A stretch of 64,000 nucleotides of DNA from assembly GCA_036253495.1 (NCBI GenBank), contig GCA_036253495.1_4125.1; one strand, written 5' to 3'. Source of the DNA: a phage. The notes under the pieces were generated by a model. The model did not search any database and was not told where the DNA came from. It was given only the letters and a program-made list of their open reading frames with translations. Shown here one piece after another: positions 1-64,000 of this stretch. The position numbers were made by a program, and so were the translations under genes. How positions within the stretch are numbered: position 1 is the stretch's first letter; each line of letters opens with the position of its first letter.

Positions 1-3000
1 CACTTGGTAGTGAACCAATCTTTTCCCAACGTTGGGTTACGTCATTAAATTGTGCATATTCTAAATCCCAAATGTCTTTTTCAGTCTTAACCCACACACC
101 ATCAACTAAAATATAGCCATCTGGGTCAAGGTCATTACTGATACCATTAATCAAATCATCATCAGAAGTTTTCTGTTCTATTTGAGAACGGATTTTGGTT
201 CTGTATGGTTTAACTTCTTCGAAGTACTCAACAATTTGATTAATCAAGTTGTCATTTGAGTAGTTTTGTACGAGAGATTGTTCTAAACCTACAATATAGA
301 TATATGAGGTTTTGAATACCCAGTCAACAACACTTTGTTCAGTGTGTACGTACTTAACCATATCAAAAACAATATTACTTTGATATAAGTTGAATGTATT
401 TTTCAACAACGCTAACGCATTACGAACGTTAACCTCATGAGAATTCAAAGAACCATCATCATTGTAAACATTGTACCCAGAATATAACATTGAATTCAAT
501 TCAACTGTACTATTCTCACGTCCAATAGCTTTCCAGTATATATTATTACGAGATGCAGTCTTGATGTATAATGTCCAAACACCATCACTATCAGTTACAC
601 GGATAATATCACCAATTTGGTAATTTTTAGTGTTTGCGTCATCTAAACTAACTTCTTGTGTATATTCAGTGTTGCTATCGTATCCAGTATCGTACCAATC
701 AGCCAGATTCCAGTACTGGGTCATATCCAAAGATGTACCAAGTGATTCTATGAAGTCAGCTTGTTTAATCATCTTGTGTTGACCTTCACCTCTATTTTCT
801 AGAGTGATTGTAACAGTACTACCAACTGTACTTGGACTGTTCATCAATTGAATGTATCCATTTGGATCAATGTGAACAAAATATACTGAACTAGAAGATA
901 ATGGTGATGGCAGAGTTCCGATGGAACTTACAAATACTGCATCATTCTCTTTAAAGCGGTTATCTTCTGGTGCAATTACCAATTCATTGTTAAATGATAG
1001 AACACGGAATGTAATATCATTTGGGTTCATTTTTAATGTTTTCACATTAAACACATCATTCATAACAACACTGTTAGTTGTGATGTTCTGTGAACGGTAA
1101 AAGTTATTTGCACTCTCAACAAACGCACGACGAGCTTCAATGACATTCTGGAACCAAGTTTTATTAGAACCTAAACCAGTTTCAACTTTAGGATAAATTA
1201 TTTCATTTACAACACCAGTTGAAGTAGTTTCTTGACCAATTAGTGAGTTCCATAGTGAATTCCAAATATCTGGGTTAAAGTCATAACTATCACCTTCTTT
1301 ACAGAGTTGATATTGATCATGCTTCAGTACTTCGATATTGTCATTTCTATATGAAATTGTCAAAATGCTTGTATCATCATTAACTTCAAATTGCATATTA
1401 CTTAGAATGAAACTATTTTCATTAATAGGTGCAAACCAAGGAACATTCAATTGTGTTGGATCTTGAATAATACGTGCAATATCAGTACAAGACTTACTAC
1501 GAGTAGTCATTGGTGGAACATAAATGGTATTACGAACCCAGAAATAATAACGAACTACATATGTATCAGTGATTGGATCATATTCCATAGATGAACTGTA
1601 GTTCTCATCCATTGCAATCCCACTTGGGAGATACATAGTATTGTTTTTATTTTTATTGGCTTGTTCTGCACAATATTTTTCCCAGTTGTATGGTTCTACT
1701 GGTGAACTAACCCATTCTAGAACATCAATAACACTGTGTGGTAATAATTTACCCCAATTATAACGCTTATATTCATTAGTTGCTTTTACATCAACGTTAC
1801 CATCCTCATCAAAGATTGGACGGGTATAATCCAGATAGAATGCAGTGCTAGTGTTCCACCACACTTTACCTACCTTTTCAGCACCCCATGCTTGTAATAG
1901 TTCACCGTTACTGCTATACTGTGCTGGGTCCACTGGAGAGATGAAATCAACATCTTGCATTGCAACCCCAGGAATAACACCGTTAATTGGGTCAAACACA
2001 TTCAAATACAATGCAGTAATGTTTGTTCTTTCATCATACGTAGTAGGACGGTCAAACAAAGTGCTTTCAGGTGCACTGTAACTATATTTTTTAGCAATAT
2101 ATTCATCGCGTTCTTGTTGAGTACTAAATCTACTAACATAACGATACAAACGTGGTGCTGATTCTACTGTTGAAAAGTCAATAGTAATGGAAGTGTCAAA
2201 TGGCACTACCATAACTTTTGGATCTAGTCCAGAAGTGTAGTATTGGCATTCATCACGTAGGGCATCAGGCATAAAGTTTGTTTCATCAACAAAATAATAA
2301 TAATCACCATCATTGAGTGGGATATCATCAGACAATAGTACTTTACAATATTGCTCAGCATATGGATCTTCACTTTCAATTGGTGTAATAGAAACCATTG
2401 TAATACCAGTATCTACTAAATCATACACATTCCATTCGTTATTGATATCTTGGAACATCCAAACAGATGTTGGGATTTTACCAGAATTATTCATATAACT
2501 AATGCGGTCTTGATTTGCAGTTTCGTAATTTAATGTGGTATAATCAATTTCATCTAGGGTTACTGGTCCAATATTAGGTAATTGGATATTCTCACTTCTC
2601 CCATTACGCATAGGGAATGAGAATTTACCTTTTGGACGACTAATCCAGCGTGAATCTTCACCAATTTCACCATAATATACAATTTCATTCTCAGATTCAA
2701 CCTTATCGGAATAACGGTCAAACGTAATCATTTGTGGTTGTTGTTTAAACTCATTATTAATTAGTTTAAATTGAAGATTTTTAACACCATCAATGTTACC
2801 ATAAGAACCAACACGGAATGCCCATTCTTGTAATGCTTTATACTCATCAGTATTATATGATTTAGATACACGTAATACTTTTTCTAGTACTTGGTTAGTG
2901 CCTTTATCATGAATAAAACCTTTATAGAAATCAATTCGACCAGGCTCATTAGTGATCATACGTTGTAAGTAATCACGAGACTGATAGCCAATTAAGTGGT

Positions 3001-6000
3001 TTGAAAGTTCATTTAATTGAACATCACTAACTGGGGTTTCATTATCATAATAATGTTGGAAATTAGACACCAAAGTTTCAAATGATGGTAATGTCCCAGC
3101 TTCTAGGATGATAAATCCAGGAGCTTGTAAACGTCCAGACCATGAACCAGTGATATATCCATACAATTTAATCAATTCTTGAACTGCACCATAGGTTGGT
3201 TCATAGATATAATCACCGAAAATAGTCTGATCATCAAAAATAACAGCATGTTCATAAGAACTGATACTTAAACGAATAAGTGCCATGCGTTTATTTGATT
3301 CTTCAGTAGTTCTTACCGTGAATATGTTACCAATACGAGATGTTTCAATCTCAAATTGACGTATACCTTGGTTTGAATCATCTAATAATGACCAAACACC
3401 ACCACTATTTTGTGCAATTGACTGAACTGAACCAAAATCTGTACCAAATTTAGCATTAATTGCTGATGGGGTACAAGAAATGAATTCACCAGTACTCAAT
3501 TGTTGTTGACTCCAGATTAAAAAGTCTTTTGCAATTGTATTCCAGTCCTGTTGGATACCAGATTCATCAACTTCTTCAAAAATCCAACCATGTTGCTTTA
3601 GATACTCACCATAACCACAAATAAATGTGTAAACTTCCTGGAAGGTATTCATCAAAGTTCCGTAAGGAATGGATGCATCATTTTTCCACTCATTATAATG
3701 AACAACATTACGATTATCAACTTTCAAAGATACTTTATGACCGTTTTTAACAGGCAATTTATAATTGAATGTTGCAGAGACTAAATCATAACCATCAATT
3801 TGGTAAGCACTACCAGTCCAAGTAATTTTAATTGCACTCATTTGCTCATTTCTAATATTATTAGAACGAACTAAACCGATAGATTGGTTTTCTTGTGAAA
3901 TTAGACCAGTTGCTTCTGATGTAAATGTTAATTGATCAGCTTTAGTGAATCCACCTAGTTTATGACCCACATTAATATGAGAAGAACGAACAATTTCACC
4001 GTACTTAGTTGTAATATTTTTGTTTTGATACATCAAATAATCACTAACAATCATTTGATAACCAATAACGCGAGTACTATTCTCACCATGTACGATTGTA
4101 TCACTATTAAAGTTCAAACGTAAACGAGTATCACCATATAAAAACTGTGGTTCATTACCAGATACAGTTTTTAATGTATTATTTCGGGTATCCCAGAAAT
4201 AGTTTGTGAACTGTGCAGGTTTAGCTTTGAATAACATCAATAATTCATCATATGCAAACATTGCTGTGTTCATATAAGTGAATTCCATATCACCCATATC
4301 ACCATAAGTCCACGGTTCAGCACGATGATTTAGACTACCATATACAAGACCTAAAACTTCAGGAGCAATGTACTCAATGACGCAAATATCAACACCAGAT
4401 GCTGTCTGCTTGCCTGTTTCAGTGATCTTAAATGGTTGTGTACCAAAACGTTTGTACTTGTCATATTGACCTTTACGTGCACCAAACAAGATAGTACCCG
4501 TTGAGCTATCACCTTTCTCGTTACCAACGTCCCATAACCCACTAGGAACCATGTTACCTTGTTCGTTGATAACTAATGCCTCATATACATAAACAACATC
4601 ACCATCACGTTCGCCAACTTGAACTGCGGTAGGTTCATATTCCTGGTTCCACCAAACTGGACGTTGGGAGAAACCAAACATTTCCCACGGATGGGTTGCT
4701 GGGCGATATGTACCAAATTGGTCAGTGTAGATTGCTCGCCATGATCCACGTGCTTCTATTTGTGTTTGTTGACCATTAACCATATAATGTGTTCCAGTAT
4801 AGTTCCAAGTCATCCAGTTATTTGGATCATAATCATGTGAACTGTTACTGATACCATTGGTTGCGATGAAATTAATATAACCACGTAGTAGTAAGTTCTT
4901 TTTCTCTTCGTCATTATACTCTGTATCTCTGAAATACGGAGTTGGGAAAAGATCAGAAGCATCTAGCTTAGGTTGGTAATCTTCATCTTTGAAAATAACA
5001 TCAATACTATTGAAAATTCTATTTTCTAACTCATATATAACGTCATCCATTTTATCAACACCGTTTATTACACGGTATGCTTTAGTGATTGCACCTGTAT
5101 GACTGATGTTATAACAGCTTTGCTTACTACCAGCATTCAAAAATGTTGCTTTTTCTGGAACGTGTGCTTTCAAAATACCCAAAAACTGTGGAGTTGGTGG
5201 TACAAACGCACGAATGAAGCCAGAAGTACTTGCTACGTTATCATAATAGAATGGGAAAGTATTATCATGACCCATATTAATAATTGTTAGAATTTCATCA
5301 ACAATATTAGAAGCATTATTAGCTAAGAAGTTTGCTGGGTTCTCATTGTACAAACGGATCATTTGTGTATTGAACTTGTTTACGAAACGGAAATATTCGG
5401 ATTGCATAAACAATACAGATTCAAATAGGTCAATATCTTCATTTGCAGAATGTGCCATTAACGGTAGCATTGATGCTTCGTTTTGAATAATCTTAGTACC
5501 AACGGAGTTATCCACTAAACCTTTAGACAAACGATCTTCGTAGTCGTTGAAATCATCAACGGAACCACTGGTGATATTCTTTTGAATGATATCTTTAAAA
5601 TGTAATGTAAAATTACTTTGGTTGATATAAAGAATATTATCGTTGTATGGGTTATTTTGTAAATTGATTGGGATTTCATATGCACCCAACTCTTTATTTG
5701 GTACTTCAGTACTGCTGTATGTTCTAATTTGAATCACTGATTCATCTTTAAGAGCTACATCTTCACCTAAAGTGATGCTTTGAACCTTGTTATTATATAC
5801 ATGACGTGTATAATCGGTTACATCAACTCCATCAACTTGAATTTCAATGATTTCGGTACTCTTACCATCAATAATTTTCTGGGCTAATTCAAATGTGCGA
5901 TTGAAACGTTCACTTTGAATACCTTCACCACTAATTACATGCCAATCCATATAGGTTTGACGTTCTTCTTTGTAATATTGATAGGTACGATCCACTTCAG

Positions 6001-7486
6001 TAACATATGCATACATACCTTCTAATGGATTTTTAAAGTTTTCCATTTCGAATACAGTATTGAATACACGATACATATCAGTGTGTTCTATTTGTGGCGT
6101 TTGTTTAACGAATTGCTTTGAATCTTCCTTAGAACGAACCCAATCGGTCTTAAGGTGTAGTTCATTATCTTTACCAACTACATTATAGTAGTACAATCCA
6201 GAAATTTCAGTTTCAACACCCAAATGATCATATGTATAACGAACACTTTGTAGGAAGTTTTCGTACATATAGTAATTATAATTACCTAGTTCGATATTAT
6301 AACCATATACTTTATCAGTGCCGTAATTATAGTTGATTTTAAAACCAAATAGGGATGAACCATCAAAATTACTTGATGGATAAATTGTAGAATCATTTAA
6401 TTTAAAACCATCACGGTCATATAATTGGAATTGTGGGAATACGTTTACACCAGATTTTGTTTGTGCTCTAATCCAGTTAACACCATTCCAGTACATGGAT
6501 GTATTTTTATATACATTACCATCACGCACCAAAATAACATCACCATTATGTGGCTCACCACTTGGGCGGTCATCAGTTTCTTCATCTGGGTCCAATGCTA
6601 GACCATATGTGCGAGAACCATCTTGCATTTTCTTAATAAAAACTTTATAAATGCGGTTGTTTTCACCAACGTTACCTATACTAGTGAAAAGAATACGCAT
6701 ACCATCTTGTGGAATAATCCCGTCAATACGAATACCATCATTTACGTCTTTTTGGACGATATCTTCTGGTTTAATTGTATCAGAGAAAAGATCCACAACA
6801 CCACGGAAATGTGTCCCGTAGTTAATTAATTCGATATTTTTATTGTACTCGATGATTGGTGCTTGTGCACGAATAAAACGAGTATCTTGTGTCATGTCAG
6901 CAGTTAGTACTGTTCCATCTTCTAGTGTTTGACCAATAGTATACCAAAAGTTCTGTAGGGACCATGTGTTTCCGTTATCAGCACCACGTTCCATAACAAT
7001 AAAGTCAGGAGTTGTGATACCATAACTATTTTTACTATCCCACAAATAGGAACTGTAGTTGGTCATTTTGTTTGGGTTAATTGGTGGTGTCCAAGAATAG
7101 AACTTACCAGAAAATAGACGGCTCTCGTTTGAAGTTAACGTGCCGTAGTGTTCCATGTAGCCAACCAAATCATCATAAAATTGAAGCGAACGAATGCTTG
7201 TGTCATCATTACGAGACACATATGCTGTTGATAATTGATATAGCTGACGTTCAACGGTTGCTTCGTCAAGGAAAATCTTAGCAGATGCAGCAGGAGAACC
7301 CATATCACCAATATATCCATCAACGATTTCATTATCCGCTGGATTGAACCATTGTTGAATTACATCATCACTAACCTTTTGAATGTCTTCTAAGCCTTGC
7401 ATCCATTCAGGTAATCTTTTAATGAAAAGCTTCTGTTGTACTGCTTCTGCCGTTTTAGTTGGTAGAAACTTAAAATTATTAGTCAT
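1..7486 (-). CDS. Very large virion structural protein, 3' end beyond window start (>2,495 codons in window); probable baseplate/tail-fibre module component
   Basis: Minus-strand frame has no stop from 7486 down to position 1 (the ORF track shows only short spurious ORFs here). ATG at 7486-7484 preceded by GGAG. N-terminus reads MTNNFKFLPTKTAEAVQQKLFIKRLPEWMQG. Lies after the gp6-like gene in the baseplate block. Function not recognised. Confidence 0.6.
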   Translation of the reverse strand, partial: MTNNFKFLPTKTAEAVQQKLFIKRLPEWMQGLEDIQKVSDDVIQQWFNPADNEIVDGYIGDMGSPAASAKIFLDEATVERQLYQLSTAYVSRNDDTSIRSLQFYDDLVGYMEHYGTLTSNESRLFSGKFYSWTPPINPNKMTNYSSYLWDSKNSYGITTPDFIVMERGADNGNTWSLQNFWYTIGQTLEDGTVLTADMTQDTRFIRAQAPIIEYNKNIELINYGTHFRGVVDLFSDTIKPEDIVQKDVNDGIRIDGIIPQDGMRILFTSIGNVGENNRIYKVFIKKMQDGSRTYGLALDPDEETDDRPSGEPHNGDVILVRDGNVYKNTSMYWNGVNWIRAQTKSGVNVFPQFQLYDRDGFKLNDSTIYPSSNFDGSSLFGFKINYNYGTDKVYGYNIELGNYNYYMYENFLQSVRYTYDHLGVETEISGLYYYNVVGKDNELHLKTDWVRSKEDSKQFVKQTPQIEHTDMYRVFNTVFEMENFKNPLEGMYAYVTEVDRTYQYYKEERQTYMDWHVISGEGIQSERFNRTFELAQKIIDGKSTEIIEIQVDGVDVTDYTRHVYNNKVQSITLGEDVALKDESVIQIRTYSSTEVPNKELGAYEIPINLQNNPYNDNILYINQSNFTLHFKDIIQKNITSGSVDDFNDYEDRLSKGLVDNSVGTKIIQNEASMLPLMAHSANEDIDLFESVLFMQSEYFRFVNKFNTQMIRLYNENPANFLANNASNIVDEILTIINMGHDNTFPFYYDNVASTSGFIRAFVPPTPQFLGILKAHVPEKATFLNAGSKQSCYNISHTGAITKAYRVINGVDKMDDVIYELENRIFNSIDVIFKDEDYQPKLDASDLFPTPYFRDTEYNDEEKKNLLLRGYINFIATNGISNSSHDYDPNNWMTWNYTGTHYMVNGQQTQIEARGSWRAIYTDQFGTYRPATHPWEMFGFSQRPVWWNQEYEPTAVQVGERDGDVVYVYEALVINEQGNMVPSGLWDVGNEKGDSSTGTILFGARKGQYDKYKRFGTQPFKITETGKQTASGVDICVIEYIAPEVLGLVYGSLNHRAEPWTYGDMGDMEFTYMNTAMFAYDELLMLFKAKPAQFTNYFWDTRNNTLKTVSGNEPQFLYGDTRLRLNFNSDTIVHGENSTRVIGYQMIVSDYLMYQNKNITTKYGEIVRSSHINVGHKLGGFTKADQLTFTSEATGLISQENQSIGLVRSNNIRNEQMSAIKITWTGSAYQIDGYDLVSATFNYKLPVKNGHKVSLKVDNRNVVHYNEWKNDASIPYGTLMNTFQEVYTFICGYGEYLKQHGWIFEEVDESGIQQDWNTIAKDFLIWSQQQLSTGEFISCTPSAINAKFGTDFGSVQSIAQNSGGVWSLLDDSNQGIRQFEIETSRIGNIFTVRTTEESNKRMALIRLSISSYEHAVIFDDQTIFGDYIYEPTYGAVQELIKLYGYITGSWSGRLQAPGFIILEAGTLPSFETLVSNFQHYYDNETPVSDVQLNELSNHLIGYQSRDYLQRMITNEPGRIDFYKGFIHDKGTNQVLEKVLRVSKSYNTDEYKALQEWAFRVGSYGNIDGVKNLQFKLINNEFKQQPQMITFDRYSDKVESENEIVYYGEIGEDSRWISRPKGKFSFPMRNGRSENIQLPNIGPVTLDEIDYTTLNYETANQDRISYMNNSGKIPTSVWMFQDINNEWNVYDLVDTGITMVSITPIESEDPYAEQYCKVLLSDDIPLNDGDYYYFVDETNFMPDALRDECQYYTSGLDPKVMVVPFDTSITIDFSTVESAPRLYRYVSRFSTQQERDEYIAKKYSYSAPESTLFDRPTTYDERTNITALYLNVFDPINGVIPGVAMQDVDFISPVDPAQYSSNGELLQAWGAEKVGKVWWNTSTAFYLDYTRPIFDEDGNVDVKATNEYKRYNWGKLLPHSVIDVLEWVSSPVEPYNWEKYCAEQANKNKNNTMYLPSGIAMDENYSSSMEYDPITDTYVVRYYFWVRNTIYVPPMTTRSKSCTDIARIIQDPTQLNVPWFAPINENSFILSNMQFEVNDDTSILTISYRNDNIEVLKHDQYQLCKEGDSYDFNPDIWNSLWNSLIGQETTSTGVVNEIIYPKVETGLGSNKTWFQNVIEARRAFVESANNFYRSQNITTNSVVMNDVFNVKTLKMNPNDITFRVLSFNNELVIAPEDNRFKENDAVFVSSIGTLPSPLSSSSVYFVHIDPNGYIQLMNSPSTVGSTVTITLENRGEGQHKMIKQADFIESLGTSLDMTQYWNLADWYDTGYDSNTEYTQEVSLDDANTKNYQIGDIIRVTDSDGVWTLYIKTASRNNIYWKAIGRENSTVELNSMLYSGYNVYNDDGSLNSHEVNVRNALALLKNTFNLYQSNIVFDMVKYVHTEQSVVDWVFKTSYIYIVGLEQSLVQNYSNDNLINQIVEYFEEVKPYRTKIRSQIEQKTSDDDLINGISNDLDPDGYILVDGVWVKTEKDIWDLEYAQFNDVTQRWEKIGSLPS

Positions 7487-7532
7487 GTATAGGACTCCAT
7501 AAATTCGTTCATTCATTTGATTTATTTATGCT

Positions 7533-7558
7533 ATAAAAAAGGCGACCCGAAGGCCGCC
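7533..7558 (-). terminator. Intrinsic terminator downstream of gp6-like gene
   Basis: GC-rich hairpin ggcggcc-UUCG-ggtcgcc (minus-strand sense, one mismatch) followed by U-run (plus-strand A-run 7535-7540). Confidence 0.55.
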
Positions 7559-7567
7559 ACGATTTTA

Positions 7568-10500
7568 TTAAAAACCAATATTAATATTACTTTTAGCTAG
7601 AGAGTTAACGATTTGTACGTTATCAACGGTAGCAGTACTAATGAATATTTGGTCAGGTCTAGAAGGTATCTCAAACAATGAACCAAACTTAGAATTAGGG
7701 TTTTGAGCTACAATTACAACAGTACTAATGTGTCTACCAAGTTGGGTATGAAGGTACGTACACAAATCAGTATAATAGAAACTTTCACCAAAATCCCAGT
7801 TCTCAACTGCAAAGTACTGGTTAGTTAATGAAACAATATTTTGACGAATTTCATCATCACTCATTGTACTATTAGGTAATTTCACTACTTTGAAATCAGC
7901 TTTATAATCCGGTGCTGCACTATTACCAAATAAAGGCAAATATTCAGCACTGTGCCATATCAAACTATCACTAATTACAGTTTTCTTCTCAACATCCTTG
8001 AAGATATCTTGTAATTCAACCGATGTTGGTGGTTTAGGCATATCACCTTTAGCACCATTCTTCAACCAAATATCAACTTCTGTCTTATATGAGTTTGTTA
8101 AAACATACATATCAATTAAGTTGGTTCTGCTTGGGTCGATTCGATTATCATCTGGTGCATAATGCTTCCAGTGGAAGTTAATAGACGTTCTAGCATTAGT
8201 TTTTATAGTAAGTTCAGATGTAATATCCTTATAACCATAATAATTAAGCTTTTTATTAGCGTCAACACTTGTACCCATGTTTTTAATACAACGATAGAAA
8301 GCAGTTTCTGGAGTAGCCGCACTTGGGTCTGTAACTTCAGTCATGTTCTGAATTAGAACACCCAAACGGTCATTGTTATTACCAACTGTTTGTTCGATGA
8401 AGTAATATTGCCCTTCGTATTGGAATGCAATAATAAAACCAGTACCTTTACTATATAGTTCACTTAGTGTAGTTGAGCGAATTTCATTATTACGAATGAA
8501 TTCTTGTCTCTTGTACGCATTAGTTTCCGCTAATGCCTGATCCATTGTGTAATTCCATGTTGAATCCATGATAGTGAATGATGAATTTGGTAATGTCAAT
8601 GAAGAAATAGTAAAATCTTCATTTTGTTGAAATACCAATATACCACCATATTTTCTAGAATCTTCACCTGTCCAATCAGGAACAATAGATTGGAATTGGT
8701 TAGGATTTAATGGAATACCATTACTATCCATACTTTCTGATGTAATTACAACTCTTGAACCATCCAAATAACCATTTTCTTGTTTTATTGTATCCAGAAT
8801 CTGGAAATCAATGTTATTGGTTAGACCCACGTTACTAGTACTGGTAGAGTTTGATGAAAGAATCTCAATTTTATCACTTTGCACTGAACCAGAACTAATA
8901 TCAGTGATTTTCTTAGAGCTTACAAAGTAAAAACGAACTTTTTCTCCACCAACAAATACATACTCAACACCATTGGAATCAAATTCCCATGTTTCAGCAG
9001 TGTATTGGATGTTAACCATCACCTGTACTAACGAACCATTGTATGTTATAGTATCACTAGTGGTTGTCATTTCCAAAGGAACCCATGTAGTGGATACAAT
9101 ATCATAAATTAGAATAAAGTTAGTTTTCTTATCTAACATTGCAGCAATATTTTGTACTTCAACTGTGTTGAAACGAGTTCTATATGGGCTAATGTACTCC
9201 TGAATCTGCATAGAGGAAGAAATAGGCGTACTTAGAACATAAAAACCGTTAGGTAACACGCTAACAATACTAGCCCATACGATATTATTTGAACTACTAC
9301 CGAATTTAATTAATGTACCAACTTTATAATCACCATAAATTGTACCAGTTGCCCCAATAATACGACCATATGTATTAGTTGCATAGCTTGAACTATATGA
9401 TGGAACCCAGTTTTGTTGTAATTCAACACGTACTGTATTCTGCGGATATGCTTGATACTTCTGAATAACAGCATTTTCACCAATTAATGGTTGTATATCA
9501 TCGATAACAATACTAGAATTAGATTTAGTACTTGGTAAATTAACAGATTTATTGTATTTGGTGACATTTTTGTACATTGCACCATCATCACTAAACACAT
9601 CAGTGTTTTGATACTTACCAGTTGGGTCATTTATGTCAATAAATCGTGATTGTCCACTGTAAATTCGGTTAATCGCTTTAGATTTCAGTACTGCATTACC
9701 TTGACTCAACGGAGCAATGTTATAATCTTCACCATTCACAAAACGGTTTTGTGTATAATACATTTGTGGTGCACGAGCTTTAATTTGTTCAAGGGTTTCT
9801 GCACTTTGTGCACGGTCTGATTCAAATTGTAAACTAAATTTAATATCTAATGTACTATTCTCATAGTTAGATTGTGATTTAGTTCTGTAAATGTACTTAA
9901 CACTTTTGTTTTGAATGTCAGCAGTTTTGATGTTGTATGTTTCGCCATTACTAACACGATACCAAACGCGATATGTACCACGTGGAACAACACCACTACG
10001 TGAATCAGGGAACTTAATACTGATTTGGTCACGATCACGAGTAGTTACCGCATAAATTGTTTTAAGTTGGCGTGTTACAGTGTTATATGCGATACTTTCC
10101 ATCGATGGAACCTTAGTCCATTTAGTACGAACTATACCATCTTCAGTGATTTCCTGTACCCATACGTCAGTTTCGTTAATATTGTCTACGTTTATATCCT
10201 GAATACGGTTTTCTTGTCTTACATCGTATTGGAAATCTTGATATTGTAATGTTCCTTGAATAAAATAAACAAAGAATCCAGTATTAGGTGAACTAAAACC
10301 ATTACCATCATTCTGATACACAATATATTTCTGTTCTTGTGGCTCAGGGTGTCTTTCATCAACACCAATAACGTTAATATCTGGGTTTACGACTTCAAAT
10401 GTCATCGATTCACCATTTACTGTTGCGGTGAATGGTAAATTAGGTGCAGACATAGGTAAAGTGTTCATTCTATACAAATGACGAGACACACCATTAATAT

Positions 10501-11032
10501 CTAAACGTTTTACTGGATTACCAAACTGGTTAGTACTGACAAATGCACTATTCATCACCAGAATAAAGTTTTCATACCAGTTAGAGTCCATTGGGTCATT
10601 CCAACGGATAATTTTATCTTTAAGAGATTCGTTATAGCTGTTGCGAACGTCTTGGTTAGTTTTAATTTCAGTTAGTTTTGCTGTTGCTCGCCCTGGATAT
10701 GCACGACGAGGTGAATATGAGATCATTTTAGCTAATTTAAGTACAGATGCACGACGACTAGCAGTATCTAGGAAGTTTTCACGCGTGTTTAAATCCATAC
10801 GAAATGCTAAGTTTTGTCCAAGCATCGCAATGGTATCTAAAATGAAGATAAACTGGTCATTCTCAATCCAGTCATTGAATGAATCAGGATATGTTTGACG
10901 CAAATAATCAATCATACTTTGACGTATAGTATCGAAGTCATAAGCCGTCAGATTTATTTTATAGAAACTTTCATATACCTGGGTCCAGTCTTCCCCCGCG
11001 TATAAATTAGATTGTCTTTTTTGTTGTGACAT
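7568..11032 (-). CDS. Baseplate wedge protein, gp6-like (1154 aa)
   Basis: ORF with ATG and AAGGA RBS. N-terminal region (…LDYDF…, …TASRRASVLKLAKMISYSP…) resembles T4 gp6/baseplate J family from memory. Sits next to gp25-like gene as in canonical contractile-tail baseplate order. Confidence 0.55.
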   Translation of the reverse strand: MSQQKRQSNLYAGEDWTQVYESFYKINLTAYDFDTIRQSMIDYLRQTYPDSFNDWIENDQFIFILDTIAMLGQNLAFRMDLNTRENFLDTASRRASVLKLAKMISYSPRRAYPGRATAKLTEIKTNQDVRNSYNESLKDKIIRWNDPMDSNWYENFILVMNSAFVSTNQFGNPVKRLDINGVSRHLYRMNTLPMSAPNLPFTATVNGESMTFEVVNPDINVIGVDERHPEPQEQKYIVYQNDGNGFSSPNTGFFVYFIQGTLQYQDFQYDVRQENRIQDINVDNINETDVWVQEITEDGIVRTKWTKVPSMESIAYNTVTRQLKTIYAVTTRDRDQISIKFPDSRSGVVPRGTYRVWYRVSNGETYNIKTADIQNKSVKYIYRTKSQSNYENSTLDIKFSLQFESDRAQSAETLEQIKARAPQMYYTQNRFVNGEDYNIAPLSQGNAVLKSKAINRIYSGQSRFIDINDPTGKYQNTDVFSDDGAMYKNVTKYNKSVNLPSTKSNSSIVIDDIQPLIGENAVIQKYQAYPQNTVRVELQQNWVPSYSSSYATNTYGRIIGATGTIYGDYKVGTLIKFGSSSNNIVWASIVSVLPNGFYVLSTPISSSMQIQEYISPYRTRFNTVEVQNIAAMLDKKTNFILIYDIVSTTWVPLEMTTTSDTITYNGSLVQVMVNIQYTAETWEFDSNGVEYVFVGGEKVRFYFVSSKKITDISSGSVQSDKIEILSSNSTSTSNVGLTNNIDFQILDTIKQENGYLDGSRVVITSESMDSNGIPLNPNQFQSIVPDWTGEDSRKYGGILVFQQNEDFTISSLTLPNSSFTIMDSTWNYTMDQALAETNAYKRQEFIRNNEIRSTTLSELYSKGTGFIIAFQYEGQYYFIEQTVGNNNDRLGVLIQNMTEVTDPSAATPETAFYRCIKNMGTSVDANKKLNYYGYKDITSELTIKTNARTSINFHWKHYAPDDNRIDPSRTNLIDMYVLTNSYKTEVDIWLKNGAKGDMPKPPTSVELQDIFKDVEKKTVISDSLIWHSAEYLPLFGNSAAPDYKADFKVVKLPNSTMSDDEIRQNIVSLTNQYFAVENWDFGESFYYTDLCTYLHTQLGRHISTVVIVAQNPNSKFGSLFEIPSRPDQIFISTATVDNVQIVNSLAKSNINIGF

Positions 11033-11095
11033 TTATTAATCCTTTAAGCCAATAAAGTACTGGGTCAGTACTGAAATTTTATATAGAAATATTTA

Positions 11096-11124
11096 TCCAA
11101 AAGAAAAGCACTCCGAAGAGTGCT
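11096..11124 (-). terminator. Intrinsic terminator downstream of gp25-like gene
   Basis: Perfect 7-bp stem agcactc/gagtgct with C(UUCG)G tetraloop on minus strand, followed by U-run. Confidence 0.65.
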
Positions 11125-11131
11125 TAGTAAA

Positions 11132-11527
11132 TTATAATTTAGATGTTGTGAATGTCGCCATTCTATTATTACTTCTGGCATCAAACACTATAGTTAGTTG
11201 TTCTAATTTATCAAGCATTACATACTCTAAAATTATATCCAAACGATAACCATATTCAACATTACTAACTGTTAGATTTTTTAAATTCAAACGTGGGTCT
11301 AATGAAATAATTCTACGAGCGTCAGCTTCTAAAAGATTTTTTGTATTATAACCATCAAGTTCAAAAATCAAATCCCAAGCAATGAAACCATAATCAGCAT
11401 CAAATGCTCTTTCACCTTTCTTTGTATTGAAGTGGTTCATCAAATCCTGTCTCACCAACTCAGCATCATACAGAGTTTGTGTTTTACCCACAACAGGAGT
11501 AGAGAAACCTTTAAAAACTATTGCCAT
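11132..11527 (-). CDS. Baseplate wedge protein, gp25-like (GPW/gp25 family)
   Basis: 131 aa. Motif KGERAFDADYGFIAWDLIFE matches T4 gp25 KGSRPFDPEFGCDLSDQLFE. GAGGA RBS. Confidence 0.7.
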   Translation of the reverse strand: MAIVFKGFSTPVVGKTQTLYDAELVRQDLMNHFNTKKGERAFDADYGFIAWDLIFELDGYNTKNLLEADARRIISLDPRLNLKNLTVSNVEYGYRLDIILEYVMLDKLEQLTIVFDARSNNRMATFTTSKL

Positions 11528-11540
11528 AGACTTTCCTCAT

Positions 11541-12029
11541 TTATACGGATTCAACAATCCTTGCCATTTTTTCAGCACGAGAAGTTGTTTGACGATACCA
11601 AGCGGAATCACGCATTTCTTTGCCAGCGGTTTTATAATCACCACGACCCAATGCTGCCATTGCTTTCTTAAAGTTCAATACACGAGATTTACCCATTTGG
11701 AATACCATCATCCAAAGTACACGTTGTACTTGAATAGGTGCAGTCATTCCGAATTGATCGTAAATCTCTTTTGCTTCTCTGTATGCATTTAGGGAATCTT
11801 TTTGAAGTAATGCTTCAGCTTCAGCTTCCGTTAGCCCTGCACTGAAATTTTCACCTTTTAGTACTAAGTGACCATATCCAATGGTATCTAGTCCTAGGCT
11901 ATCTTTATAAACTCTGAATTTACCATTCTTGAAATAACCTAATTTAGTTTGGAAAGCAATAGTACCTTCAAACTCTTTAATTTCTTTCAAATACTGTGCA
12001 TCATCAGGTTTAATTTCCCATTTACTCAT
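11541..12029 (-). CDS. T4-type lysozyme (GH24 endolysin-like)
   Basis: 162 aa. KDSLGLDTIGYGH, MVFQMG and SAWYRQTTSRAEKMARIV align with T4 lysozyme KDTEGYYTIGIGH, MVFQMG, SRWYNQTPNRAKRVITTF. Confidence 0.85.
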   Translation of the reverse strand: MSKWEIKPDDAQYLKEIKEFEGTIAFQTKLGYFKNGKFRVYKDSLGLDTIGYGHLVLKGENFSAGLTEAEAEALLQKDSLNAYREAKEIYDQFGMTAPIQVQRVLWMMVFQMGKSRVLNFKKAMAALGRGDYKTAGKEMRDSAWYRQTTSRAEKMARIVESV

Positions 12030-12044
12030 ATACTTCTCCTATAA

Positions 12045-12067
12045 TATTTATTGGATAAAATATTTAT
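12045..12067 (-). promoter_or_regulatory. Putative T4-type late promoter(s) for lysozyme gene
   Basis: Two ATAAATA cores on minus strand 15-40 nt upstream of the lysozyme ATG. Confidence 0.3.
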
Positions 12068-14727
12068 TGACATGCCTCAATTCTACGTGCCATTAACTCT
12101 GCACGACGAGTTGTTTGACGATACCAAGCGGAACTACGTATATGAGCAGCAGCACCACGATAATCACCTTTAGCTAAACATCCAAGCATACCCTTGAATT
12201 TTTGAACTTTGTATTTGCCCATTTGGAATACCATTTGACATAGTACTTGTTGAGCAATAACAGGTGTTTTTAAATCCCAGGCCGCATATATTGATTTGGC
12301 ATCATTAATTGCTTGCGTACTGTCTCGTACTAATATTGCTTCAGCTTCTGCTTCAGTTATACCACCAGAAAAATCTTCACCTCCGACAATAAGGTGTCCA
12401 TATCCAATTGTAGGGAATCCACGGCTATCAATATAACGCCAGAATTTTCCATTTCTGAAATATCCAAGTGCTGTTTGATATTGGATAGTACCTTCGTGTT
12501 CTTTAAGTTCGGATATAAATTGGGAATCACCCGGAGCAACTTTCCATCCAACGGCAGTTTTATCAACATTACCTACATTATAATTTTGTTCAACTTTTGG
12601 AGCGGTTCCTGCATTTCGAGGCTTACGTTCTCTACGACGAGGAACATGACGAGAACCACGTTGTGAATAACCAGTTCCAATAGTTCGTATGCGAGTTGAT
12701 ATTACCAATTCATCACTATCAGCAGATGGTCTGACCACATCTTTAGGGTTATTTTGTGTTGATGGTTGACCACCAATTAATGTTTTATTCGCCGCAGCAG
12801 AACCCTGACCAGTTACAGTTGTGTAGAATAATCCAGGATCAACTGAACCACTAAAACCATAGATATTAGATGAGCGAACTCTTATTTCAAATCGTAATAT
12901 ACCATTAGCAGTTCCTATTACTTGTCCTTTTTCAACAACATCTTTATTGAATAGGTCAGAAGTTAAACCATAGAAAACAGATTTATAACCAGATTTATGC
13001 TCAACAATAAGAGCATCACCACTGATACCAACAATCCCACCATCTGGTGCAACCACACTTCCACGGGCTTGAATTTCCCATCCACTACTATCACGCTTGG
13101 TTCCATTCTCGGTCGTTACACCCTTACCCCAATAACCATTCTGGCGAATAGTACCGCTACATGGCATAAGCATATGCAAACCTTCAAACGTCTGCGAATA
13201 ACCAGTCATTCCTGGTTCAGCCGCCATTAAATCTTGTGTTTGAACTTCACTTGTCTCTGGGGCATAATTTACAAATTGAATTGCTTCTGTTTCTTGTTGC
13301 TCTGCAAGTGTAGGTTGAACATCATTTGCTGGTTGTGGCTCAACTGGAGATGTTGTACTACCTTGACCACCACCACTTATACCAGGATCAACCCTATCAC
13401 CGTGGTTTTCTGCATCTTTCCAGTTAGCAATCATATGAATGTGGTCATTAAGACCCACTGATGGAGTTTTGAAGTCAGGAGCCATGAATGCAGCACTACC
13501 ACTATTACCTGCACTATCAACCGTTAGGTTTTGACCACCACCACTAATGTTAACGGATGAACCACCAATAACGTTTGCTGAGGATGAACCTTTAATAGAT
13601 GCAGTTGACCCAGCCGTAATATCAGTACTGCTACCACTTTGAAGACGTAATGAAGCACCAGTAACCAAACGAAGATCAGCACCAGAATTAATTACAACCT
13701 GACCATTGACCTTAGCATCCAAATTACCGACCAATTCCAGTTTGGTATTTCCACCAACACGAGTATTGAAGTCTTGCCCACTTTCAATATTATAAGAACG
13801 ACCTGCAACCATGTTAATATCTTGACCTGCACGAATGTTTATGTTTTTATCACAGTGCATTTCAATATCACCATCGCCAGTGAATTTAATACGAGCCGTA
13901 CCATCACGGTTAATTAATAAAACATTACCAGTGGCTTCAGAAATAAGAAGTTGTGCACCACTACGTGTTTTAATAACAATACCTTCATTCTTTCTGGAAC
14001 CAACACGAGTGTCATTAACTGGGTTGTTAAATTGTGTGTCTTGGTATCCATCAGGGTCTTGATCCCATGTTGGCTTGGTCAATTCTTCTTCTGTATATCC
14101 ATCATCAAGAATAAAACTATTACCACGAGGTGTACTCATACCATATACAGTACTGGTTGTTTGACGAGTACTGCTGCGGTTTGCAACACCTGCTTCATCA
14201 TCGTATAATAAGTTTTGTTTTTTCAATCCTTCAACAGCAGGAACGTTAATATATTTGTCTTGCATGTCAGTTGTGATTGTGTTACGATCATAATCAGTTA
14301 CTGGTAATGGCATATCAGTACCATTGTAATTGGTATCCGCAGTTGCCATTCCAGGAACCATTGTATTCATACGTTGGTCATAAACACATCCAATCCAGTA
14401 AGCTTGGAATGTACGTGCTTGTGCAAAAATAACAACAACAGTACATCCCACATCTGGTGGAACGGCCCAAAAACCATAACCCTTTGGATATTGTCCATAA
14501 CTATCTGCACTCGGTATTCCTGGAGTTTTGCCAGCAAACGGAGCCATATAAGAAGCTTCAATCCATGAATCTTTAGAGTTTTTATCACTTTGTGAACCTT
14601 GTATCCATACTTTTAGCTTACCAGATTTCGTAGGATCACGGTTATCCATAACGGTTGCTAATTGTGGATAAGATGGGTCAAAACGACCCAACTGTTCCTT
14701 TGCATACTTTTTACTTGTATCTGCCAT
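12064..14727 (-). CDS. Baseplate central spike, gp5-like, with C-terminal GH24 lysozyme domain and a degenerate M23-like domain
   Basis: 887 aa. N-terminal OB/spike-like region, Gly/Ser-rich beta-helix-like repeats (residues ~290-400), M23/LytM-like segment (…IVEHKSGYKSVFYGLT…GQVIGTANGILRFEIR) lacking the HxH motif, and C-terminal ~160 aa paralogous to the adjacent lysozyme (TIGYGH, MVFQMG, SAWYRQTTRRAELMARRI). Confidence 0.75.
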   Translation of the reverse strand: MADTSKKYAKEQLGRFDPSYPQLATVMDNRDPTKSGKLKVWIQGSQSDKNSKDSWIEASYMAPFAGKTPGIPSADSYGQYPKGYGFWAVPPDVGCTVVVIFAQARTFQAYWIGCVYDQRMNTMVPGMATADTNYNGTDMPLPVTDYDRNTITTDMQDKYINVPAVEGLKKQNLLYDDEAGVANRSSTRQTTSTVYGMSTPRGNSFILDDGYTEEELTKPTWDQDPDGYQDTQFNNPVNDTRVGSRKNEGIVIKTRSGAQLLISEATGNVLLINRDGTARIKFTGDGDIEMHCDKNINIRAGQDINMVAGRSYNIESGQDFNTRVGGNTKLELVGNLDAKVNGQVVINSGADLRLVTGASLRLQSGSSTDITAGSTASIKGSSSANVIGGSSVNISGGGQNLTVDSAGNSGSAAFMAPDFKTPSVGLNDHIHMIANWKDAENHGDRVDPGISGGGQGSTTSPVEPQPANDVQPTLAEQQETEAIQFVNYAPETSEVQTQDLMAAEPGMTGYSQTFEGLHMLMPCSGTIRQNGYWGKGVTTENGTKRDSSGWEIQARGSVVAPDGGIVGISGDALIVEHKSGYKSVFYGLTSDLFNKDVVEKGQVIGTANGILRFEIRVRSSNIYGFSGSVDPGLFYTTVTGQGSAAANKTLIGGQPSTQNNPKDVVRPSADSDELVISTRIRTIGTGYSQRGSRHVPRRRERKPRNAGTAPKVEQNYNVGNVDKTAVGWKVAPGDSQFISELKEHEGTIQYQTALGYFRNGKFWRYIDSRGFPTIGYGHLIVGGEDFSGGITEAEAEAILVRDSTQAINDAKSIYAAWDLKTPVIAQQVLCQMVFQMGKYKVQKFKGMLGCLAKGDYRGAAAHIRSSAWYRQTTRRAELMARRIEACQ

Positions 14728-16877
14728 TACTCACCACCTGGGTTTATTATACTATCTTTACGTTTAAGTGCACGAGCGACAATAGCACCTTGAATTTGTT
14801 GCGTGAAAGTACCGTTTGTACCAAAATCATGAATTATTTTGTTTACGCGATAGATTGTTTCGTTGAATGTGGTTGGCGTGGTTATGTCCAAAATACCAGT
14901 ATTATCATTAATAGAAACAACTGGTTGTAATTTCAATAACAAATATGCTTCAGTTGAAATATAATTTGCATATTTGAAATCCTCTGGATTTATATATAAT
15001 GCTTCACCATTTACCAACATATCCAAATATTGAAGATATGCATGATCACCCCACCCCAACCAATATGGGTCACCAATTACACGCATATCCAACTTACACA
15101 TAAATGGACGGTTATAATAGTTGTCGCGTATTTTACGTCTGTCCATTTCATACGTACTACTATTATCGTTATCAGATGCCGATAAAGTTGTATGGTTGTT
15201 TGTAGCTTCAGTTGGTATAGTGAATATTTCACCCCTACGATCACCAATTCCATCAGCACCCATGTCATTTTCTTCATATACACTACGATAATCTTCAATG
15301 TATTCAGGAAGGACATGAACTTTGTAATTCATATAAGCATCTTGTTCTTCTTGATTACCCACACCCATCGCATTTTTTAATTGCTCATCTACTTCATTTA
15401 GTAATGCAGTTTGAGCTTGTGTTATAATTTCCCCTTTACTTCGTGCTTTTCTTATATCACTAGTCTTATTCCACGCATCTAATGGGTTACTATATTGAAC
15501 CCCTTGTATGGTTAATTCCTGTGATGCATGTGTACCACTTCTGTTACCTTGGTCTTGTATTGGACCTGGGTTACGTGTTGTAGCTACATAAAATTGCTGA
15601 TCGAAATTCATATCCAAATCTAATATTTCATTATTCAATCCACTGAATTGATAATTGTATATTTTCATTCTTAACTTTTCTTCATTATCTCTAGGGTCAA
15701 GATAACGTTCAGAGTTTTCTAGGAACGTTTCGAAGTTAAAGTTTTCTGGTTGTAAATCCGATTCATGAACAACATCACCAATTCGAAAACGAACAATATT
15801 AAAAATAACTTTATATACTGATGTATTACGTAAATTATCAAAACCAACATATTGTTTAAGTGGGATTATATTAACAAATTGGCGAACGCTAGTACTATCA
15901 CCTTCACGAACAGTACATGCATCAATAACATCATCAATTATTCTTGATATTGGTGTACTTGGATTCCATGAAAAGTTTTTAGAACCCTGTGAACCATTTT
16001 TTGTTGAAGTTACTTCAGTCATTTGTTTAGAATCATAGTTTATGAACATATCAGCAAGTTCAGGTGCAACTTTAAATTCAAAAAATTTACCTTCTGCCAG
16101 TTCTGGAAATTTCATACACAAATAACCATACTGTTGTTCTGACATTTCATTTAACTTATCTTCCAAATCATAACAAAATGCTCCAAATTGTGCAGCAGTA
16201 CATGAGAATGTTTCTTTTAATGTCCATTCTACGTTATCAACCAATGCAGCACGATTGTGTACTAAGTTAATGGTATATAACATTGTACTACCAGTTGCAC
16301 TGGCACTTGCTTTAACGTTGTTAATCTTCACTGACCAACGTTTTGTAGTGTTTGGTATGACTTGAGGAACACCATCTTCATTATAACCAATGAACTTTAG
16401 TTCAAGGATTAATGGTAAATCCATAAATTTATGATAACGAAGTTTATTACTTAATGATATCAACTCATCGTAAAAACTCATACTATTGTTTTCTGACATA
16501 CTTATTGAAGCAGTATTAAATGTATAGTTTGTTGTCATACCAGGAGTTGAGGGACCAGCTTGCGTCATCTGAACATTTGTGATATTATACTTACCAGTAA
16601 CGCCACTTTCAGTGATTACATAACGTTGGACTTCAGCATCTGGATTTTCCCAGAACATCTTAAAGTCATCTTTATCTAAGGCAAACAAGGTAAAGTGCCA
16701 CGTTGCTGAATTGTATTTTAATAAAACATTTTCATTGTCAATAATAAAATCAGAAATCTTTTTATCGTCATAAATTCTATCAGTATGTGTGCTTTGAATT
16801 GGTTTTGATTGTACGTTACTTACTTTAGCACCATATTTGTTACTCTGACTAGGGTCTAGTCCAATTTTAGTATCCAT
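14727..16877 (-). CDS. Baseplate hub-like structural protein (gp27/gpD position), hypothetical
   Basis: 716-aa ORF with GGAG RBS directly upstream of the spike gene. Assignment by position only. Confidence 0.35.
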   Translation of the reverse strand: MDTKIGLDPSQSNKYGAKVSNVQSKPIQSTHTDRIYDDKKISDFIIDNENVLLKYNSATWHFTLFALDKDDFKMFWENPDAEVQRYVITESGVTGKYNITNVQMTQAGPSTPGMTTNYTFNTASISMSENNSMSFYDELISLSNKLRYHKFMDLPLILELKFIGYNEDGVPQVIPNTTKRWSVKINNVKASASATGSTMLYTINLVHNRAALVDNVEWTLKETFSCTAAQFGAFCYDLEDKLNEMSEQQYGYLCMKFPELAEGKFFEFKVAPELADMFINYDSKQMTEVTSTKNGSQGSKNFSWNPSTPISRIIDDVIDACTVREGDSTSVRQFVNIIPLKQYVGFDNLRNTSVYKVIFNIVRFRIGDVVHESDLQPENFNFETFLENSERYLDPRDNEEKLRMKIYNYQFSGLNNEILDLDMNFDQQFYVATTRNPGPIQDQGNRSGTHASQELTIQGVQYSNPLDAWNKTSDIRKARSKGEIITQAQTALLNEVDEQLKNAMGVGNQEEQDAYMNYKVHVLPEYIEDYRSVYEENDMGADGIGDRRGEIFTIPTEATNNHTTLSASDNDNSSTYEMDRRKIRDNYYNRPFMCKLDMRVIGDPYWLGWGDHAYLQYLDMLVNGEALYINPEDFKYANYISTEAYLLLKLQPVVSINDNTGILDITTPTTFNETIYRVNKIIHDFGTNGTFTQQIQGAIVARALKRKDSIINPGGE

Positions 16878-16888
16878 GTGTTACTCCA

Positions 16889-17203
16889 TTAACCTACACT
16901 GCGTGTACCATTAAGGTATGATTGAATGCGTTGACTTGACGGTACTCTAATAGTTATTCCAGTTTGAAAGTTGTAAATCGGGTCTTCACCCAATAAATCA
17001 GGATTAAGTAAGGCGAATACATAATATAAACGCTCATTACCATACATTTCATACGCTAAACGCCACGGTTGGTGGTTGTACTTTGCAGGTATTTCATAAA
17101 AATCATCAGTATCTGCTGGAATTATGTCACGAGGTAAGGTATAATCCAAATACCACGTCTGTTTAACTTTTGCATAAGGTGAATATTGACTATAGTTTGA
17201 CAT
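16889..17203 (-). CDS. LysM-like baseplate/tail protein (P2 gpX / T4 gp53-type)
   Basis: 104 aa. Segment YEIPAKYNHQPWRLAYEMYGNERLYYVFALLNPDL…FQTGITIRVP resembles a LysM fold. Start overlaps upstream stop (TAATG), GGAGGA RBS. Confidence 0.4.
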   Translation of the reverse strand: MSNYSQYSPYAKVKQTWYLDYTLPRDIIPADTDDFYEIPAKYNHQPWRLAYEMYGNERLYYVFALLNPDLLGEDPIYNFQTGITIRVPSSQRIQSYLNGTRSVG

Positions 17204-17934
17204 TAAATGAATCCTCCATTGCGAAGCATATCACCACGCTTAAATGCGTTAAGATTAAACTTCTTAGTCATAAATTCTGATGTTGGTTGCTCTTCTAATT
17301 GAATAGTTACCGATATCTTTTGTGGAACCCACACTTCATCTTGTGGATTCATGTACCCAGAACTTCTTAATTGTTCAAAAAATTGTCTACTATCCATATC
17401 GGACAAATTAAAAGTACTGTTACTACTATCCAATGGTACTTGAATATAAGAAACATCATTTGGATAGGTAAAATTATATGATTTCATTACTACAGGAATA
17501 TCATTATATGTATAACGACCATACCCACTTAGTAATAGGATTGGTGGTGGTGCACCAGGAACAGCTAAATCGGGGTTATTAGCTGATGCAGCTTTTCTAC
17601 CAAAATCCATCAATGATACAGAGCGAATAAAATGCATACATGCTAAAGTGTATAGAGCTTCAGCAGCAGTATTTGCATAAAATTCACCTTGTATCGTGAA
17701 AATAGTATTACTTGTATTTTTATAGTTGTTATAGTTACTATTTGAATGCACAGGAGACTGTGTTTCATACTGAATACTTCTTTGTTCAGTGATTGTTGGC
17801 GTTACGGTCCATACCAAACCATTGGTTGGACGCAAAAACGATAGTAGTGTTGGGTTGGCTCCGTCACCAAAATCCCCATACACATAGTTAGCACCAGCGG
17901 CTTTAGGTCTTAGTCGGATTCGACGATCAATCAT
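17203..17934 (-). CDS. Hypothetical baseplate-associated protein
   Basis: Track ORF 17203..17961 begins at an upstream ATG with no RBS; the internal ATG at 17934 (MIDRRIRLRPK…) follows a GGAG RBS. Function unknown. Confidence 0.55.
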   Translation of the reverse strand: MIDRRIRLRPKAAGANYVYGDFGDGANPTLLSFLRPTNGLVWTVTPTITEQRSIQYETQSPVHSNSNYNNYKNTSNTIFTIQGEFYANTAAEALYTLACMHFIRSVSLMDFGRKAASANNPDLAVPGAPPPILLLSGYGRYTYNDIPVVMKSYNFTYPNDVSYIQVPLDSSNSTFNLSDMDSRQFFEQLRSSGYMNPQDEVWVPQKISVTIQLEEQPTSEFMTKKFNLNAFKRGDMLRNGGFI

Positions 17935-17967
17935 TTGTGTTACTCCATTACAAGGAAACATTTGAAG

Positions 17968-17975
17968 TATTTATA
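17968..17975 (-). promoter_or_regulatory. T4-type late promoter TATAAATA (minus strand)
   Basis: Exact TATAAATA on minus strand about 35 nt upstream of the baseplate operon start. Confidence 0.45.
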
Positions 17976-17978
17976 GGT

Positions 17979-18006
17979 GGGACAAAGCTGATTTTAGTGC
18001 TATAAT
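17979..18006 (+). promoter_or_regulatory. sigma70-like early promoter, GGGACA-N16-TGcTATAAT
   Basis: GGGACA 17979-17984, 16-nt spacer, extended -10 TGcTATAAT ending 18006. Member of a recurrent motif family (see findings). Confidence 0.5.
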
Positions 18007-18058
18007 ATTAGCGATGGCACACGGATTGTGCCTATTGGTCATTACATGGAGAGTTACA

Positions 18059-18898
18059 ATGATAAACAAGCCGAAGCGTAAGAAGTATCTGAATAACGCA
18101 GACTTATTACGTGAAATACATAAAAGTAAGATATCATACTGCTGGCTTTTGGATAAAAGTTATGGTATGTATGATTATATTGTGTTTCATGAGTCTGAAA
18201 TCACAGAAGAATTACTTGAAAAGGCAAAAGCAGCACGAATCAAACGTTTGAATAATGAAATGCTTGATAGTGTTCGCGAAAAAGAGAATATGAGTGCTAA
18301 GAAAGCAAAGGAATATGCTGATGAGCACGGTCTATTCGTAAATGATGTACCACTGGATGAAGTGGTGATTAGAGTTATCACTGATGAGCACATTCCACCA
18401 GATACACGAGTGAATTTTGAACCATTTAAACATTATATCGTTGATAATGAAGGTATTCTGTATGAAGTTGTTCGTTCACATTGGAAAGGCGACTTGGAAG
18501 ATGGCGATTTCTGCTTAACACATGGTAAAATCACAAATGAACTCGGTAAAATGTTCATTAAACTAGCCGAAGAGATCTCTCACAAATCTAACTACAGAAA
18601 TTATACGTATTTGGATGAAATGATGGGTGATGCTAGAATACAATTAGTTAAAAATGCACTTCTCTTTAAAGAGAGTATCTTGTATAAGAAAGATAAACCC
18701 GCTGTCCAACTAAATCCTTTCTCATACTATACGTCATTCGTTAACAATAGCTTCCGTTCTATTTTGAACAGTGAGAAGAATGTACGTAACATTCGCGACG
18801 ACCTTCTTGAGATGCATGGTTTTACACCATCACATACAAGACAGATTGAAATCGAAATGAATATGATTGAAAGGAAAAATGACGATGGCACTATTTGA
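18059..18898 (+). CDS. Late-transcription sigma factor, gp55-like (putative)
   Basis: Start chosen at ATG 18059 (MINKPKRKKYLNNADLLREIH) after GGAGAG RBS. N-terminus resembles T4 gp55 (…YNYVNNKELLQAI…). Adjacent to gp47/gp46 as in T4. Confidence 0.45.
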   Translation: MINKPKRKKYLNNADLLREIHKSKISYCWLLDKSYGMYDYIVFHESEITEELLEKAKAARIKRLNNEMLDSVREKENMSAKKAKEYADEHGLFVNDVPLDEVVIRVITDEHIPPDTRVNFEPFKHYIVDNEGILYEVVRSHWKGDLEDGDFCLTHGKITNELGKMFIKLAEEISHKSNYRNYTYLDEMMGDARIQLVKNALLFKESILYKKDKPAVQLNPFSYYTSFVNNSFRSILNSEKNVRNIRDDLLEMHGFTPSHTRQIEIEMNMIERKNDDGTI

Positions 18899-19916
18899 TA
18901 AAGCAATTACATTCACTGATATTCATTTAGGATTAAAGAATAACAGTAAGCAGCACAACGAAGATTGTTTGAACTTCATTAAATTTATGATTGATGAAGC
19001 CAAAAAGAAAGGTATTAAAGTATGTGTGTTTATGGGAGATTACTTCCATAACCGCAGCAACATTAATATTCAAACATTAAACTATGGTTTACAAATTCTC
19101 CAATTACTAAATGACAACTTTGATAAAGTTTACTTCTTAGTTGGGAACCATGACATGTATCATAAAAACAAACGCGATATTACAAGTATTAATATGGCAC
19201 AAGTTTATGAAAACATCGAGTTCATTAATGAAATTACTACAATCGACGATTGTACTTTCATTCCATTTATGATTGAAGATGAATACAAAATGCTACCTAA
19301 ATTACAAAGCAAATATGTATTTGGTCATCTTGAATTACCTGGATATTTGCTTAACAAAATGGTAGAAATGCCAGATCATGGCAAAGAGACTGAAGGTTCT
19401 TTTGGTGGTTGTGAGTATGTTTTTAGTGGGCATTTCCATAAACGACAATCAAAACTCACATCCAAAGGAACTCGTGTCATTTATACTGGTAACTGTTTCC
19501 CTCATAACTTCTCAGACACATGGGATGATGCTAGAGGTGTTATGATTCTTGAACACGGTTCAGAACCAACATTCAAATCATGGGATGCTGCACCGAAATA
19601 CAGAACATTTACTTTGTCAGAGCTACTAACTGATCCAAGTTATTACTTACAAGATAACTCTATCTCGAAAGTTCAGGTTGATATTCCAATCACAACTGAT
19701 GAGATTAGTTTTATTCGTGATACTTTTACTAAACTTTATAATATTCGTGAGTTTAACGTTGTTACAAGTAAACAAAGTATCAAAGAACTTTTGGAAGAAG
19801 GTGAACACTTTGAAAGTACTGAATCAGTTGATGAGATAGTTTTACAACAAATCATGGAAATTGATTCTCCAATGTTCGACAAGAATCTACTAATACAAAT
19901 CTATAGATCATTATAA
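18885..19916 (+). CDS. 47: Recombination nuclease subunit gp47 (Mre11/SbcD-like)
   Basis: Phosphoesterase motifs DIHLG, GNHD, GHLEL, SGHFH. Collinear with T4 gp47. Start at ATG 18885 by RBS spacing. Confidence 0.85.
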   Translation: MALFDKAITFTDIHLGLKNNSKQHNEDCLNFIKFMIDEAKKKGIKVCVFMGDYFHNRSNINIQTLNYGLQILQLLNDNFDKVYFLVGNHDMYHKNKRDITSINMAQVYENIEFINEITTIDDCTFIPFMIEDEYKMLPKLQSKYVFGHLELPGYLLNKMVEMPDHGKETEGSFGGCEYVFSGHFHKRQSKLTSKGTRVIYTGNCFPHNFSDTWDDARGVMILEHGSEPTFKSWDAAPKYRTFTLSELLTDPSYYLQDNSISKVQVDIPITTDEISFIRDTFTKLYNIREFNVVTSKQSIKELLEEGEHFESTESVDEIVLQQIMEIDSPMFDKNLLIQIYRSL

Positions 19917-19925
19917 GGGACACGG

Positions 19926-22073
19926 ATGTTAAACATTACACGTATAACAATGAGGAATTTCTTTTCCTTTGGTAATGCACCACAAGTTATTGATTTAAAT
20001 GGTGCTGACATATCTTTAGTACTCGGTCAAAACAATGATGCTGTCATTGAAGGTGGTGATAGTTCTGGTCGTCGTAACGGTGTAGGTAAAAGTGCAATTA
20101 TTCAAGGTCTTGTTTTTGGACTATTTGGAAAAAGTATTGGTAACGATATTAAAATTCCAAACTTAGTTAATAAAACAAATGCTAAAAATTGTGAAGTTAC
20201 CGTTGAGTTCGAGAAAGACGGTATACAATACCTTGTTGAGCGTGGGCGTAGTCCCACATATTTCAATTTCATCACTCTAGGTCAGGACAATAAAGTTCTC
20301 GATGAATCAAGAGGTGAAAAGAAAGATACACAAGAAGATCTAAATGAAATTCTAGGAATCTCTCAATTACTTTTTGAGCACATTGTAGTACTGAATGCTA
20401 ACGTTGAACCTTTCCTTGCTCTTTCTTCACAGAAACAACGTGATATGATTGAAGAGCTATTAGGTATTACCCAATTAACAGAGAAAGCTGAACTGTTAAA
20501 GGATATGAACAAAGAGTCAAAACGTTTAGCTGACCAAGAGAAGTTTAAAATTGAAACAGTTGCAGCAAGTAATGAACGCATTCAACGCAGCATTGAAACC
20601 TTACAGGAACAGGCTAATAAGTTTGAAATTGATAAGGCTAATAGAGTGCAAAAACTAAAAAGTGAATTGGAAGTATACAGTACTTTTGTATTTTCTGATT
20701 TATATGCTGCTGCTGAAGAGAAAGAAGAAGCACTTCTACACATCTCTAAACGTTTACAACTCGAACGTAGAGTTCAAGAACTTGCAGTGAAATATGATCA
20801 GTACGATAGAGAACTAGCCACTAATAAAAATATTATTCAGCATAGTATCGATAAATTAAAAACTATTGATATTGAATCTGAATTAAAAAACCATGAAGAA
20901 ATGGAACTGTGGAAACAACTAGAATCTATCTTAAAAGATAATCAGTTGCAAAAGAATTTCAAAACACAGAAACTAAATTCACTAAATCTTTCGTTGAATG
21001 CTCATATTAAATCTCTTACAGCAGAAGAAGAGAAATTAAAATCAGTTGAGGATAGTAAATGTCCACTTTGTTTATCAGAGTTGGAGCATAATGAGCATGG
21101 TAATGGTATAAAAGATAAGATTAATGATACTATTCGTCTAATCAGAGAAAATATAAGTAAGGTTGAGTTGGAAATTGCAACACTATCAGATGAAATCAAT
21201 GCAATTGAGATATTTGATATGCCCCCTAAACCTGTAACTTTCTATAATACCCTTACCGAAGCCCAAATGCATGACCATAAGCTACAAGAACTTATTAAAA
21301 AGAGTGAGGAAGAACAAATTAACATCTACCGTGATGAACTAATGTCTTCTTATGAGGCTCTTGATGCATTAGAAGTAAAGGAAGTTCCAGATGCGTTGAA
21401 TAAATCAGAAGTTAAAGAGTTAGAAATGACTTTTAACTCACTTACTCAACAACTTGAACGCGAAATGAACACAACTAATACGTTTATTAGTCAGATTAAT
21501 ACTTTAACAACCGATTCGTTGGTTCCTATTGATTATACTGACTTCAATAACCTTGAAAAATTGGCTAATCACCAAGATTTCTTAGTTAAACTATTGCTCA
21601 ATAAGGATAGTTATGTTCGTAAACGTATCATTGAACAAAATATCTCATATTTGAACTCCAGATTGCAGTACTATATTGATATGTGTGGTTCAGAACACAA
21701 TGTGGTCTTCTTGAATGACCTTAGTGTTGAGATTGAGAAGAGTGGACAGTACTTTGACTATAAACAATTGAGTCGTGGAGAACGAACACGTGTTAATATT
21801 GCATTATCATGTGCTTTCCGCGATACTTATGAATCATTATATCAAAGTATTAATATTCTTATCATAGATGAGATGATAGATCAGGGTCTTGATTCAAGTG
21901 GTGTTCTAAGAGTATGGTCAATCTTCCAGGATATGGCTGCTGTACGTGGTAAAAACGTATATGCAATATCTCACAGAGAAGAATTACTATCTAAAACAGA
22001 AAAAATCCTTAAAGTGGTAAAAGAAGACGGTTTCAGTACTGTTGAATATGCTACTCTTGATGATATTTTCTAA
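19926..22073 (+). CDS. 46: Recombination ATPase gp46 (Rad50/SbcC-like)
   Basis: N-terminal Walker A GRRNGVGKSAI, long coiled-coil middle, C-terminal ABC signature region (LSRGERTRVNIAL…IIDEMIDQGLD). Confidence 0.85.
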   Translation: MLNITRITMRNFFSFGNAPQVIDLNGADISLVLGQNNDAVIEGGDSSGRRNGVGKSAIIQGLVFGLFGKSIGNDIKIPNLVNKTNAKNCEVTVEFEKDGIQYLVERGRSPTYFNFITLGQDNKVLDESRGEKKDTQEDLNEILGISQLLFEHIVVLNANVEPFLALSSQKQRDMIEELLGITQLTEKAELLKDMNKESKRLADQEKFKIETVAASNERIQRSIETLQEQANKFEIDKANRVQKLKSELEVYSTFVFSDLYAAAEEKEEALLHISKRLQLERRVQELAVKYDQYDRELATNKNIIQHSIDKLKTIDIESELKNHEEMELWKQLESILKDNQLQKNFKTQKLNSLNLSLNAHIKSLTAEEEKLKSVEDSKCPLCLSELEHNEHGNGIKDKINDTIRLIRENISKVELEIATLSDEINAIEIFDMPPKPVTFYNTLTEAQMHDHKLQELIKKSEEEQINIYRDELMSSYEALDALEVKEVPDALNKSEVKELEMTFNSLTQQLEREMNTTNTFISQINTLTTDSLVPIDYTDFNNLEKLANHQDFLVKLLLNKDSYVRKRIIEQNISYLNSRLQYYIDMCGSEHNVVFLNDLSVEIEKSGQYFDYKQLSRGERTRVNIALSCAFRDTYESLYQSINILIIDEMIDQGLDSSGVLRVWSIFQDMAAVRGKNVYAISHREELLSKTEKILKVVKEDGFSTVEYATLDDIF

Positions 22074-22085
22074 TATAATGAATAA

Positions 22086-22102
22086 AGGGAGCCTTAGCTC
22101 CC
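22086..22102. terminator. Bidirectional intrinsic terminator between convergent gp46 and endonuclease genes
   Basis: Hairpin gggagc-ctta-gctccc flanked by A-run and T-run. The minus-strand gene's stop codon lies in the loop. Confidence 0.6.
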
Positions 22103-22585
22103 TTTTTTTATATCTAACATGTTTAATTTGCCGTCCTTAATAAGCTTCCTAGCCTGTTTTACACGAGCAGTAGTGTTGCTACAAGGGACAACTCCTAACC
22201 CTTCCAGAATCGCGTTTTGCTGCGTTGCTGGGAGCCTTTTAAACTTATTAACATCCACAGTTAATGCCGTGTGATGAATCACTTGCTCTTCTGGTGGAAT
22301 ATTATTGTTCTTTTCAAGATAATCTGCCAGATTTCTTAGTACTTCATGAAGAGGTTTATCAGTTAAATGACGCAAGTATCGATTGAAAGAGTTCTGCACC
22401 TTACCTTCCCATGCGTTAACCTCATTTTGTAGAACTTCTCTACAATGCTGGTTTTCGAAGTGATAGTGGTCGAGTACTGGTTTCTTAATCGGTTCCTTGA
22501 TTATAGGATCAATACCTTTTTGCTTTTTTAATAATTCATTTCTGTACGTAGCAGCTTCCTTACTATCTTTAAGTCTTCGTTTCAT
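22094..22585 (-). CDS. HNH / endonuclease VII-family nuclease (gp49-like, putative)
   Basis: 163 aa. LDHYHFENQ…NEVNAWEG resembles the endo VII core HLDHDHELNG…CNAAEG, but the zinc-binding Cys pairs are not conserved. Confidence 0.5.
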   Translation of the reverse strand: MKRRLKDSKEAATYRNELLKKQKGIDPIIKEPIKKPVLDHYHFENQHCREVLQNEVNAWEGKVQNSFNRYLRHLTDKPLHEVLRNLADYLEKNNNIPPEEQVIHHTALTVDVNKFKRLPATQQNAILEGLGVVPCSNTTARVKQARKLIKDGKLNMLDIKKGS

Positions 22586-22681
22586 AATGTGCCTTAGATC
22601 TAAGTTAGTTTATGAAATATTTATGAAATACATTCCTAAGAAATTTTTAAGTACTTTTTTATAAAAAAGATTAGATATTTT

Positions 22682-22709
22682 GAGACACTTTTAAATTGCG
22701 TGCTATAAT
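22682..22709 (+). promoter_or_regulatory. sigma70-like promoter GAGACA-N16-TGcTATAAT driving an ORF-free transcript
   Basis: -35 GAGACA 22682-22687, 16-nt spacer, TGcTATAAT 22701-22709. Confidence 0.55.
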
Positions 22710-22715
22710 GTTTCA

Positions 22716-23192
22716 TGTAGTACTGACAATCCTGTTGAATGCAGAAATGCATATAAATTAGAACCTAATCCACTCGAAAATGTAGAGGGTAGATGAGCAG
22801 TTCAACAGTGCGATGAGCAAAAGAAACCCGTTAGATGTGGGCATATTATGAACCCCTCACGGCGACACGGCTCAATAAAGAACTCCGATAAGCATACAGA
22901 GAGTTCCTCGATAGATGTATAAGGATCGCACCTTACCAGATATGCTAAGGGAGTTTGATGATTCATTTCATTAAACAGCCTGAAGTTTGATTGTATAGAC
23001 TTTCAGGTGAGTGTCAGGATGTTTAAGACTGACGACCGTTGCACATGACTGCGATAGAGAGAAACAGAGCAACCCGCTTTCGTTCTTAATATTTTTTACA
23101 ATATAATTACGTTTAAATTTTAAGAAATTCGCAATACAATAATACCGATGCCATCAGCGTCAAGAAACAGAGACTTAATTGTCTCTTTTTTA
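22716..23192 (+). ncRNA. Candidate non-coding RNA (~470 nt), unclassified
   Basis: Promoter-to-terminator interval with no ORF above 17 codons, locally higher GC, several hairpins. No tRNA-like cloverleaf found by eye. Confidence 0.3.
23169..23192 (+). terminator. Intrinsic terminator (weak), followed by a second GC-rich hairpin at 23199-23220
   Basis: agagac-ttaatt-gtctct stem-loop plus TTTTTT, then tcattcccc-tgc-gggggatga hairpin. Confidence 0.45.
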
Positions 23193-23283
23193 TTATCTTC
23201 ATTCCCCTGCGGGGGGATGAAATATCCTCAACAAATCCCGTCAAGTATTAAATCATTTAAAGTTCTTTATAATTATATTAAAA

Positions 23284-23365
23284 TGAATATGAGTTAACGT
23301 AGTTAACGAATATTCTTCAGCTAACGAATGAAATGAGTTAGATGAGTTCAATATAAATCAAATGA
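23284..23365. repeat. Cluster of short degenerate direct repeats (ATGAGTT / AGTTAACG / TAACGAAT / ATGAAT)
   Basis: ATGAGTT x3, AGTTAACG x2 in tandem, TAACGAAT x2, in an AT-rich gap between convergent terminators. Confidence 0.4.
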
Positions 23366-23424
23366 ATTCCTTCAAGAATAAATCTTTTAAGATCATAATT
23401 TCTTTCATCTACTTTGTAAGTAAA

Positions 23425-23467
23425 AACCCAAAAAAACAAAAACAAAAAACCAGCAACAATGTGCTGG
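23425..23467 (-). terminator. Intrinsic terminator for minus-strand genes 23481-24529
   Basis: Hairpin ccagca-caatgt-tgctgg followed on the minus strand by a long U-rich tract. Confidence 0.5.
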
Positions 23468-23480
23468 CTTCTTATGAGTA

Positions 23481-23642
23481 TTAGTGCTTCTCGTTCATCT
23501 TCTTTACTTTCTTATTGTATGCCTTAATAAGCATATCTCTGTCATTTACTGGCATATTAAGTAGAGTTGCATAATCGACATTATCTACATAAACAGCAGC
23601 ATCCATAAGGGCATTTTTAATATCTGATTTATTCAACTCCAT
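23481..23642 (-). CDS. Small hypothetical protein (53 aa), below the ORF-track cutoff
   Basis: ATG…TAA frame MELNKSDIKNALMDAAVYVDNVDYATLLNMPVNDRDMLIKAYNKKVKKMNEKH, 17 nt after the upstream stop and just before the terminator. Weak RBS. Confidence 0.35.
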   Translation of the reverse strand: MELNKSDIKNALMDAAVYVDNVDYATLLNMPVNDRDMLIKAYNKKVKKMNEKH

Positions 23643-23659
23643 ATCATCCAGAAGTTCTT

Positions 23660-24529
23660 TTATTTCTTCTGGGTTTGAGAAGAGAAGCTGAGATCGAAAA
23701 AATGAGTAGGGTCATACTTTAATCCAGTAAGTTCCCATTGATGCTGACATTCAATACATTCAACTTCCATTGTATGCGATACACCAATCTCTAGTACTTC
23801 ATCCATTTTCTCTCTGATTTGCTTGATCACTTCTTTTGATTGAGTACCTAACCATTCACTTATGAATTTCTTATCTGATACTTCATCACCATCAGGAGTA
23901 ATTACCTTATCAATAACTCCAGCAATCATATCAAAGTTTAGTTGTGCCATGTTTTCAAATACTTCAGAAAACATTTTAATTTTATCATCTTCAGAAATAT
24001 CAATAGTACTTTCAAGATACTTAGTTTTTTGCTGTTCAGCTAACATACGTTGAGAAAACTCTGAATATTCTTTCCAAGTAAGTGGTCTGAACTGAAGAGA
24101 CAAACCATTATTAAGATCAATACTAGGAATTTCAGTAAAAGATTCTGCCGTTTCCAATAGATAAGAAAGATCACGTTCAAAACGGCCTTCTTTGGAACAT
24201 GATGGACATACGACATTGACATCATAACTGGTTTCTTTGGATGCTAACTTGATAGCAATAAGAATTTGCTCAACATCATTGACAAAAAGCTCATCTGCGT
24301 TTAGAATGTTTGGTACACAGTTTTCGATAACAGATGACACTGCACTACCATTGAGTAACATATCAGGTGTATTGAGCATCATTTCGTCACGAGCACTACG
24401 AGCACAGACACCACATTTAATGCCTTTGCTCCCCAATACACCATCTTTGTACTGGAAAATGTTGTTAGTGACGAGTTTAGTACTAATTTCTTCGATTTTT
24501 GTGTATTTTGCTAACGGGTTCATTGACAT
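23660..24529 (-). CDS. Hypothetical Cys-rich (putative zinc-binding) protein
   Basis: Track ORF starts at TTG 24547; ATG at 24529 (MSMNPLAKY…) follows GGAGAAAG. Cys pairs CGVC, CPSC, CIEC. Function not recognised. Confidence 0.65.
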   Translation of the reverse strand: MSMNPLAKYTKIEEISTKLVTNNIFQYKDGVLGSKGIKCGVCARSARDEMMLNTPDMLLNGSAVSSVIENCVPNILNADELFVNDVEQILIAIKLASKETSYDVNVVCPSCSKEGRFERDLSYLLETAESFTEIPSIDLNNGLSLQFRPLTWKEYSEFSQRMLAEQQKTKYLESTIDISEDDKIKMFSEVFENMAQLNFDMIAGVIDKVITPDGDEVSDKKFISEWLGTQSKEVIKQIREKMDEVLEIGVSHTMEVECIECQHQWELTGLKYDPTHFFDLSFSSQTQKK

Positions 24530-24606
24530 AATACTTTCTCCATGCAATAATTATGAAAGTATTTATGTATGTTCAAAACTTCAAAATCACCCAAGAGGAA
24601 TATTTT

Positions 24607-25095
24607 ATGATAAAGACAACAATCAAACGTTTGTTCCAAGCCTTTGGTATCTTTATGGTTGTTATGTTAGTAATCGGTATGATTGTTCCGAAAAGCGAAA
24701 CATCCACAACTAAAGAATCAGAGTACAAAGAGCAGTTAACTAAACGTGAATTACCAACACAAATTGTTAGCTACAAAGGTAAACTGTATAACGAAGATCC
24801 TAATGAGGAACATTTAAAATGGACATTCATCCAATTCACTGTTAACGGTGATGAAGTACTGATGGGTCAGACATATGAATCATGGAGTTATATTGGAAGT
24901 ACTGCATCTGGATATGATGTTTATTACAACATTAACGACTTCACTTATACTGTCGGCGGTGTTCAAAAGACAGTAAAACTTGAAGGTACATTGTATGTTA
25001 ATAGAGAAACAAACTCTATCATATTCAGTAATAAAAATGTTAGTGACGGTTCACCAAAACGAACCTATAGTGCAGTACTGGAACCACGATACTAA
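24607..25095 (+). CDS. Hypothetical membrane-anchored protein
   Basis: ATG 24607 after AAGAGGA RBS. N-terminal hydrophobic segment FQAFGIFMVVMLVIGMIVP followed by a ~140-aa soluble domain. Confidence 0.6.
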   Translation: MIKTTIKRLFQAFGIFMVVMLVIGMIVPKSETSTTKESEYKEQLTKRELPTQIVSYKGKLYNEDPNEEHLKWTFIQFTVNGDEVLMGQTYESWSYIGSTASGYDVYYNINDFTYTVGGVQKTVKLEGTLYVNRETNSIIFSNKNVSDGSPKRTYSAVLEPRY

Positions 25096-25113
25096 AATAA
25101 TTAAATAAAATCA

Positions 25114-25151
25114 AAGCCCATATGGTTAATATCCATGTGGGCTTTTTTTTT
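25114..25151 (+). terminator. Intrinsic terminator
   Basis: aagcccatatgg-loop-ccatgtgggct stem followed by T9. Confidence 0.7.
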
Positions 25152-25204
25152 ATGCATTGCATTTCATAAATATTCCTATATAAACTTAATGTAGGAATTA
25201 TTAT

Positions 25205-27376
25205 ATGGCTGTAAACAACAGTGATTACTTACTACAACAGATAGTGAATAAATCTAATGATACCGTAGATGGTCTTTCAGCTATACGTGAATTGTTAGCA
25301 GAAAGTTTAAAGAATGATAAAAAGAAAAATAATGGTGGTGGTAACCCATCACCTGGCGATTCATCTGGACCAAGTGGTGGTGGACGCGGTTCTCGTGGTA
25401 ATTCATCCTCTATGGGTAAAATGTTCAGAGCAATGTCCAGCGAAATGACAAACGTTGGTAAAACAATGATGAGTACTTCAGCGAATGTCAGTACTGTCAT
25501 TAACTCAATGGGTATGAGTGCATCATCCGTAGCTGGCTCTCTTTCTATGATCCCTGGTCCTGTAGGAATGGCAGCATCAGCATTTAAAATGGTTGCTGAT
25601 GTAGGGATGGCAGTATATAACGTAATGAACGCCCAGCTTGAAATGTACAACAGAGTCAACAGTGCGGGTGTTTCTCTTGCTGAAGGTTATGGCTCTTTGC
25701 TAAAAGGTTCAGGTTCAGCGTTAATGTCTATGGATCTATTCAGTGAAGTAATATCAACTCATAGTGATGTTATTGCACAATTGGATGGTTCGTATGGAGA
25801 TGGCGTTAAGGAATTTGGTAAATTGTTAGGTGTAGTTCAAAATGCCCAAGATAAACTTGGCCTATTTGGTATGTCACAAAAAACTTTATCAGATTTAGCA
25901 GCACGTAACATCAAAATTCAAAAACAATTTGGTGGTGCAGAACTAGTAAGGAATATAAACCAAGCACAAAGTACCCAAGAGTTAATTAAAACTATGTCTA
26001 CTTTTAGTAAGACAATGGGTATGTCAATTGATGAATTACTTAAAAAGACACAATCACTTGATAAATCATTTGATGCAAGAATACTAAAAACTACACTAAA
26101 CAACTGGGTGGGACTATCAGAAGAAACCGCAACATTAACCACTAAAGCACTTACCGAAGCGGCAGGTGGTATGGGGGATATGGGTACTGATTTCCTAAGA
26201 TTGATTAGCCACAGAATATCAATTGGTGGTGTTCCTGATGATTTATTATCTCCAATGATTAGCGAATTCGCTGACCTTGGTGAGAACATGGTTAAGTCTG
26301 GTGTAACCGATGCAAAAGCTATACGTGAAGCACAATATCAGTGGGTGAAGAAAAACAGAAAACGCGTTGAAAAAGATATGGAAGATATGCAACGAAGTCA
26401 AAACTTCACCGCTGCCGCATTTGCTAAGCAAATGTTAGATATGGAAGCTGCAATTAATGCTGACAAAAATCGACCAGCAGATAAAATCGCAGAATTTACT
26501 GATAGATTGAACAGATGGGTCAGTACTGAATTTGTTGCTCCATTCAATAAAATGTATGCTGATGTTCAAAATAATGTTGTTGATTATTTGACAGCAATTG
26601 CAGATCGTACCGATAGTGCATGGGGATTTATTTGGGAATTGGCTAAAGATGGATTTGGGTTAGTTCCAATATTCAAGGATGCAGTTGCTTATGTTGATCG
26701 TGTCGGTAATGAATTTGTATTGTGGCTTGAAGGATTAGGTGCAGATATATTTGGTGATACATACACTCAAGTTTCAAAAGCATTCGATGACTTCATGAAG
26801 AATCTCATGGATTTACCTGGAAAGTTATGGGATAAAGTAAAAGGATGGTTTGGTTCAGATGATAAATCTGAAAAACAAGAAGAACCTAAAAAGAAAATAG
26901 AAGAGAAAGCTACATCTTTCTGGGATTCTATTGGTAATTCAGTAGACGATTTCACAAAATTTGTAGAAGAAAAAACACTTGACTTCCAAAAATGGAAATC
27001 TTCTAAATTATATACACCACCTAGACCATTTAACGTAGATAATGCATATCGAGTCTTGGGCTATGAACCACCTAAAAACGTCCAGACTACAGTAATGCCA
27101 AATACACCACCTATGATGGAATTAACTCGTAAACATTATGATAAATCCGCATGGAAACCTGGTGAAGCACCATTCCCACCAGAACCAGATCGTGATATAA
27201 AATCTCTGGTAACGCCACAAAACGGAACTATAAATAATGACATGAGTTCAGAAGAGATCAAAGAAATTTTTAAACGTCTAGCAGAAATGAGTGAACAATC
27301 ACTCGCAGCAACAAATCAGACAAATAATTACTTAAGAACAATTTCTGAAAATACACAAGGTGAACGCAATAGTTAA
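25205..27376 (+). CDS. Large Gly/Met/Ser-rich virion protein (tape-measure-like or internal protein, putative)
   Basis: 723 aa with Gly-rich N-terminus, Met/Ala-rich hydrophobic helices (MGMSASSVAGSLSMIPGPVGMAASAFKMV), long helical middle, immediately upstream of portal. Function inferred from composition only. Confidence 0.3.
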   Translation: MAVNNSDYLLQQIVNKSNDTVDGLSAIRELLAESLKNDKKKNNGGGNPSPGDSSGPSGGGRGSRGNSSSMGKMFRAMSSEMTNVGKTMMSTSANVSTVINSMGMSASSVAGSLSMIPGPVGMAASAFKMVADVGMAVYNVMNAQLEMYNRVNSAGVSLAEGYGSLLKGSGSALMSMDLFSEVISTHSDVIAQLDGSYGDGVKEFGKLLGVVQNAQDKLGLFGMSQKTLSDLAARNIKIQKQFGGAELVRNINQAQSTQELIKTMSTFSKTMGMSIDELLKKTQSLDKSFDARILKTTLNNWVGLSEETATLTTKALTEAAGGMGDMGTDFLRLISHRISIGGVPDDLLSPMISEFADLGENMVKSGVTDAKAIREAQYQWVKKNRKRVEKDMEDMQRSQNFTAAAFAKQMLDMEAAINADKNRPADKIAEFTDRLNRWVSTEFVAPFNKMYADVQNNVVDYLTAIADRTDSAWGFIWELAKDGFGLVPIFKDAVAYVDRVGNEFVLWLEGLGADIFGDTYTQVSKAFDDFMKNLMDLPGKLWDKVKGWFGSDDKSEKQEEPKKKIEEKATSFWDSIGNSVDDFTKFVEEKTLDFQKWKSSKLYTPPRPFNVDNAYRVLGYEPPKNVQTTVMPNTPPMMELTRKHYDKSAWKPGEAPFPPEPDRDIKSLVTPQNGTINNDMSSEEIKEIFKRLAEMSEQSLAATNQTNNYLRTISENTQGERNS

Positions 27377-27391
27377 AGGATTAATAATATA

Positions 27392-29119
27392 ATGAGTTGG
27401 AAACGTCACATGACTATGGGAAGATCAAAATTATCGATCGTACCCCAGCAATCCAATAGTAATAAATCCACTGGGAGCAAAACTAATTTTGCTTCCTACC
27501 TTCCGGTGGTTTATAACGGATTGGCAAACCGTACTGACCGTTACAGTCAATACGACCAGATGGATCAAGACCCAGAAATCAGAACGGCACTAAACATTAT
27601 TGCTGACTTTTGTACACAGAGTACTGAAGATTTTGGTCTACCATATAAAATTAAATATAAAGATAATATTGGTGATACGGAAGTAACCACTATTGAAGAC
27701 CGCTTAGATGCATGGACTGAACAGAATGATTTCAAAACAAGAATGTATGAAATTGTTCGCGGACTACTTAAGTACGGTGACCAGTTCTTTATTCGTGACC
27801 CAGAAACATTCGACTGGTATTGGGTTAACCCAAAAAATGTCGAACAGGTTTTTGTTAACGAAGCAACCGGAAAAACACCAGTAATATACTATATAAGAGA
27901 TGTATCTCTTAACCTTAAAGATAAAGTTTTTAGTAACCTTCAAATTGGTTTTGATAAAGCTTCATATCCAGGGGCAATACCGAACACACTAGGTGGTGGT
28001 GGTCAAGTTGCCGCAGGTGGTGCATCTGGTTTTACCAACCAAGGTAATAGTTCCGATCCATTTAATACAAATGGTCGTATGGATATTATACCAGTTGGTG
28101 CAGAACACGTAATTCATCTGTCACTAAATACAGGACAAGATGGAGTTTGGCCTTTCGGTACAAGTATACTAGAAGATGTCTTTAAAGTCTACAAACAAAA
28201 AGAACTTCTTGAAGATAGTATTATTATCTATCGTGTACAACGTGCACCAGAACGCCGTGTATTCAAAATTGATGTTGGTGATATGCAAACTCACCAAGCA
28301 ATGGCATATGTTGAACGCTTTAAAAATGAAATCCATCAAAGACGTATACCTTCTAATAAAGGTGGCAGTACTTCATTGATGGATGCAGCATACAACCCAC
28401 TAAGTATATTGGAAGACTATTTCTTCCCACAAACTTCCGAAGGTCGTGGTTCAGATGTTCAAACACTACCTGGTGGTGATAACTTAGGTCAGATTGATGA
28501 CTTGAGATATTTTAATAATAAACTAATTCGTGGCTTACAAATCCCAGCATCTTACCTTCCACAAGGTCCAGATGACGGCGGCGTATCACTATTTGGTGAT
28601 GGGGCAACTCAAGCAATGGCAAGTGAATTACGTTTTAATAACCAATGTATGCGTTATCAGCGTCTAGTTGCAAAAATTTTCGATGCCGAATTTAAGCGTT
28701 TTATGGTAAAAAATGGATATAACATTAGTACTTCTTCTTTTGAAGTTATTATGAATCCACCAATTAACTTGGCTTCTTATCGTAAAGCAGAATTGGATGC
28801 GAAACTCATTAATACATATATGCCACTTAATGAATTACCATATATGGCGAAACAAACTATCCTTGAAAAAATGGGCTTCTCCCAGAAAGATATTGTTAAA
28901 AATGAACAGCTATGGTTACAAGAGAATCCACAAGATTCTAATGCACCACAACAAGAAGATGTTGCTGGATTACAGTCAGTTGGTATCGACTCTCCTAATG
29001 ACCCAGGTATGGACCTAGGATTAGATGCAGAAGGTAATCTGGAAAGTGCTGACGCTGAATACCAAAATCAGCAAGGAAATGGCTCTTTTGACCCTAATAA
29101 TTTAGGTGAATCTTTTTAA
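27392..29119 (+). CDS. 20: Portal vertex protein (gp20-like)
   Basis: IIIYRVQRAPERRVFKIDVGDM…LPGGDNLGQIDDLRYF… aligns with T4 gp20 [22 protein letters not shown]…LPGADNTGNMEDIRWF. Confidence 0.9.
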   Translation: MSWKRHMTMGRSKLSIVPQQSNSNKSTGSKTNFASYLPVVYNGLANRTDRYSQYDQMDQDPEIRTALNIIADFCTQSTEDFGLPYKIKYKDNIGDTEVTTIEDRLDAWTEQNDFKTRMYEIVRGLLKYGDQFFIRDPETFDWYWVNPKNVEQVFVNEATGKTPVIYYIRDVSLNLKDKVFSNLQIGFDKASYPGAIPNTLGGGGQVAAGGASGFTNQGNSSDPFNTNGRMDIIPVGAEHVIHLSLNTGQDGVWPFGTSILEDVFKVYKQKELLEDSIIIYRVQRAPERRVFKIDVGDMQTHQAMAYVERFKNEIHQRRIPSNKGGSTSLMDAAYNPLSILEDYFFPQTSEGRGSDVQTLPGGDNLGQIDDLRYFNNKLIRGLQIPASYLPQGPDDGGVSLFGDGATQAMASELRFNNQCMRYQRLVAKIFDAEFKRFMVKNGYNISTSSFEVIMNPPINLASYRKAELDAKLINTYMPLNELPYMAKQTILEKMGFSQKDIVKNEQLWLQENPQDSNAPQQEDVAGLQSVGIDSPNDPGMDLGLDAEGNLESADAEYQNQQGNGSFDPNNLGESF

Positions 29120-29189
29120 TAATAAATAACAATGTATATAAATGAAGGGAACGTAAAAAATTCCCTTCATATTAATGCAAGGAGATAGC

Positions 29190-29420
29190 ATGTTAAAGGA
29201 TATCTTTGAATCGAATTCTGATTCTATGTACGACCCTGAAGATGATCAGACCGTATATAAAATTACGGATTCCAGAAAACCCAAACTCACATTGCAAGTA
29301 CTTAACAATCTGCGTAAGTACAGAGAATTTAAAGCAAATGAAGAACAGCGTAGAAATAATGTAGTCGCTGTTGTTTATGCTCCAGCACCAGCACCTGATG
29401 CTAATGCCGGAATGATGTAA
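29190..29420 (+). CDS. Small head-associated protein (gp67-like position), hypothetical
   Basis: ATG 29190 after AAGGAG. 76 aa with C-terminal AP-repeat (AVVYAPAPAPDA). Sits between portal and acidic core protein. Confidence 0.45.
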   Translation: MLKDIFESNSDSMYDPEDDQTVYKITDSRKPKLTLQVLNNLRKYREFKANEEQRRNNVVAVVYAPAPAPDANAGMM

Positions 29421-29524
29421 TACCTTAAAAATCGCTCTTTTTAAAGCTTTTAAAAATGACGAATTTTTTCAGTACTAAATAATATCATACTTTATAGGAA
29501 TTAAATATATCTTTGGAGGATATA

Positions 29525-30367
29525 ATGGCTAATTTAAAACTACTACAAGAAGCAATCGAAGCTTTTGCTAACGGCGAGCAAGATGTAGCTGATAAAAAAA
29601 TGCGTAAGTACTTTGTTGAACAAGCACAAGAAATTAACAAAGAACTAGAAGAAAGCATGGACGACGAAGAATGCTGCGATGAAGACGACAAAGAAGAGAA
29701 ACTAGAAGAAGACTTCGACGTTTCCCCAGATGCTGGTCTTAATAGTCAAATCGAATATTCTCTTGGTGAAGAAGACAAGAGTGCTGAAGATGATATCGAA
29801 TTCCAAGCTGGTGAAGAAGATTCTGAAGGTGAAGTTGGTGCAGAAGGTGAAGAAGTCCCTTCCGAAGACCAATGGGCTTCCATTCAAGATGCTTTCCGTG
29901 GCCTACAACAAATGTTTGATGAAATCTCCGGCGAAGGTGAAGTTGACCTAGACGCTGAAGAACCAGTAGGTGGCGAAGAAGAAGTTGATCTAGAAGTTGG
30001 TTCCGAAGACGGCGGTGATGATTTCGCTGATGTTCAATTCGGTGATGAAAAAGTTGGTGAGTCTTTCAAACTAAAAGCAGTTGCTGATGTTGATAAGAAA
30101 GAAAAAGCTGGTGCAAATACTAAATCCCCAGTTGCTTCCCAAGCTAAATCTCCAGTACAAGGCGTAGCTCCAGTAAAAATCGCTAAAAACTCAACTCCAG
30201 TAGTTGATGACAAATTTGATGGCGTAGATACTGAATCTCACACCGTACCAGAAGATATGAATAATGTTATGGATAGCGGCAAAGGCGTAATGAAAGACGT
30301 TAAGAAAGTAACCACTGGTTCTTCTAAGTCTCGTTCCCCACTACCAAAATCACAACCAAAATTCTAA
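29525..30367 (+). CDS. Highly acidic head core/scaffold-like protein (gp68/internal-protein-like)
   Basis: ATG 29525 after GGAGGA. Extremely D/E-rich N-terminal half, Lys/Ser/Pro-rich C-terminus. Located between portal and prohead protease. Confidence 0.5.
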   Translation: MANLKLLQEAIEAFANGEQDVADKKMRKYFVEQAQEINKELEESMDDEECCDEDDKEEKLEEDFDVSPDAGLNSQIEYSLGEEDKSAEDDIEFQAGEEDSEGEVGAEGEEVPSEDQWASIQDAFRGLQQMFDEISGEGEVDLDAEEPVGGEEEVDLEVGSEDGGDDFADVQFGDEKVGESFKLKAVADVDKKEKAGANTKSPVASQAKSPVQGVAPVKIAKNSTPVVDDKFDGVDTESHTVPEDMNNVMDSGKGVMKDVKKVTTGSSKSRSPLPKSQPKF

Positions 30368-30397
30368 TAATAAATAAAACAAAGAAAGGAGATCATT

Positions 30398-31018
30398 ATG
30401 AGTATGATTCGTGAATGGTCTTCATTCAATGATTCACAAATTGTTATGGAACATCGTGATAATGGGCTGGGAGGTCGCGATTGCTATCTTCGTGGTATCG
30501 CAATTCAAGCTGACCAGCGTAATTTGAACGAAAGAATTTACCCTTTAGCCGAAATTGCTAAAGCTGTTAATAATATGGCTCAACGTTTGGCTAAAGGCGA
30601 AAGCATTCTAGTAGAATGTGACCACCCTGAAACTTTGACTATTAACCTTGACCGTGTAGCAGCAATGATTACTAAAGTCTGGATGGAAGGTTCTAATGGG
30701 ATGGCAGAAATCAAATTACTTGATACTGCACATGGTCAAAATATTCGTAAAATGCTCGAAGCAGGTGTAAAACTTGGTGTAAGTTCTCGTGGTTCCGGTA
30801 ACGTTGATTATAATGGAATAGTTTCTGATTTCGAAATTATCACAATTGATATTGTTGCTCAACCTAGTGCTCCCGAAGCGTACCCAACAGCGGTATTTGA
30901 GTCTTTGATGAGTAAGTACGGCTCACCTTGCAATGGACCTAAAAAAATCACAGAATCTAAATCAGTAAATAAACTAGATTCTGAAATTTATGATTTTTTC
31001 AAGAAATTAAAAGGTTAA
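30398..31018 (+). CDS. 21: Prohead core protease (gp21-like)
   Basis: …NERIYPLAEIAKAV…VSSRGSGN…AQPSAPEAYPTAV… parallels T4 gp21 …KRLYPKRILEKAV…VSSRGLGS…WGPSAPDAWVTP…. Confidence 0.75.
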   Translation: MSMIREWSSFNDSQIVMEHRDNGLGGRDCYLRGIAIQADQRNLNERIYPLAEIAKAVNNMAQRLAKGESILVECDHPETLTINLDRVAAMITKVWMEGSNGMAEIKLLDTAHGQNIRKMLEAGVKLGVSSRGSGNVDYNGIVSDFEIITIDIVAQPSAPEAYPTAVFESLMSKYGSPCNGPKKITESKSVNKLDSEIYDFFKKLKG

Positions 31019-31029
31019 CATTTTAAAAT

Positions 31030-31037
31030 TATAAATA
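31030..31037 (+). promoter_or_regulatory. T4-type late promoter TATAAATA upstream of scaffold gene
   Basis: Exact TATAAATA 50 nt upstream of the ATG at 31087. Confidence 0.45.
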
Positions 31038-31086
31038 TTTGTATATTTGAAGTACAGATATTTCAGTACTTAAAGGAGAGAACAGA

Positions 31087-32205
31087 ATGTCTAAATTAGA
31101 AAAGCTTCTAAAAGAATCATCTCTTTCTGATGAAGCAAAACAGCTAATTCAGGAAGCATGGAATGAAGAAAAGAACACACTAGCCGCTGAAATGCGTGAA
31201 GAAATGAAAGGCCGTTATAAACAAGACCTAGCTGAACTAACAGAAGGTCTTAACACTATGGTTACTCAAGTTATCGCTGAAGAAATGGGTGCAGTATATG
31301 ACGAGAAAAAACGTCTCGTTGAAGACCGCGTTACCCTCCGTAAAACTCTTGGTAACTTCTCTGAATTCGCTAATTCAGTACTAGCTGAAGAAGTTAAACA
31401 AATGCGTAACGAACGTAAACTAGTTCAAGAAAGCCTCGGTAAATTCGTTAATTTCTCTAACGGTATCCTAGCTGAAGAACTAAAAGAATTCCACAGCGAA
31501 AAACGTCAACTAGTAGAAGCTCGTGTAAAACTACTTGCTGAAGGTTCTCGTCAAATTGCAGAAGCACGTAATAACTTTATCAAACGTACCTCTGAAAGTG
31601 CTGCTAAATATATTGCAGAAACCACTCAGAAAAATCTTTACGCTTTGAAACAAGATCTTGCTGAAGCTAAACAAAATATGTTCGGTCGTAAAATCTTTGA
31701 AGCATTTGCTCAAGAATTTAATACCAAACAATTTAATGAGAATTCACTACTTCGTTCTTTGACTGAATCAATCAAATCTAAAGAAGATGAGATTGCTCAA
31801 GTTAAACAAGAACTAAATGAATCTGTTAACGCAGTTAAAGAAGTTCAATCAAAACTACGTATCATGGAAGATACACAGGCACGCAATGCAATTATGTCTG
31901 AATTGGTTAAGCCTTTGACTAGTCAACAAAAACAAATTATGGAATCCCTTCTAGCTGCTTCTCCAACAGAAAAGCTTAAAGAAGATTTCAGCAAGTACCA
32001 TAAGTCTGTACTTAACGGTACTAAAGTAAATGAATCTGCTACCACTCGTCAAGCAGTTCAACCTTCAGCGAAGAAAACAACCCTAGCAGAAGGTAAAGTA
32101 ATCACTGGCAACCGTCAGGCTATTGTTGAAAGCGAAGAAATGACCGCTGACGATATGGCATTCCTAAAAGAACTCGACGTTCTTTCTGGTATCAATAAAA
32201 AATAA
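31087..32205 (+). CDS. 22: Prohead scaffold protein (gp22-like), coiled-coil
   Basis: 372-aa E/K/A/L-rich helical protein between protease and major capsid protein genes. Strong AGGAGAG RBS. Confidence 0.6.
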   Translation: MSKLEKLLKESSLSDEAKQLIQEAWNEEKNTLAAEMREEMKGRYKQDLAELTEGLNTMVTQVIAEEMGAVYDEKKRLVEDRVTLRKTLGNFSEFANSVLAEEVKQMRNERKLVQESLGKFVNFSNGILAEELKEFHSEKRQLVEARVKLLAEGSRQIAEARNNFIKRTSESAAKYIAETTQKNLYALKQDLAEAKQNMFGRKIFEAFAQEFNTKQFNENSLLRSLTESIKSKEDEIAQVKQELNESVNAVKEVQSKLRIMEDTQARNAIMSELVKPLTSQQKQIMESLLAASPTEKLKEDFSKYHKSVLNGTKVNESATTRQAVQPSAKKTTLAEGKVITGNRQAIVESEEMTADDMAFLKELDVLSGINKK

Positions 32206-32297
32206 ACATTTTAAAGCATTTTAATAATCAATTTTTTCAGTACCATAAATAATAACATACTGAAAAACGAATATAACATCTTTAAGGAGATAATATA

Positions 32298-33473
32298 ATG
32301 TCACAACTACTAAATGAATCCAAATGGGTAGCAGTTAAAGAGAAACTAGTTGAAGGTCTTCAAGGTACTCGTAAATCCGTAATGGAAACCGTTCTTGATA
32401 ACCATCGTAAAGTTATGCTACAAGAATCTGCAACCGCTGGTGCAACTTCTGCTGGTAACATCGCTACTCTAAACAAAGTGATTCTACCAATTATGCGTCG
32501 TGTAATGCCAACCGTTATCGCTAACGAAATCATCGGTGTTCAACCAATGACTGGCCCAGTTGGTCAAATCCACACTCTACGTGTTCAATACGCTGACAAC
32601 GCACCAGGTGTTGTAGCTGGCGAAGAAATGCTATCTCCATTCAAGATTGCTAAATCTTACACTGGTGAGCTAAACTCTGACAACAGCAACCCACAAGCTG
32701 CTCCTACTAGCCAACTAGAAGGTACTATGGGTCGTCGCGTTAACATCCGTATCCTACGTGAAACTGTTGAAGCGAAATCTCGTCGTCTATCTGCACGCTG
32801 GACTGTTGAATCTGCACAAGATGCACAATCTCAACATGGTATCGACGTTGAAGCTGAACTAATGGCTGCTATTGCACAAGAAGTTACCGTTGAAATCGAC
32901 CAAGAACTACTAAGCCGTCTACGTGCACTACCTGGTGCTGCTGCTGTAACTTATGACCAATCTAAAGTTACTGGCGTTGCAACCTTCGTAGGTGATGAGC
33001 ACGCTGCTCTAGCTACCCTAATCAACCGTCAAGCGAACGAAGTTGCTCGTCGTACCAAACGTGGTGCTGCGAACTGGGCTGTTGTTTCCCCAACCGCTCT
33101 AACTATTCTACAATCTGCAACTACTTCTAGCTTTGCACGTACTACTGAAGGTACTTTTGAAGCACCAACTAACGTTAAATTCGTTGGTACTCTAAACAGC
33201 ACCATGCGTATCTTCGTTGATACCTATGCTTCAGATGTTGAAGATATCCTAATCGGTTACAAAGGTAATGCAGAAACTGACGCTGGTGTTTTCTACTGCC
33301 CATACATCCCATTGATGGCATCTGGTACTGTTATGGACCCTAACACTGGAGAACTCGTTACAACCTTCTTGACACGCTATGGCTACGTCCAGCTAACAGA
33401 TTCTACTAGTTCACTAGGTAATGCAGCAGATTATTATTCTAAAATTGCTATCAAAAACGTTACTTTCATGTAA
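32298..33473 (+). CDS. 23: Major capsid protein (gp23-like, compact form of 391 aa)
   Basis: IANEIIGVQPMTGPVGQIHTLRVQY, VEAKSRRLSARWTVESAQDAQSQHGIDVEAEL and GYKGNAETDAGVFYCPYIPL align with T4 gp23 blocks. Lacks the T4 insertion domain. Confidence 0.9.
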   Translation: MSQLLNESKWVAVKEKLVEGLQGTRKSVMETVLDNHRKVMLQESATAGATSAGNIATLNKVILPIMRRVMPTVIANEIIGVQPMTGPVGQIHTLRVQYADNAPGVVAGEEMLSPFKIAKSYTGELNSDNSNPQAAPTSQLEGTMGRRVNIRILRETVEAKSRRLSARWTVESAQDAQSQHGIDVEAELMAAIAQEVTVEIDQELLSRLRALPGAAAVTYDQSKVTGVATFVGDEHAALATLINRQANEVARRTKRGAANWAVVSPTALTILQSATTSSFARTTEGTFEAPTNVKFVGTLNSTMRIFVDTYASDVEDILIGYKGNAETDAGVFYCPYIPLMASGTVMDPNTGELVTTFLTRYGYVQLTDSTSSLGNAADYYSKIAIKNVTFM

Positions 33474-33528
33474 TTTACAAAAAAGTAGAAAAAAGCAAAA
33501 ACACAGAATTAAATTCTTTTCAAAAAAA

Positions 33529-33560
33529 GGGACTCTTCGGAGTCCCTTTTCTTTTTTTTC
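33529..33560 (+). terminator. Strong intrinsic terminator after the capsid gene
   Basis: gggactc-UUCG-gagtccc (C(UUCG)G tetraloop) followed by TTTTCTTTTTTTT. Confidence 0.8.
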
Positions 33561-33569
33561 AAAAAAGTG

Positions 33570-33598
33570 TTGACATAGATCCTAGAAATAGATATAAT
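33570..33598 (+). promoter_or_regulatory. Consensus sigma70 promoter (TTGACA-N17-TATAAT)
   Basis: Perfect -35 TTGACA 33570-33575 and -10 TATAAT 33593-33598 with 17-nt spacer, directly upstream of the endonuclease-like gene. Confidence 0.7.
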
Positions 33599-33633
33599 AC
33601 GCGTATAGTAATTAATGTATAGGATATGAAGAA

Positions 33634-34773
33634 ATGAACAAAGAGCGGTTTGTTGAAAGTATGAATGAAAAGTATTCGTCATTGGGAATTAACGGTGACT
33701 TTGATTTCTCAAATTTAGTTTTTAAGACAAGTAAGATGACCGTAAAATGTAACCACTGTGGTAAAGAAAACACAAAAAGTGCATTACGCCATTTGGAATG
33801 TACCTGCAAATGTTATTCAAATCTTTCACAGAAAATATCAAAAGACGAATTTATTGATAGAATGAATGAAAAATTTGGTGTTGGTGTTTATAAATTTGAT
33901 AAACTTTTCTTTTTGAATGTTAGGGATGTTATTGAAGTATACTGTTCCAAACACGAAGGATACTTTAAAACAACCCCATACAATATGAGTCGTAGTGTGA
34001 ATGGGTGTAACATTTGCATTCCAAATAAAAAAATGAATCATGATGAATTTGTTTATAGATGTAACGCGTTATATCCGTATTTGGATTTTAACCGAGTTGA
34101 TGAAAATGGTGATAAAATAACAAAATTTGTAGGAACAACAAAGTATATAAAAGTATGGTGTAATAGACATAATGGAATTTGGGATGTTTATGCAAATACT
34201 TTGTTGAAAGGTAAAAATCATTGTGGTATATGTACCGGACGCAAACTTAGAACCAAAGAACAATTTGTAGAATTAGCATCTAAGATTCATGATAACAAAT
34301 ATGATTATTCAGAAGTTGAATATAAAAATAGTGAACATAAGGTGAAAATTATTTGTACAGAATGTAATGAATCATTTTCACAACAGCCAAAAGCTCACTT
34401 ATCTGGTAGAGGGTGTCCGGTATGTGGGAAGTATGGATATCAACAAAATAAGCCAGGTTATTTTTATATACAAAAATTAACTCCAAAAAATATAAATGAA
34501 GTAGCAATTTATAAAATTGGAATTACTGGAGATTTATTCAGAAGAATGTATGAACAATCTCTACATTCAGAATATTTTCATGAGTTTATCAGAACTGAAT
34601 TCTTTAGTGATGGTATAAAACCACTGGAGTTAGAAACACTTATAAAAAAAACTATTACATGTGGAATAATAACAGAAAATGAATTACAAGATGGATTTAG
34701 TGAAACGATTTCATCAAATGATGTTTATGAAGTTCACAAAATCGTAAATAAATTTATAGAGAGTGAAAAATGA
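33634..34773 (+). CDS. T5orf172/GIY-YIG-like nuclease-domain protein with four N-terminal zinc-ribbon-like repeats (putative homing endonuclease)
   Basis: C-terminus PGYFYIQKL…VAIYKIGITGDLFRRM matches the T5orf172 (GIY-YIG superfamily) signature. N-terminal ~45-aa modules each carry a C…H…GC(P)xC pattern (e.g. VKCNHCG…ECTCKC; IICTECN…GRGCPVCG). Confidence 0.55.
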   Translation: MNKERFVESMNEKYSSLGINGDFDFSNLVFKTSKMTVKCNHCGKENTKSALRHLECTCKCYSNLSQKISKDEFIDRMNEKFGVGVYKFDKLFFLNVRDVIEVYCSKHEGYFKTTPYNMSRSVNGCNICIPNKKMNHDEFVYRCNALYPYLDFNRVDENGDKITKFVGTTKYIKVWCNRHNGIWDVYANTLLKGKNHCGICTGRKLRTKEQFVELASKIHDNKYDYSEVEYKNSEHKVKIICTECNESFSQQPKAHLSGRGCPVCGKYGYQQNKPGYFYIQKLTPKNINEVAIYKIGITGDLFRRMYEQSLHSEYFHEFIRTEFFSDGIKPLELETLIKKTITCGIITENELQDGFSETISSNDVYEVHKIVNKFIESEK

Positions 34774-35267
34774 AATATAAAAATTTACAAAAAATGAAAT
34801 ATTATGCTGTTCTTCATGGCGAAGAAGGGGATGACTGGGCTTTTTATAATTATGATAAATTAGTTGAAGGATATGCTTATAATTTTGATGATGATTATTA
34901 TCAATTAAGAATTCAATATGATGAATATATAATATTTTCTGACAATTTCTGCACTAACTCAACTTCCATTGGTATTGGATCTATCAAAAATGAACTTACA
35001 AATCAAATAGTAAAGTGTAGAAATAAATCAAATGAAGTTATTGTGTATACGGAAGGTGCAAACTATTCATCTGGTATGAAACTGATCGGACGACCTAATT
35101 TCGATAGTACTGACGAACTATTTCAAATATCAACAGTATGTAATATTGATTGGGATAAAGTCAAAGAAGCATTTCGTATATTGGATGAATTGAATGAGAT
35201 AATCAATTTTAAATATTATCTAACTAAACCATCTGAATCTCTAGAATTAACTAATTTACCGAAATAA
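34770..35267 (+). CDS. Hypothetical protein
   Basis: 165-aa AT-rich ORF in the accessory island; no recognised motif. Confidence 0.5.
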   Translation: MKYKNLQKMKYYAVLHGEEGDDWAFYNYDKLVEGYAYNFDDDYYQLRIQYDEYIIFSDNFCTNSTSIGIGSIKNELTNQIVKCRNKSNEVIVYTEGANYSSGMKLIGRPNFDSTDELFQISTVCNIDWDKVKEAFRILDELNEIINFKYYLTKPSESLELTNLPK

Positions 35268-35287
35268 CAATAAGGAGGTTAACACGG

Positions 35288-35638
35288 ATGTTAACTGTAT
35301 ACATTTTTAAAAAAGAAGAGTACTTAAAGAGTCAGTACTCAAAAATTGAGATCAATGTTCCTTATGGAACGTTGGTGGGTTATGATGAGGCTACGGAGAC
35401 GTTGTATTACAATGATGATCGTCTGGATTACAGTACTGATCATTTTATAGAAGATATATTGAGTACTGATTCAGAAGACATGTTGTATGAAGAATATATT
35501 GACAAATACAAAGAACGCATGTCGAAGTTACATGCTGATGCTCCAGTACTGAACACTCCTAAAACCCCATCCGAGTTTGATCCTCAAAATCCATTTCAAC
35601 GCCTGATAGATGCGGGTGTAAACTTCAGAATTAGTTAA
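35288..35638 (+). CDS. Hypothetical protein
   Basis: 116-aa ORF with AAGGAGG RBS; no recognised motif. Confidence 0.55.
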   Translation: MLTVYIFKKEEYLKSQYSKIEINVPYGTLVGYDEATETLYYNDDRLDYSTDHFIEDILSTDSEDMLYEEYIDKYKERMSKLHADAPVLNTPKTPSEFDPQNPFQRLIDAGVNFRIS

Positions 35639-35668
35639 TAATAAATATCTCCATACTAGGAGATATCT

Positions 35669-35977
35669 ATGTCACAAATATGTTATGTAATCACTAATAG
35701 TGCATGGCCTGAATATGTAAAGATAGGCTTCACTACAAAATCAGAGATGAAAGAGCGTTTAGGTGTTTACCAGACTGCTTCACCATTCAGGGATTTTGAG
35801 GTATACCATCAGGTTATGTTTGACGATGCACGAACAGCAGAAAAGGAAGTGCATAAGAGATTAAAGCAAATGAATGCAACAAGGCAACCTAACTCTGAAT
35901 GGTTCAAGATGCCTAAAAAGTTAGCTGCAAATATTATTGATTCCGTATTGGATGATATGGAAAATGATTTACTATAG
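35669..35977 (+). CDS. T5orf172/MUG113-like (GIY-YIG superfamily) domain protein
   Basis: ICYVITNSAWPEYVKIGFTTKSEMKERL…SPFRDFEVY…ARTAEKEVHKRL…SEWFKM matches the T5orf172 domain pattern. AGGAG RBS. Confidence 0.6.
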   Translation: MSQICYVITNSAWPEYVKIGFTTKSEMKERLGVYQTASPFRDFEVYHQVMFDDARTAEKEVHKRLKQMNATRQPNSEWFKMPKKLAANIIDSVLDDMENDLL

Positions 35978-36017
35978 ATATAAATATGATATATATTAAA
36001 CAAAAAAGGATTTTTAC

Positions 36018-37628
36018 ATGAGCATAAGTTTTAATCATCCACAGAATACTGTAACCAGTACTGCGGAAAATGGTTCATTGAATCTAATAGTACTAGGTGG
36101 TACACCAACTAATCCTCGACCAATTAGAATGAATTCTTCATCGGTAATACTACCTGTTCAGGATTTGCCTGTTGGTGAAGCAGGGGCGATAGTATTTGAC
36201 AAAAACACTCTTACTTTGAAGTATCATGATGGTACTAACTGGATTGAAATGTTAAGTGCTGCCGATGTAGTTGCACCAATTGAACAACAGATTCAGGATA
36301 TCAATTCTATACTTGGAACTAAGGTTGATAGAGTAACCTATTCAATGTCATCAATTCCAACTGCTTCTATTAGCGGAACTACATTGAATATTATATTCCC
36401 AACACCTTCATCAATTCAAGGTGCTAATGGTTTGTACACGAGTGCTAAACCTGGATGTATTATGCATTATAGCTTGACATCTGGACAAACCGTTGCTAGT
36501 ATACGTGAACAAATGTCGGGTAGTACTGGTGGACAGAGTGGTCGTGACGGCTCCCAAGCTAAACCGTGGAAAACATCCGATGGTTGGTGTTTTGCTGATG
36601 GTATGTGGTGGCAGTGGCAAGGTGCTAATGGTACAATAACCAAACAAGTACCAAACTTGAACCGTGATGGATATTTAAGAAGTATCACCACTAGTGGTAT
36701 AACCAAAACTGACGCAATGATAGCAGGTGGTGGTTCATTAACACCGAGTACTTTCACTATTCCAGACCACATTCATGGGACTGGTAAAATGTTAGGTACT
36801 AACGGTAGTGATGCGGATGATGCTGTTTTCATTAGTGGTAGAGCATGGAATGATGGCAGAGGCTATCGTGGTCCTGCAATCTTTGGTGATAAGAATGCCC
36901 GTATGGAGTTTAGTGTAGATGGTAACAATGCAGCAACTGCATTATCAACTTCACAACCAATTTATGATGATGCGAATGCACGCACAATAACCCATAACCA
37001 TACAGTAACAGGTATTGACGTACCACACTTTAACACTGCAATTTTGTATAACATTTCCGAACCATCAGTTGCGATGAGCGAAAATACTGCAAATGGTCGT
37101 TTTGTTCGTAAAACTGGTGATACAATGTCTGGTGAATTATACATTGCTAACCGTGCTGGTATTCGTGGTGGTGGTGATTTGTACTTATTCTTCCAGAACG
37201 CTAGTGGTGGTGAACGTGCCGCAGTATACTTCCAAGGTAATGAACTAAGACTTCGTGCTGGTGGTGGTGCTGTAACAGTTAACAGTGGTGGTTCTTTGTA
37301 TATACCAGGTTCATTAACAGTTAACGCAGCATCAGCAACTGTCGGAACGAAACATATAGTACGTTCTGTTAACGGCTCAACTGCTGGTTCTGATGGTAAT
37401 GTAAATATATCTGTCGGATCAGTACAAGATGTACGTTTTTTCAATCAAGATTATTATTGGCCGGGTGGTAATGAGTTATCATGGCACTTTGTGTGTCCAT
37501 CAGGTGCAGTACTAAGTGGTATAAATGTACAAGATGTTGGTAAAAACTCTGCTGATAACATTGGTGGTGTGAATTATAAATTTATACAAATTTTGGTTGA
37601 TGGTAGCTGGAGAAATATAAACGGATAA
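36018..37628 (+). CDS. Tail fibre protein
   Basis: 536 aa, Gly/Ser/Thr/Asn-rich, with the tail-fibre motif VRKTGDTMSGELY and repeated beta-rich segments. Followed by a Tfa chaperone gene. Confidence 0.7.
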   Translation: MSISFNHPQNTVTSTAENGSLNLIVLGGTPTNPRPIRMNSSSVILPVQDLPVGEAGAIVFDKNTLTLKYHDGTNWIEMLSAADVVAPIEQQIQDINSILGTKVDRVTYSMSSIPTASISGTTLNIIFPTPSSIQGANGLYTSAKPGCIMHYSLTSGQTVASIREQMSGSTGGQSGRDGSQAKPWKTSDGWCFADGMWWQWQGANGTITKQVPNLNRDGYLRSITTSGITKTDAMIAGGGSLTPSTFTIPDHIHGTGKMLGTNGSDADDAVFISGRAWNDGRGYRGPAIFGDKNARMEFSVDGNNAATALSTSQPIYDDANARTITHNHTVTGIDVPHFNTAILYNISEPSVAMSENTANGRFVRKTGDTMSGELYIANRAGIRGGGDLYLFFQNASGGERAAVYFQGNELRLRAGGGAVTVNSGGSLYIPGSLTVNAASATVGTKHIVRSVNGSTAGSDGNVNISVGSVQDVRFFNQDYYWPGGNELSWHFVCPSGAVLSGINVQDVGKNSADNIGGVNYKFIQILVDGSWRNING

Positions 37629-37631
37629 TTT

Positions 37632-38087
37632 ATGATAACTTTAAAAAATTTTAAATCATATGAAGGTAATGACCCTAAATTAAAAAAATTAAATGTTGCT
37701 TTTTTAATTTCAGAATGTGGAATGGATTGGTATGATTCTCAAAAATTATTTTCCGAAAATACAATGAAAATTGTGGTTGATAAAAATAATATAGTTTGCA
37801 ATGCAACACGTGATATTACTATGATGTATCCAGTGGATGCTAGTGTATATGAAATTGAATATGATGGTGATGGACATGAACTAAGAGGAAAAATATATCA
37901 TGAAGAAGATGGCACTTTTTCTGAAAGACCACCTCGTAAACCTACCCCACAACAAATATTCAATGATTTGAGTGAACGTAAAAAAGTACTGGACATGAAG
38001 AAAGAATTCGATATGTTGAGCACTGAAGAAGCTGCTGAGTACGAGAAGCTAATCTCTGATCTTAAAGAAGTTTTAAACCTTCTTTAA
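37632..38087 (+). CDS. tfa: Tail fibre assembly chaperone (lambda/E. coli Tfa-type)
   Basis: MITLKNFKSYEGN…DWYDSQ…TMKIVVDKNNIVCNATRDITMMYPVDASVYEI parallels enterobacterial Tfa (…LKNIKAGN…NWYEE…[32 protein letters not shown]) from memory. Confidence 0.65.
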   Translation: MITLKNFKSYEGNDPKLKKLNVAFLISECGMDWYDSQKLFSENTMKIVVDKNNIVCNATRDITMMYPVDASVYEIEYDGDGHELRGKIYHEEDGTFSERPPRKPTPQQIFNDLSERKKVLDMKKEFDMLSTEEAAEYEKLISDLKEVLNLL

Positions 38088-38093
38088 AAATTT

Positions 38094-38121
38094 GGGACAC
38101 ATTGAGAAGTACTGATATAAT
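38094..38121 (+). promoter_or_regulatory. sigma70-like promoter GGGACA-N16-TGaTATAAT
   Basis: Same motif family as 17979, 22682, 42060, 50886, 50962 and 61008. Confidence 0.5.
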
Positions 38122-38123
38122 AG

Positions 38124-38163
38124 AGACATTCCACGAGGAACATTGTGGAGTGTCTATTTTTTC
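38124..38163 (+). terminator. Terminator-like hairpin (11-bp stem plus U-run) immediately downstream of the promoter; possible attenuator
   Basis: agacattccac-gaggaacatt-gtggagtgtct followed by ATTTTTTC, located in the leader of the dsbA-like gene. Confidence 0.55.
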
Positions 38164-38185
38164 ATTAACACATGGAGATACAACA

Positions 38186-38488
38186 ATGGCTAAGTCTAAA
38201 AAAGAAGCAAAAGTAGAAATTCGTGACCTAAACGACGAACAACGTAAACGTCTAAGTGATGGTCTAAACAATGCAGTGGTACAGCTAACCTTTATTGATG
38301 ATACCAAAGCTTCCTATACTGATTTCATCAACTCTCTTTCTGATGAGCTAGGTATTGATGCATCCGATATCAAACAAGCTGCACAACGCATTTACAAAGG
38401 CGATTACTTTGATAAGCAAAACAAACTAGACAACATCGAAACTATCCTAAGCGTAACTAATAATCTACCACAAGCTGATGATTATTAA
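38186..38488 (+). CDS. dsDNA-binding protein DsbA-like (putative)
   Basis: ATG 38186 after GGAGA. …DFINSLSDELGIDASDIKQAAQRIYKGDYFDKQ… resembles T4 DsbA …DIRIRAKDELGVDGKMFNRLLALYHKDNRDVF…. Confidence 0.4.
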   Translation: MAKSKKEAKVEIRDLNDEQRKRLSDGLNNAVVQLTFIDDTKASYTDFINSLSDELGIDASDIKQAAQRIYKGDYFDKQNKLDNIETILSVTNNLPQADDY

Positions 38489-38573
38489 TCAGTACTGAAT
38501 ACTTAAAAATTTATGAGCCTCCAATGTTGGGGGCTTTTATTTTAACTTAATACAATGTAAAGGAATACAATAG

Positions 38574-41500
38574 ATGTATATCGATGCTTATATGGAACGT
38601 AAACGTACTGGTGATATTCTTCACGTAGTTGAACGTAAAAACGGGAAGCGTATTCTCCGTGAACTGGAGCCAGTATTTGAGTATTATGTAGAATCACCAT
38701 TAGGTACACACAAAACTGTATATGGTACAATGGCACAACATCTTGAGTTTTCTTCACAGGCTCAAATGAATAAAAGCGTAGAGCAGCACAAAAGTGAAGG
38801 TCTACGAATTTTTGAAAGTGATTGTAACATTACGTTTAAAACGTTAGCGAAAGAGTACATGGGTAAGGGTTCTCCTGACCTTAACATTGCATTCTTCGAT
38901 ATCGAAACAGACTTCCATAAGAAGTTTGGGTATGCACCACCATCAGACCCGTTCAACCGTGTAACTGCAATTTCTTTGTATCAATCATGGACTGGTAAGG
39001 ATTATGTTTTAACACTTCCTCCAGTTGACATGGAAATTTACGAAGCACAAGACATTGTTCGACGTTTGAACGAAGAGACAAATGATCCTAACAGTACTGT
39101 CATCCTTTATACGGATGAAAAAGAAATGTTTATGGAATTCTTTAGTCTTATTGATGATTCTGATGTATTATCAGGGTGGAATAGTGAGTTCTTTGATATT
39201 CCATACATGATTAACCGCACAAAGAAAATCTTCAATGAAGCAACCACTGCTCGTTGGTGCTTGTGGAATAAGAAACCTAGTGCTCGTGAAGCAGATAACT
39301 TTGGTAAAACTGTAGTAACCTATGATTTAGTTGGTCGTGTTCACTTAGATTATCTTGCTCTTTATAAGAAACATGCTGGTCAAGTTGAACAATCATATAA
39401 ACTAGATTACATTGCAGAGAAAGTAACTAAAGAGAATAAAGTATCTTATGAAGGTTCTTTGGATAAACTATATCGTGAAGATTACATTACCTTCTTGCGT
39501 TATTCTAAGCAGGATAGTATTCTTCTGAAGAAAATTGATGCTGTATGTGACTTTATCAACCTACACAACCGTCTTGCTCATAAAGAGTGTGTACTAATTA
39601 GTACTACAATGGGTTCGGTAGCTCTGATTGATACTGCAATTATTAACCTTGCACATAGTCGTGGTGAAGTGGTATTCAACAAAGCACCTAAAGATGATTT
39701 TGAAGTTGATTATGAAACAGAATCATATGAAGATGAAGATGATGAAGCAGATGAGAAAATTAGTGCTAAAGCTGCTGGTGCATGGGTACAAGATCCAGTA
39801 CTAGGTTTGGTGAGTGATTTGGGATGTACTGACTTTAACTCACTGTATCCAACTGTACTTCGTACATTAGGTATGAGTACTGAATGCATTCTTGGGCAAC
39901 TTCGTCAGGATTACACTGATGCGTATCTTGCTGCTAAAATTCAAGAGCAAAAGGCCAAATCCAAATCGAAATCATTCGAACCAGACTGGACTGCTGCATG
40001 GCATGGTTTGTTTGCTGCTGTTGAGTTTACAATGGTTCATGAGAAATCAGATCAAACAATCATTGTTGATTTGGAAGATGGAAGTTCTTTCCATGCGACT
40101 GGCAAAGAGTTGTATGATATAATCTTTGCCGAGGACAGTACTATTGTTCTAAGTGCTAACGGAACACTATTTGACAAGTCTAAGTATGGTGTAATTCCAG
40201 ACATTCTAACTCAATGGTATTCTGAACGTAAAGCACAACAAAAGATGGTAATTGATTACAAACACATGTATAGTGATGGTTGGGAATTTAATGGTCATGA
40301 GAAAGTTGAACCACTTCTATCCAACTATATTCCTGGTACAATGTTCCGCACCAACTTACATGAAAATGATCCTGTTTATCTATTGCGTATTGCAATTGGT
40401 AAAGGTCAATGGGAAGATGTAGCTAAACTAATTGTTGAAAATGGTTTAGAACTAAAAGACGGAAGAATTTTCTGTTCTAAAGAAGATAAAGCATATTTCA
40501 AACAACAAAGTGCATTCTGGAAACAGAACCAGCAGATTCGTAAGATTCTTCTAAACAGTCTATATGGTGCACTATTGAACAAAGGTTCACGTTTCTTTGA
40601 TAAGCGTTTGGGTCAGTCTGTTACCTTAACTGGTCGTTCTATGACTAAACACATGGCGAGTCGTATCAATGAAATTACAACTGGTGTTTACAATCACCAG
40701 GGTGGTTCTGTAATTTATGGTGATACTGACTCCGTATACTTCAGTGTAACCCATTACTTGAAAGAACAAGGTATTCCGTACAATCTATCTAAAGAAGAAA
40801 TTGTTGATATGTACATTAAAATTGGTGATGAAGTTGGTGAGTCCTTCCCATCTTTTATGCATCAGATGTTCAACACTGGAATTGAGAAAGGTAAGATTGT
40901 AGGTGCTGACCTTGAGATGGTAGGTTCTCGTGGATTGTTCCTGAAGAAGAAACGTTATGCAATTCTGAAGTACTGGGAAGATGGATTCCGTAAAGATGTT
41001 GATGGTAAACCTGGTGAAATCAAGGCAATGGGTCTTGAGATTAAACGTTCAGATACGCCAAAATACATCCAGAACTTCCTAGAAGAGACTCTAATCGCTC
41101 TACTGGTAGGGGAGTCAGAGGCTGAACTAAAACAGCGTGTACGTGACTTTAAAGCGGTATTTAAAGACATTCCTGTACACGAGAAAGGTTCTCCGCGTAC
41201 CGTTAAGAACTACACTAATCTGGAAGCTGAATATAACACTACTGGTAAGTGTAAAGTTGGACACGTATTGGCAGGTATTCAATGGAACCGTCTACGTGAA
41301 GTGTATGATGACAAGTCAGTACCAGAAGTTACTGATGGTACAAAAGTTATCGTGTGTAATCTAAAAGATAACCCAATGGGAATTAAAGCTGTAGGATATC
41401 CAATTGACTGTGTAGAGTATCTACCTGAATGGTTCTTAGAATTACCGTTTGATAGTGAGAAAATGGAAGAGATAGTTTTAACTAAGAAATTAGAAAACAT

Positions 41501-41579
41501 CTTTGGTATTCTCGATATGGATATTGGTATTCATGAGAAAAGTACAGCAGCAGTTAACAATGGTTTCTTCTCTTGGTAA
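38574..41579 (+). CDS. 43: DNA polymerase, family B (gp43-like)
   Basis: Exo I FFDIETD, Pol motif A DFNSLYPTV, motif C VIYGDTDSVYF, 1001 aa. Confidence 0.95.
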   Translation: MYIDAYMERKRTGDILHVVERKNGKRILRELEPVFEYYVESPLGTHKTVYGTMAQHLEFSSQAQMNKSVEQHKSEGLRIFESDCNITFKTLAKEYMGKGSPDLNIAFFDIETDFHKKFGYAPPSDPFNRVTAISLYQSWTGKDYVLTLPPVDMEIYEAQDIVRRLNEETNDPNSTVILYTDEKEMFMEFFSLIDDSDVLSGWNSEFFDIPYMINRTKKIFNEATTARWCLWNKKPSAREADNFGKTVVTYDLVGRVHLDYLALYKKHAGQVEQSYKLDYIAEKVTKENKVSYEGSLDKLYREDYITFLRYSKQDSILLKKIDAVCDFINLHNRLAHKECVLISTTMGSVALIDTAIINLAHSRGEVVFNKAPKDDFEVDYETESYEDEDDEADEKISAKAAGAWVQDPVLGLVSDLGCTDFNSLYPTVLRTLGMSTECILGQLRQDYTDAYLAAKIQEQKAKSKSKSFEPDWTAAWHGLFAAVEFTMVHEKSDQTIIVDLEDGSSFHATGKELYDIIFAEDSTIVLSANGTLFDKSKYGVIPDILTQWYSERKAQQKMVIDYKHMYSDGWEFNGHEKVEPLLSNYIPGTMFRTNLHENDPVYLLRIAIGKGQWEDVAKLIVENGLELKDGRIFCSKEDKAYFKQQSAFWKQNQQIRKILLNSLYGALLNKGSRFFDKRLGQSVTLTGRSMTKHMASRINEITTGVYNHQGGSVIYGDTDSVYFSVTHYLKEQGIPYNLSKEEIVDMYIKIGDEVGESFPSFMHQMFNTGIEKGKIVGADLEMVGSRGLFLKKKRYAILKYWEDGFRKDVDGKPGEIKAMGLEIKRSDTPKYIQNFLEETLIALLVGESEAELKQRVRDFKAVFKDIPVHEKGSPRTVKNYTNLEAEYNTTGKCKVGHVLAGIQWNRLREVYDDKSVPEVTDGTKVIVCNLKDNPMGIKAVGYPIDCVEYLPEWFLELPFDSEKMEEIVLTKKLENIFGILDMDIGIHEKSTAAVNNGFFSW

Positions 41580-41589
41580 GGATAATATT

Positions 41590-41745
41590 ATGACTAAATT
41601 AGTAAATGATGAAGTAGAACTAAGCTACAATGAAGTATATGATGTATATTCAAACGCAGAACTTGAAATTACTGAAGATGATTTGAATTCAGCATGGGAA
41701 GTATATGTGAAGTGGGCCGCTACTCAAGGGGATAAACATGAGTAA
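41590..41745 (+). CDS. Small acidic hypothetical protein (51 aa)
   Basis: ATG 41590 after AAGGAT; track ORF 41503..41745 extends upstream into the polymerase gene. Confidence 0.4.
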   Translation: MTKLVNDEVELSYNEVYDVYSNAELEITEDDLNSAWEVYVKWAATQGDKHE

Positions 41746-42049
41746 TGTTTACAAACGTATTGGTGAAGTACTGGAAGATAGCACAATTATCAATTCAGTA
41801 CTTGCGTATGATAATGATGAAGAAGAAGTACTAAAAGGTGCGGGTTTTACCCGTACTGGTTCGGTTGTTATTGATGGTGATATTGTGGATGTATACTCAC
41901 TAGCCAAAAAACGTAAGGTTGTCGTGATAGATGAGTCTTGGACACAACAAGACTTGGATAATTTACACAAAACAAAAACCATCAACCGCATTGGTATGAG
42001 TTCAAACATCGATAAACCATATCTAAAAAAATGGAATACAAAATTCTGA
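41738..42049 (+). CDS. Hypothetical protein
   Basis: 103-aa ORF between polymerase and clamp genes; no recognised motif. Confidence 0.5.
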   Translation: MSNVYKRIGEVLEDSTIINSVLAYDNDEEEVLKGAGFTRTGSVVIDGDIVDVYSLAKKRKVVVIDESWTQQDLDNLHKTKTINRIGMSSNIDKPYLKKWNTKF

Positions 42050-42059
42050 TAAAATAATT

Positions 42060-42087
42060 GAGACAAGCACTGTTAACGAGATATAAT
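42060..42087 (+). promoter_or_regulatory. sigma70-like promoter GAGACA-N16-TATAAT upstream of clamp gene
   Basis: GAGACA 42060-42065, 16-nt spacer, TATAAT 42082-42087. Confidence 0.5.
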
Positions 42088-42142
42088 GGTGCTTGTCATA
42101 GACTTGACATTAACGAACAAAACAATAAACGGAGAATATATA

Positions 42143-42874
42143 ATGGATCTACGCAATGTACTACGTGACCTAGTTAACACCACTAGCGGTATTGATTTTT
42201 CTTGTATCGCAATCAGCAGTGAAGACCGTGGTGAAGGTCAACGCGTTTACATGGAAGCATATACCGATGACCGCACTTTGGTTATGCGTGCATACACTAA
42301 AGAAGACGTTCCAGAAGTTCAAGGTCGTTTTGGTCTAGGTAACTTGGGTCTTCTACAAGGTCTAATGTCCCTAAAGACTTACAGTACTGAAGGTACTACT
42401 ATCACTTCTAATTTGAAAGATGGTGTTGTTAAAAGCCTAGCATTCAAATCTGAAGAAGCAAGCACTACCTTTATGGTACAAGCTGAAAAACTAATTCCAC
42501 CACAACCACGTTTCACTGAACAACCATATGACGTACAGGTTACACCTAGTGCAGCTAAAGTTCAGGAACTAAAGAGTTTCTCTGGTGTGTTTAAATCTTT
42601 CAGTTCACTAGTTACCCCATACACTGAAGGTGACACCCTTTACTTCCACGTTGGTGAGAAGAACAAGAGTAACCACGTTGGTGCTCTAGCTTTCTCTAAA
42701 ACTGAAGGTGAATTAGGTTTGGGCTTTGGTTATAACATTGACCGTGTTCTTCAAGCATTAGCTCGTGTATCTAATGCAGAATCAGTAACACTTGGTTTAA
42801 CCAAGACTGGTATGATGAACGTTACATTAGATACTGGTATCGCAGTATACAAAATCTATGTAACTGGTTGTTAA
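42143..42874 (+). CDS. 45: DNA polymerase sliding clamp (gp45-like)
   Basis: ATG 42143 after GGAGA. N-terminus VLRDLVNTTSGIDF resembles T4 gp45 LLKNFATINSGIM. ~243 aa, downstream of the polymerase. Confidence 0.55.
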   Translation: MDLRNVLRDLVNTTSGIDFSCIAISSEDRGEGQRVYMEAYTDDRTLVMRAYTKEDVPEVQGRFGLGNLGLLQGLMSLKTYSTEGTTITSNLKDGVVKSLAFKSEEASTTFMVQAEKLIPPQPRFTEQPYDVQVTPSAAKVQELKSFSGVFKSFSSLVTPYTEGDTLYFHVGEKNKSNHVGALAFSKTEGELGLGFGYNIDRVLQALARVSNAESVTLGLTKTGMMNVTLDTGIAVYKIYVTGC

Positions 42875-42884
42875 TAAAAGTACA

Positions 42885-42912
42885 GGGGAACTGGAGTTCC
42901 CCTTTTGGTTTT
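42885..42912 (+). terminator. Intrinsic terminator after clamp gene
   Basis: ggggaac-tgga-gttcccc followed by TTTTGGTTTT. Confidence 0.65.
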
Positions 42913-42933
42913 AAAAGTAAAGGAAGATATAAA

Positions 42934-43140
42934 ATGCCACTATATACATATCGTTGTGAAAAAGAAGACTGTAAACACAGTATGGATAAAATTGTAAAAA
43001 TCGCAAATCGTGAAGAACCACACGATTGTCCTATTTGTAATGGTGAAAAAACCATGAAATTGGAATTGTTCACTCCAGGTGATAAAGGGGCTAATCTTTA
43101 TTTCCGTGGTAAATGGTTTGCAAACACTGGAGGTTACTAA
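42934..43140 (+). CDS. Small zinc-ribbon protein
   Basis: ATG 42934 after AAGGAAG. CEKEDC…CPIC Cys pairs in 68 aa. Confidence 0.5.
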   Translation: MPLYTYRCEKEDCKHSMDKIVKIANREEPHDCPICNGEKTMKLELFTPGDKGANLYFRGKWFANTGGY

Positions 43141-43141
43141 T

Positions 43142-43441
43142 ATGAAACTAAAAATGATTAACGATTATGTTCTTGTTCGTCAGATTGAAGCACAAAACAA
43201 AAGTACTGGTGGTATTATCCTCGGTAATGTAGAGCCTCCATGTGTTGGTATGGTTATTTCTGTTGGTGAAGGTAAAGTACTACCAAATGGTCAAATCGCT
43301 GAACATAACATTCGTGAGGGTGATATGGTTGTTTTTGGTCGTTCTTCTCTGAACACCCCCCTGACTGAAGATCTTGGTGGTGGTGAAGATACATACTATG
43401 TAATGAAAATTGAAGAAATCTTTGGAAAGAAAAATGGCTAA
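43142..43441 (+). CDS. GroES-like co-chaperonin (functional analogue of T4 gp31)
   Basis: ATG 43142 after GGAGG. NDYVLVRQIEAQNKSTGGIIL…VGMVISVGEGKVLPNGQ…REGDMVVFGR…YYVMKIEEI follows the GroES/Hsp10 pattern. Confidence 0.7.
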   Translation: MKLKMINDYVLVRQIEAQNKSTGGIILGNVEPPCVGMVISVGEGKVLPNGQIAEHNIREGDMVVFGRSSLNTPLTEDLGGGEDTYYVMKIEEIFGKKNG

Positions 43442-44159
43442 GAAAAGGTTATTACCTTTCTGGATGGTCCCCGCTCATTGGGGACTTTCTGGTAAAGCGA
43501 AAGAGATTGCTAAAGCATACTATTACAATGACGATTATGAAGCAGATTTGAAAGTTGCAGAACTAACATATCTTACTGAATATGAAGTTGATGTTGCACA
43601 ATTGGACATTAAAAAGAAATATGGTGTTATTGATACACTAAAATATCTAATTGAACAGGCGGCTGTCGAATTAAAGTACTCTAAGATTACACGTGAAGAG
43701 TACGATTTAAAAGTACTTGACGCAAAGTTAAGTACTGATACTATTACTCAAAAAGAGTATGATATGGAAGTAATCGAGCTAATGCCTGAAGGTGATGATA
43801 AACGATTGAAAGCCATTGAGTATGCGTATAAGTATGATGAAATTACACAACAAGAGTATTCAAAGGAAATCTATACATTACGTAAAGAGCCTTGGATTGA
43901 TTTGGATGTAATTTTGAATCCTGATACAAACGAAGTAGAATTTGTATTTGATTACAATGAATACTTTTGGAAGAAATTAAAAGCCGAAGGTCACCCAGGA
44001 ACGGATGAAGAAGAGATTATTGATAACTTTGTTCGTGATTTGGGTCGCAAATTAGCTACTGACGATTATAGTGATAACGAAGATGCAAAGCTAGTGAGTG
44101 CGAACGCAGGGTTAGAGAATCTACCTGGTTTACCTGAAGGTTTCAAATCATACAAATAA
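43434..44159 (+). CDS. Hypothetical protein with internal tandem repeats
   Basis: Four ~20-aa repeats of the type (K/T/E)IT(R/Q)(E/K/Q)EYDxxV. Start overlaps the GroES stop. Confidence 0.55.
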   Translation: MAKKRLLPFWMVPAHWGLSGKAKEIAKAYYYNDDYEADLKVAELTYLTEYEVDVAQLDIKKKYGVIDTLKYLIEQAAVELKYSKITREEYDLKVLDAKLSTDTITQKEYDMEVIELMPEGDDKRLKAIEYAYKYDEITQQEYSKEIYTLRKEPWIDLDVILNPDTNEVEFVFDYNEYFWKKLKAEGHPGTDEEEIIDNFVRDLGRKLATDDYSDNEDAKLVSANAGLENLPGLPEGFKSYK

Positions 44160-44190
44160 AAAAAAGGAGAACAATATGTTCTCCTTTTCT
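44157..44190. terminator. Bidirectional intrinsic terminator between convergent genes
   Basis: A-run, ggagaac-aatat-gttctcc hairpin, T-run. Confidence 0.7.
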
Positions 44191-44202
44191 TGTATTAATT
44201 TA

Positions 44203-44895
44203 TTAAACCATTGCTGGGATAGATTTGAACATCTTGATACCGAAATCACCAGCAGCATCAGCAGCTTGGGATTTTAGGAAGACTTCAGTAACGCCATCTT
44301 TTGCAAGCATTGGGATACCAGTTAGATCGTCGATAAGTAGGCGACCTTCTTCGATTTCAGTACTTGGAACGCCTTGGAAAGATACTAGGTCTTTGTCAAA
44401 TACGTTCGCACGCTCAACTAGGAAAGTAACAACAGAAGCACTTGCAATATCAACAGTACCAACACTTAGTACACCATCAACTGCGTTAGTGAAACCTTCA
44501 ACTGCTAGTGGAGCGGAAGCATCATTACCACCGATTTCAGAAGTACTTAGAACAACTGCACGTTGTTGAACAACATCAACTAGACGTTTAACGTTAGTTT
44601 GAGCAGCGTAGGAAGCATTGTAATCAGCTTCAACAGTTGCAACTTCGAATGGAGTACCGTCGATACGGATGATACCTTTGTCATTTAGATATTCGGTAAT
44701 AACTTCAGGAATATCAGTGTTTAGAAAACGTTGTAGACCAGCAAAAGAACCAACTGCACCAGTAACACGCACGTTAACGTCACCTAGTTTACTAACAGCG
44801 ATAGAAGCTAGGGCGTTAGTACCACAGAAATAACCTAGAATTTTGTCAAAAGAATAACCGTTAATTCGTTCAAAAGAAGTATTAATATTAGACAT
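44203..44895 (-). CDS. Hypothetical Ala/Val-rich protein, paralogue A (probable abundant virion protein)
   Basis: 230 aa, strong AAGGAG RBS, locally higher GC. Shares blocks with the adjacent gene (QQRAVVLSTS / FLVERANVFDKDLVSFQG). Confidence 0.6.
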   Translation of the reverse strand: MSNINTSFERINGYSFDKILGYFCGTNALASIAVSKLGDVNVRVTGAVGSFAGLQRFLNTDIPEVITEYLNDKGIIRIDGTPFEVATVEADYNASYAAQTNVKRLVDVVQQRAVVLSTSEIGGNDASAPLAVEGFTNAVDGVLSVGTVDIASASVVTFLVERANVFDKDLVSFQGVPSTEIEEGRLLIDDLTGIPMLAKDGVTEVFLKSQAADAAGDFGIKMFKSIPAMV

Positions 44896-44910
44896 GTTAA
44901 TCTCCTTATA

Positions 44911-45510
44911 TTATAGTTGAACTGGTAGAGCAGCACGAACTTTAATAGCTACAGCTTTAGCAGCTTCAGCATCACCAACACCATCAGTAGTAACATCTAC
45001 GAAAGATTTAGTACGGAAGAATTTAGCTTGAGCGATTACTTTAGCTAGTTCAACAGTTGGATCAACTGGAACAGAGTAAGCAGCACCTGGACGAACATCT
45101 TGTTTAGCGAAAACGTCTTGACGTTCGCAGATGAAGGTTAGTGCAACAGAACCAGCACCGCCAGCAACATCAGCACCAGAAGTACCGAAAGCAACTACGT
45201 TACCGCCAACAGTTTTGAAATCCGCTGGGATTACTACGTCAGTGTCAAGAGCTAGTACAGAAGTAGTAACTAGAACAGCACGTTGTTGTAGTAGTTGGGT
45301 TAGCATGAATTGGTTGTATTGTGCGTTAGTGATCGCAGTTTGTAGTGCTTCATCTTGTAGTTCAGAACCATCGGAAGTTACTTTGGTAGTACCAACTTCA
45401 ACATCTGCTGGTAGATCAACAACGATAGTTACAAAACCATTATCACCACCCCAGTACTCACGGGAGTTAGCAGACATACCATAGTTACGGTTAAAAGAAT
45501 TAAGACTCAT
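44911..45510 (-). CDS. Hypothetical Ala/Val-rich protein, paralogue B
   Basis: 199 aa, AAGGAG RBS. QQRAVLVTTS and FICERQDVFAKQDVRPG match paralogue A. Confidence 0.6.
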   Translation of the reverse strand: MSLNSFNRNYGMSANSREYWGGDNGFVTIVVDLPADVEVGTTKVTSDGSELQDEALQTAITNAQYNQFMLTQLLQQRAVLVTTSVLALDTDVVIPADFKTVGGNVVAFGTSGADVAGGAGSVALTFICERQDVFAKQDVRPGAAYSVPVDPTVELAKVIAQAKFFRTKSFVDVTTDGVGDAEAAKAVAIKVRAALPVQL

Positions 45511-45633
45511 AAAAATCTCCTTGTCAATTTTGTGCAGGACTCTCCTGCTTAAGATTATTTATCAATTATTTAAAAGCACCCACATAATAAGTGATTTTCT
45601 TTCCTTGATTATATGCTATTATTTATCAATTAT

Positions 45634-45661
45634 GGGAAGAGACATTTATATGTGCTATAAT
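45634..45661 (+). promoter_or_regulatory. sigma70-like promoter (GGGAAG-N16-TGcTATAAT) upstream of rnh
   Basis: Extended -10 TGcTATAAT 45653-45661. -35 is a weaker match (GGGAAG). Confidence 0.4.
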
Positions 45662-45727
45662 TATTAACGAAAAACACGAAAAATGGATTTTCATGGCATC
45701 CAGAATGGTAACATCCATCACCGATAA

Positions 45728-47213
<1,486 letters not shown>

Positions 47214-47245
47214 CTGGAGAGGGATGCCGTATGGTGTCCCTATAG

Positions 47246-52147
<4,902 letters not shown>

Positions 52148-52168
52148 TTAGTATTAGATAAATGTACG

Positions 52169-52198
52169 TAGGGCAACGGAGTTTGCCCTATTTTATTT
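52169..52198 (+). terminator. Intrinsic terminator after gp32-like gene
   Basis: tagggcaa-cggagt-ttgcccta followed by TTTTATTT. Confidence 0.65.
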
Positions 52199-52220
52199 CA
52201 TAAAATTCAAGGAGTGAATT

Positions 52221-53339
52221 ATGAAAATGACAAGTGGTTTTGCAAACATTCTAAAAAATAGTACTGGTAGTGTTAAAAAGAATACAGGTGTAAGTGTTGG
52301 TTTTCACGATCCAGACACATGGATTAGTACTGGTAACTACGCTCTGAACTACCGTATTAGTGGTTATTTTGACCGTGGTATTCCACTAGGTAAAGTAACT
52401 ATGTTTGCTGGCGAATCTGGTTCTGGTAAATCATTTATCGTATCTGGTAACATCGCACGTGAAGCACAACAGCAAGGTATCTTCGTTGTCATGATTGACT
52501 CTGAAAACGCCCTTGATTCTGATTGGCTACATGCACTCGGAGTAGATACTTCCGAAGAAAAATTATTGAAAGTAAACATGGGTATGATTGGCGACGTTGC
52601 TAAATTCACCTATGAGTTCATTGAAGGGTATCGTAAAGAATACGAAAATACCCCTAAAGAAGAACGTCAAAAAGTGTTGTTCATTATCGATTCTATTGGT
52701 ATGCTTAACACTGAAGTTGCAAATGACCAAATGAAAGCTGGTAACCTAAAAGGTGATATGGGTCACAAACCTAAACAGCTTAAAGCATATATCACGAACT
52801 GTGTAAACAGTATCGGGGCATTGAACATTGGTATGGTTTGTGTTAACCATAGTTATGAGTCACAGGACATGTTCAACCCTGATCCTAAAGTTTCCGGTGG
52901 TAGCGGATTGATTTATGCATCATCTATGGTAATTGCAATGGGTAAACTAAAACTTAAAGAAGATGAAGACGGTAATAAAACATCTGATGTAAGTGGTATT
53001 CGTTCAAAATGTAAAGTAATGAAAACACGTTATAATAAACCGTTTGAAGATGTAGAAATCAAGATTCCTTGGGATAAAGGAATGGACCCACGTAGTGGTC
53101 TACTAGATATGTTCGAGAAATACGGCCTGATTGTTAAATCTGGTAACCGACTAATGTATGTAGACATTGACACTGGTGAACAAATCCTCAAGTATCGCAA
53201 AGACTGGATGCGTAATGAAGATTCATGTTTAGATTTGGTTATGCATCAATTTAAACGTCACCCACTGATTGAAGAAGTCAAGGAAGAAGAAAAAGGTGAT
53301 GAATCTTTTGGTACTGACATTGAACTCGGTGAGGAATAA
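52221..53339 (+). CDS. uvsX: Recombinase UvsX (RecA-like)
   Basis: Walker A GESGSGKS, …CVNHSYESQDMF…, …DPRSGLLDMFEKYG… match T4 UvsX (…NHTYETQEMF…, …DPYSGLLDMALELG…). Confidence 0.9.
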   Translation: MKMTSGFANILKNSTGSVKKNTGVSVGFHDPDTWISTGNYALNYRISGYFDRGIPLGKVTMFAGESGSGKSFIVSGNIAREAQQQGIFVVMIDSENALDSDWLHALGVDTSEEKLLKVNMGMIGDVAKFTYEFIEGYRKEYENTPKEERQKVLFIIDSIGMLNTEVANDQMKAGNLKGDMGHKPKQLKAYITNCVNSIGALNIGMVCVNHSYESQDMFNPDPKVSGGSGLIYASSMVIAMGKLKLKEDEDGNKTSDVSGIRSKCKVMKTRYNKPFEDVEIKIPWDKGMDPRSGLLDMFEKYGLIVKSGNRLMYVDIDTGEQILKYRKDWMRNEDSCLDLVMHQFKRHPLIEEVKEEEKGDESFGTDIELGEE

Positions 53340-53800
53340 TGAAACCTTGGCATTGGATCATTAAAGATGATAAAAGCAAACTTATTGATATGATTACATT
53401 CTTCGATGAAGAAATCGAAGAAGCACGTAAGGAAGTCAAGAAGATTGGTATCATTGAAAAGATTGCTCAAGAAATCCCTGGCTGGCATGAGACACGTCTT
53501 AGTCAGCTTCAAGAACTTGAAGCAGTACTGGAAATGTTAGAAATTGAAATGAAGCAGATACAAGCTGAAAAGTTCAAATACTATCTTGAGGCATACCGTA
53601 GAGCATTATCATCATCTGATTGTAAAAAGTATGTTGATGGTGATAAAGAAGTATGTGAATTATATGAACTAATTAATGAAGTATCATATATTCGAAATCA
53701 ATATAGTAGCATTGTTAAATCGTTGGAGATGAAAGCATTTCAACTTAACAATATAGTAAAACTAAGAACAGCAGGTATCGAAGATGCTCGTTTAGAATAA
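53339..53800 (+). CDS. Recombination mediator UvsY-like (putative)
   Basis: EMLEIEMKQIQAEKFKYY and IVKSLEMKAFQLNN resemble T4 UvsY EMLRIEAQKKVALKARLDYY and AIKHIQDMRAFEAG. Translationally coupled to uvsX. Confidence 0.4.
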   Translation: MKPWHWIIKDDKSKLIDMITFFDEEIEEARKEVKKIGIIEKIAQEIPGWHETRLSQLQELEAVLEMLEIEMKQIQAEKFKYYLEAYRRALSSSDCKKYVDGDKEVCELYELINEVSYIRNQYSSIVKSLEMKAFQLNNIVKLRTAGIEDARLE

Positions 53801-53810
53801 ACTAATCATA

Positions 53811-53837
53811 AGGACGCAATCATGCGTCCTTTTTATT
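53811..53837 (+). terminator. Intrinsic terminator
   Basis: aggacgca-atca-tgcgtcct followed by TTTTTATTT. Confidence 0.65.
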
Positions 53838-53849
53838 TGAGAAAAAAAC

Positions 53850-54668
53850 ATGTCTAAAATAGATGATTTTCTAAAACAAGTCTCAGTACTCGACACTGAA
53901 ACCACTGGTGTTGAGAGTGATGATGATATTATTGAATTTAGTATTTCTTATCCTCAAAATGCACATGAAAATATTGACACAGTTGATAACTATACATTGC
54001 GATATAAACCATTGAAAGACATTCCACCTGAAGCGTCGGCAGTGCATTTTATCAGTACTGAAGATGTTGCAAATTGTATTGGGTATAAAGATGATCTTGA
54101 AAATATTGACGCACTAATGGGGTGTAGAGAATATTATGTTGGTCATAATGTGCAATTTGACCGTAGAATGATGGTTGATAATGAATATAAATATCGTAAC
54201 TCAATTTCACAGTATCTTCTTGATGAGGATAAATGGATTTGTACCCTTCGTTTTGCTAAGAAAATGTTTGCTGAAGATGTAGAATTCAAAAATCTAACAC
54301 TAAGTTATTTGTGGTATAAATTTGGATGTTATCGTGATGTACATCGTCCTGTTAATGCTCATGCTGCAAAAGATGATGTATTCATGTGCTATCAGGTTCT
54401 AATTAAACTTATTGAAGTTGCTATTGAACGTGGTCATATTGATCCAGAACAGGATATTGGTGAACAAATTGTCACATTCTGCAATACACCAATGCGTTAT
54501 CAATTTATGCCATTTGGTAAGCATAAAGGCGAACCAATGAGTACTGTACCATTGAATTACATTGAATGGATGATTACTAATAGTGATATCCTAGACACGA
54601 GTAATCCAAACTGTGATAAAGATTTAGTATATACATTTGAGTACGAGTATAGTAGTCGTACTAACTAA
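53850..54668 (+). CDS. DnaQ-like 3'-5' exonuclease (DEDDh) with C-terminal FGKHKG module
   Basis: Exo I VLDTETTG, Exo II YVGHNVQFD, Exo III HAAKDDVFMCYQ. C-terminal …MPFGKHKGEPMSTVPLNYIEWM…. Confidence 0.75.
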   Translation: MSKIDDFLKQVSVLDTETTGVESDDDIIEFSISYPQNAHENIDTVDNYTLRYKPLKDIPPEASAVHFISTEDVANCIGYKDDLENIDALMGCREYYVGHNVQFDRRMMVDNEYKYRNSISQYLLDEDKWICTLRFAKKMFAEDVEFKNLTLSYLWYKFGCYRDVHRPVNAHAAKDDVFMCYQVLIKLIEVAIERGHIDPEQDIGEQIVTFCNTPMRYQFMPFGKHKGEPMSTVPLNYIEWMITNSDILDTSNPNCDKDLVYTFEYEYSSRTN

Positions 54669-54682
54669 AAGGATATTCATGG

Positions 54683-56167
54683 ATGAATACTTGTAAGCTA
54701 ACCTTATTGGATGAGGTTAATTGTAAATTTGAAGGACTTTCTCCTTCAATTCGTCAAAAGATGATTAGGGCAACTGAATATGTGTTGCCTTATGCTAAAT
54801 TCACCCCAGCAGGTAGAATCGGGCGTTGGGATGGAAAAGTTCAATTTATGAATTTAGGTGGAAGCACTTACTTTCATATGCTTGACAAACTTTTACCTAT
54901 TCTTGAAGAAGCTAACATTGACATTGAACTTGAAGACCATAGACCAAATTATGGATTCAATTTTGAACCTATTGATGAAAATATCTTTAGTGATGTGGTT
55001 TTTGGTGCTGGACACCACATGGAAGGTAAGTCAATCAAGCTCAGGGAGCACCAGGTTAATGCAGTTAATGCTTGCCTTGCTAACCCACATGGTTTATTAT
55101 TAGCTGCTACTGGTGCGGGTAAGACGCTAATCACAGCAGCATTATCCAAGAAGGTCCAAGAGTATGGACGTTCTGTTATTATTGTACCTAGTACTGATCT
55201 AGTTCAACAGACATATGATGATTATGTCATGTGTGGACTAGACACTGGTGTTTTTTATGGTGCACAAAAGGATTTTGGTCACCAACACACAATCACAACA
55301 TGGCAATCATTCAACTCTTTATGGAAAAAGACGAAGAAGGGTGAAATTGAACTAACTGAACAAGACGTTCATGATTTCATCGATGGTGTTGTGTGTGTTA
55401 TCGTTGATGAATGTCAAGGTGCTGGTGGTGATGCATTAGTGCAGGTTCTATCAAAGGTAATGAACAATGTCCCGTTGCGTTGGGGACTAACTGGTACAAT
55501 ACCAAAAGATCCAGTAGTTGCAGCAAAGATAAAATGTAATGTTGGTGATGTGATTTTCAAAATCACTGCAAAAGAATTACAAGATAAACAAATTCTAAGT
55601 ACCTGTAACGTAAACTGTATCAAATTAAAAAGTAATTTAAAATTTGCATCATATGCAGAAGAATTAAAATACTTAGTAACTGACCGTGACCGAATGGCAT
55701 ATGTGGCATCTTTGATAAGTGCACTGTCTGAATCTGGTAACACGTTGGTTCTTGTTGACCGTTTGGAAGCTGGTGAATTGTTATGTGAATTTTTGGGAAT
55801 CCCCAAAACTGAATTTGTTCGTGGTGAAACGAAGAAGAAAGACCGTGAATCATCATATGGTGAAATTCGCTGGGCTGACAACAAAATACTCATTGCAACA
55901 TATGGTGTAGCTAGTACTGGTATTAGTATTTCACGTTTATATAACGTAGTACTGATAGAGCCAGGTAAAAGCTTTGTGCGAACTATACAGTCCATTGGAC
56001 GTGGGTTGCGTAGAGCAGAAGATAAAGACCACGTAGAAATTTATGATATAAGTGGATCTAATAAGTACAGTGCAAAACACTTACGTGAAAGAATTGCATA
56101 TTATAAAGAAGCACAATATCCACATAGTGTAATCGACGTGAAAGATTGGGAAAATACAGCGGGATAA
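54683..56167 (+). CDS. SF2 DNA helicase (UvsW-like, putative)
   Basis: Walker A AATGAGKT, DExx box VIVDECQ, later motifs TYGVASTGISI and QSIGRGLR. Confidence 0.7.
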   Translation: MNTCKLTLLDEVNCKFEGLSPSIRQKMIRATEYVLPYAKFTPAGRIGRWDGKVQFMNLGGSTYFHMLDKLLPILEEANIDIELEDHRPNYGFNFEPIDENIFSDVVFGAGHHMEGKSIKLREHQVNAVNACLANPHGLLLAATGAGKTLITAALSKKVQEYGRSVIIVPSTDLVQQTYDDYVMCGLDTGVFYGAQKDFGHQHTITTWQSFNSLWKKTKKGEIELTEQDVHDFIDGVVCVIVDECQGAGGDALVQVLSKVMNNVPLRWGLTGTIPKDPVVAAKIKCNVGDVIFKITAKELQDKQILSTCNVNCIKLKSNLKFASYAEELKYLVTDRDRMAYVASLISALSESGNTLVLVDRLEAGELLCEFLGIPKTEFVRGETKKKDRESSYGEIRWADNKILIATYGVASTGISISRLYNVVLIEPGKSFVRTIQSIGRGLRRAEDKDHVEIYDISGSNKYSAKHLRERIAYYKEAQYPHSVIDVKDWENTAG

Positions 56168-56200
56168 TCCCGCTGTTAATGATATAATGGACTGTATAAT
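56161..56200 (+). promoter_or_regulatory. Tandem -10 elements (GGGATA-N16-TATAAT and TGtATAAT)
   Basis: TATAAT at 56183-56188 and TGtATAAT at 56193-56200. The -35-like GGGATA sits inside a 9-bp hairpin whose loop holds the helicase stop codon. Confidence 0.4.
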
Positions 56201-56221
56201 AAATCAAGGATGTTAACAAAT

Positions 56222-56647
56222 ATGGAACTTAAATCGAGTATCGCATTTATCTGCGACCAAGAAACTTTAGACATTATGGATGTGTTATTGAATGATGATA
56301 ATATCATGGATGACATGGTATCTTCATTGGATTATATTTCCGAATTAGAAACAGATGACACAAATGTATGGCGTTGTAACACAGATGGTGATTCATGGGT
56401 TAATATCTATGAATTACAGCAACGCATTGATTCTAAATTTGAATCACTAAAATATGATATCATTTATGCAAGTACTGATTCTAAAACATTCGTTGATATT
56501 GTTAGTCTAAGTGGAAACTTTGATTCATATCTTGATACTGATACTGATAAGATTCAAGAACTTTGTGATACCTATGGATTAGAATTTTATGGGTGTGATG
56601 AAGAAGAAGATTATTATGATGAAGAAGACGAAGATTCATTATACTAA
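56222..56647 (+). CDS. Highly acidic hypothetical protein (candidate DNA mimic)
   Basis: ~141 aa, very D/E-rich throughout with a C-terminal DEEEDYYDEEDEDSLY tail. Start could also be ATG 56210. Confidence 0.5.
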   Translation: MELKSSIAFICDQETLDIMDVLLNDDNIMDDMVSSLDYISELETDDTNVWRCNTDGDSWVNIYELQQRIDSKFESLKYDIIYASTDSKTFVDIVSLSGNFDSYLDTDTDKIQELCDTYGLEFYGCDEEEDYYDEEDEDSLY

Positions 56648-56656
56648 GGAGACAAT

Positions 56657-57154
56657 ATGAACGTATTAACCCCAGAAAATAATTCATTTGATATGGATTT
56701 GGTTACTGAACACATTCCAGAAGAAATGTATTGTGTGTTGGATTTGAGTGCAAATGGTGATTCAGATTTTTATTTCCGACATATTCTAAACACTGTATCT
56801 TTTAATAGTATCAGTGCAGATCTTCAAATTGGTGATAAGGTTATTCAAGTACCATTGGGATGGCAAATTATGCTAGGTGATGAAGAATCAGGTATGGTTG
56901 AGATGTGTACTATTGAAAACATCTTAAACATGAAAGAGCCTAAAGCATTTGTATACAACCCGATTCGTTCGATGTATCCAAAATTCGAGCCAGTAAAAGT
57001 ACTAAGAGTATTTGCACTTACAACTAAGTGGCAGATTCCTATGTTACCTAAAAAGAATTTACTATGTGTTCCATTGAGTAGTGGTGATAATCCACCATGT
57101 GTTTACTTCGCCGATGAGAACGAAAAGATTCAAGACTTATACTTAGGAGTATAA
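56657..57154 (+). CDS. Hypothetical protein
   Basis: 165-aa ORF; no recognised motif. Confidence 0.5.
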   Translation: MNVLTPENNSFDMDLVTEHIPEEMYCVLDLSANGDSDFYFRHILNTVSFNSISADLQIGDKVIQVPLGWQIMLGDEESGMVEMCTIENILNMKEPKAFVYNPIRSMYPKFEPVKVLRVFALTTKWQIPMLPKKNLLCVPLSSGDNPPCVYFADENEKIQDLYLGV

Positions 57155-57158
57155 AATA

Positions 57159-58001
57159 GTGTTAGATTTCAGTAATGTTAAAAGTAAATCGTCTGATGAA
57201 GTTATTAAACAAGAAAGTCATTCATTTTCTATTAATGATTTTCTTAAACATATTGACAGGGCTGATTACAAATATTACTCTGAAATGACCGAAGAAGAAC
57301 GTAAAGATTTCACACCTTATACTGTTCTTCGTTGGGTAAGTTCGTTGGATGATTCTTTGCAAGTAACTTACCCAAGTAGTAAAGTTGAAAGCGTTTTTGG
57401 TAAATGGAAAGCTGGTGGCAAAGATGCACTTACTGAATTAATCAATGAATTAAATTCAAGTGGTGTAAATGTGTCATCAGTGACAAAGTACTGTCATGCT
57501 GATTATGATTGGAGAATCAAGTTTGCAGTACAGGGTCAGTCCGATGCAAATAAATTGATTGCAGCCATGAATGATTTTAGCATTTCAGGGTCGGAAGTGA
57601 TTTCATTGGTTGATAGCACAACAGTAAAATACCAATTGATTATGTTAAATGATATGGTCAATGATGGTTTCTGGGATATGAAAGAACACCCTGAACTAGT
57701 TTATCAATTGATGTGTACTGTTCAGGATATGGTTGGTGGTAAAGAATTACCACGTAGTTGGCTTAACTTTTCAAAGAGTTTAAAACATGTAAACAATGCA
57801 TTATTTGACTTGATTAAAAGTACACAACCAAGTTCAGTTGCCAATCAAATGAACGAGGATGAGTATAAAATCATCTTATTACAATACACTAAGAAATCAT
57901 TCGAAACTTTACTTGACAACATGGGTTATCAAGATAAAGATTCAAAAGCAATGATGAAACTATTCAAAGAAGAATGTAAGAAATATGGCAAAGATATCTA
58001 A
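57159..58001 (+). CDS. Hypothetical protein (GTG start)
   Basis: 280-aa ORF starting at GTG 57159, 9 nt after AGGAG. Confidence 0.5.
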   Translation: MLDFSNVKSKSSDEVIKQESHSFSINDFLKHIDRADYKYYSEMTEEERKDFTPYTVLRWVSSLDDSLQVTYPSSKVESVFGKWKAGGKDALTELINELNSSGVNVSSVTKYCHADYDWRIKFAVQGQSDANKLIAAMNDFSISGSEVISLVDSTTVKYQLIMLNDMVNDGFWDMKEHPELVYQLMCTVQDMVGGKELPRSWLNFSKSLKHVNNALFDLIKSTQPSSVANQMNEDEYKIILLQYTKKSFETLLDNMGYQDKDSKAMMKLFKEECKKYGKDI

Positions 58002-58692
58002 ACCTGTATATCAATGTAAATTTTGTGATCGTGAATTTAAACGTGAAGACACAGTACATTCTCACAAATGTGAAAAGCGTGATAGATATGAAAATCGAGA
58101 CAGCCGCACCATGCGTGAGGCTTTTCGTTTATATATGCAATTCATGGAAACTAACAATTTCAAAATTAAAAAAGATGTAGAACCATATATTAGTTTTATC
58201 AAGTCAAGATACTTTAAAGATTTCTATGATTTTGCAGAATACTATCTGAATAATAGGGATATATTGCATATAGATGATTTCACTTTACATCTTATGAGAA
58301 CTAATGTTCCTATTATGCAATGGAGCACCTACAAAGCTAAGGATGAATGGATACTTTCATGTATACGAAATGAGCACCCAAACGATGCCGTTGCAAGAAG
58401 CGTAAATGCTTTAGTAGAATGGGAACAAATGACAAATAATCCGTGGAATACATTCTTTAAGAATGTTAGTTCTGCACGTTTGATTTCTTGGATTGAAAGT
58501 GGTAAAATATCACCTTGGTTGATATGGACTGCCCCAGTGAGTTCATCCAATGAATTGTTCTCACGACTATCAGATTCTGAATTTGAATATATACTTAAAT
58601 ACATCGATCCTAGCTTTTTTGAAATTAAAAAGTTGAAATATAAGAAAGAGTTTGAGGATATAAGAAGTATGTTAACTCAGGTGGGTTTATGA
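57985..58692 (+). CDS. Hypothetical protein with N-terminal zinc-knuckle (CxxC…HxH)
   Basis: YQCKFCDREFKREDTVHSHKC at the N-terminus; 235 aa. Confidence 0.5.
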   Translation: MAKISKPVYQCKFCDREFKREDTVHSHKCEKRDRYENRDSRTMREAFRLYMQFMETNNFKIKKDVEPYISFIKSRYFKDFYDFAEYYLNNRDILHIDDFTLHLMRTNVPIMQWSTYKAKDEWILSCIRNEHPNDAVARSVNALVEWEQMTNNPWNTFFKNVSSARLISWIESGKISPWLIWTAPVSSSNELFSRLSDSEFEYILKYIDPSFFEIKKLKYKKEFEDIRSMLTQVGL

Positions 58693-59018
58693 ATAATAAA
58701 AGTATATACAATAAAATACCAGAAGGGTACGTTCCTGTACCTAAATCGGACAAAAGTAAAGAATTACAATTACTTCGTCAAGGAAGCATAACTGAAATAA
58801 CATTGGGTGACAAAACGTTCCAAGTTCATGATCCAGTAAAAATAGAACAATTGATTAAGCTAGTCGAGAGGCATGAAGAACGTTTACATTCTGTGTCTAA
58901 TGAGTCAGCACAGTTGAAAAGAAAGATTCAGTACATGGAAAACGAAATACGAACCTTAAGAAATTCTATTAATAAATTACAGGATCAAATAAAGAATGCA
59001 GGATTCAACCAATTCTAA
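58689..59018 (+). CDS. Hypothetical coiled-coil protein
   Basis: 109 aa; C-terminal heptad-like segment (…LKRKIQYMENEIRTLRNSINKLQDQIK…). Confidence 0.5.
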   Translation: MNNKSIYNKIPEGYVPVPKSDKSKELQLLRQGSITEITLGDKTFQVHDPVKIEQLIKLVERHEERLHSVSNESAQLKRKIQYMENEIRTLRNSINKLQDQIKNAGFNQF

Positions 59019-59634
59019 TCATTACAGAAAAGCTAGAACAGATATTGATATTGATTTTAAAGATAGTAAATCTGTCATAGCTCAATTGCCATGTGTAAGA
59101 AGTACTGAAAAGATTACAGAAGATGGATTGATTGCACATAATAGTGGTGTACACTTTGATAATATTCCAATCGATCCAATAACTGGTTTGGCGAGTATAC
59201 AATATAAAGAAGCCGAAAGATTGGGGTATCAGAAGGTTGATATCCTTTCACAATCGGCTTACATGTATGTTCGTGACAGAGAACATCTAAAGGAACTTAT
59301 GAACAGAGAGCCTAATTGGGATCTGTTGTTAGAACCAGAAATTGTTGATCATTTATCACAAATTAAAAAGCATATAACTTTACTTAATGTTTGGAAACCC
59401 CGTTCTATAGACGAGTTGGCTATGTTTATTGCTATGATTCGCCCAGGGAAACGAAATTGTCAAAGTATGAACTCTTGGTCTGAAGTAGAATCGGTTATTT
59501 GGGATTATAGTAGTATTGGGCTAGATAGTGAGGGCAAAAAATTGCGTTATTTTAAAAAACCACATGCTTATGCTTATAGCTTAATGATTGTGGTACAATT
59601 AAACGCATTGGTTGAACATCTTACTTCTTCTTAA
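58996..59634 (+). CDS. Hypothetical protein with DnaE (Pol III alpha)-like motifs
   Basis: IDELAMFIAMIRPGK and KPHAYAYSLMIVVQLNALVEH resemble DnaE segments FEDMIALVALFRPGP and [20 protein letters not shown] from memory. Only ~212 aa. Confidence 0.35.
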   Translation: MQDSTNSNHYRKARTDIDIDFKDSKSVIAQLPCVRSTEKITEDGLIAHNSGVHFDNIPIDPITGLASIQYKEAERLGYQKVDILSQSAYMYVRDREHLKELMNREPNWDLLLEPEIVDHLSQIKKHITLLNVWKPRSIDELAMFIAMIRPGKRNCQSMNSWSEVESVIWDYSSIGLDSEGKKLRYFKKPHAYAYSLMIVVQLNALVEHLTSS

Positions 59635-59974
59635 GTGCCACATTACGTCTTTTAATACGTTTTTGTGGCAAATCACTTAACGAAATTACCGGACCACAAA
59701 CGAAATTCACCATAGGCGTATCGAAGCGTTGTGTGAAAGGTTCAAATTTCTCCATTTCTTCTTGAAAGAAAAGACACACTGGGATTGACCTGTTACTTTG
59801 CCACCACCAATCGTGTGCTATTCCTAACAATTCATCTTGCATAGATTCATCCATAAGATCAAAACAATACAAAGTAGTATATTGCTTACTTTTAATCTTG
59901 ATGATACCAATGTAAGTTTTACCATTATATTGCAGTACTGTAATAAATGGTGGAATAGTATTATATTGATTCAT
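59621..59974 (-). CDS. Hypothetical protein, lone opposite-strand gene in a plus-strand block
   Basis: 117 aa, Trp-rich middle (HDWWWQSN), basic C-terminus (KRIKRRNVALKKK). Confidence 0.5.
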   Translation of the reverse strand: MNQYNTIPPFITVLQYNGKTYIGIIKIKSKQYTTLYCFDLMDESMQDELLGIAHDWWWQSNRSIPVCLFFQEEMEKFEPFTQRFDTPMVNFVCGPVISLSDLPQKRIKRRNVALKKK

Positions 59975-59980
59975 ATGAGT

Positions 59981-60020
59981 TCCATAAATATTAGTATAAA
60001 TTTATACCTATTATTTATGG
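59981..60020. promoter_or_regulatory. Nested palindrome between divergent genes (bidirectional late-promoter-like element)
   Basis: Perfect 14-bp palindrome GTATAAATTTATAC (59994-60007) flanked by inverted 10-mers tccataaata / tatttatgga. Contains TATAAAT on both strands. Confidence 0.45.
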
Positions 60021-60031
60021 AAGGAATAATC

Positions 60032-61009
60032 ATGTCCCATCACGGTGTGTATATGTACCCTTATAATCAGGAAGTATCATTGGGCAATTTTAATATGCCA
60101 TTTAACAATGATAAGTTAACGATTTATCGTGGTGCTAACAATAACGTAACTTTCACAGTACACAATGCTGATGGAAAGTACACTCAATTAAAAACTAATG
60201 AATATTTAACATTTATGATTTTCGATGCACGTAACAACACGATTTTGTTTGATACTGTATTGGAAAAGATTTTACCAAGTTGGTTAAACGATAGTGGTCA
60301 GGCTAAACCTACTTTGGGTAATAGTAAAAAAGTATATTATGGTTGTATAATCCCTGCTGGTATTATACAAGATACTAGCCCTGGTTCCAAATACAGATGG
60401 AGTATTACTAAAGTAACTATGGACGGTTCGTTGATTGAACCAACACAGTACTTATATACTGGTTTAAATTATGAAGCATCATCTGAACTAATTATCTCCG
60501 ACAAAGCAGCACCTGTTTTCGTACCAAGCATTGAAGTTTCTGCTGATCAGAATCCATCTTGGAAATCTATCAAGTCTGCGTTCAGAGAACCTATTAGTGA
60601 TGGTTTTAAAGGTGAATTTGATGTTATGTGTACATCGCCTTTGAGAGCACAAATGCAATATGGTTTAGTTGATGGTTTAAGTACTATTGCAATTTACTGT
60701 AATGGTTTTATTGGTAGGATACAGTTACAAGGATGCTTGAGTAATGATGTACCAAGTGATAGTGATAACTATAAGTGGTTTATTATCAAGTTGGATGGAA
60801 AAGAGTACATCGAGAATGGCATAGATGAGAATGGCGTACCTGTTCCGTTGGAAGGTATACAGGCATTTAATTTTAAAGGTAATTACATGTGGCTTCGTGT
60901 GGTTGTTAGTATTCGTCCAATCTCCAAACCAATCCCATATGATTATGCTGCAATCCGTAAAATCTATAACCCACTCTTAACTGTTCCTAAAATTTTGATT
61001 CGTCGATGA
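60032..61009 (+). CDS. Hypothetical protein (325 aa)
   Basis: ATG 60032 after AAGGAA; track ORF 59837..61009 extends upstream. No recognised motif. Confidence 0.55.
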   Translation: MSHHGVYMYPYNQEVSLGNFNMPFNNDKLTIYRGANNNVTFTVHNADGKYTQLKTNEYLTFMIFDARNNTILFDTVLEKILPSWLNDSGQAKPTLGNSKKVYYGCIIPAGIIQDTSPGSKYRWSITKVTMDGSLIEPTQYLYTGLNYEASSELIISDKAAPVFVPSIEVSADQNPSWKSIKSAFREPISDGFKGEFDVMCTSPLRAQMQYGLVDGLSTIAIYCNGFIGRIQLQGCLSNDVPSDSDNYKWFIIKLDGKEYIENGIDENGVPVPLEGIQAFNFKGNYMWLRVVVSIRPISKPIPYDYAAIRKIYNPLLTVPKILIRR

Positions 61010-61035
61010 GACATACTCATAAGCTGTGATATAAT
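61008..61035 (+). promoter_or_regulatory. sigma70-like promoter GAGACA-N16-TATAAT upstream of primase
   Basis: GAGACA 61008-61013, 16-nt spacer, TATAAT 61030-61035. Confidence 0.5.
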
Positions 61036-61062
61036 CATCGAAGACAAGAAAAGGAATTACAT

Positions 61063-62112
61063 ATGAACTCAGTACAAGACATTATGGCACAAATCATGAA
61101 TGACCCTGTACCTGGTATTGGTATATGGGCACACCACAACTGTCCTATGTGTGTGTTTCGTGGACATTCAAGACCTGATGTAAAGGGTCGTGGTAATCAT
61201 ATGTTTAATTCTGATGGTTCAGTATCTTATAACTGTTTTAACTGTAGTTTAAAGACAGGTTGGCAACCTGGAAAATATATGAGCAAAGATATGGAGTCTT
61301 TGCTCATTTCTTTTGGTGCACAACAAAAAGATATAGAATTATTAAAATTTTACATAAAAGAAATGGTAGAGAGTGGTGATTATGCTGAACAAGAGTCTAC
61401 CACATCGAAGTTATATCAAAGGGTAACAGCACGCGATTTACCACCTAATTCAAAGACATTTTTTGAATGGGCTTCAGATGATAATGCACCCAATGAATTT
61501 TTTAGTGTACTGAATGCAGTAAATGACCGAAATCCATATCTATTGGATTTGGAATTATATTGGAGTCCATCTAAAGAACATAAAATGTATGATAGATTTA
61601 TTATACCTTACTATATGAATGGTAAAATAATTGGGTATACTGCAAGACATAAATTAAAAGACCCAGGAAGTACGTATCGTTTTATTAATCAGGTAAGTAC
61701 TAATATTTTGTACAATTATGATTTGTTGAATGATGAACGTATAAAAACTTTATTGGTATGTGAAGGACCAATGGATGCCGCATTGATGGGTGGTGTATCA
61801 GCAAATAACTTTAAGTTATCTACACCACAGATTGAAATACTTAAACAGGCACAGAGTAAAGGTAAAAAAGTAGTAATTGTACCAGACAGGGATAAAGATG
61901 GATTAGTGACAATTGACCAAGCATTAGAGCATGGTTTTAGTGTTGCCTTTCCAAACTTTGGAGCCGTAAAAGAAGGTAGTGGTATTCGTCACATAAAAGA
62001 TTTTGACGAAGCCTGTGCCAAATATGGTCGTTTATTTTGTCTACAACTAATACATGAAAGTATAGTTGACGAACCTTTCTATATCAAAGCACAAACCGAT
62101 AAATGGATGTAA
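61063..62112 (+). CDS. 61: DNA primase (gp61-like; zinc ribbon plus TOPRIM)
   Basis: Zinc ribbon HHNCPMC…YNCFNC; TOPRIM motifs LLVCEGPMDAAL and VVIVPDRDKDG. Confidence 0.8.
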   Translation: MNSVQDIMAQIMNDPVPGIGIWAHHNCPMCVFRGHSRPDVKGRGNHMFNSDGSVSYNCFNCSLKTGWQPGKYMSKDMESLLISFGAQQKDIELLKFYIKEMVESGDYAEQESTTSKLYQRVTARDLPPNSKTFFEWASDDNAPNEFFSVLNAVNDRNPYLLDLELYWSPSKEHKMYDRFIIPYYMNGKIIGYTARHKLKDPGSTYRFINQVSTNILYNYDLLNDERIKTLLVCEGPMDAALMGGVSANNFKLSTPQIEILKQAQSKGKKVVIVPDRDKDGLVTIDQALEHGFSVAFPNFGAVKEGSGIRHIKDFDEACAKYGRLFCLQLIHESIVDEPFYIKAQTDKWM

Positions 62113-62130
62113 AAGAAATAAGGGAATATA

Positions 62131-63657
62131 ATGATTCAAAGCACAGTGGACGTCAAACAATATGGGATTAATGCCCAACAATATCTATTATCACAAATTT
62201 TCAGTAACCCAGATTTATATGTACGCTGTAAAAATATTCTTAAACCTGAATATTTCGATAGCACTTTTCATGAAAGTATTAAATTCGTTCATGATTACAG
62301 TGCAAAATATAGTGCATCACCAACTTTAAAAGATATTGAAGTTAAGGGTGGTTTTGCATACGATAGTACTGAAGTAAGTGAGCTACACAAGCAATCAGTA
62401 CTTGATACATGCAGTGAGTTCTGCCGACACAAAGCACTAGCTTTGGCTGTTGAGAAAGGTATGGAGTTAGTACATCAGAAAAAATATGGTGGAATCGAAG
62501 AACTAATTCGTGAAGCTATGCTTGTTTCTGTACAAAACGAACTAGGTCTGGATATCTTTGAAAATCCAGAAGATACAATTCGCTCACTAAGTACGATGCA
62601 AGGTTCATTCAAGAGTGGTTGGGAAACACTGGACTTTAAACTATTTGGTGGTTTCGGTCGCCGTGAACTTGAGATCTTCGCAGCAGCATCCGGTGGTGGT
62701 AAATCAGTTGTTCTGCAAAACTTAGCAGTAAACTTTGCTAAAGCTGGACTGAACGGTGCTTACATTTCACTAGAACTTGCTGAAGAGTTGGTTGCAGTCC
62801 GTATCTATGGTATGATGACTGAATCCAAATTGAGTAATGTTAAACATGAAGCAGACCGAATTGGTTTACAAGTACAAATGGAAGGTAAAAACAGTGGTGT
62901 AATGCGTATCAAGCGTTTGCCTGAATCTGTGACAACCACAGATGATATTGAAAGTTACCTTCGTGAATTACAAATCAAATTGGAAATTAAACTTGATTAT
63001 GTTTGTGTGGACTACTTAGATCTATTAACATCTAATCGTCTTGGTCCAAATGATAAATCGAATACATTTACCAAAGATAAGTTTGTTTCTGAAGAATTGC
63101 GTGCTCTAGCAACTAAGATGGATTTAACTGTATTCACTGCATCCCAGTTTAACCGTAGTGGTATGGGTGAAGATAAGAAAAGCCAAAGTCAGATTGCTGG
63201 TGGTATTTCAAAGATCTATACCGCAGATAACGTAATTTACATTGAAGCACGAAAAGAAACTGGTGAGATGTGGTTCGACTTCCAGAAAACACGTAACAGT
63301 AGTGCAGTTGGTTCTCGTTTGCGTATGTCTTATGACATTGATTCATTACGTGTGTTGGACCATGCAACAACCATTCAGCAATTCGAAACCGATGGTTCTG
63401 GGTTCAAGCATAGCGGACTAACAAAGGTCGGTGGTGGTAACATGGCACTCCCCCCAACCACTATGCAAACATTGCGTCACACGCTTTCTGGTGCACAAAA
63501 ACCAGTACAAACACAAAGTACTGTTGAAGCTGATGACGTAACACTAAATACAGAAAATGCTACACTTTCTAGCACTACAGAGGAAACCCAACAACCTGTT
63601 AATATTGGCACTAATCGTGCGAATATGATGAAACAATGGTTGAATCAAAGGAAATAA
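62131..63657 (+). CDS. 41: Replicative DNA helicase (gp41 / DnaB-like)
   Basis: Walker A AAASGGGKS, Walker B-like VCVDYLDLL, SQFNRSG motif, 508 aa, directly after primase. Confidence 0.85.
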   Translation: MIQSTVDVKQYGINAQQYLLSQIFSNPDLYVRCKNILKPEYFDSTFHESIKFVHDYSAKYSASPTLKDIEVKGGFAYDSTEVSELHKQSVLDTCSEFCRHKALALAVEKGMELVHQKKYGGIEELIREAMLVSVQNELGLDIFENPEDTIRSLSTMQGSFKSGWETLDFKLFGGFGRRELEIFAAASGGGKSVVLQNLAVNFAKAGLNGAYISLELAEELVAVRIYGMMTESKLSNVKHEADRIGLQVQMEGKNSGVMRIKRLPESVTTTDDIESYLRELQIKLEIKLDYVCVDYLDLLTSNRLGPNDKSNTFTKDKFVSEELRALATKMDLTVFTASQFNRSGMGEDKKSQSQIAGGISKIYTADNVIYIEARKETGEMWFDFQKTRNSSAVGSRLRMSYDIDSLRVLDHATTIQQFETDGSGFKHSGLTKVGGGNMALPPTTMQTLRHTLSGAQKPVQTQSTVEADDVTLNTENATLSSTTEETQQPVNIGTNRANMMKQWLNQRK

Positions 63658-63660
63658 CGA

Positions 63661-63933
63661 ATGGCTAATGAATCCAGTAAAAAGAATCTACTTGATAGTA
63701 TAGTAAATTATACTCCAGAGAAGGATACATTGCAGAGTTTTGGTAATAGGGCCGACCATGCCATAAATTCTGTAATTCATTTATTGGAGAGTATAGATAA
63801 TGAGTTTAATAGTATTGATGCTGAAGATTTAAAGAAACGATTATTTTTGAGTATCAAGAACCGAGATTACAAAAAGTTTCAGAAGGGGTTGGAAAATATA
63901 GCACTGGATGAAAAACGTAATAAAGGTAATTGA
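63661..63933 (+). CDS. Hypothetical protein
   Basis: 90-aa ORF; no recognised motif. Confidence 0.45.
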   Translation: MANESSKKNLLDSIVNYTPEKDTLQSFGNRADHAINSVIHLLESIDNEFNSIDAEDLKKRLFLSIKNRDYKKFQKGLENIALDEKRNKGN

Positions 63934-63934
63934 T

Positions 63935-64000
63935 ATGAAAAAGAAATTAAAAGAAAATGCTTCAGCAGGTGCTACCTCGGCAGGGGCAGTTGCATCAATC
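63935..64000 (+). CDS. Hypothetical protein, 5' fragment (continues beyond window end)
   Basis: ATG 63935 after AAAGG; MKKKLKENASAGATSAGAVASI…; open to the window end. Confidence 0.4.
   Translation, partial: MKKKLKENASAGATSAGAVASI

What the first reader, a model, noticed from the sequence alone, without database searches (positions are those of the whole stretch)
1..7486. Giant ORF of more than 2,495 codons running off the window
An uninterrupted minus-strand frame spans the first 7.5 kb and continues beyond the window edge, so the protein is larger than 2,495 aa. It follows the gp6-like gene, so it may be a fused gp7/fibre-like baseplate component or a giant fibre. Proteins of this size are unusual, and internal domain repeats, enzymatic domains or receptor-binding modules are plausible.
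Basis: seen in the sequence. Interest (0 to 1): 0.45.

Follow-up and report, generated by a model that had tools for sequence, protein, structure and literature searches.

The report
Giant baseplate-linked jumbo-phage virion protein
The open frame is real: it is the first three quarters of an already annotated 3,325-residue virion protein, the largest gene of RaK2-like jumbo phages, which always sits right after the baseplate wedge genes and probably forms the outer baseplate, although it matches no protein of known structure.

Summary
Observation confirmed. Window 1-7486 (minus strand) is 2,495 stop-free codons (chance about 6e-86). The window is 99.7% identical to Escherichia phage A4 (Asteriusvirus, 355 kb). 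There the gene is A4_580, "structural protein", 3,325 aa, so 830 codons lie beyond the window edge. Orthologues of 3,320-3,346 aa occur in all RaK2-like phages, which rules out a frameshift artefact. Published virion mass spectrometry detected them in phAPEC6 (gp245) and CBB (CBB_236).

Residues 1-2450 are a conserved core shared by at least 1,584 protein clusters, nearly all 3,000-6,300 aa. In 75 of 80 IMG/VR loci the gene directly follows gp25 and a gp6-like wedge gene. Variable modules sit at three sites: about aa 155, about aa 1700-1820, and the C-terminus. In distant relatives these carry CBM_5_12 or FG-GAP domains.

Most likely it is a peripheral baseplate scaffold filling the gp7 position. 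The gene is already known; its function and structure are not.

The parts
1..7486 (-). N-terminal 2,495 codons of the 3,325-aa giant virion structural protein (A4_580 orthologue; phrog_10938). The remaining 830 codons lie beyond window position 1.
7187..7486 (-). aa 1-100: a conserved N-terminal segment, partly helical, that AlphaFold predicts poorly as a monomer (pLDDT about 49). Candidate docking segment for the gp6-like dimer (inference).
   Evidence: analogy with A-1(L) gp32 residues 1-107
4187..7186 (-). [not shown]
2837..3286 (-). aa 1401-1550: the most conserved block of the protein, helical, with the motif DFYKGxIxEKGT. It is poorly predicted as a monomer, which suggests a possible inter-subunit interface. 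Homology to the gp7 or gpI core was tested and not detected.
2027..2389 (-). aa about 1700-1820: the least conserved stretch of the core and the main insertion hot spot. Distant relatives carry 100-1,500 extra residues here, including FG-GAP or CBM_5_12 modules.
137..2026 (-). aa 1821-2450: the last conserved core blocks, rich in W, G and P. aa 1821-2395 are confidently modelled. aa 2401-2450 are conserved but poorly predicted. The conserved core ends at about aa 2450, and the lineage-specific C-terminal module begins there.
7487..7567 (-). Intergenic region: a terminator-like hairpin GGCGGCCTTCGGGTCGCC followed by T6 (7558-7541), a T4-late-promoter-like ATAAATA (7529-7523), an alternative in-frame ATG (7516) and GGAG (7498-7495).
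   Evidence: late promoter motif for this phage group in the CBB paper
7568..11032 (-). gp6-like baseplate wedge protein, 1,154 aa (phrog_10646; its relatives carry Pfam DUF8360). An invariant upstream partner of the giant gene.
11132..11527 (-). gp25-like sheath initiator / wedge protein (PF04965).
12064..14727 (-). gp5-like central spike: Phage_base_V OB domain, a weak M23 match and a C-terminal lysozyme domain. It starts the spike-gp25-gp6-giant gene string.
16889..17203 (-). gp53-like small wedge protein, 104 aa (phrog_7145; orthologue of CBB_242).

Best explanation
The frame encodes the conserved core (aa 1-2450 of 3,325) of a roughly 380-kDa structural protein of the virion baseplate.

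Shown: it is one intact gene. It is present in virions of related phages. It is always encoded immediately after gp25 and the gp6-like wedge protein. It has a core conserved in over 1,500 protein clusters and three sites where lineage-specific modules are swapped.

Inferred: one copy per wedge (six per virion) binds the gp6-like dimer through conserved segments that do not fold on their own (aa 1-100 and/or aa 1400-1550). It thereby fills the role that gp7, gpI or TssG play in other contractile machines. The rest of the chain, a string of small beta domains and helical domains, would build the outer baseplate as a single polypeptide where T4 uses several proteins (gp7-gp11). The variable insertions and the C-terminal 870 aa would face outward and either dock the branched fibres and depolymerases or touch host surface glycans.
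Confidence: 0.6

Rival explanations
1. It is a baseplate-associated accessory, an outer decoration or fibre-docking platform, but not the gp7 equivalent. A separate, still unrecognised small protein would form the conserved heterotrimer with the gp6-like dimer.
For: All tests for gp7, gpI or TssG-type homology failed. The neighbourhood holds several uncharacterised virion proteins: 716 aa at 14727-16877, 252 aa at 17203-17961, and A4_572 to A4_578. A terminator-like hairpin and a late-promoter-like motif make the giant gene its own transcription unit in A4.
Against: gp7-type proteins are notoriously divergent, so failure to detect homology is weak evidence. The giant gene is the invariant immediate downstream neighbour of the gp6-like gene in 75 of 80 loci, with start and stop overlapping in distant relatives. 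No alternative candidate is conserved in that position.
Confidence: 0.22
2. It is a giant fibre: either the six short baseplate fibres or the 'hairy' whiskers seen on phAPEC6 and CBB tails and heads. In this reading it acts as the primary adhesin.
Against: There are no sequence repeats, and neither the Pfam scans nor the two models show coiled-coil, collagen-like or beta-helix features. The N-terminal 1,100 aa fold into a compact body (pTM 0.75). The family is present in RaK2, K64-1 and PA5oct-like phages, for which the papers read here report no whiskers. The core is far too conserved for an adhesin. Dedicated tail-fibre proteins are annotated and detected elsewhere in these genomes.
Confidence: 0.1
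3. It is an internal or ejected virion protein (as N4 vRNAP or T7 gp16 are) or a tape-measure protein, and its place next to baseplate genes is coincidental.
For: It is very large, present in virions and probably low in copy number (7-8% sequence coverage in mass spectrometry).
Against: No polymerase, lytic or other enzymatic domain was found. The composition is beta-rich and poor in Ala and Leu, and the structure is multidomain, unlike the helical tape measures. At about 0.15 nm per residue (the usual tape-measure scaling, from general knowledge), 3,325 aa would give a tail of about 500 nm, against the observed 94-128 nm. Linkage to gp25 and gp6-like is near-invariant.
Confidence: 0.04

Closest known systems
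phrog_10938 / orthologues: A4_580, PBECO4 gp538 (YP_009150852.1), RaK2 ORF070w (YP_007007225.1), phAPEC6 gp245, CBB_236
   Same: Full-length colinear orthologues: 100% identity to the A4 protein and 58-78% to the others. They share the same neighbours and are detected in virions by mass spectrometry.
   Different: Nothing essential. The window copy differs from the A4 record at 8 residues. None of these orthologues has an assigned function or a solved structure.
T4 gp7 (baseplate wedge protein; Pfam Gp7_helical, Gp7_5th, Gp7_6th)
   Same: A large multidomain wedge protein encoded directly after gene 6. It binds a gp6 dimer and anchors the peripheral proteins and fibres (established T4 biology). 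The position after the gp6-like gene is the same.
   Different: There is no detectable sequence or fold similarity. The giant is three times longer. T4 adds gp8-gp11 as separate chains.
P2 gpI / Mu gp48 / A-1(L) gp32 / T6SS TssG (minimal gp7-like wedge subunits)
   Same: The same gene order, spike - gp25-like - gp6-like - X - fibre. These proteins use an N-terminal helical segment that folds only in the heterotrimer. The giant has a conserved N-terminus that is poorly predicted alone.
   Different: Those proteins are only about 110-190 aa. Tail_P2_I does not hit the giant, and hhalign probability is at most 1.1%.
Peripheral baseplate proteins of other jumbo phages (phiKZ gp27 and gp87, Goslar spokes; P1 BplA)

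Membership tests
phrog_10938 (giant virion structural protein of RaK2-like jumbo phages) | Full-length match to the family profile | tested here: met
   E = 0, 4,326 bits, residues 1-2495 on profile positions 1-2496 of 3,324. All five segments hit only this family.
phrog_10938 (giant virion structural protein of RaK2-like jumbo phages) | Orthologous position after the gp25 and gp6-like genes, in a jumbo myophage genome | tested here: met
phrog_10938 (giant virion structural protein of RaK2-like jumbo phages) | Physical presence in the virion | not testable with these tools
   Shown only for orthologues by published mass spectrometry: phAPEC6 gp245 and CBB_236.
T4 gp7 baseplate wedge protein family | Pfam domains Gp7_helical (PF21428), Gp7_5th (PF21427) and Gp7_6th (PF21456) | tested here: not met
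   No hit even at E <= 1 to 10. The positive control, T4 gp7, hits all three.
T4 gp7 baseplate wedge protein family | Profile-profile sequence homology | tested here: not met
   hhalign probabilities of 0.2% (full length), 1.7% (aa 1-460) and 0.3% (aa 1390-1640) against a 16-sequence gp7 profile.
T4 gp7 baseplate wedge protein family | Fold similarity to the solved gp7 chain | tested here: not met
   [not shown]
T4 gp7 baseplate wedge protein family | Forms a heterotrimer with two gp6 chains (core bundle / trifurcation unit) | not testable with these tools
   This needs a multimer prediction or cryo-EM. The only indirect support is gene adjacency and conserved segments that do not fold alone.
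P2 gpI / Tail_P2_I (PF09684) minimal gp7-like subunit | Match to Tail_P2_I or to P2 gpI | tested here: not met
   No Pfam hit, whereas the control P2 gpI gives 6e-56. hhalign probabilities are 0.2% and 1.1%.
P2 gpI / Tail_P2_I (PF09684) minimal gp7-like subunit | Encoded immediately downstream of the gp6/gpJ-like gene and upstream of fibre genes | tested here: met
   Holds in 75 of 80 loci. A Collar-domain fibre gene follows the giant in L005. P2 itself has the order W-J-I-H.
Phage tail fibre / tailspike | Repetitive or elongated trimeric architecture (coiled coil, beta-helix, collar or fibre domains) | tested here: not met
   [not shown]

The most novel reading that the evidence does not exclude
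This family is a previously undescribed kind of baseplate builder. A single chain of 3,000-6,000 residues, with domain folds not represented in the PDB, would replace the entire multi-protein periphery of T4-type baseplates (gp7 to gp11). It would also serve as a modular chassis into which a very large clade of mostly uncultured jumbo phages (at least 1,584 clusters at 50% identity) plugs adhesion or fibre-docking modules at three fixed sites.
Probability: 0.35. Interest if true: 0.55.

Novelty: already known. Interest (0 to 1): 0.33.

Why it matters
The gene is not new. It is annotated in the matching GenBank record, it has a PHROG family, it was used as 'the largest gene' to anchor genome comparisons, and it was detected in virions. 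The finding itself is therefore ordinary.

What remains open is its function. It is a roughly 380-kDa, very widely conserved virion protein with no Pfam family and no solved relative. It is probably the main mass of the outer baseplate in RaK2-, PBECO4- and PA5oct-like jumbo phages, several of which are being developed for therapy against E. coli, Klebsiella and Pseudomonas. Its structure would show how these phages attach their branched depolymerase and fibre arrays and how they trigger contraction. The three module-swapping sites would be natural points for engineering host range.

Tried and rejected
1. Sequence search of the PDB with the full protein, a full-length family profile (A2) and the conserved helical segment (A6) found nothing.
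2. Pfam, NCBIfam and PHROGs scans of the whole protein and of five segments found only phrog_10938.
3. Self-BLASTP for internal repeats found none.
4. hhalign was run against T4 gp7 (single sequence and a 16-sequence profile), P2 gpI and the phage's own gp6-like N-terminus. All probabilities were below 2%.
5. I suspected that the motif DFYKGxIxEKGT (aa about 1520-1530) is the 'KGT' signature of wedge core proteins. No test supported this, so it is kept only as a speculation.
7. The tape-measure, ejected-polymerase and fibre readings were rejected for the reasons given under the rival explanations.
8. The literature held no paper on a RaK2-like or Asteriusvirus baseplate structure. The phiKp24 paper resolves capsid and tail but not the baseplate proteins, and the Goslar and phiKZ baseplates belong to an unrelated lineage.
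9. tRNA and Rfam scans of the window found nothing.

The weakest hits of the 1.84-billion-protein search, which might bridge to smaller proteins, are not listed by the tool.

Full report
**Observation.** Translating window 1-7486 on the minus strand gives 2,495 codons without a stop, starting at ATG 7486. At the local composition (about 35% GC) roughly 189 stops are expected, so the chance of an open frame this long is about 6e-86. The frame runs off the window edge.

**Identity.** The first 12 kb of the window are 99.7% identical to Escherichia phage A4 (ON286972.1; Asteriusvirus; 355,528 bp; host E. coli LF82) and about 78% identical to PBECO4, 121Q and their relatives. In the A4 record the frame is CDS A4_580, 'structural protein', 9,978 nt or 3,325 aa. 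It is preceded by A4_581 'baseplate wedge' and followed, after a strong terminator, by a convergent ClpA-like gene. The window therefore holds the first 75% of the protein, and it differs from the A4 protein at 8 residues. PBECO4 gp538 (3,333 aa) and RaK2 ORF070w (3,326 aa) are orthologues annotated 'virion structural protein'. PHROGs places the protein in phrog_10938, whose profile is 3,324 positions long. It is not met: 59 cluster representatives of 3,310-3,469 aa align over the full length or nearly so, and 73 cultured phage genomes carry the full-length core.

**Virion proteomics already exists.** In phAPEC6, the same species as 121Q, gp245 ('hypothetical protein', 381.88 kDa) was detected with 17 unique peptides, directly after gp244 'baseplate wedge' of 131 kDa (PMC7247149). 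In CBB, CBB_236 'structural protein' gave 21 peptides and lies next to CBB_237 (gp6 homologue). The CBB authors used 'the largest gene' of each RaK2-like phage as the anchor for their genome comparisons. They listed T4 homologues of gp5, gp6, gp25 and gp53 but none of gp7 (PMC5259590). PA5oct gp128, one of its two largest proteins, lies next to the wedge protein gp129 (PMC7318152). PA5oct-like phages match the window protein at 28% identity over 75% of its length.

**Family size and distribution.**
- The word-indexed search returned 174 relatives, all 3,128-5,233 aa.
- A profile of aa 1-460 searched exhaustively against 1.84 billion cluster representatives gave 1,584 hits at E <= 1e-3 and 823 at E <= 1e-30. 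The match almost always starts at residue 1-25, and most members are 3,000-6,281 aa; the shorter ones may be contig fragments.
- IMG/VR holds at least 524 loci. The longest contigs are 136-453 kb.
- Among cultured phages, 93 records match. All those listed are jumbo myophages of 284-490 kb: RaK2-like, PA5oct-like, Salicola SCTP-2, Agrobacterium Atu_ph07, Ralstonia RsoM2USA, Xanthomonas XacN1 and Stenotrophomonas RAS14. One 86-kb partial Klebsiella record is the exception. All are annotated as hypothetical or virion structural proteins.

**Gene context.** On the minus strand of the window the order is:
- gp53-like (16889-17203)
- a 716-aa structural protein
- gp5-like spike with a lysozyme domain (12064-14727)
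- a free-standing lysozyme (11541-12029)
- gp25 (11132-11527)
- gp6-like wedge protein (7568-11032)
- the giant gene

The same string, spike-gp25-gp6-like-giant, is found in two distant metagenomic relatives. There the gp6-like protein carries DUF8360, the giant's start overlaps the gp6-like stop, and in one locus a Collar-domain fibre gene follows. Of 80 IMG/VR loci, 75 have a gp6-like homologue directly upstream (74 on the same strand) and 73 also have gp25. This is the P2, Mu and A-1(L) order, spike - gp25 - gp6 - gp7-like - fibre.

In A4 itself an 81-nt spacer separates the two genes. It holds a terminator-like hairpin, a T4-late-promoter-like ATAAATA and a GGAG ribosome-binding site.

**Architecture.** BLASTP coverage over 49 distant relatives shows a conserved core from about aa 50 to 2450, with dips at 450-550, 1700-1800 and 2150-2250, and no conservation beyond 2450. 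The core ends almost exactly at the window edge.

Distant relatives carry extra sequence at three sites: about aa 150-160 (90-270 aa), about aa 1700-1820 (100-1,500 aa), and after aa 2450. FG-GAP repeats and CBM_5_12 modules sit in those insertions, and precomputed Pfam hits list TIG domains in some members.

The C-terminal 873 aa of A4 are specific to RaK2-like phages. They are found in 72 records, once per genome, at 38-57% identity, which is lower than for the core.

No internal sequence repeats were found, and no Pfam or NCBIfam domain.

**Structure.**
- AlphaFold2 on aa 1-1100 with a 26-sequence alignment gave mean pLDDT 86 and pTM 0.75. The result is a compact mixed alpha/beta multidomain body, but aa 1-19 and 48-86 are below pLDDT 50.
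- aa 1296-2495 gave pLDDT 73 and pTM 0.48. The model is confident for about aa 1545-2395 and poor for about aa 1411-1542 and 2400-2495.
- Column conservation shows that the poorly predicted stretches (aa 1-100, 1401-1550, 2401-2450) are as conserved as the well-folded parts, or more so. That pattern fits segments that fold only against partner chains. The 1296 cut may contribute for the middle one.
- Foldseek against the PDB gave nothing better than E = 0.08.

**Test of the gp7 reading.**
- The Pfam models for T4 gp7 (Gp7_helical, Gp7_5th, Gp7_6th) and for P2 gpI (Tail_P2_I) hit their positive controls strongly but not the giant protein.
- hhalign of the full-length family profile, the N-terminal profile and the conserved helical segment (aa 1390-1640, motif DFYKGxIxEKGT) against a 16-sequence gp7 profile, and of the latter two against P2 gpI, gave probabilities of 0.2-1.7%.
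- Membership in the gp7 or gpI families is therefore tested and not met.
- The functional analogy rests on four things: gene order, virion presence, the absence of any other recognised gp7 in this phage group, and the conserved segments that do not fold as a monomer. In A-1(L), the gp7-like subunit contributes its first 107 residues to the helical bundle with two gp6-like N-termini. In T4 gp7 the helical domain lies at residues 643-689. So the docking segment could be either the N-terminus or the central helical block.

**Most likely mechanism (confidence about 0.6).** Six copies per virion, one per wedge, dock onto the gp6-like dimer. The 2,450-residue core builds the outer baseplate as one polypeptide. 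The variable insertions and the C-terminal module face outward, either as docking sites for the branched fibre and depolymerase arrays typical of these phages or as glycan-binding adhesion modules.

Shown: one intact gene, virion presence in relatives, invariant linkage to gp25 and gp6-like, and a core-plus-swappable-module architecture.

Inferred: the copy number, the contact with gp6-like, the location in the baseplate, and the outward orientation of the variable parts.

**Rivals.**
- An outer accessory, with a separate and unrecognised gp7 (0.22).
- A giant fibre or whisker (0.10). This is disfavoured by the compact folds, the lack of repeats and the strong conservation.
- An internal, ejected or tape-measure protein (0.04).

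**Novelty and verdict.** The object is already known: it is annotated, has a PHROG family, and has been detected by mass spectrometry. The finding as stated is real but ordinary for this phage group.

What this analysis adds:
- The conserved core coincides with the window part.
- The family is very large and almost uniformly giant.
- Its linkage to gp25 and gp6-like is near-invariant.
- It has three module-swapping sites.
- It has no detectable relative among solved structures, T4 gp7 included.

Interest is moderate to low (0.33). It is a good cryo-EM target rather than a surprise.

Noticed in passing
window 7487-7567 (minus strand): Between the gp6-like stop and the giant's ATG lie a GC-rich hairpin followed by T6 (7558-7541), then ATAAATA (7529-7523, resembling the T4 late promoter TATAAATA) and GGAG. 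The giant gene may therefore be its own late transcription unit, whereas in distant relatives its start overlaps the gp6-like stop. An in-frame ATG at 7516 is used as the start by some gene callers.
   Followed up: partly
window 11541-12029 and 12064-14727 (minus strand): The free-standing 162-aa lysozyme matches positions 727-885 of the same PHROG profile as the C-terminal lysozyme domain of the adjacent 887-aa gp5-like spike (E = 2.6e-63). This points to a local duplication of the lysozyme domain. The spike also has a weak M23 peptidase match, so it may carry two hydrolytic activities.
   Followed up: partly
window 22586-23493: About 900 bp have no annotated gene and no ORF above 55 aa. The stretch contains small AT-rich palindromes and lies exactly where locus-tag numbering in the A4 record wraps from A4_591 to A4_1. 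It could be a regulatory or replication-related region, or the original genome start point. No tRNA or Rfam match was found.
   Followed up: partly
window 12001-14000: GC content rises locally to 0.398 against about 0.35, with the strongest negative GC skew in the window (-0.17). This coincides with the gp5-like spike gene.
   Followed up: no
window about 17960-18015: The coding strand and the sign of the GC skew switch here. The leftward structural operon (baseplate genes) and a rightward block (gp55-like late sigma factor, phosphoesterase, SbcC-like ATPase) diverge from this point.
   Followed up: no
L006 26547-28607 (metagenomic relative, ERZ25073835): A 686-aa gene four genes downstream of the giant homologue carries Hint / Hom_end_hint domains, which suggests an intein or homing-endonuclease insertion in a structural gene of an uncultured jumbo phage.
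   Followed up: no
P0081 aa about 1952-2490 and about 3400; P0111 aa about 2720: In distant family members FG-GAP repeats and CBM_5_12 carbohydrate-binding modules sit exactly at the two variable sites of the conserved core. P0111 has almost no C-terminal module but has a 1,500-aa insertion at the aa 1700-1820 site. The accessory modules therefore appear to move between sites.
   Followed up: partly
P0025 (Salmonella enterica serovar Braenderup assembly, 371-kb contig): A full-length homologue (59% identity) is deposited as a bacterial 'hypothetical protein' on a 371-kb contig. This is probably a jumbo phage genome (carrier state or contamination) filed within a bacterial assembly.
   Followed up: no

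Follow-up and report, generated by a model that had tools for sequence, protein, structure and literature searches.

The 887-aa protein examined here is interpreted as the central spike, the cell-puncturing device of the baseplate, of an Asteriusvirus/RaK2-like jumbo myophage, carrying a C-terminal extension made up of a dead LytM domain and a GH24 lysozyme, and accompanied by an old, soluble duplicate of that lysozyme. The probability of this joint reading was estimated at about 0.72. Residues 1 to ~450 would form a complete spike (OB fold, neck, VgrG-like triple beta-helix and HxH motif), from which the LytM/M23-fold domain and, after it, the GH24 muramidase would hang as C-terminal cargo on two flexible linkers.

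Locus, relatives and published descriptions

The window, a 64,000-nucleotide stretch of phage DNA (contig GCA_036253495.1_4125.1), is 99.6% identical at the nucleotide level to Escherichia phage A4, and the middle segment of the A4 spike is 100% identical to that of the window. Both the 887-aa and the 162-aa open reading frames were present as an earlier sequence-only reading had described them, and each of the strings quoted there (HKSGYKSVFYGLT, GQVIGTANG, LRFEIR, TIGYGH, MVFQMG and SAWYRQTT) was located. Coordinates of all features are listed in Table 1. The spike matched a PHROG family from end to end (887/887 positions, 1678 bits). Its orthologues in named sister phages are 58-79% identical and share the domain order, the neighbours and the adjacent small lysozyme with the window.

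Table 1. Features of the spike locus and domains of the 887-aa spike
Feature	Spike residues	Position in window	Strand	Basis
gp25-like baseplate wedge protein		11132..11527	-	Pfam GPW_gp25, 36.6 bits
Stand-alone GH24 lysozyme, 162 aa		11541..12029	-	Phage_lysozyme, 38.2 bits (cut-off 22.3)
Spike open reading frame, 887 aa	1-887	12064..14727	-	
GH24 T4-type lysozyme domain	728-887 and stop codon	12064..12546	-	Pfam, PDB
Linker 2, variable, low confidence	641-727	12547..12807	-	low pLDDT, alignments
Metal-ligand-less LytM/M23-fold domain	516-640	12808..13182	-	Pfam, profiles, AlphaFold2, Foldseek
Linker 1, Pro/Gln/Ser-rich	453-515	13183..13371	-	variable, low pLDDT
HxH motif (H429, H431), apex-like putative iron histidine cage	423-452	13372..13461	-	conservation
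VgrG-like triple beta-helix, Gly/Ser/Thr/Asn-rich	251-422	13462..13977	-	DUF2345, PDB profile
Conserved neck between OB fold and beta-helix	117-250	13978..14379	-	conservation
gp5/VgrG-type N-terminal OB-fold domain	23-116	14380..14661	-	Pfam Phage_base_V
Virion structural protein, 716 aa		14727..16877	-	PHROG 11190 'virion structural protein'

The gene order is T4-like: gp53-like, 716-aa protein, spike, lysozyme, gp25, gp6-like. The stop codon of the 716-aa gene overlaps the spike start (TAATG), and its product, for which a PDB sequence search gave no match, is a candidate hub partner of the spike. The gp25-like gene is the last one ahead of a terminator-like hairpin (11125-11106). Following mass spectrometry of virions, spike orthologues were identified in phAPEC6 (Gp241), in CBB (CBB_240) and in GAP32 (the counterpart of CBB_240), with a very low coverage of 4-10%; RaK2 gp078 was not detected. 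As expected of a central spike, the protein is thus placed in a baseplate module by its neighbours in the window and in the virion by its orthologues.

For RaK2, both the inverted order of the domains and the paralogy of the lysozymes had already been described (2013), and the central M23 match was reported for CBB (2017); publications on RaK2/CBB-type phages take this match as a possible peptidase. No mention of the loss of metal ligands, of the HxH motif or of the short PA5oct-type spike was found in the sister-phage publications. Because the gene has been annotated and discussed in the literature on RaK2-like jumbo phages, the present reading changes little: the layout is published, and novelty appears to be limited to the lost metal site. 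Recognising an HxH motif within the 887-aa spike is an addition of the present work to the published description. Further additions are the degenerate LytM character of the M23 domain, its conservation at the level of the lysozyme, the delimitation of a C-terminal extension that Callisto lacks, and the great age and restricted distribution of the duplication.

Needle module, HxH motif and linkers

The order claimed earlier for the 887-aa spike (OB fold, beta-helix, M23/LytM-fold segment, GH24 lysozyme) was recovered using Pfam and profile searches, and its departure from T4 gp5 was confirmed by HMMER comparison with the T4-type spike 9f4a_BB. The lysozyme of the query (761-879) aligned to target residues 187-327 and its beta-helix (283-389) to residues 444-550; since the matched positions are swapped, the order is inverted relative to gp5. 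The OB fold was identified by Phage_base_V (PF04717; 29.4 bits, exceeding the cut-off of 23.8). Residues 1-250 contain 52 invariant columns, with a mean identity of 60% across 17 orthologues. The neck lies where the lysozyme sits in T4 gp5, and a Pfam search of this region returned no family. In the region that follows, G, S, T and N make up 42% of the residues. DUF2345 (VgrG beta-helix) matched aa 280-321 with 28.8 bits, slightly below its cut-off of 30.7, and an orthologue profile of aa 1-470 retrieved VgrG1 beta-helices from the PDB (4uhv, E 9.4e-7) as well as other VgrG/gp5 spikes. At the sequence level, a triple beta-helix is therefore predicted C-terminal to the OB fold.

H429 and H431 are the sole invariant residues within their segment (17/17 orthologues), and probably form a histidine cage that binds iron where the helix ends. 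The motif by which spike Apex domains are diagnosed is HxH (bioRxiv 10.1101/2023.02.25.529910). Such motifs are also known within tail fibres, as simple trimer clamps, and the use of HxH as an internal clamp leaves its identity as an apex in the spike unproven. Spikes of the P2 gpV/phi92 gp138 type likewise combine an OB fold with a beta-helix, and an invariant HxH comes directly after the latter. The spike reads GLNDHIH...DPGISGGGQGS in this region and the C-terminal end of P2 gpV reads VLHTHKHPGDSGGTTGSPL, a local likeness of the form L..HxH...PGxSGG..GS without global similarity (BLAST E 0.85). The gpV chain stops 12 residues past its HxH, whereas the spike has an insert of ~14 aa and continues for 456 residues beyond the motif.

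Because the invariant HxH closes the beta-helix, the two enzyme-type domains behind it constitute a C-terminal extension. This extension, beginning after ~aa 450, is a lineage-specific add-on and is missing from the syntenic 477-aa spike of the PA5oct-like phage Callisto, which aligns to aa 1-~450 only, ends near linker 1 and lacks aa ~212-245 of the neck region. Both linkers vary in length and sequence among the 17 orthologues (linker 1: 55-110 aa, mean identity 34%; linker 2: 76-99 aa, 35%) and contain stretches with an AlphaFold2 pLDDT below 50 (aa 500-515 and aa 659-705, respectively). Linker 2 carries a semi-conserved motif, S-x-E-L-V ... I ... G-S ... P, and a basic stretch (RHVPRRRERKPR), and was not docked onto the LytM domain by AlphaFold. 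Three 48-kDa appendages at the tip seem hard to reconcile with a sharp needle if linker 1 does not fold back along the helix.

T4 gp5 (PDB 1k28) has in common with the spike an N-terminal OB fold, a GH24 lysozyme and a triple beta-helix, a baseplate operon with gp53, gp25 and gp6 homologues alongside, and a paralogous soluble lysozyme (T4 e), though encoded elsewhere in the T4 genome. The spike is not a gp5 sensu stricto, its order being OB-helix-LytM-lysozyme as opposed to OB-lysozyme-helix. Furthermore, gp5 has neither a LytM domain nor an HxH and is capped by a separate PAAR-type tip, gp5.4. 'Evolved' VgrG spikes of type VI secretion systems bear C-terminal effectors, as in V. cholerae VgrG-3 with its peptidoglycan hydrolase. 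They resemble the spike in having a VgrG-like beta-helix followed by cell-wall-degrading cargo on one chain, but differ in that the spike has no fused gp27-like module, belongs to a phage baseplate instead of a T6SS locus, and carries a dead LytM domain plus GH24 as its cargo.

The degenerate LytM domain and the two lysozymes

The central segment had been regarded as an M23-like fold that lacks the catalytic HxH. In the window's spike alone, Peptidase_M23 (aa 555-608) scored below its cut-off (20.1 bits, E 7e-4; cut-off 28.7), but PF01551 was matched by 8/8 family members with a best E of 9.4e-9. A family profile was searched against the PDB and retrieved SpoIIQ (3.4e-8) and DipM (4.7e-8), followed by LasA, TagE, zoocin A and EnvC, the latter weakly (E 0.01). 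Structure prediction, which could have refuted the claim, gave an M23 fold: AlphaFold2 with eight sequences yielded a pLDDT of 84-92 across aa ~520-630, and all top-50 Foldseek matches of the model in the PDB were M23/LytM proteins (probability 1.00). The top match was DipM (E 1.4e-6), with EnvC close (TM-score 0.65-0.68), at an identity of ~20%; catalytic M23 enzymes scored nearly as high. SpoIIQ, the top profile match, is an inactive LytM protein. DipM is itself inactive (PMC10336132).

Ligand columns were placed by alignment with DipM (H210 and D214 of LytM) and with zoocin A (HLHFE) and DipM (QLHFE) for the HxH (catalytic H291 and Zn ligand H293). The HxH columns, which in the window read I610-L-R612 (ILRFE), hold His in 0/17 orthologues, in agreement with the missing catalytic motif noted before. 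At the HxxxD positions the window has S547...E551. The H210-equivalent column is mostly S/R/N, with His only in RaK2 and P0002 (2/17), and the D214-equivalent column mostly E/I/T, with Asp in 1/17; this His and Asp never occur together, and a complete set of metal ligands was found in none of the 17 orthologues. Across the four columns the residues are S/R/H/N, E/I/T/D, I/V/S/N/K/T/G and R/Q/K/E/L/Y/I, a free variation that indicates relaxed positions and not a substituted active site. Seventeen other columns of the domain are invariant, including W550, H577 (equivalent to H260), E614, R616 and D630-P-G632. Mean pairwise identity amounts to 48.7% for the LytM domain and 49.7% for GH24, compared with 34-35% for the linkers; being as conserved as GH24 and more so than the linkers, the dead domain is under selection. 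In an exhaustive HMMER scan of 1.84 billion proteins, this LytM subtype occurred only inside spikes of the same architecture.

Having a LytM fold and incomplete metal ligands, as degenerate LytM regulators do, the domain is a degenerate LytM domain. The label 'M23 peptidase' is unfit for these spikes, and 'conserved metal-ligand-less LytM domain' describes them better. A sharper and testable annotation is that of a LytM domain in permanent linkage with a muramidase, placed behind a needle that ends in HxH. DipM, EnvC/NlpD, SpoIIQ and the PrgK LytM domain have the same fold and have lost their zinc ligands too, PrgK (pCF10 T4SS) further resembling the spike in that it joins a metal-less LytM domain and a muramidase within a machine that crosses the envelope; these are, however, cellular or plasmid proteins with demonstrated partner binding, while the present domain is part of a virion spike. 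Among phage virion proteins, phi29 gp13 and Tuc2009/TP901-1 Tal have active M23 domains, and M23 domains were found in BFVD in tape measures, hub proteins and cyanophage gp5-like proteins. An M23-fold domain within a tail-tip, hub or tape-measure protein is thus common, but those proteins are annotated, and some shown, to be catalytic endopeptidases, in contrast to the present family without HxH (17/17).

The C-terminal domain of the spike matched Phage_lysozyme (aa 765-882; 34 bits, exceeding the cut-off of 22.3) and, in the PDB, gp5 and T4 lysozyme. Similarity to the gp5 lysozyme is only ~30-35%, and the present lysozyme has an insert of ~14 aa between the catalytic Glu and Asp that gp5 lacks. 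The equivalents of catalytic Glu11, Asp20 and Thr26 are E745, D767 and T773; Glu is kept in 16/17 orthologues, Asp in 16/17 and Thr in 12/17. With this triad intact, muramidase activity is predicted. The 162-aa lysozyme carries the same Glu/Asp/Thr residues, and its gene is preceded by an AGGAG ribosome-binding site of its own. Its proposed paralogy with the spike domain was substantiated (55% identity over 158 aa, E 2e-59). The duplication is ancient, not recent: the two copies share 62% of their nucleotides and 50% at third codon positions, and those of ten phages group by type, with the stand-alone lysozymes in one orthologous clade and the spike domains in another. It is also confined to one subclade, the stand-alone copy being absent in a Vibrio phage and in the metagenomic orthologue P0006. 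LysUE1, an orthologue of the stand-alone lysozyme, was expressed, purified and found lytic (2025; PMC12805682). Virion analyses of CBB-type phages did not detect the stand-alone protein. It is probably a soluble, active, non-virion component. This paralogue is active without a LytM domain, so that activation does not strictly depend on the dead LytM domain.

Proposed working of the spike and alternatives

Upon sheath contraction, the spike would be pushed across the outer membrane, bringing three copies of the extension into the periplasm. There, the GH24 domain would cut glycan strands, letting the tube pass, while the stand-alone lysozyme would be translated separately in the same late baseplate operon. 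The gene structure, the identities and order of the domains, the lost ligands, the conservation and the age of the duplication are established by the analysis; metal binding by the HxH, periplasmic delivery and the role of the dead domain are what we infer in this scheme. The dead domain would be non-catalytic, and would most likely dock or regulate the neighbouring muramidase, either restraining it until it is delivered or placing it on the stem peptides of peptidoglycan. This is proposed by analogy with PrgK, DipM and EnvC, in which degenerate LytM domains behave as docking or regulatory modules: the metal-less LytM domain of PrgK down-regulates the adjacent muramidase (bioRxiv 10.1101/2024.02.15.580431), and DipM uses its degenerate groove to dock lytic transglycosylases and an amidase and to stimulate them (PMC10336132). 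If such a role were established, the spike would provide the first virion-borne LytM-type regulator to be described, and also a phage example of cargo behind a spike apex, which bears on the transport of enzymes across the outer membrane by contractile injection systems and on the engineering of spike-borne lysins. A bolder version, in which a viral 'LytM factor' frees the spike's own muramidase from auto-inhibition or activates host autolysins (amidases or lytic transglycosylases, like EnvC, NlpD and DipM) and the HxH apex emits three cargo chains like an 'evolved' VgrG, is improbable; if true, the phage would borrow the wall-remodelling enzymes of the cell to open the hole for its tail tube.

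The 'non-catalytic binding module' of the sequence-only reading is only one option, given that the best-characterised degenerate LytM domains regulate or dock hydrolases. Such a module, which would purely bind peptidoglycan or be structural without regulating an enzyme, is conceivable but doubtful; it would anchor the lysozyme on stem peptides or, in the course of assembly, pack on the beta-helix or baseplate. The groove of M23 enzymes accommodates stem peptides or cross-bridges, and the retained fold, the invariant groove residues W550, H577, E614 and R616 and the activity of the paralogue devoid of LytM agree with such a module; the protein-protein contacts by which EnvC, NlpD, DipM, PrgK and SpoIIQ work, instead of by binding peptidoglycan, weigh against it, and the present data fit either option. 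Action in trans, in which the domain would mimic EnvC, NlpD or DipM and activate host periplasmic amidases or lytic transglycosylases that are auto-inhibited where the spike penetrates, is very unlikely. The closest solved structures are indeed the regulators DipM and EnvC, and R616 aligns with DipM R589 and EnvC R405, a residue required for amidase activation, but the same Arg is common in catalytic M23 enzymes (HxHFxR), which come out nearly equal in the fold search, and the sequence similarity to EnvC is weak. Residual peptidase activity through non-canonical catalytic or metal residues is more remote still. In its favour are the invariance of H577, E614 and D630, the H210-equivalent His kept by RaK2 and P0002, and the Glu or Asp that some members show in the D214 position; against this stand the lack of both HxH histidines and of a complete ligand set in all members, the free variation of these columns, which is unlike that of a substituted active site, and top sequence matches to known inactive LytM proteins.

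It is also unlikely that the extension is wholly or partly cleaved during assembly and missing from the mature virion, serving as an assembly or trimerisation aid, with the stand-alone lysozyme supplying the enzymatic activity. T4 gp5 itself is processed between lysozyme and helix, some tail fibres contain intramolecular trimerisation aids, Gly-rich flexible linkers directly follow the HxH, and the low or, for RaK2, absent mass spectrometric coverage of orthologues is compatible with cleavage. A delivered extension, by contrast, accords with the non-detection of the stand-alone lysozyme in virions and with the catalytic residues of the spike GH24 domain, kept in 16/17 orthologues; as these are conserved even in lineages without the stand-alone copy, the fused enzyme itself appears to be used.

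Central spike and its domain order

The 887-aa protein is a central spike, a structural identification to which we assign a probability of about 0.9. Pfam matches were obtained to an OB fold (aa 23-116), a VgrG-type beta-helix repeat (aa 280-321) and a GH24 lysozyme (aa 765-882), together with a sub-threshold M23 match (aa 555-608). A profile of aa 1-470 matched VgrG1 beta-helices (E 9.4e-7; best match against PDB, 4uhv). A resemblance of GLNEHIH to GLEHHHHHH of VgrG1 4uhv was ignored, the latter being the His-tag of the construct. The lysozyme and helix matches are reversed relative to the solved T4-type spike, bearing out the atypical domain order proposed in the sequence-only reading, and the motifs quoted there were all found in the sequences. 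The GH24 domain looks catalytically competent, the Glu and the Asp each being present in 16 of 17 orthologues.

In the PA5oct-like phage Callisto, the spike encoded at the syntenic position comprises only 477 aa (locus L011, 3914-5347) and aligns to aa 1 to ~450 of the window spike. At this ~450 boundary lies an HxH motif, H429/H431, which is invariant in every one of the 17 orthologues (variants HIH, HKH, HRH, HVH and HTH) and provides the sole invariant residues of aa 423-452. In the P2 literature, HxH has been described as the only universally conserved spike feature, marking the iron-loaded Apex (bioRxiv 10.1101/2023.02.25.529910). H429/H431 is only a possible Apex motif, as 456 residues follow it and HxH also clamps fibres internally. 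The end of P2 gpV reads VLHTHKHPGDSGGTTGSPL and the window GLNDHIH...DPGISGGGQGS; BLAST of P2 gpV against aa 1-470 gave no significant global similarity, the resemblance being local (HxH/PGxSGG). Because the Callisto protein ends where the invariant HxH is found, aa 1 to ~450 are read as a complete spike. The remainder (aa ~453-887) is read as a lineage-specific cargo extension consisting of a linker, a dead LytM domain, a second linker and GH24, placed behind the beta-helix as in effector-bearing VgrGs. The 477-aa PA5oct-type spike of Callisto carries neither the HxH motif nor an enzymatic domain. Separate virion-associated peptidoglycan hydrolases, gp173 and gp245, were reported in the PA5oct paper.

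The feature is real and had been read correctly, and in essentials it is already known. The CBB paper (2017) described an N-terminal gp5 OB domain, a C-terminal lysozyme and the difference from T4 gp5, as well as a possible M23 domain in the centre, shared by other Rak2-like phages. PHROG 13211 matches the spike end to end, and M23-fold domains are commonplace in phage hubs, tape measures and lysins. No paper describing such degenerate LytM domains from phage tails was found in a literature search; the ligand loss, the HxH in mid-chain and the difference from the short spike of PA5oct type seem to be unpublished, if incremental. The dead LytM domain holds a small chance of more interesting biology.

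Degenerate LytM domain

The single spike sequence provided marginal M23 evidence (20-22 bits), and a word-indexed protein search with the M23-like segment and an 11-orthologue alignment as queries gave no match. The segment is present in 73 phage records. When 1.84 billion proteins were scanned exhaustively with HMMER, distant metagenomic orthologues with 30-52% identity to the window segment were added, and the exhaustive representative library contained at least eight relatives, including a Vibrio phage orthologue. One candidate (P0009, 169 aa, E 9e-4) was discarded as a low-complexity protein. PF01551 was matched by all eight representatives (best E 9.4e-9), and the family profile matched SpoIIQ (3.4e-8), DipM (4.7e-8), LasA, TagE/Csd, zoocin A and EnvC in PDB. 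Single-sequence AlphaFold prediction of the segment reached a pLDDT of 34.5, and no conclusion rests on that model; with eight sequences, a core of aa ~520-630 was predicted at pLDDT 84-92. Following Foldseek comparison with PDB, the best 50 matches were all M23/LytM folds, with the DipM LytM domain on top and EnvC at TM-scores of 0.65-0.68. Family matches, profile-PDB matches and the modelled core with its Foldseek matches agree on the M23 fold suspected from the sequence, and structure prediction did not return the different fold that would have spoken against it.

Ligand columns, numbered by LytM, were mapped via alignments with zoocin A (HLHFE), SpoIIQ and DipM; direct comparison with LytM was too weak to place HxxxD (hhalign probability 8%, local hmmsearch 5 bits). 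The window protein has S547/E551 where HxxxD is expected and I610/R612 where HxH is expected. Neither HxH column holds His in any of the 17 orthologues, which confirms the loss of the catalytic HxH noted earlier. The H210-equivalent column is S/R/N, with His in two of 17 (RaK2 and the orthologue P0002), and the D214-equivalent column is E/I/T, with Asp in one of 17. A complete metal-ligand set was found in none of the 17, and H577, equivalent to LytM H260, is invariant in them. A substituted active site is argued against, since the former ligand positions vary freely. Mean pairwise identity is 48.7% for the LytM domain versus 49.7% for the lysozyme; the flanking linkers show 34-35% identity, lengths of 55-110 aa and 76-99 aa, and low pLDDT. 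On these comparisons, purifying selection maintains aa 516-640 as a degenerate LytM domain.

A conserved P-A-N-D-V lies inside the variable linker 1, and linker 2 carries S-x-E-L-V...I...G-S...P and, after it, a basic stretch (RHVPRRRERKPR). These motifs, all modelled at low confidence by AlphaFold, could act as strands for docking or as sites of processing.

Lysozyme duplication and proposed mechanism

The product of the next gene shares 55% identity (E 2e-59) with the last 160 residues of the spike; the neighbouring lysozyme is a tandem paralogue, as had been suggested. Both copies carry an unusual insert of ~14 aa between the catalytic Glu and Asp; at the nucleotide level the two window copies are 62% identical, and 50% at third codon positions. 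The stand-alone lysozymes of ten phages formed one clade and the spike domains another. The hosts of the ten phages compared for gene order were Escherichia, Cronobacter, Pectobacterium, Serratia, Salmonella, Erwinia, Xanthomonas and, for RaK2, Klebsiella. In nine of the ten the stand-alone gene lies directly 3′ of the spike; the exception is Klebsiella phage RaK2, with four small ORFs, two of them on the opposite strand, between spike and small lysozyme (locus L002, 4890-6383). Vibrio phage 2.275.O and the metagenomic orthologue P0006 lack the stand-alone gene, and gp25 directly follows the spike there. Given the clade split, the divergence and this absence, the duplication is an old 3′-terminal tandem one, confined to one subclade.

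LysUE1, an orthologue that likewise begins with MSKWEIK, is lytic to EDTA-permeabilised cells as a purified protein (PMC12805682). CBB_240 and CBB_238 were found in CBB virions and CBB_239 was not. No peptide positions were listed in the supplementary proteomics data.

Contraction would carry the C-terminal extension into the periplasm, a step modelled on the demonstrated translocation of the P2 spike; the murein would then be opened by GH24, and docking or regulation would fall to the dead LytM domain. Two analogues bear on this last step: in PrgK, a T4SS protein, the LytM domain lacks metal and down-regulates the muramidase next to it (bioRxiv 10.1101/2024.02.15.580431), and DipM uses its degenerate groove to bind lytic transglycosylases and an amidase and to stimulate them (PMC10336132). 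An obligatory activator is unlikely, because the paralogue is active alone; a restraining, positioning or stem-peptide-binding role is more plausible. That the dead LytM domain acts specifically as a cis-regulator is a tentative proposal, somewhat more doubtful than probable.

Genome identity and baseplate operon

Nucleotide identity places the window in a jumbo myophage of E. coli of the Asteriusvirus type: over bases 11000-15000 it shares 99.6% identity with Escherichia phage A4 and ~77% with PBECO4, 121Q and phAPEC6. The spike lies in a tightly packed baseplate operon.

Positions of the baseplate operon genes and of associated features in the window
Feature	Position	Strand	Remark
252-aa virion protein		-	baseplate operon
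gp53-like protein		-	baseplate operon
716-aa virion protein	14727-16877	-	no Pfam family
TAATG overlap	14725-14729	-	716-aa ORF stop/spike start
887-aa spike	12064-14727	-	baseplate operon
Linker 1 motif	~13324-13332		aa 466-468
Linker 2 motif	~12640-12717		aa 671-696
Intergenic region	12030-12063	-	spike-lysozyme
162-aa lysozyme	11541-12029	-	baseplate operon
gp25-like protein	11132-11527	-	baseplate operon
Terminator-like hairpin	11106-11125	-	T-rich tail; after gp25-like gene
gp6-like wedge protein	7568-11032	-	baseplate operon
Terminator-like hairpin	7541-7558	-	T-rich tail; after gp6-like gene
Giant ORF	1-7516	-	start at 7516

The TAATG overlap suggests translational coupling of the 716-aa gene and the spike. 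A PDB sequence search with the 716-aa protein gave no match; it is a candidate gp27-like hub partner of the spike. The small lysozyme gene comes with an AGGAG site of its own, located 34 nt past the spike stop. The gp25-like and gp6-like genes are the only ones followed by terminator-like hairpins; spike, small lysozyme and gp25-like genes are probably co-transcribed, as no such hairpin was found between them. Matches to sigma-70-type promoters were not above chance (48 found, 53 expected). The T4 late-promoter consensus is TATAAATA, and the spike-lysozyme intergenic region contains AATAAATA, with one mismatch, which may be a late promoter inside the operon that serves the small lysozyme.

The giant ORF (>2,500 aa) lies directly downstream of the gp6-like gene and runs past the left window edge; in phAPEC6, a 382-kDa virion protein, gp245, is encoded just after the baseplate wedge gene gp244. 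In 121Q, an HNH endonuclease ORF, noted as group I intron-associated, is located between the gp25-like and gp6-like genes (locus L010, 5763-6527); neither this insertion nor the four-ORF insertion of RaK2 is present in the window. G+C content and GC skew are 0.398 and -0.17 at 12001-14000, compared with flanking values of about 0.35 for G+C and -0.05 to -0.10 for the skew, and this shift coincides with the Gly/Ser/Ala-rich spike gene.

Follow-up and report, generated by a model that had tools for sequence, protein, structure and literature searches.

A predicted large structured RNA family with dispersed, syntenic copies in RaK2-like jumbo phages

Introduction

To our knowledge, large RNAs with as much conserved tertiary structure as the one described here are rare. 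Those whose function has been worked out turned out to act as ribozymes, as the cores of ribonucleoproteins or as unusual RNA assemblies. Closest in kind are GOLLD and ROOL, which are phage-borne and several hundred nucleotides long, combine many helices with pseudoknots and are provided with their own promoter and terminator, as is the present RNA. GOLLD and ROOL are usually single-copy and tRNA-adjacent, whereas here 4–6 dispersed, evenly spaced paralogues are found, with a conserved module past the terminator and a homologue in a bacterial island; moreover, the Rfam models of both families are unmatched by this RNA. The phi29 pRNA is likewise structured and phage-encoded, and its role in the DNA life cycle is linked to position, as may also hold here, but it is ~170 nt long, single-copy, unrelated in sequence and part of the packaging motor, and no link to a portal is seen for our RNA. 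We found neither a database family nor a published description of the RNA, which in kind joins large ornate RNAs such as GOLLD and ROOL.

Within the wider group of phages concerned, RNA-seq of the related jumbo phage PA5oct has defined four highly transcribed, ORF-free lncRNAs of 240–620 nt, ncRNA001–004 (PMC7318152). They are alike in being ORF-free loci of a phage related to the RaK2 group, and the PA5oct region with ncRNA001 and ncRNA002 (MK797984, 7500–23500) gave no match to the profile of our family with nhmmer --max at E up to 10. Here we describe an interval of a jumbo-phage genome, 22680–23345, which on comparative evidence is very probably a single autonomous unit of transcription whose product is a large, structured non-coding RNA.

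Results

An interval without conserved coding frames

The DNA analyzed (the window) is a 64,000-nt stretch of a phage contig (GCA_036253495.1_4125.1), all of which is collinear with 182,862–247,012 of Escherichia phage A4 (Asteriusvirus, a RaK2/121Q-like jumbo phage); across 22400–23700 the identity to A4 is 98.6%. DNA endonuclease VII borders the counterpart gap in A4 on one side and a small ORF, with the baseplate-hub gene after it, on the other; the gap carries no annotation inside. In the window, the gap extends over 22586–23480, between the endonuclease VII gene (endoVII; 22094–22585, minus strand) and the next minus-strand ORF (23481–23642). The original prediction, made from the sequence of the window, regarded this gap as free of ORFs of 60 aa or more, which was confirmed. 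It further stated that only frames of 17 codons or fewer were present, and this was wrong: ORFs of 54, 49, 43, 40 and 38 aa exist, the two longest being mechanical calls at 22802–22966 (54 aa, minus strand) and 23148–23297 (49 aa, plus strand). When ORFs of at least 25 aa were compared over 26 homologues, none was kept in frame or position, with frame, start and extent all differing, and no conserved small coding frame was found. A Shine-Dalgarno-like AAGGGAG with a downstream ATG was rejected as a small gene because it is not conserved among the homologues.

The body of the interval is GC-richer than its surroundings, as had been noticed earlier, with values of 0.36–0.47 over 22700–23100 vs 0.19–0.28 in the flanks. 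Conservation runs from 22680 to ~23345; the element at 23442–23475 is the terminator of the convergent minus-strand baseplate operon and lies outside the unit. No second copy of the RNA is present within the window, and the paralogues sit elsewhere in the genome.

Diverged paralogues at syntenic sites

A blastn search for distant relatives with 22660–23240 returned 72 phage records, all of them RaK2-like and each with 4–5 matching places, from hosts of the genera Escherichia, Klebsiella, Salmonella, Erwinia, Yersinia, Serratia, Pectobacterium, Cronobacter and Xanthomonas. Copy number was 4–6 in each RaK2-like jumbo phage examined and four in this genome. Besides the window copy, a survey of A4 over 1–197,000 and 246,001–345,000, leaving out the last ~10.5 kb, located plus-strand paralogues at ~65.4, 126.0 and 321.2 kb. 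Two of the A4 copies have HNH endonuclease genes in their vicinity. Two motif scans of viral contigs brought the collection to 52 distinct sequences. At 73% identity these form ~13 classes, which represent paralogues kept within clades.

The paralogues have diverged to ~70% identity and each is retained at a syntenic site, which indicates that the copies are maintained separately and are not dosage copies homogenized by gene conversion. The window copy is the orthologue found in the order endoVII, RNA, baseplate hub, and this synteny was seen in every clade sampled (A4, 121Q, 7t3, GAP32, CBB, BF, Yen9-04 and metagenomic contigs). No protein gene is consistently adjacent to the copies as a candidate partner.

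A conserved promoter and a class-dependent terminator

The rightward promoter of the original prediction was recovered at 22680–22709 on the plus strand (TTGAGA/GAGACA-N16/18-TGCTATAAT), with a −35-like TTGAGACA at 22680–22687 and an extended −10, TGCTATAAT, at 22701–22709; a consensus scan gave an 11/12 match with the TG extension. Transcription would start at ~22715–22717. Over the 52 homologues, the T..TATAAT of the −10 element is invariant and the −35 element TG(A/G)(A/G)AC(A/G) is conserved. Promoters of the same class are found genome-wide, and that of the unit matches the "divergent RpoD-like" TGAAACG promoters of phages CBB and GAP32, which in CBB lie mostly upstream of DNA-synthesis genes (PMC5259590).

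The predicted stem-loop with a U-run is also present, as a weak intrinsic terminator at 23169–23192 on the plus strand (AGAGAC-TTAATT-GTCTCT followed by T6); four terminator-like sites were found vs 0.4 expected. Its stem covaries (helix 17, 97% paired). This terminator occurs in about half of the paralogue classes, including that of the window copy, and is absent from the others; the promoter is conserved in all copies and the terminator likewise where present. A sigma-70-type promoter and an intrinsic terminator thus stand on the same strand, as in an independent bacterial-type transcription unit, and the predicted RNA is ~480 nt long to the terminator and ~630 nt with read-through.

This layout allows the RNA to be viewed as a cis-acting 5' leader of a downstream gene block, which would either govern, as an attenuator or in the way of a riboswitch, whether its own terminator is read through, or render RNA polymerase terminator-resistant as HK022 put, EAR and rrn/nut do, so producing middle-gene transcription domains of ~70 kb. 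In most classes a gene starts 15–40 nt after the last conserved hairpin (hairpin B, below), in clusters 8 and 9 the stretch from the RNA to this gene shows no −10 element of its own, and an internal terminator follows the core; operon architecture could in addition account for the regular spacing of the copies. With HK022 put, EAR and rrn/lambda nut the RNA shares a position at the head of long co-directional gene blocks and near terminators, and a hairpin followed by a conserved single-stranded box. But it is ten times larger than these elements, its box CAAAYCYCGUCA is not boxA-like, and no Rfam match to EAR or to other leaders was obtained. The genes downstream of different classes are mutually unrelated, and clusters 4, 5 and 6 have a good promoter of their own after the tail. 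A leader or antitermination role is weakened because the best-conserved class, that of the window copy, is without a downstream operon: no plus-strand gene follows it in any clade, and it faces a convergent terminator. We consider such a role unlikely.

Covariation supports a pseudoknotted core

Covariation scans and formal pair counts defined an RNA core of ~450 nt (22716–23165, plus strand) that contains at least 14 helices and two pseudoknots. The structure model holds 99 proposed pairs in 18 helices and was evaluated over 4612 cells from the 52 distinct homologues. Pairing was kept in 85.8% of cells, vs 71.7% in shuffles and 40–45% when the partner column was slid, and changes on both sides were seen in 65/99 pairs. 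The covariation score was 0.366, vs 0.148 in shuffles, of which 0/500 reached the observed value, and 0.06–0.12 with slid partners; alignment of relatives, which had been named as a check of the original prediction, therefore revealed compensatory change of the kind expected of a structured RNA. Both the pairs and the fold favor the plus strand. Read as plus-sense RNA 85.8% of cells paired vs 81.3% as minus-sense, with G.U pairs making up 9.2% of cells, and in-silico folding gave z = −4.15 for the plus strand vs −2.40 for the minus strand.

The helices of the core, all on the plus strand, are P1 (22732–38/22802–08), P2 (22771–75/22785–89), P3 (22814–18/22870–74), P4 (22828–31/22859–62), P5 (22880–85/22901–06), P7 (22920–24/22931–35), P8 (22979–89/22996–23007), P9 (23012–17/23029–34), P10 (23083–89/23120–26), P11 (23050–54/23129–33) and P12 (23147–51/23157–61). 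P3, P4 and P11 are paired in 100% of cells, each with multiple double changes. P12 was recognized by eye (GACGA/TCGTC); as drawn on the MAFFT alignment (helix 16) it is paired in 30% of cells, because other classes are out of register. A further helix, P6 (CCTC/GGGAG), was unsupported and was dropped. Two local hairpins noticed at the outset proved to be real and covarying, at 22979–23007 and 23012–23034. A direct repeat of GATGAGCA, noticed at the same time, is indeed present at 22792 and 22812, but only the first copy is conserved; since the second is the 5' strand of the covarying helix P3, the repetition is coincidental.

An H-type pseudoknot occupies 23038–23081 on the plus strand and consists of S1 (GTTGC 23038–42/GCAAC 23069–73) and S2 (GAGAG 23057–61/CTTTC 23077–81), both paired in 100% of cells (helices 12 and 14). 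The variants of S1 are GTTGC/GCAAC, GTCAT/ATGAC, GTTAC/GTAAC and GTTGT/ACAAC, and those of S2 are GAGAG/CTTTC, ACTGG/CCAGT, GGAAG/CTTCC and AGAAG/CTTCT. The second pseudoknot is a long-range loop-strand interaction (22990–23140, plus strand) in which the P8 loop ATTGTA (22990–95) pairs with TACAAT (23135–40), a strand that adjoins the 3' strand of P11; it is 99.6% paired, and 6/6 pairs are changed on both sides (GATTGTAT/ATACAAT vs GGTCGAAT/ATTCGAC).

Long invariant junctions (UCGAAAAYGUAG, AGAUGAG, GAAACCCGU, CACGGCAAUGCGGC, GAUAGA, AAGGGA, GACCGU and ACCCGC) connect these helices, the variable hairpins of the core are class-specific, and several classes possess 5'-terminal hairpins. Such an architecture is typical of catalytic or protein-binding RNAs, and it accords with an RNA machine that would leave its locus to act in trans as a ribozyme, a ribonucleoprotein scaffold or a decoy/sponge, for instance by titrating a host defence or a host RNA-binding protein. 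The paralogues would then have been sub-functionalized through their variable peripheral hairpins, and the 5' and 3' hairpins would stabilize the RNA. The window-class copy, as a stand-alone unit, also fits an action in trans.

A repeat conserved at the DNA level only, for example for protein-binding sites, or a small-protein gene could explain why the boxes ATCAGCGTCA and AAATCCCGTCA are invariant and why mechanical ORFs of up to 54 aa occur. The compensatory changes, G.U pairs included, preserve pairing and not sequence, and the ORFs shift in frame and position among homologues, so that either of these explanations is highly improbable. The covariation, the conserved promoter and terminator and the lack of a conserved ORF all support the structured non-coding RNA of the original prediction.

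A conserved 3' module and distal hairpins

Downstream of the terminator lies a 3' module (23198–23243, plus strand) comprising a 10-bp GC hairpin, TTCATTCCCC-TGCG-GGGGGATGAA, at 23198–23221 and a tail, CCTCAACAAATCCCGTCA, at 23226–23243. The hairpin coincides with the second GC-rich hairpin first seen by eye. It stands downstream of the terminator in many classes and, being rich in G.U pairs (helix 18), is selected as plus-sense RNA. The tail has the consensus CAAAYCYCGUCA, and its CGT can pair with ACG at 22867–69 in 100% of cells, with one-sided changes only (helix 5). The 3' module is confined to the four RNA loci in the A4-type genome; in viral contigs, every jumbo-phage match to it has a full family RNA directly upstream, and the few exceptions to this pairing are chance matches inside coding sequence.

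The module is followed by an AT-rich stretch (23244–23284) and by two hairpins on the plus strand: hairpin A (23285–23315; GAATAT..GTTAAC-GTA-GTTAAC..ATATTC) and hairpin B (23317–23345; TCAGC-TAAC-loop-GTTA-GATGA, with a central purine-purine mismatch). Homologous distal hairpins occur 60–95 nt past the tail and, over 827 kb of related loci, only beside RNA elements. Hairpin B stems vary as ATTC/GAAT, ATAC/GTAT, TAAC/GTTA, AATC/GATT, TCGC/GCGA and TTGC/GCAA between conserved flanks (TTG-A-C ... G-G-CAA); this variation was read by eye and by script and stands outside the formal covariation count.

Comparison with known RNA classes

The view that the locus belongs to no known RNA class was upheld. 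No match at gathering score was found in the window with any of the 4227 models of Rfam 15, a set that includes GOLLD, ROOL, OLE, HEARO, group I and II introns, RNase P, 6S, tmRNA, riboswitches and EAR, and ARAGORN found no tRNA or tmRNA gene in the window. With E up to 10 on 22400–23700, Rfam gave sub-threshold terminator-like matches only, and over 12 homologous loci no family recurred.

Several local likenesses were considered and rejected. A group I intron is contradicted by the lack of an Intron_gpI match, by the intergenic location of the unit with its own promoter and by a different topology, with only 7 nt between the 5' strands of S1 and P11. Neither group II introns nor HEARO gave a match. 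In a hammerhead-like GAUGAG...GAAAC, the second GATGAGCA is a strand of a covarying helix, and Rfam was negative. Likenesses to RNase P (ACAGAG..ACCCGC) and to the rrn boxA (CUCAACAA) failed since the residues conserved here differ from the defining ones and no covariance model matched.

A full-length homologue in a bacterial defence island

Of 5426 complete E. coli genomes, two have a homologue along the full length of the RNA (E = 5e-59), in an AT-rich island that adjoins ffs. An integrase gene interrupted by IS3 forms the boundary of the island, whose cargo includes a candidate defence system, PDC-M45 (DuOB, DUF488, mSLOG-DUF4326), and a resolvase. Between the island RNA and the BF copy of the endoVII-locus class, identity is 80.6%, and the RNA, from promoter to tail, is all that the island and the jumbo phages share: the flanking DNA and the neighbour proteins tested had no jumbo-phage homologue. 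Neither a 303-aa island protein nor a small ORF had a meaningful match in phage sequences, and a 257-aa protein was dismissed as phage-shared after one weak partial match to an unrelated Pseudomonas phage only. The island copy keeps 77/95 pairs and shows 9 double compensatory changes relative to the nearest phage copy, indicating that it evolved under structural constraint.

Island-type proteins are common in Klebsiella, Raoultella, Yersinia, Cronobacter, Enterobacter and related genera. CBASS is also carried by Klebsiella islands, in which the unit is reduced to its promoter, a short remnant, its terminator and a degenerate 3' module upstream of a helicase-like gene, an arrangement that speaks for leader-type control. 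In Yersinia and Cronobacter islands no part of the unit was found, and no homologue was found on plasmids. A scan of metagenome and GTDB genome collections for the loose pattern GACCGT-N28-40-ACCCGCTTTCG gave 240 loci, all of them chance matches except one (L118). The defence cargo around the E. coli homologue and the CBASS of related islands would suit an RNA that acts in trans.

A selfish or mobile RNA-based element or its relic, namely a module with a ribozyme or akin to a guide RNA that invaded several intergenic sites and a bacterial island, would be multi-copy, as this RNA is, and could reach an integrase-bounded island without flanking homology; the HNH genes beside two A4 copies might be read in the same way. 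The copies are, however, ancient, and their synteny extends across genera. Neither target-site duplications nor terminal repeats were found around the unit, the genes next to the copies include no transposase, reverse transcriptase, IscB or TnpB, and the intron and HEARO models are unmatched. This origin of the family is very improbable.

Even spacing and a possible link to replication

With the window copy at 205.8 kb, the four A4 copies are separated by gaps of 60.6, 79.8, 115.4 and 99.7 kb (p ~0.03 for a smallest gap of at least this size among points placed at random on a circle). Serratia phage BF (357 kb) has copies at 30.5, 93.0, 174.5, 258.8 and 335.2 kb, with gaps of 62.5, 81.5, 84.3, 76.4 and 52.5 kb (p ~0.005); the two p-values are not independent, because the genomes are related. 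All copies in a genome have one orientation, including the window copy amid minus-strand genes, although this may merely follow a ~94% plus-strand gene bias.

Even spacing, strict co-orientation and the separate retention of ~70%-identical copies are unexpected for a diffusible product. Together with the absence of a consistently adjacent partner gene and of any similarity to a known ribozyme or ribonucleoprotein RNA in Rfam, they count against the trans-acting machine considered above, which we regard as possible but doubtful. The same features, with the replication-linked promoter class, suggest that a copy matters where it is located. A positional role is further supported by the element-specific GC hairpin, the AT-rich stretch and the hairpins downstream of the core, and also by the island, which acquired only the RNA and has preserved it under constraint on its structure. 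As this positional evidence argues that each copy matters in place, we favor, tentatively and by analogy, an origin-associated RNA that acts where it is made. We judge this role to be about as probable as action in trans, with either well below even odds.

T4 oriF and oriG use middle-mode promoters, and T4 oriE and oriF adjoin baseplate genes. The R-loop RNAs of oriF and oriG and the ColE1 RNA II resemble our unit in the order of promoter, non-coding stretch and AT-rich region, in a replication-linked promoter class and in several sites per genome, and RNA II is also structured and of ~550 nt. By analogy with these promoter-plus-unwinding-element origins, a promoter of the class that precedes phage DNA-synthesis genes would fire into the unit, and the conserved multi-pseudoknot core would be recognized by a common phage factor (for example a helicase loader, primase or RNase H). 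Duplex opening and replisome assembly would occur at the GC hairpin, the 40 AT-rich bp and both distal hairpins, which would provide a 350-kb genome with several start sites at even distances and in one orientation. Through the copy in the E. coli island, an infecting jumbo phage would be able to amplify the island.

Several observations weaken the origin proposal. Known primer RNAs have no pseudoknotted invariant core, and the present one is far more elaborate, resembling a ribozyme or ribonucleoprotein RNA. Unlike in the T4 and ColE1 origins, an intrinsic terminator precedes the putative opening region in half of the classes, that of the window copy among them, and should release the RNA. 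Cumulative GC skew of the A4-type genome gave no signal at the four RNA sites and tracks gene strand only. The dependence between the spacing p-values, the possible gene-strand bias behind co-orientation, the Klebsiella islands that keep only promoter, terminator and 3' module, and the Yersinia and Cronobacter islands that keep none of the unit all point the same way.

Discussion

Our data are consistent with a new class of large phage RNA whose multi-pseudoknot core may mark evenly spaced sites, as origins or as another position-dependent ribonucleoprotein or ribozyme, and which defence islands may have captured to sense or exploit infection; we give this broader reading appreciable, though clearly less than even, weight.

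The RNA family is universal across a jumbo-phage lineage that infects the nine host genera listed above, Escherichia to Xanthomonas, and its copies occupy 2.5–4 kb of an otherwise tightly packed genome. In the records examined its loci are unannotated or mis-annotated as tiny "hypothetical proteins", and in practice phage annotation pipelines should drop ORF calls there. The island homologue suggests a so far unexplored connection of mobile defence islands with jumbo phages. If the RNA acts in trans, it would be a candidate new ribozyme or host-takeover RNA; if it marks origins, it would offer the first handle on how replication is initiated in 350-kb phage genomes.

Homologues of the phage RNA in bacterial islands

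A full-length homologue of the phage RNA was found on the chromosome of E. coli LR-29-1 (NZ_AP027515.1; positions 7885-8573 of locus L319), and another is present in NZ_CM130020.1. The E. coli homologue lies inside an integrase-bounded island adjoining ffs, whose cargo comprises PDC-M45 (DuOB/DUF488/mSLOG-DUF4326) and a resolvase. About 700 nt of further ORF-free DNA, bearing ATCGATCG iteron-like repeats, extends 3' of the island RNA. A deletion derivative of the element was identified on the Klebsiella chromosome CP171495.1 (locus L320, 3310-3470), and the same derivative recurs in two other loci, L321 and L322. What it retains is the promoter, a remnant of ~75 nt, the terminator and, in degenerate form, the 3' module. 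A helicase-like gene of 498 aa lies downstream of it, and CBASS (cyclase and 2TM effector) and PDC-M45 are encoded in the same island.

Genomic surroundings and annotation of the phage copies

In the window, the endonuclease VII start codon and the RNA promoter are separated by 95 nt, within which two copies of TTTATGAAATA form a perfect tandem repeat (22609-22630) that may be part of a divergent endonuclease VII promoter or operator. The window copy adjoins endonuclease VII, and two of the four RNA copies of phage A4 have HNH endonuclease genes 1-3 kb upstream (L009:12568-15189 and L010:26258-26869 in the A4 loci); the proximity of endonuclease genes to RNA copies may be coincidental. On the 3' side, the small-ORF and baseplate-hub operon is convergent to the RNA unit and ends at a strong minus-strand terminator with a 14-pair stem and a T-run (23442-23475). 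Since the plus-strand face of this terminator (23450-23467) is only weakly terminator-like, read-through from the RNA unit would run into it head-on.

The RNA locus of Salmonella phage 7t3 (L006:1072-1717) is annotated with three to five tiny opposite-strand CDSs of 31-55 aa, each a "hypothetical protein", and several Escherichia phage records treat the locus likewise; these opposite-strand CDSs are almost certainly annotation artefacts. Outside the window, 2 kb of A4 (4.1-6.1 kb; L008:4139-6138) also lack an annotated CDS, and this stretch showed no homology to the RNA family.

A recurrent promoter class in the phage genome

A promoter class, (G/T)GGGACA-N14-TGnTATAAT, recurs at ~20 sites genome-wide, including window positions ~17998, 38113, 50905, 50981, 56180 and 61027, and agrees with the "divergent RpoD-like" TGAAACG promoters of phages CBB and GAP32 (PMC5259590). 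Repeated terminator/promoter cassettes stand ahead of successive small early-type genes in A4 (329-338.5 kb; L013:~34030-43520). Each combines a terminator hairpin, GGTTGACTTCGGTCAGCC, and a T-run with an overlapping TGnTATAAT promoter, and the TTGAC in the terminator stem is also the -35 element of that promoter. The phage itself encodes sigma-70-family proteins, which may read the (G/T)GGGACA-N14-TGnTATAAT promoters.

Follow-up and report, generated by a model that had tools for sequence, protein, structure and literature searches.

A probable homing-endonuclease cassette between the capsid gene and a conserved gene pair of an Asteriusvirus-type jumbo coliphage, linked to silent recoding of the capsid gene 3' end

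The window analyzed here, a 64,000-nucleotide (64 kb) stretch of DNA, comes from an Asteriusvirus-type jumbo coliphage. It contains a gp23-type capsid gene at 32298-33473 (Pfam Gp23, 5.4e-90), which lies upstream of four open reading frames, ORF1 to ORF4 (Table 1). The coordinates that a first-pass annotation had given for the four genes were confirmed, as was the textbook promoter that it had placed after the capsid-gene terminator. The same annotation described all four genes as AT-rich; this is true of ORF1 (GC 0.29) and ORF2 (0.27) but not of ORF3 (0.356) and ORF4 (0.362), which resemble the window mean of 0.357. Further copies of ORF1-4 were sought within the 64-kb window and none was found. 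The capsid terminator is common to all relatives: its core, GGGACTCTTCGGAGTCCC, is unchanged across five aligned genomes, and variant hairpins of the same shape are present in seven more.

Table 1 Features of the capsid-downstream locus, with positions in the window.
Feature	Position	Strand	Description
Recoded capsid 3' end	33215-33446 (gene nt 918-1149)	+	Proposed co-conversion tract
Core of recoded tract	33350-33446 (nt 1053-1149)	+	Proposed target zone of slot nucleases
Capsid-gene intrinsic terminator	33525-33550	+	Hairpin then T-run; left edge of variable slot
Sigma-70 consensus promoter TTGACA-N17-TATAAT	33570-33598	+	12/12 match; cassette-borne
ORF1	33634-34773	+	379 aa
ORF1 N-terminal region	33634-34437	+	Four tandem treble-clef zinc modules; predicted DNA-recognition array
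ORF1 C-terminal domain (aa 269-379)	34438-34773	+	GIY-YIG/T5orf172-like fold; predicted nuclease
ORF2	34770-35267	+	165 aa; ATGA overlap with ORF1, hence translationally coupled
ORF3	35288-35638	+	116 aa; acidic, phrog_15724
ORF4	35669-35977	+	102 aa; T5orf172/MUG113 domain

The N-terminal region of ORF1 indeed contains four zinc modules, but these are longer than the ~45 aa first described: self-alignment places them at residues 1-66, 67-132, 133-203 and 204-268, each 65-71 aa in length. Module 1 also departs from the C…H…GC(P)xC pattern ascribed to all four, having CxxC...CxCxC instead of C..H..GCxxC. The Cys/His ligands of the zinc modules are invariant in 27 ORF1 homologues, and the region has an AF2 pLDDT of 82. 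DUF4379 scores 24.4 bits on ORF1 against a cut-off of 24.5, nearly all ORF1 homologues carry precomputed DUF723 and DUF4379 assignments, and ORF1 matches phrog_681 'endonuclease' at 2.5e-58.

The C-terminal domain of ORF1, which the first-pass annotation assigned to T5orf172, has a fold of the GIY-YIG type, with a three-stranded sheet and flanking helices in the order beta-beta-alpha-beta-alpha, but its T5orf172 (PF10544) score remains under the Pfam cut-off of 20 (17.2 bits with full-length ORF1, 19.2 when the domain is scored by itself) and the match spans profile positions 1-44 only. Sub-threshold T5orf172 matches were obtained for 12 of 13 members of the ORF1 family (best E 1.1e-4) and MUG113 matches for 11 of 13 (best 5e-6). 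The residues Y278 (GYFYI), Y293-K294-x-G296 (YKIG), R303/R304, E334 and E357 are invariant in the 27 homologues and are candidate catalytic residues. Support for the GIY-YIG assignment comes from the fold and not from an HMM score above threshold; in the Pfam search, the canonical GIY-YIG family PF01541 was unlisted for both ORF1 and ORF4 at E values up to 1. A PDB sequence search with the profile of the ORF1 domain returned zero matches, and a profile comparison between this domain and the ORF4 orthologues, made on shallow alignments (Neff about 2), revealed no relationship. The GIY-YIG (URI) domains of the SLX1/HIGLE type share 13-16% identity with the ORF1 domain and resemble it in fold only; their parent proteins are eukaryotic, act as structure-specific repair nucleases and contain a RING/PHD partner domain. 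The dN/dS of 0.10-0.24 indicates purifying selection on ORF1, and its architecture, four zinc modules followed by a T5orf172-like domain, is that of the zinc-finger-array T5orf172 homing-endonuclease genes (HEGs).

In two very large protein sets, one of 5.8 billion cluster representatives and one of 1.84 billion representatives, ORF2 retrieved only itself, and scans with Pfam, PHROG, PADLOC, tblastn in phages and IMG/VR were all without a match. Its C-terminal 77 aa, however, share 35% identity (E 3e-12) with 207-aa genes at the same position, and ORF2 is a unique, shortened allele of a very rare companion family confined to the capsid-downstream slot. This family is unrelated to the ORF3 family in a profile comparison based on shallow alignments (Neff about 2). 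We rejected the idea that ORF2 is a decayed 207-aa companion because DNA similarity between the window and L005 is absent over exactly 34762-35265; the chance of a 165-codon open frame at 27% GC, estimated at ~5e-7, also speaks against a decayed copy. The relationships of ORF2 track ORF3 and the backbone, not the nuclease allele, and therefore ORF2 is not simply co-travelling with ORF1, contrary to what had been suggested for the middle genes. ORF2 would instead be a separate, fast-evolving gene that is co-transcribed from the cassette promoter.

ORF4 is a stand-alone T5orf172 domain as first described (49.0 bits against the cut-off of 20, 9e-13, profile positions 2-99 of 101), with a MUG113 match of 48.4 bits (cut-off 22.3, 1.5e-12) and no DNA-binding module. 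Its distant homologues in T5-like phages carry the annotation putative homing endonuclease. Both ORF3 and ORF4 were found in 18 of 18 related genomes, with ORF4 amino-acid identities of 76-100%; ORF3 occurs in 71 phage-collection records, in all host genera matching the capsid region, and the ORF4 orthologues adjoin ORF3 in Erwinia and Yersinia jumbo phages. The identity of 99.3% at the nucleotide level between the window and phage A4 begins exactly at the ORF3 ATG. ORF3 and ORF4 are resident backbone genes outside the mobile unit, ORF3 forming the right edge of the slot and ORF4 probably representing a minimal nuclease domain that is fixed and does not move. The first-pass annotation counted both genes within the insertion while accepting that their presence in all relatives would speak against this, and they are present in every relative examined; on this criterion, neither ORF3 nor ORF4 belongs to an insertion.

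The first-pass annotation proposed a comparison of the capsid-downstream junction among related phages, and we compared the slot, that is, the stretch from the capsid terminator to the ORF3 start codon, in 18 related jumbo-phage genomes. Only the promoter, ORF1 and ORF2 vary, while ORF3 and ORF4 are constant. The slot is empty (73-118 nt) in 4 of the 18 genomes, PBECO4, fEgEco12 and SD-6_S16 among them, and occupied in 14, with precise junctions, and its occupants are of the A4/121Q type, a 3-module type, the window type, a CapR type, or an unrelated DUF7487 protein. There are at least five different nuclease alleles among the occupied slots, from at least two unrelated nuclease families; the alleles of Turkey5 and 7t3 match the CapR domain PF21817 at ~1e-10. 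Over 45 kb, the window shares 99.1-99.5% identity with A4, yet the two slot nucleases share just 47%. Conversely, the nucleases of A4 and BF17 are 97% identical on diverged backbones: 52 of the first 900 capsid-gene positions differ, and the backbone genes ORF3 and ORF4 have identities of ~90% and ~82%. Genomes that are otherwise nearly the same differ in whether they carry the cassette, lack it or have a replacement. DNA identity to 121Q is ~86-92% upstream of the slot and ~73% downstream.

The promoter is tied to slot occupancy and belongs to the cassette. It is the sole exact TTGACA-N17-TATAAT match in the 64 kb, where ~0.05 would be expected by chance as estimated from base composition, and promoters matching at 11-12 of 12 positions are found in 13 of the 14 occupied slots, the remaining one, EC.P1, having an extended -10. 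In contrast, none of the four empty slots has a promoter match above 8/12. The cassette promoter would lead to early expression by the host RNA polymerase, the early timing being assumed from its sequence only.

In addition to the slot itself, the end of the adjacent capsid gene differs among these genomes: every slot allele comes with a particular recoding of the final 60-260 nt of that gene, which leaves the encoded protein unaltered. The capsid genes of the window and A4 have 50 nucleotide differences, 42 of them in nt 918-1149, and no amino-acid difference, and the fraction of differing synonymous sites (pS) climbs from 0.035 in nt 1-900 to 0.56 in nt 901-1173. Over nt 1051-1152, pS is 0.85 between two 99%-identical genomes, including three Ser TCN/AGY family switches, which is at least as high as pS between those members of the group that are furthest apart. 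Measured per 60 nt, capsid diversity rises from 0.01-0.09 upstream to 0.14-0.22 in nt 918-1149, and amino-acid changes are zero in all compared capsid 3' tracts.

The capsid 3' haplotype follows the slot allele and not the backbone, with tracts that start at capsid nt 918, 927, 1023, 1053 or 1098 and recoding that lies mostly to the left of the cassette. In two pairs that each share a backbone, the empty-slot phage fEgEco12 and BF17 have no differences in nt 1-1052 and 19 in nt 1053-1143, and PBECO4 and E9.1 have none in nt 1-926 and 22 after it. Between fEgEco12 and EC.P1 there is 1 difference in capsid nt 1-900, 24 in nt 901-1176 and none in the 1100 nt downstream, while A4 and 121Q show no differences past nt 1053 although they differ by 7-8% upstream. 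The pattern between A4 and the window, in which strongly diverged nucleases accompany silent changes in the capsid 3' end, is the trace that homing-type gene conversion would be expected to leave. E9.1 carries a nuclease yet has an 'empty-type' sequence at capsid nt 1101-1176, and therefore no single target site fits all alleles.

Taken together, a presence/absence polymorphism, a history incongruent with the flanks and putatively co-converted flanking tracts are found at this locus, as in free-standing homing genes. We consider that the region ~33560-35267, between the capsid-gene terminator and the conserved ORF3-ORF4 pair, is probably a free-standing homing cassette of the T5orf172 class (GIY-YIG superfamily). 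The homing-endonuclease insertion of the first-pass annotation is retained for the promoter and ORF1, but not as a four-gene island. An intron-encoded endonuclease was ruled out, as the cassette is intergenic and Rfam has no match in the window. In a mixed infection, ORF1 would recognize an extended site by means of its zinc modules and cleave a rival genome within the capsid 3' end, in the candidate target zone of ~33350-33446. Repair from the cassette-bearing genome would then copy the cassette and the adjoining capsid segment into the rival, and the silent differences would shield the carrier from its own enzyme.

The cassette is a new example of an already described kind of element. T5orf172 HEGs with repeated zinc-finger domains are known in ICP1, T5-like and other phages, and capsid genes occur in 31% of the surveyed T5orf172 HEG neighbourhoods (Barth, Dunham & Seed 2023, PMC10448857). 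The homing of the ICP1 genes was without experimental verification as of that report, and we found no later homing test for them in the literature searched. Like these HEGs, the cassette combines an N-terminal zinc array of the CapR/DUF723/DUF4379 type with a C-terminal T5orf172 domain, and the slot gene is free-standing by an essential gene, variably present, located at a genetic-exchange boundary and different in module number between alleles (3 or 4). Unlike them, it resides in a Rak2/Asteriusvirus-type jumbo host, outside the lineages named there as enriched, and the T5orf172 score of the window ORF1 is slightly short of the Pfam threshold; further differences are the sigma-70-type promoter that each occupied slot carries, the companion gene specific to the slot, and the well-resolved recoded tract of the adjacent capsid gene, in which the amino acids are unchanged.

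The placement of T4 segD between genes 23 and 24, to which the locus had been likened, is correct (Edgell et al. 2010, PMC2988022 Table 1), and ORF1 is likewise a free-standing, intergenic gene of the GIY-YIG superfamily just 3' of a gp23-type capsid gene. The model that fits the slot data is the 'intronless homing' of the T4 seg genes, in which distant cleavage in a neighbouring conserved gene is accompanied by co-conversion of the flank, although segD itself is without demonstrated activity or known target (PMC2988022). ORF1 differs from the Seg proteins and I-TevI, whose nuclease domain is N-terminal, in that its nuclease-like domain is C-terminal, and from the T4 seg genes in the missing PF01541 match and in using zinc ribbons as DNA-binding modules. 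In T4, the promoters specific to endonuclease genes are of the middle or late class and in no case early (PMC2988022), in contrast to the early sigma-70 type of the cassette promoter.

A rather doubtful extension of the homing reading is that several rival nuclease alleles compete for the one slot and cut each other's linked capsid haplotypes, in an arms race that repeatedly recodes an essential capsid gene at silent sites. The hypervariable ORF2 would then be an allele-specific partner, such as a nuclease inhibitor or a specificity factor, and not a passenger. The high silent-site divergence in the capsid 3' end favours this possibility.

It seems unlikely that ORF1 has been domesticated as a DNA-binding protein or nuclease working for the phage and not for its own spread, either as a regulator of capsid expression like CapR or as an excluder of competing phages and satellites. 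CapR and Odn are domesticated derivatives of T5orf172 HEGs in the ICP1/PLE conflict, and CapR targets the capsid locus (PMC8096241, PMC8263062; both are reported as such in PMC10448857). ORF1 shares their type of zinc-finger DNA-binding module, sister slot alleles (Turkey5, 7t3) have CapR-type zinc domains and the gene adjoins the capsid gene; purifying selection would fit a domesticated role, as a strong early promoter would a regulator or weapon. However, CapR by description represses via its DNA-binding domain, whereas ORF1 retains a complete nuclease-type domain with motifs invariant in all 27 homologues and is variable and replaceable. Moreover, 4 of 18 close relatives lack the gene, which indicates that it is dispensable, and a turnover of alleles with flanking tracts linked to them bears the mark of homing, not of a fixed host function.

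Quite unlikely, in our judgement, is that the slot is a recombination hot spot at the boundary between head and tail-fibre genes, with vertical inheritance, repeated loss and capsid mosaicism that arises without nuclease breaks. Tail-fibre regions are often mosaic, and the drop in identity to 121Q does place a module boundary at the slot. Nevertheless, the divergence is packed into the 60-260 nt that abut the slot, co-varies with the nuclease allele and is seen in pairs otherwise identical on both sides (fEgEco12 and EC.P1), while near-identical nucleases lie on divergent backbones (A4, BF17) and unrelated nuclease families occupy the same slot. That 33634-35977 is one four-gene accessory island, with ORF4 as a second homing endonuclease and the middle genes as passengers, is very improbable: the true T5orf172 domain of ORF4 and the annotation of its T5-like homologues agree with it, but ORF3 and ORF4 are conserved and syntenic in all 18 genomes and across several host genera, have backbone GC and lie outside the indel boundaries, and ORF4 has no module for binding DNA.

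The locus provides naturally occurring phage pairs that are almost identical except for the cassette and a short recoded segment of the capsid gene: fEgEco12 with BF17 or EC.P1, PBECO4 with E9.1, and A4 with the window phage. It also narrows the candidate target to ~100 bp. Cleavage, immunity by silent recoding and biased inheritance are thus directly testable in culturable E. coli phages. For the annotation of therapeutic jumbo phages, the 'hypothetical proteins' downstream of the capsid gene represent a mobile nuclease slot, and the 3' sequences of capsid genes are unreliable as phylogenetic markers.

The window derives from an Asteriusvirus-type jumbo coliphage, whose closest deposited relative is Escherichia phage A4 (99.1-99.5% identity across 45 kb). 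Behind the capsid gene, a promoter that is the sole exact TTGACA-N17-TATAAT match within the 64-kb window is followed by four ORFs on the same strand, which lie exactly where the first-pass annotation had placed them, and then by a tail-fibre gene, a tail-fibre assembly protein and a DNA polymerase. The annotation had read the four ORFs as one accessory island of the homing-endonuclease type. The observation was partly confirmed and this reading partly supported, in that ORF1 fits a homing-type cassette but ORF3 and ORF4 do not, and corrections were needed to the zinc-module length, to the description of "four AT-rich genes" and to the strength of the ORF1 profile matches.

Features of the window around the capsid-downstream slot and in the terminase region
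Feature	Coordinates	Remarks
gp23-type capsid gene	32298-33473	
Intrinsic terminator	33525-33550	3' of capsid gene
TTGACA-N17-TATAAT promoter	33570-33598	12/12; after terminator
ORF1	33634-34773	379 aa
ORF2	34770-35267	start overlaps ORF1 stop (ATGA)
ORF3	35288-35638	acidic protein, phrog_15724
ORF4	35669-35977	102 aa
TATAAATA	35979-35986	right past ORF4 stop, 32 nt 5' of tail-fibre start (36018)
Large terminase, first piece	47246-47950	
Large terminase, second piece	48226-49563	Terminase_6N match, this piece only

ORF3 and ORF4 were found in each of the 18 genomes or contigs compared within this phage group, with ORF4 at 76-100% identity. ORF3 has 71 records in the phage collection, spanning every host genus matched by the capsid region, and the ORF4 orthologues of Erwinia and Yersinia jumbo phages adjoin ORF3. 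The AT-richness ascribed to all four genes holds for ORF1 and ORF2 (GC 0.29 and 0.27) but not for ORF3 and ORF4 (0.356 and 0.362; window mean 0.357), and this split agrees with that into variable and constant genes. Together with the variability of the slot, the stretch from the capsid-gene terminator to the ORF3 start codon, these data therefore show that the claimed island has two separate components, namely a variable cassette (promoter, ORF1 and ORF2) and the resident genes ORF3 and ORF4. As the annotation had proposed, ORF4 is an unambiguous stand-alone T5orf172/MUG113 domain. It also matches the N-terminal part of the PADLOC candidate defence protein PDC-S57 (3.6e-16) and has homologues of 30-45% identity in the tRNA regions of T5-like phages; relative to 121Q, its synonymous sites are saturated (proportion differing 0.79) and the protein is still 85% identical. 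The TATAAATA motif past ORF4 is the T4 late-promoter consensus, and the A4 annotation includes a late sigma factor (A4_588).

The slot is empty (73-118 nt) in PBECO4, fEgEco12, SD-6_S16 and CMSTMSU. A4, BF17 and 121Q carry a nuclease of the A4/121Q type (365-368 aa), EJP2 a 364-aa allele 61-64% identical to it, E9.1 and EC.P1 three-module versions (306-309 aa), and Turkey5 a CapR-domain version (408 aa), while the window, four Logan contigs (L005-L008) and Salmonella phage 7t3 have a nuclease plus a second, "companion" gene. The occupant in UE-S1 is an unrelated DUF7487 protein of 552 aa, which gave a weak restriction-endonuclease-like match; therefore, the slot accepts different nuclease families. 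This protein (L015, 1862-3520; DUF7487 1.8e-12; REase_MTES_1575 23 bits, under its cut-off) has its own 11/12 promoter. We also observed that the ORF3-ORF4-tail-fibre block (window 35266-37600) is ~73% identical to 121Q DNA and the capsid region ~86-92%, indicating that modules of different divergence meet at the slot.

Of the 14 occupied slots, 13 contain an 11-12/12 sigma-70 promoter between terminator and nuclease start and the remaining one, EC.P1, an extended -10 (TGGTATAAT), while none of the four empty slots has a match better than 8/12. The promoter is part of the cassette, and from its sequence it would be expected to drive early expression by the host polymerase, in contrast to the endonuclease-specific promoters of T4, which are middle or late and never early (PMC2988022). 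Just past the capsid stop codon in Turkey5, EJP2 and 7t3, the cassette -35 (TTGACG) lies within the loop and stem of the terminator hairpin (GGGACTCTTGACGAGTCCC) and TATAAT lies 3' of the T-run, so that terminator and promoter overlap.

The clearest trace of mobility lies in the capsid gene. On either side of the slot, the window and A4 share 99% identity, against 47% for their slot nucleases. Their capsid proteins are identical, and 42 of the 50 nucleotide differences fall within gene nt 918-1149; the proportion of differing synonymous sites rises from 0.035 (nt 1-900) to 0.56 (nt 901-1173) and 0.85 (nt 1051-1152). Among pairs sharing a backbone, the capsid genes of fEgEco12 (empty) and BF17 (nuclease) have no differences over nt 1-1052 and then 19 in nt 1053-1143, those of PBECO4 (empty) and E9.1 (nuclease) none over nt 1-926 and then 22, and those of L007 and Turkey5, which carry different nucleases, one over nt 1-900 and then 21. 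Where genomes carry the same nuclease allele, they have a common capsid 3' end even across different backbones, with no differences between A4 and 121Q past nt 1053 or between the window and L005 in nt 901-1176. A4 and BF17 have nucleases 97% identical, capsid genes differing at 52 of the first 900 nt, and ORF3 and ORF4 ~90% and ~82% identical. Across 14 Escherichia-type genomes, capsid diversity per 60 nt is 0.01-0.09 over nt 1-900 and 0.145, 0.06, 0.14 and 0.22 in the four bins of nt 901-1140. The tract starts vary (nt 918, 927, 1023, 1053 and 1098), as expected from variable resection, and 3' of the slot same-backbone pairs usually show just 0-7 differences per 1100 nt; therefore, the tracts are mostly on the left side of the cassette.

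Elsewhere, the window and A4 differ at 12 positions in each of the 250-nt bins 26500-26749 and 43250-43499 (background 0-3), which may be further small recombination patches. A second indel between these otherwise 99% identical genomes lies at window ~38088, between 37632-38087 and 38102-38488, where A4 has ~700 bp extra (7035-7736 of L001) encoding A4_16, a 165-aa "putative tail fiber chaperone". The large terminase is apparently split into ORFs ~275 nt apart with a 112-aa ORF spanning the gap, and A4 is split likewise, both pieces being annotated "large terminase subunit". An Rfam search of the split terminase found no intron (the best E, 0.22, belonged to a chance-level snoRNA match); ICP1 is known to have a spliced terL adjoining a T5orf172 gene (PMC10448857).

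ORF1 contains four zinc modules in tandem, 65-71 aa long rather than the ~45 aa claimed, each formed by a helix and then a treble-clef-like C-x2-C/H ... C-x2-C knuckle. The protein matches phrog_681 "endonuclease" at 2.5e-58 and Pfam DUF4379 essentially at threshold (24.4 bits, cut-off 24.5). The T5orf172-type domain assigned to it is matched, but more weakly than implied, just under the Pfam cut-off of 20 (whole protein 17.2 bits, isolated domain 19.2). Across the family, T5orf172 matches 12 of 13 members and MUG113 11 of 13, all sub-threshold. The C-terminal 114 residues have a confidently predicted structure (pLDDT 92, pTM 0.85), and GYFY-I, YKIG-T, RR and the conserved Glu residues are invariant in 27 homologues. 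The dN/dS of 0.10-0.24 indicates that the protein is maintained.

ORF2 had no match in the family libraries searched or, by tblastn, in 50,697 phage records, and searches with its exact protein, against 5.8 billion cluster representatives and against 1.84 billion representatives, returned nothing but the query. Over its C-terminal 77 residues, ORF2 aligns at 35% identity (pairwise E 3e-12) with the 207-aa genes that occupy this position in L005-L008 and 7t3. This companion family forms only nine clusters in a large collection; all members with readable context lie between the slot nuclease and ORF3, and dN/dS of 0.10-0.27 indicates purifying selection. Two members are truncated or frameshifted, which suggests occasional decay: P0127 is cut to 98 aa, and the gene at 4368-4992 of L019 is frameshifted into 47-aa and 163-aa pieces. 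Companion relationships track ORF3 and the backbone, not the nuclease: in L008 the nuclease is of the window type and the companion 7t3-like, and L005 and L006 have identical companions with nucleases 80% identical. The window is the exception, with a nuclease 91% and an ORF3 100% identical to those of L005 and DNA similarity lost over exactly 34762-35265. In no slot compared was a companion seen without a nuclease and promoter upstream. The description that suits ORF2 best is that of a gene which can be exchanged separately and depends on the cassette promoter.

The positional analogy to T4 segD, which sits between genes 23 and 24, holds; a Seg-type identity for ORF1 is ruled out by its reversed domain order and lack of a PF01541 match. 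We consider it likely that the promoter and ORF1 region is a free-standing homing-endonuclease cassette of the T5orf172 class. In the intronless homing of T4 seg/mob genes, cleavage occurs at a distance in a conserved neighbour gene and the flanks are co-converted (PMC2988022), a pattern that the recoded capsid tracts beside the slot fit. T5orf172 genes have been called "boundaries of genetic exchange" (PMC10448857), a description that the slot pattern also fits. We therefore propose that the slot nucleases would cut the 3' end of the capsid gene, roughly at window 33350-33446, and that its silent recoding would confer self-immunity. E9.1 bears a nuclease, yet its capsid nt 1101-1176 are of the "empty-type" sequence, so different slot alleles probably recognise distinct sub-sites.

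We found no discussion of the capsid-downstream slot in the Asteriusvirus genome papers examined. In the survey of Barth, Dunham and Seed (2023), 87% of T5orf172 genes have CapR/DUF723/DUF4379 zinc modules, often repeated, and a capsid gene occurs in 31% of their neighbourhoods (PMC10448857). The ORF1 cassette is alike in architecture, location and variability, and the slot cassette is probably a further example of this described homing-endonuclease class. Specialists may find three features of note: a promoter that is a constant component of the cassette, the sharp resolution of the recoding at the capsid 3' end, and the rare companion gene.
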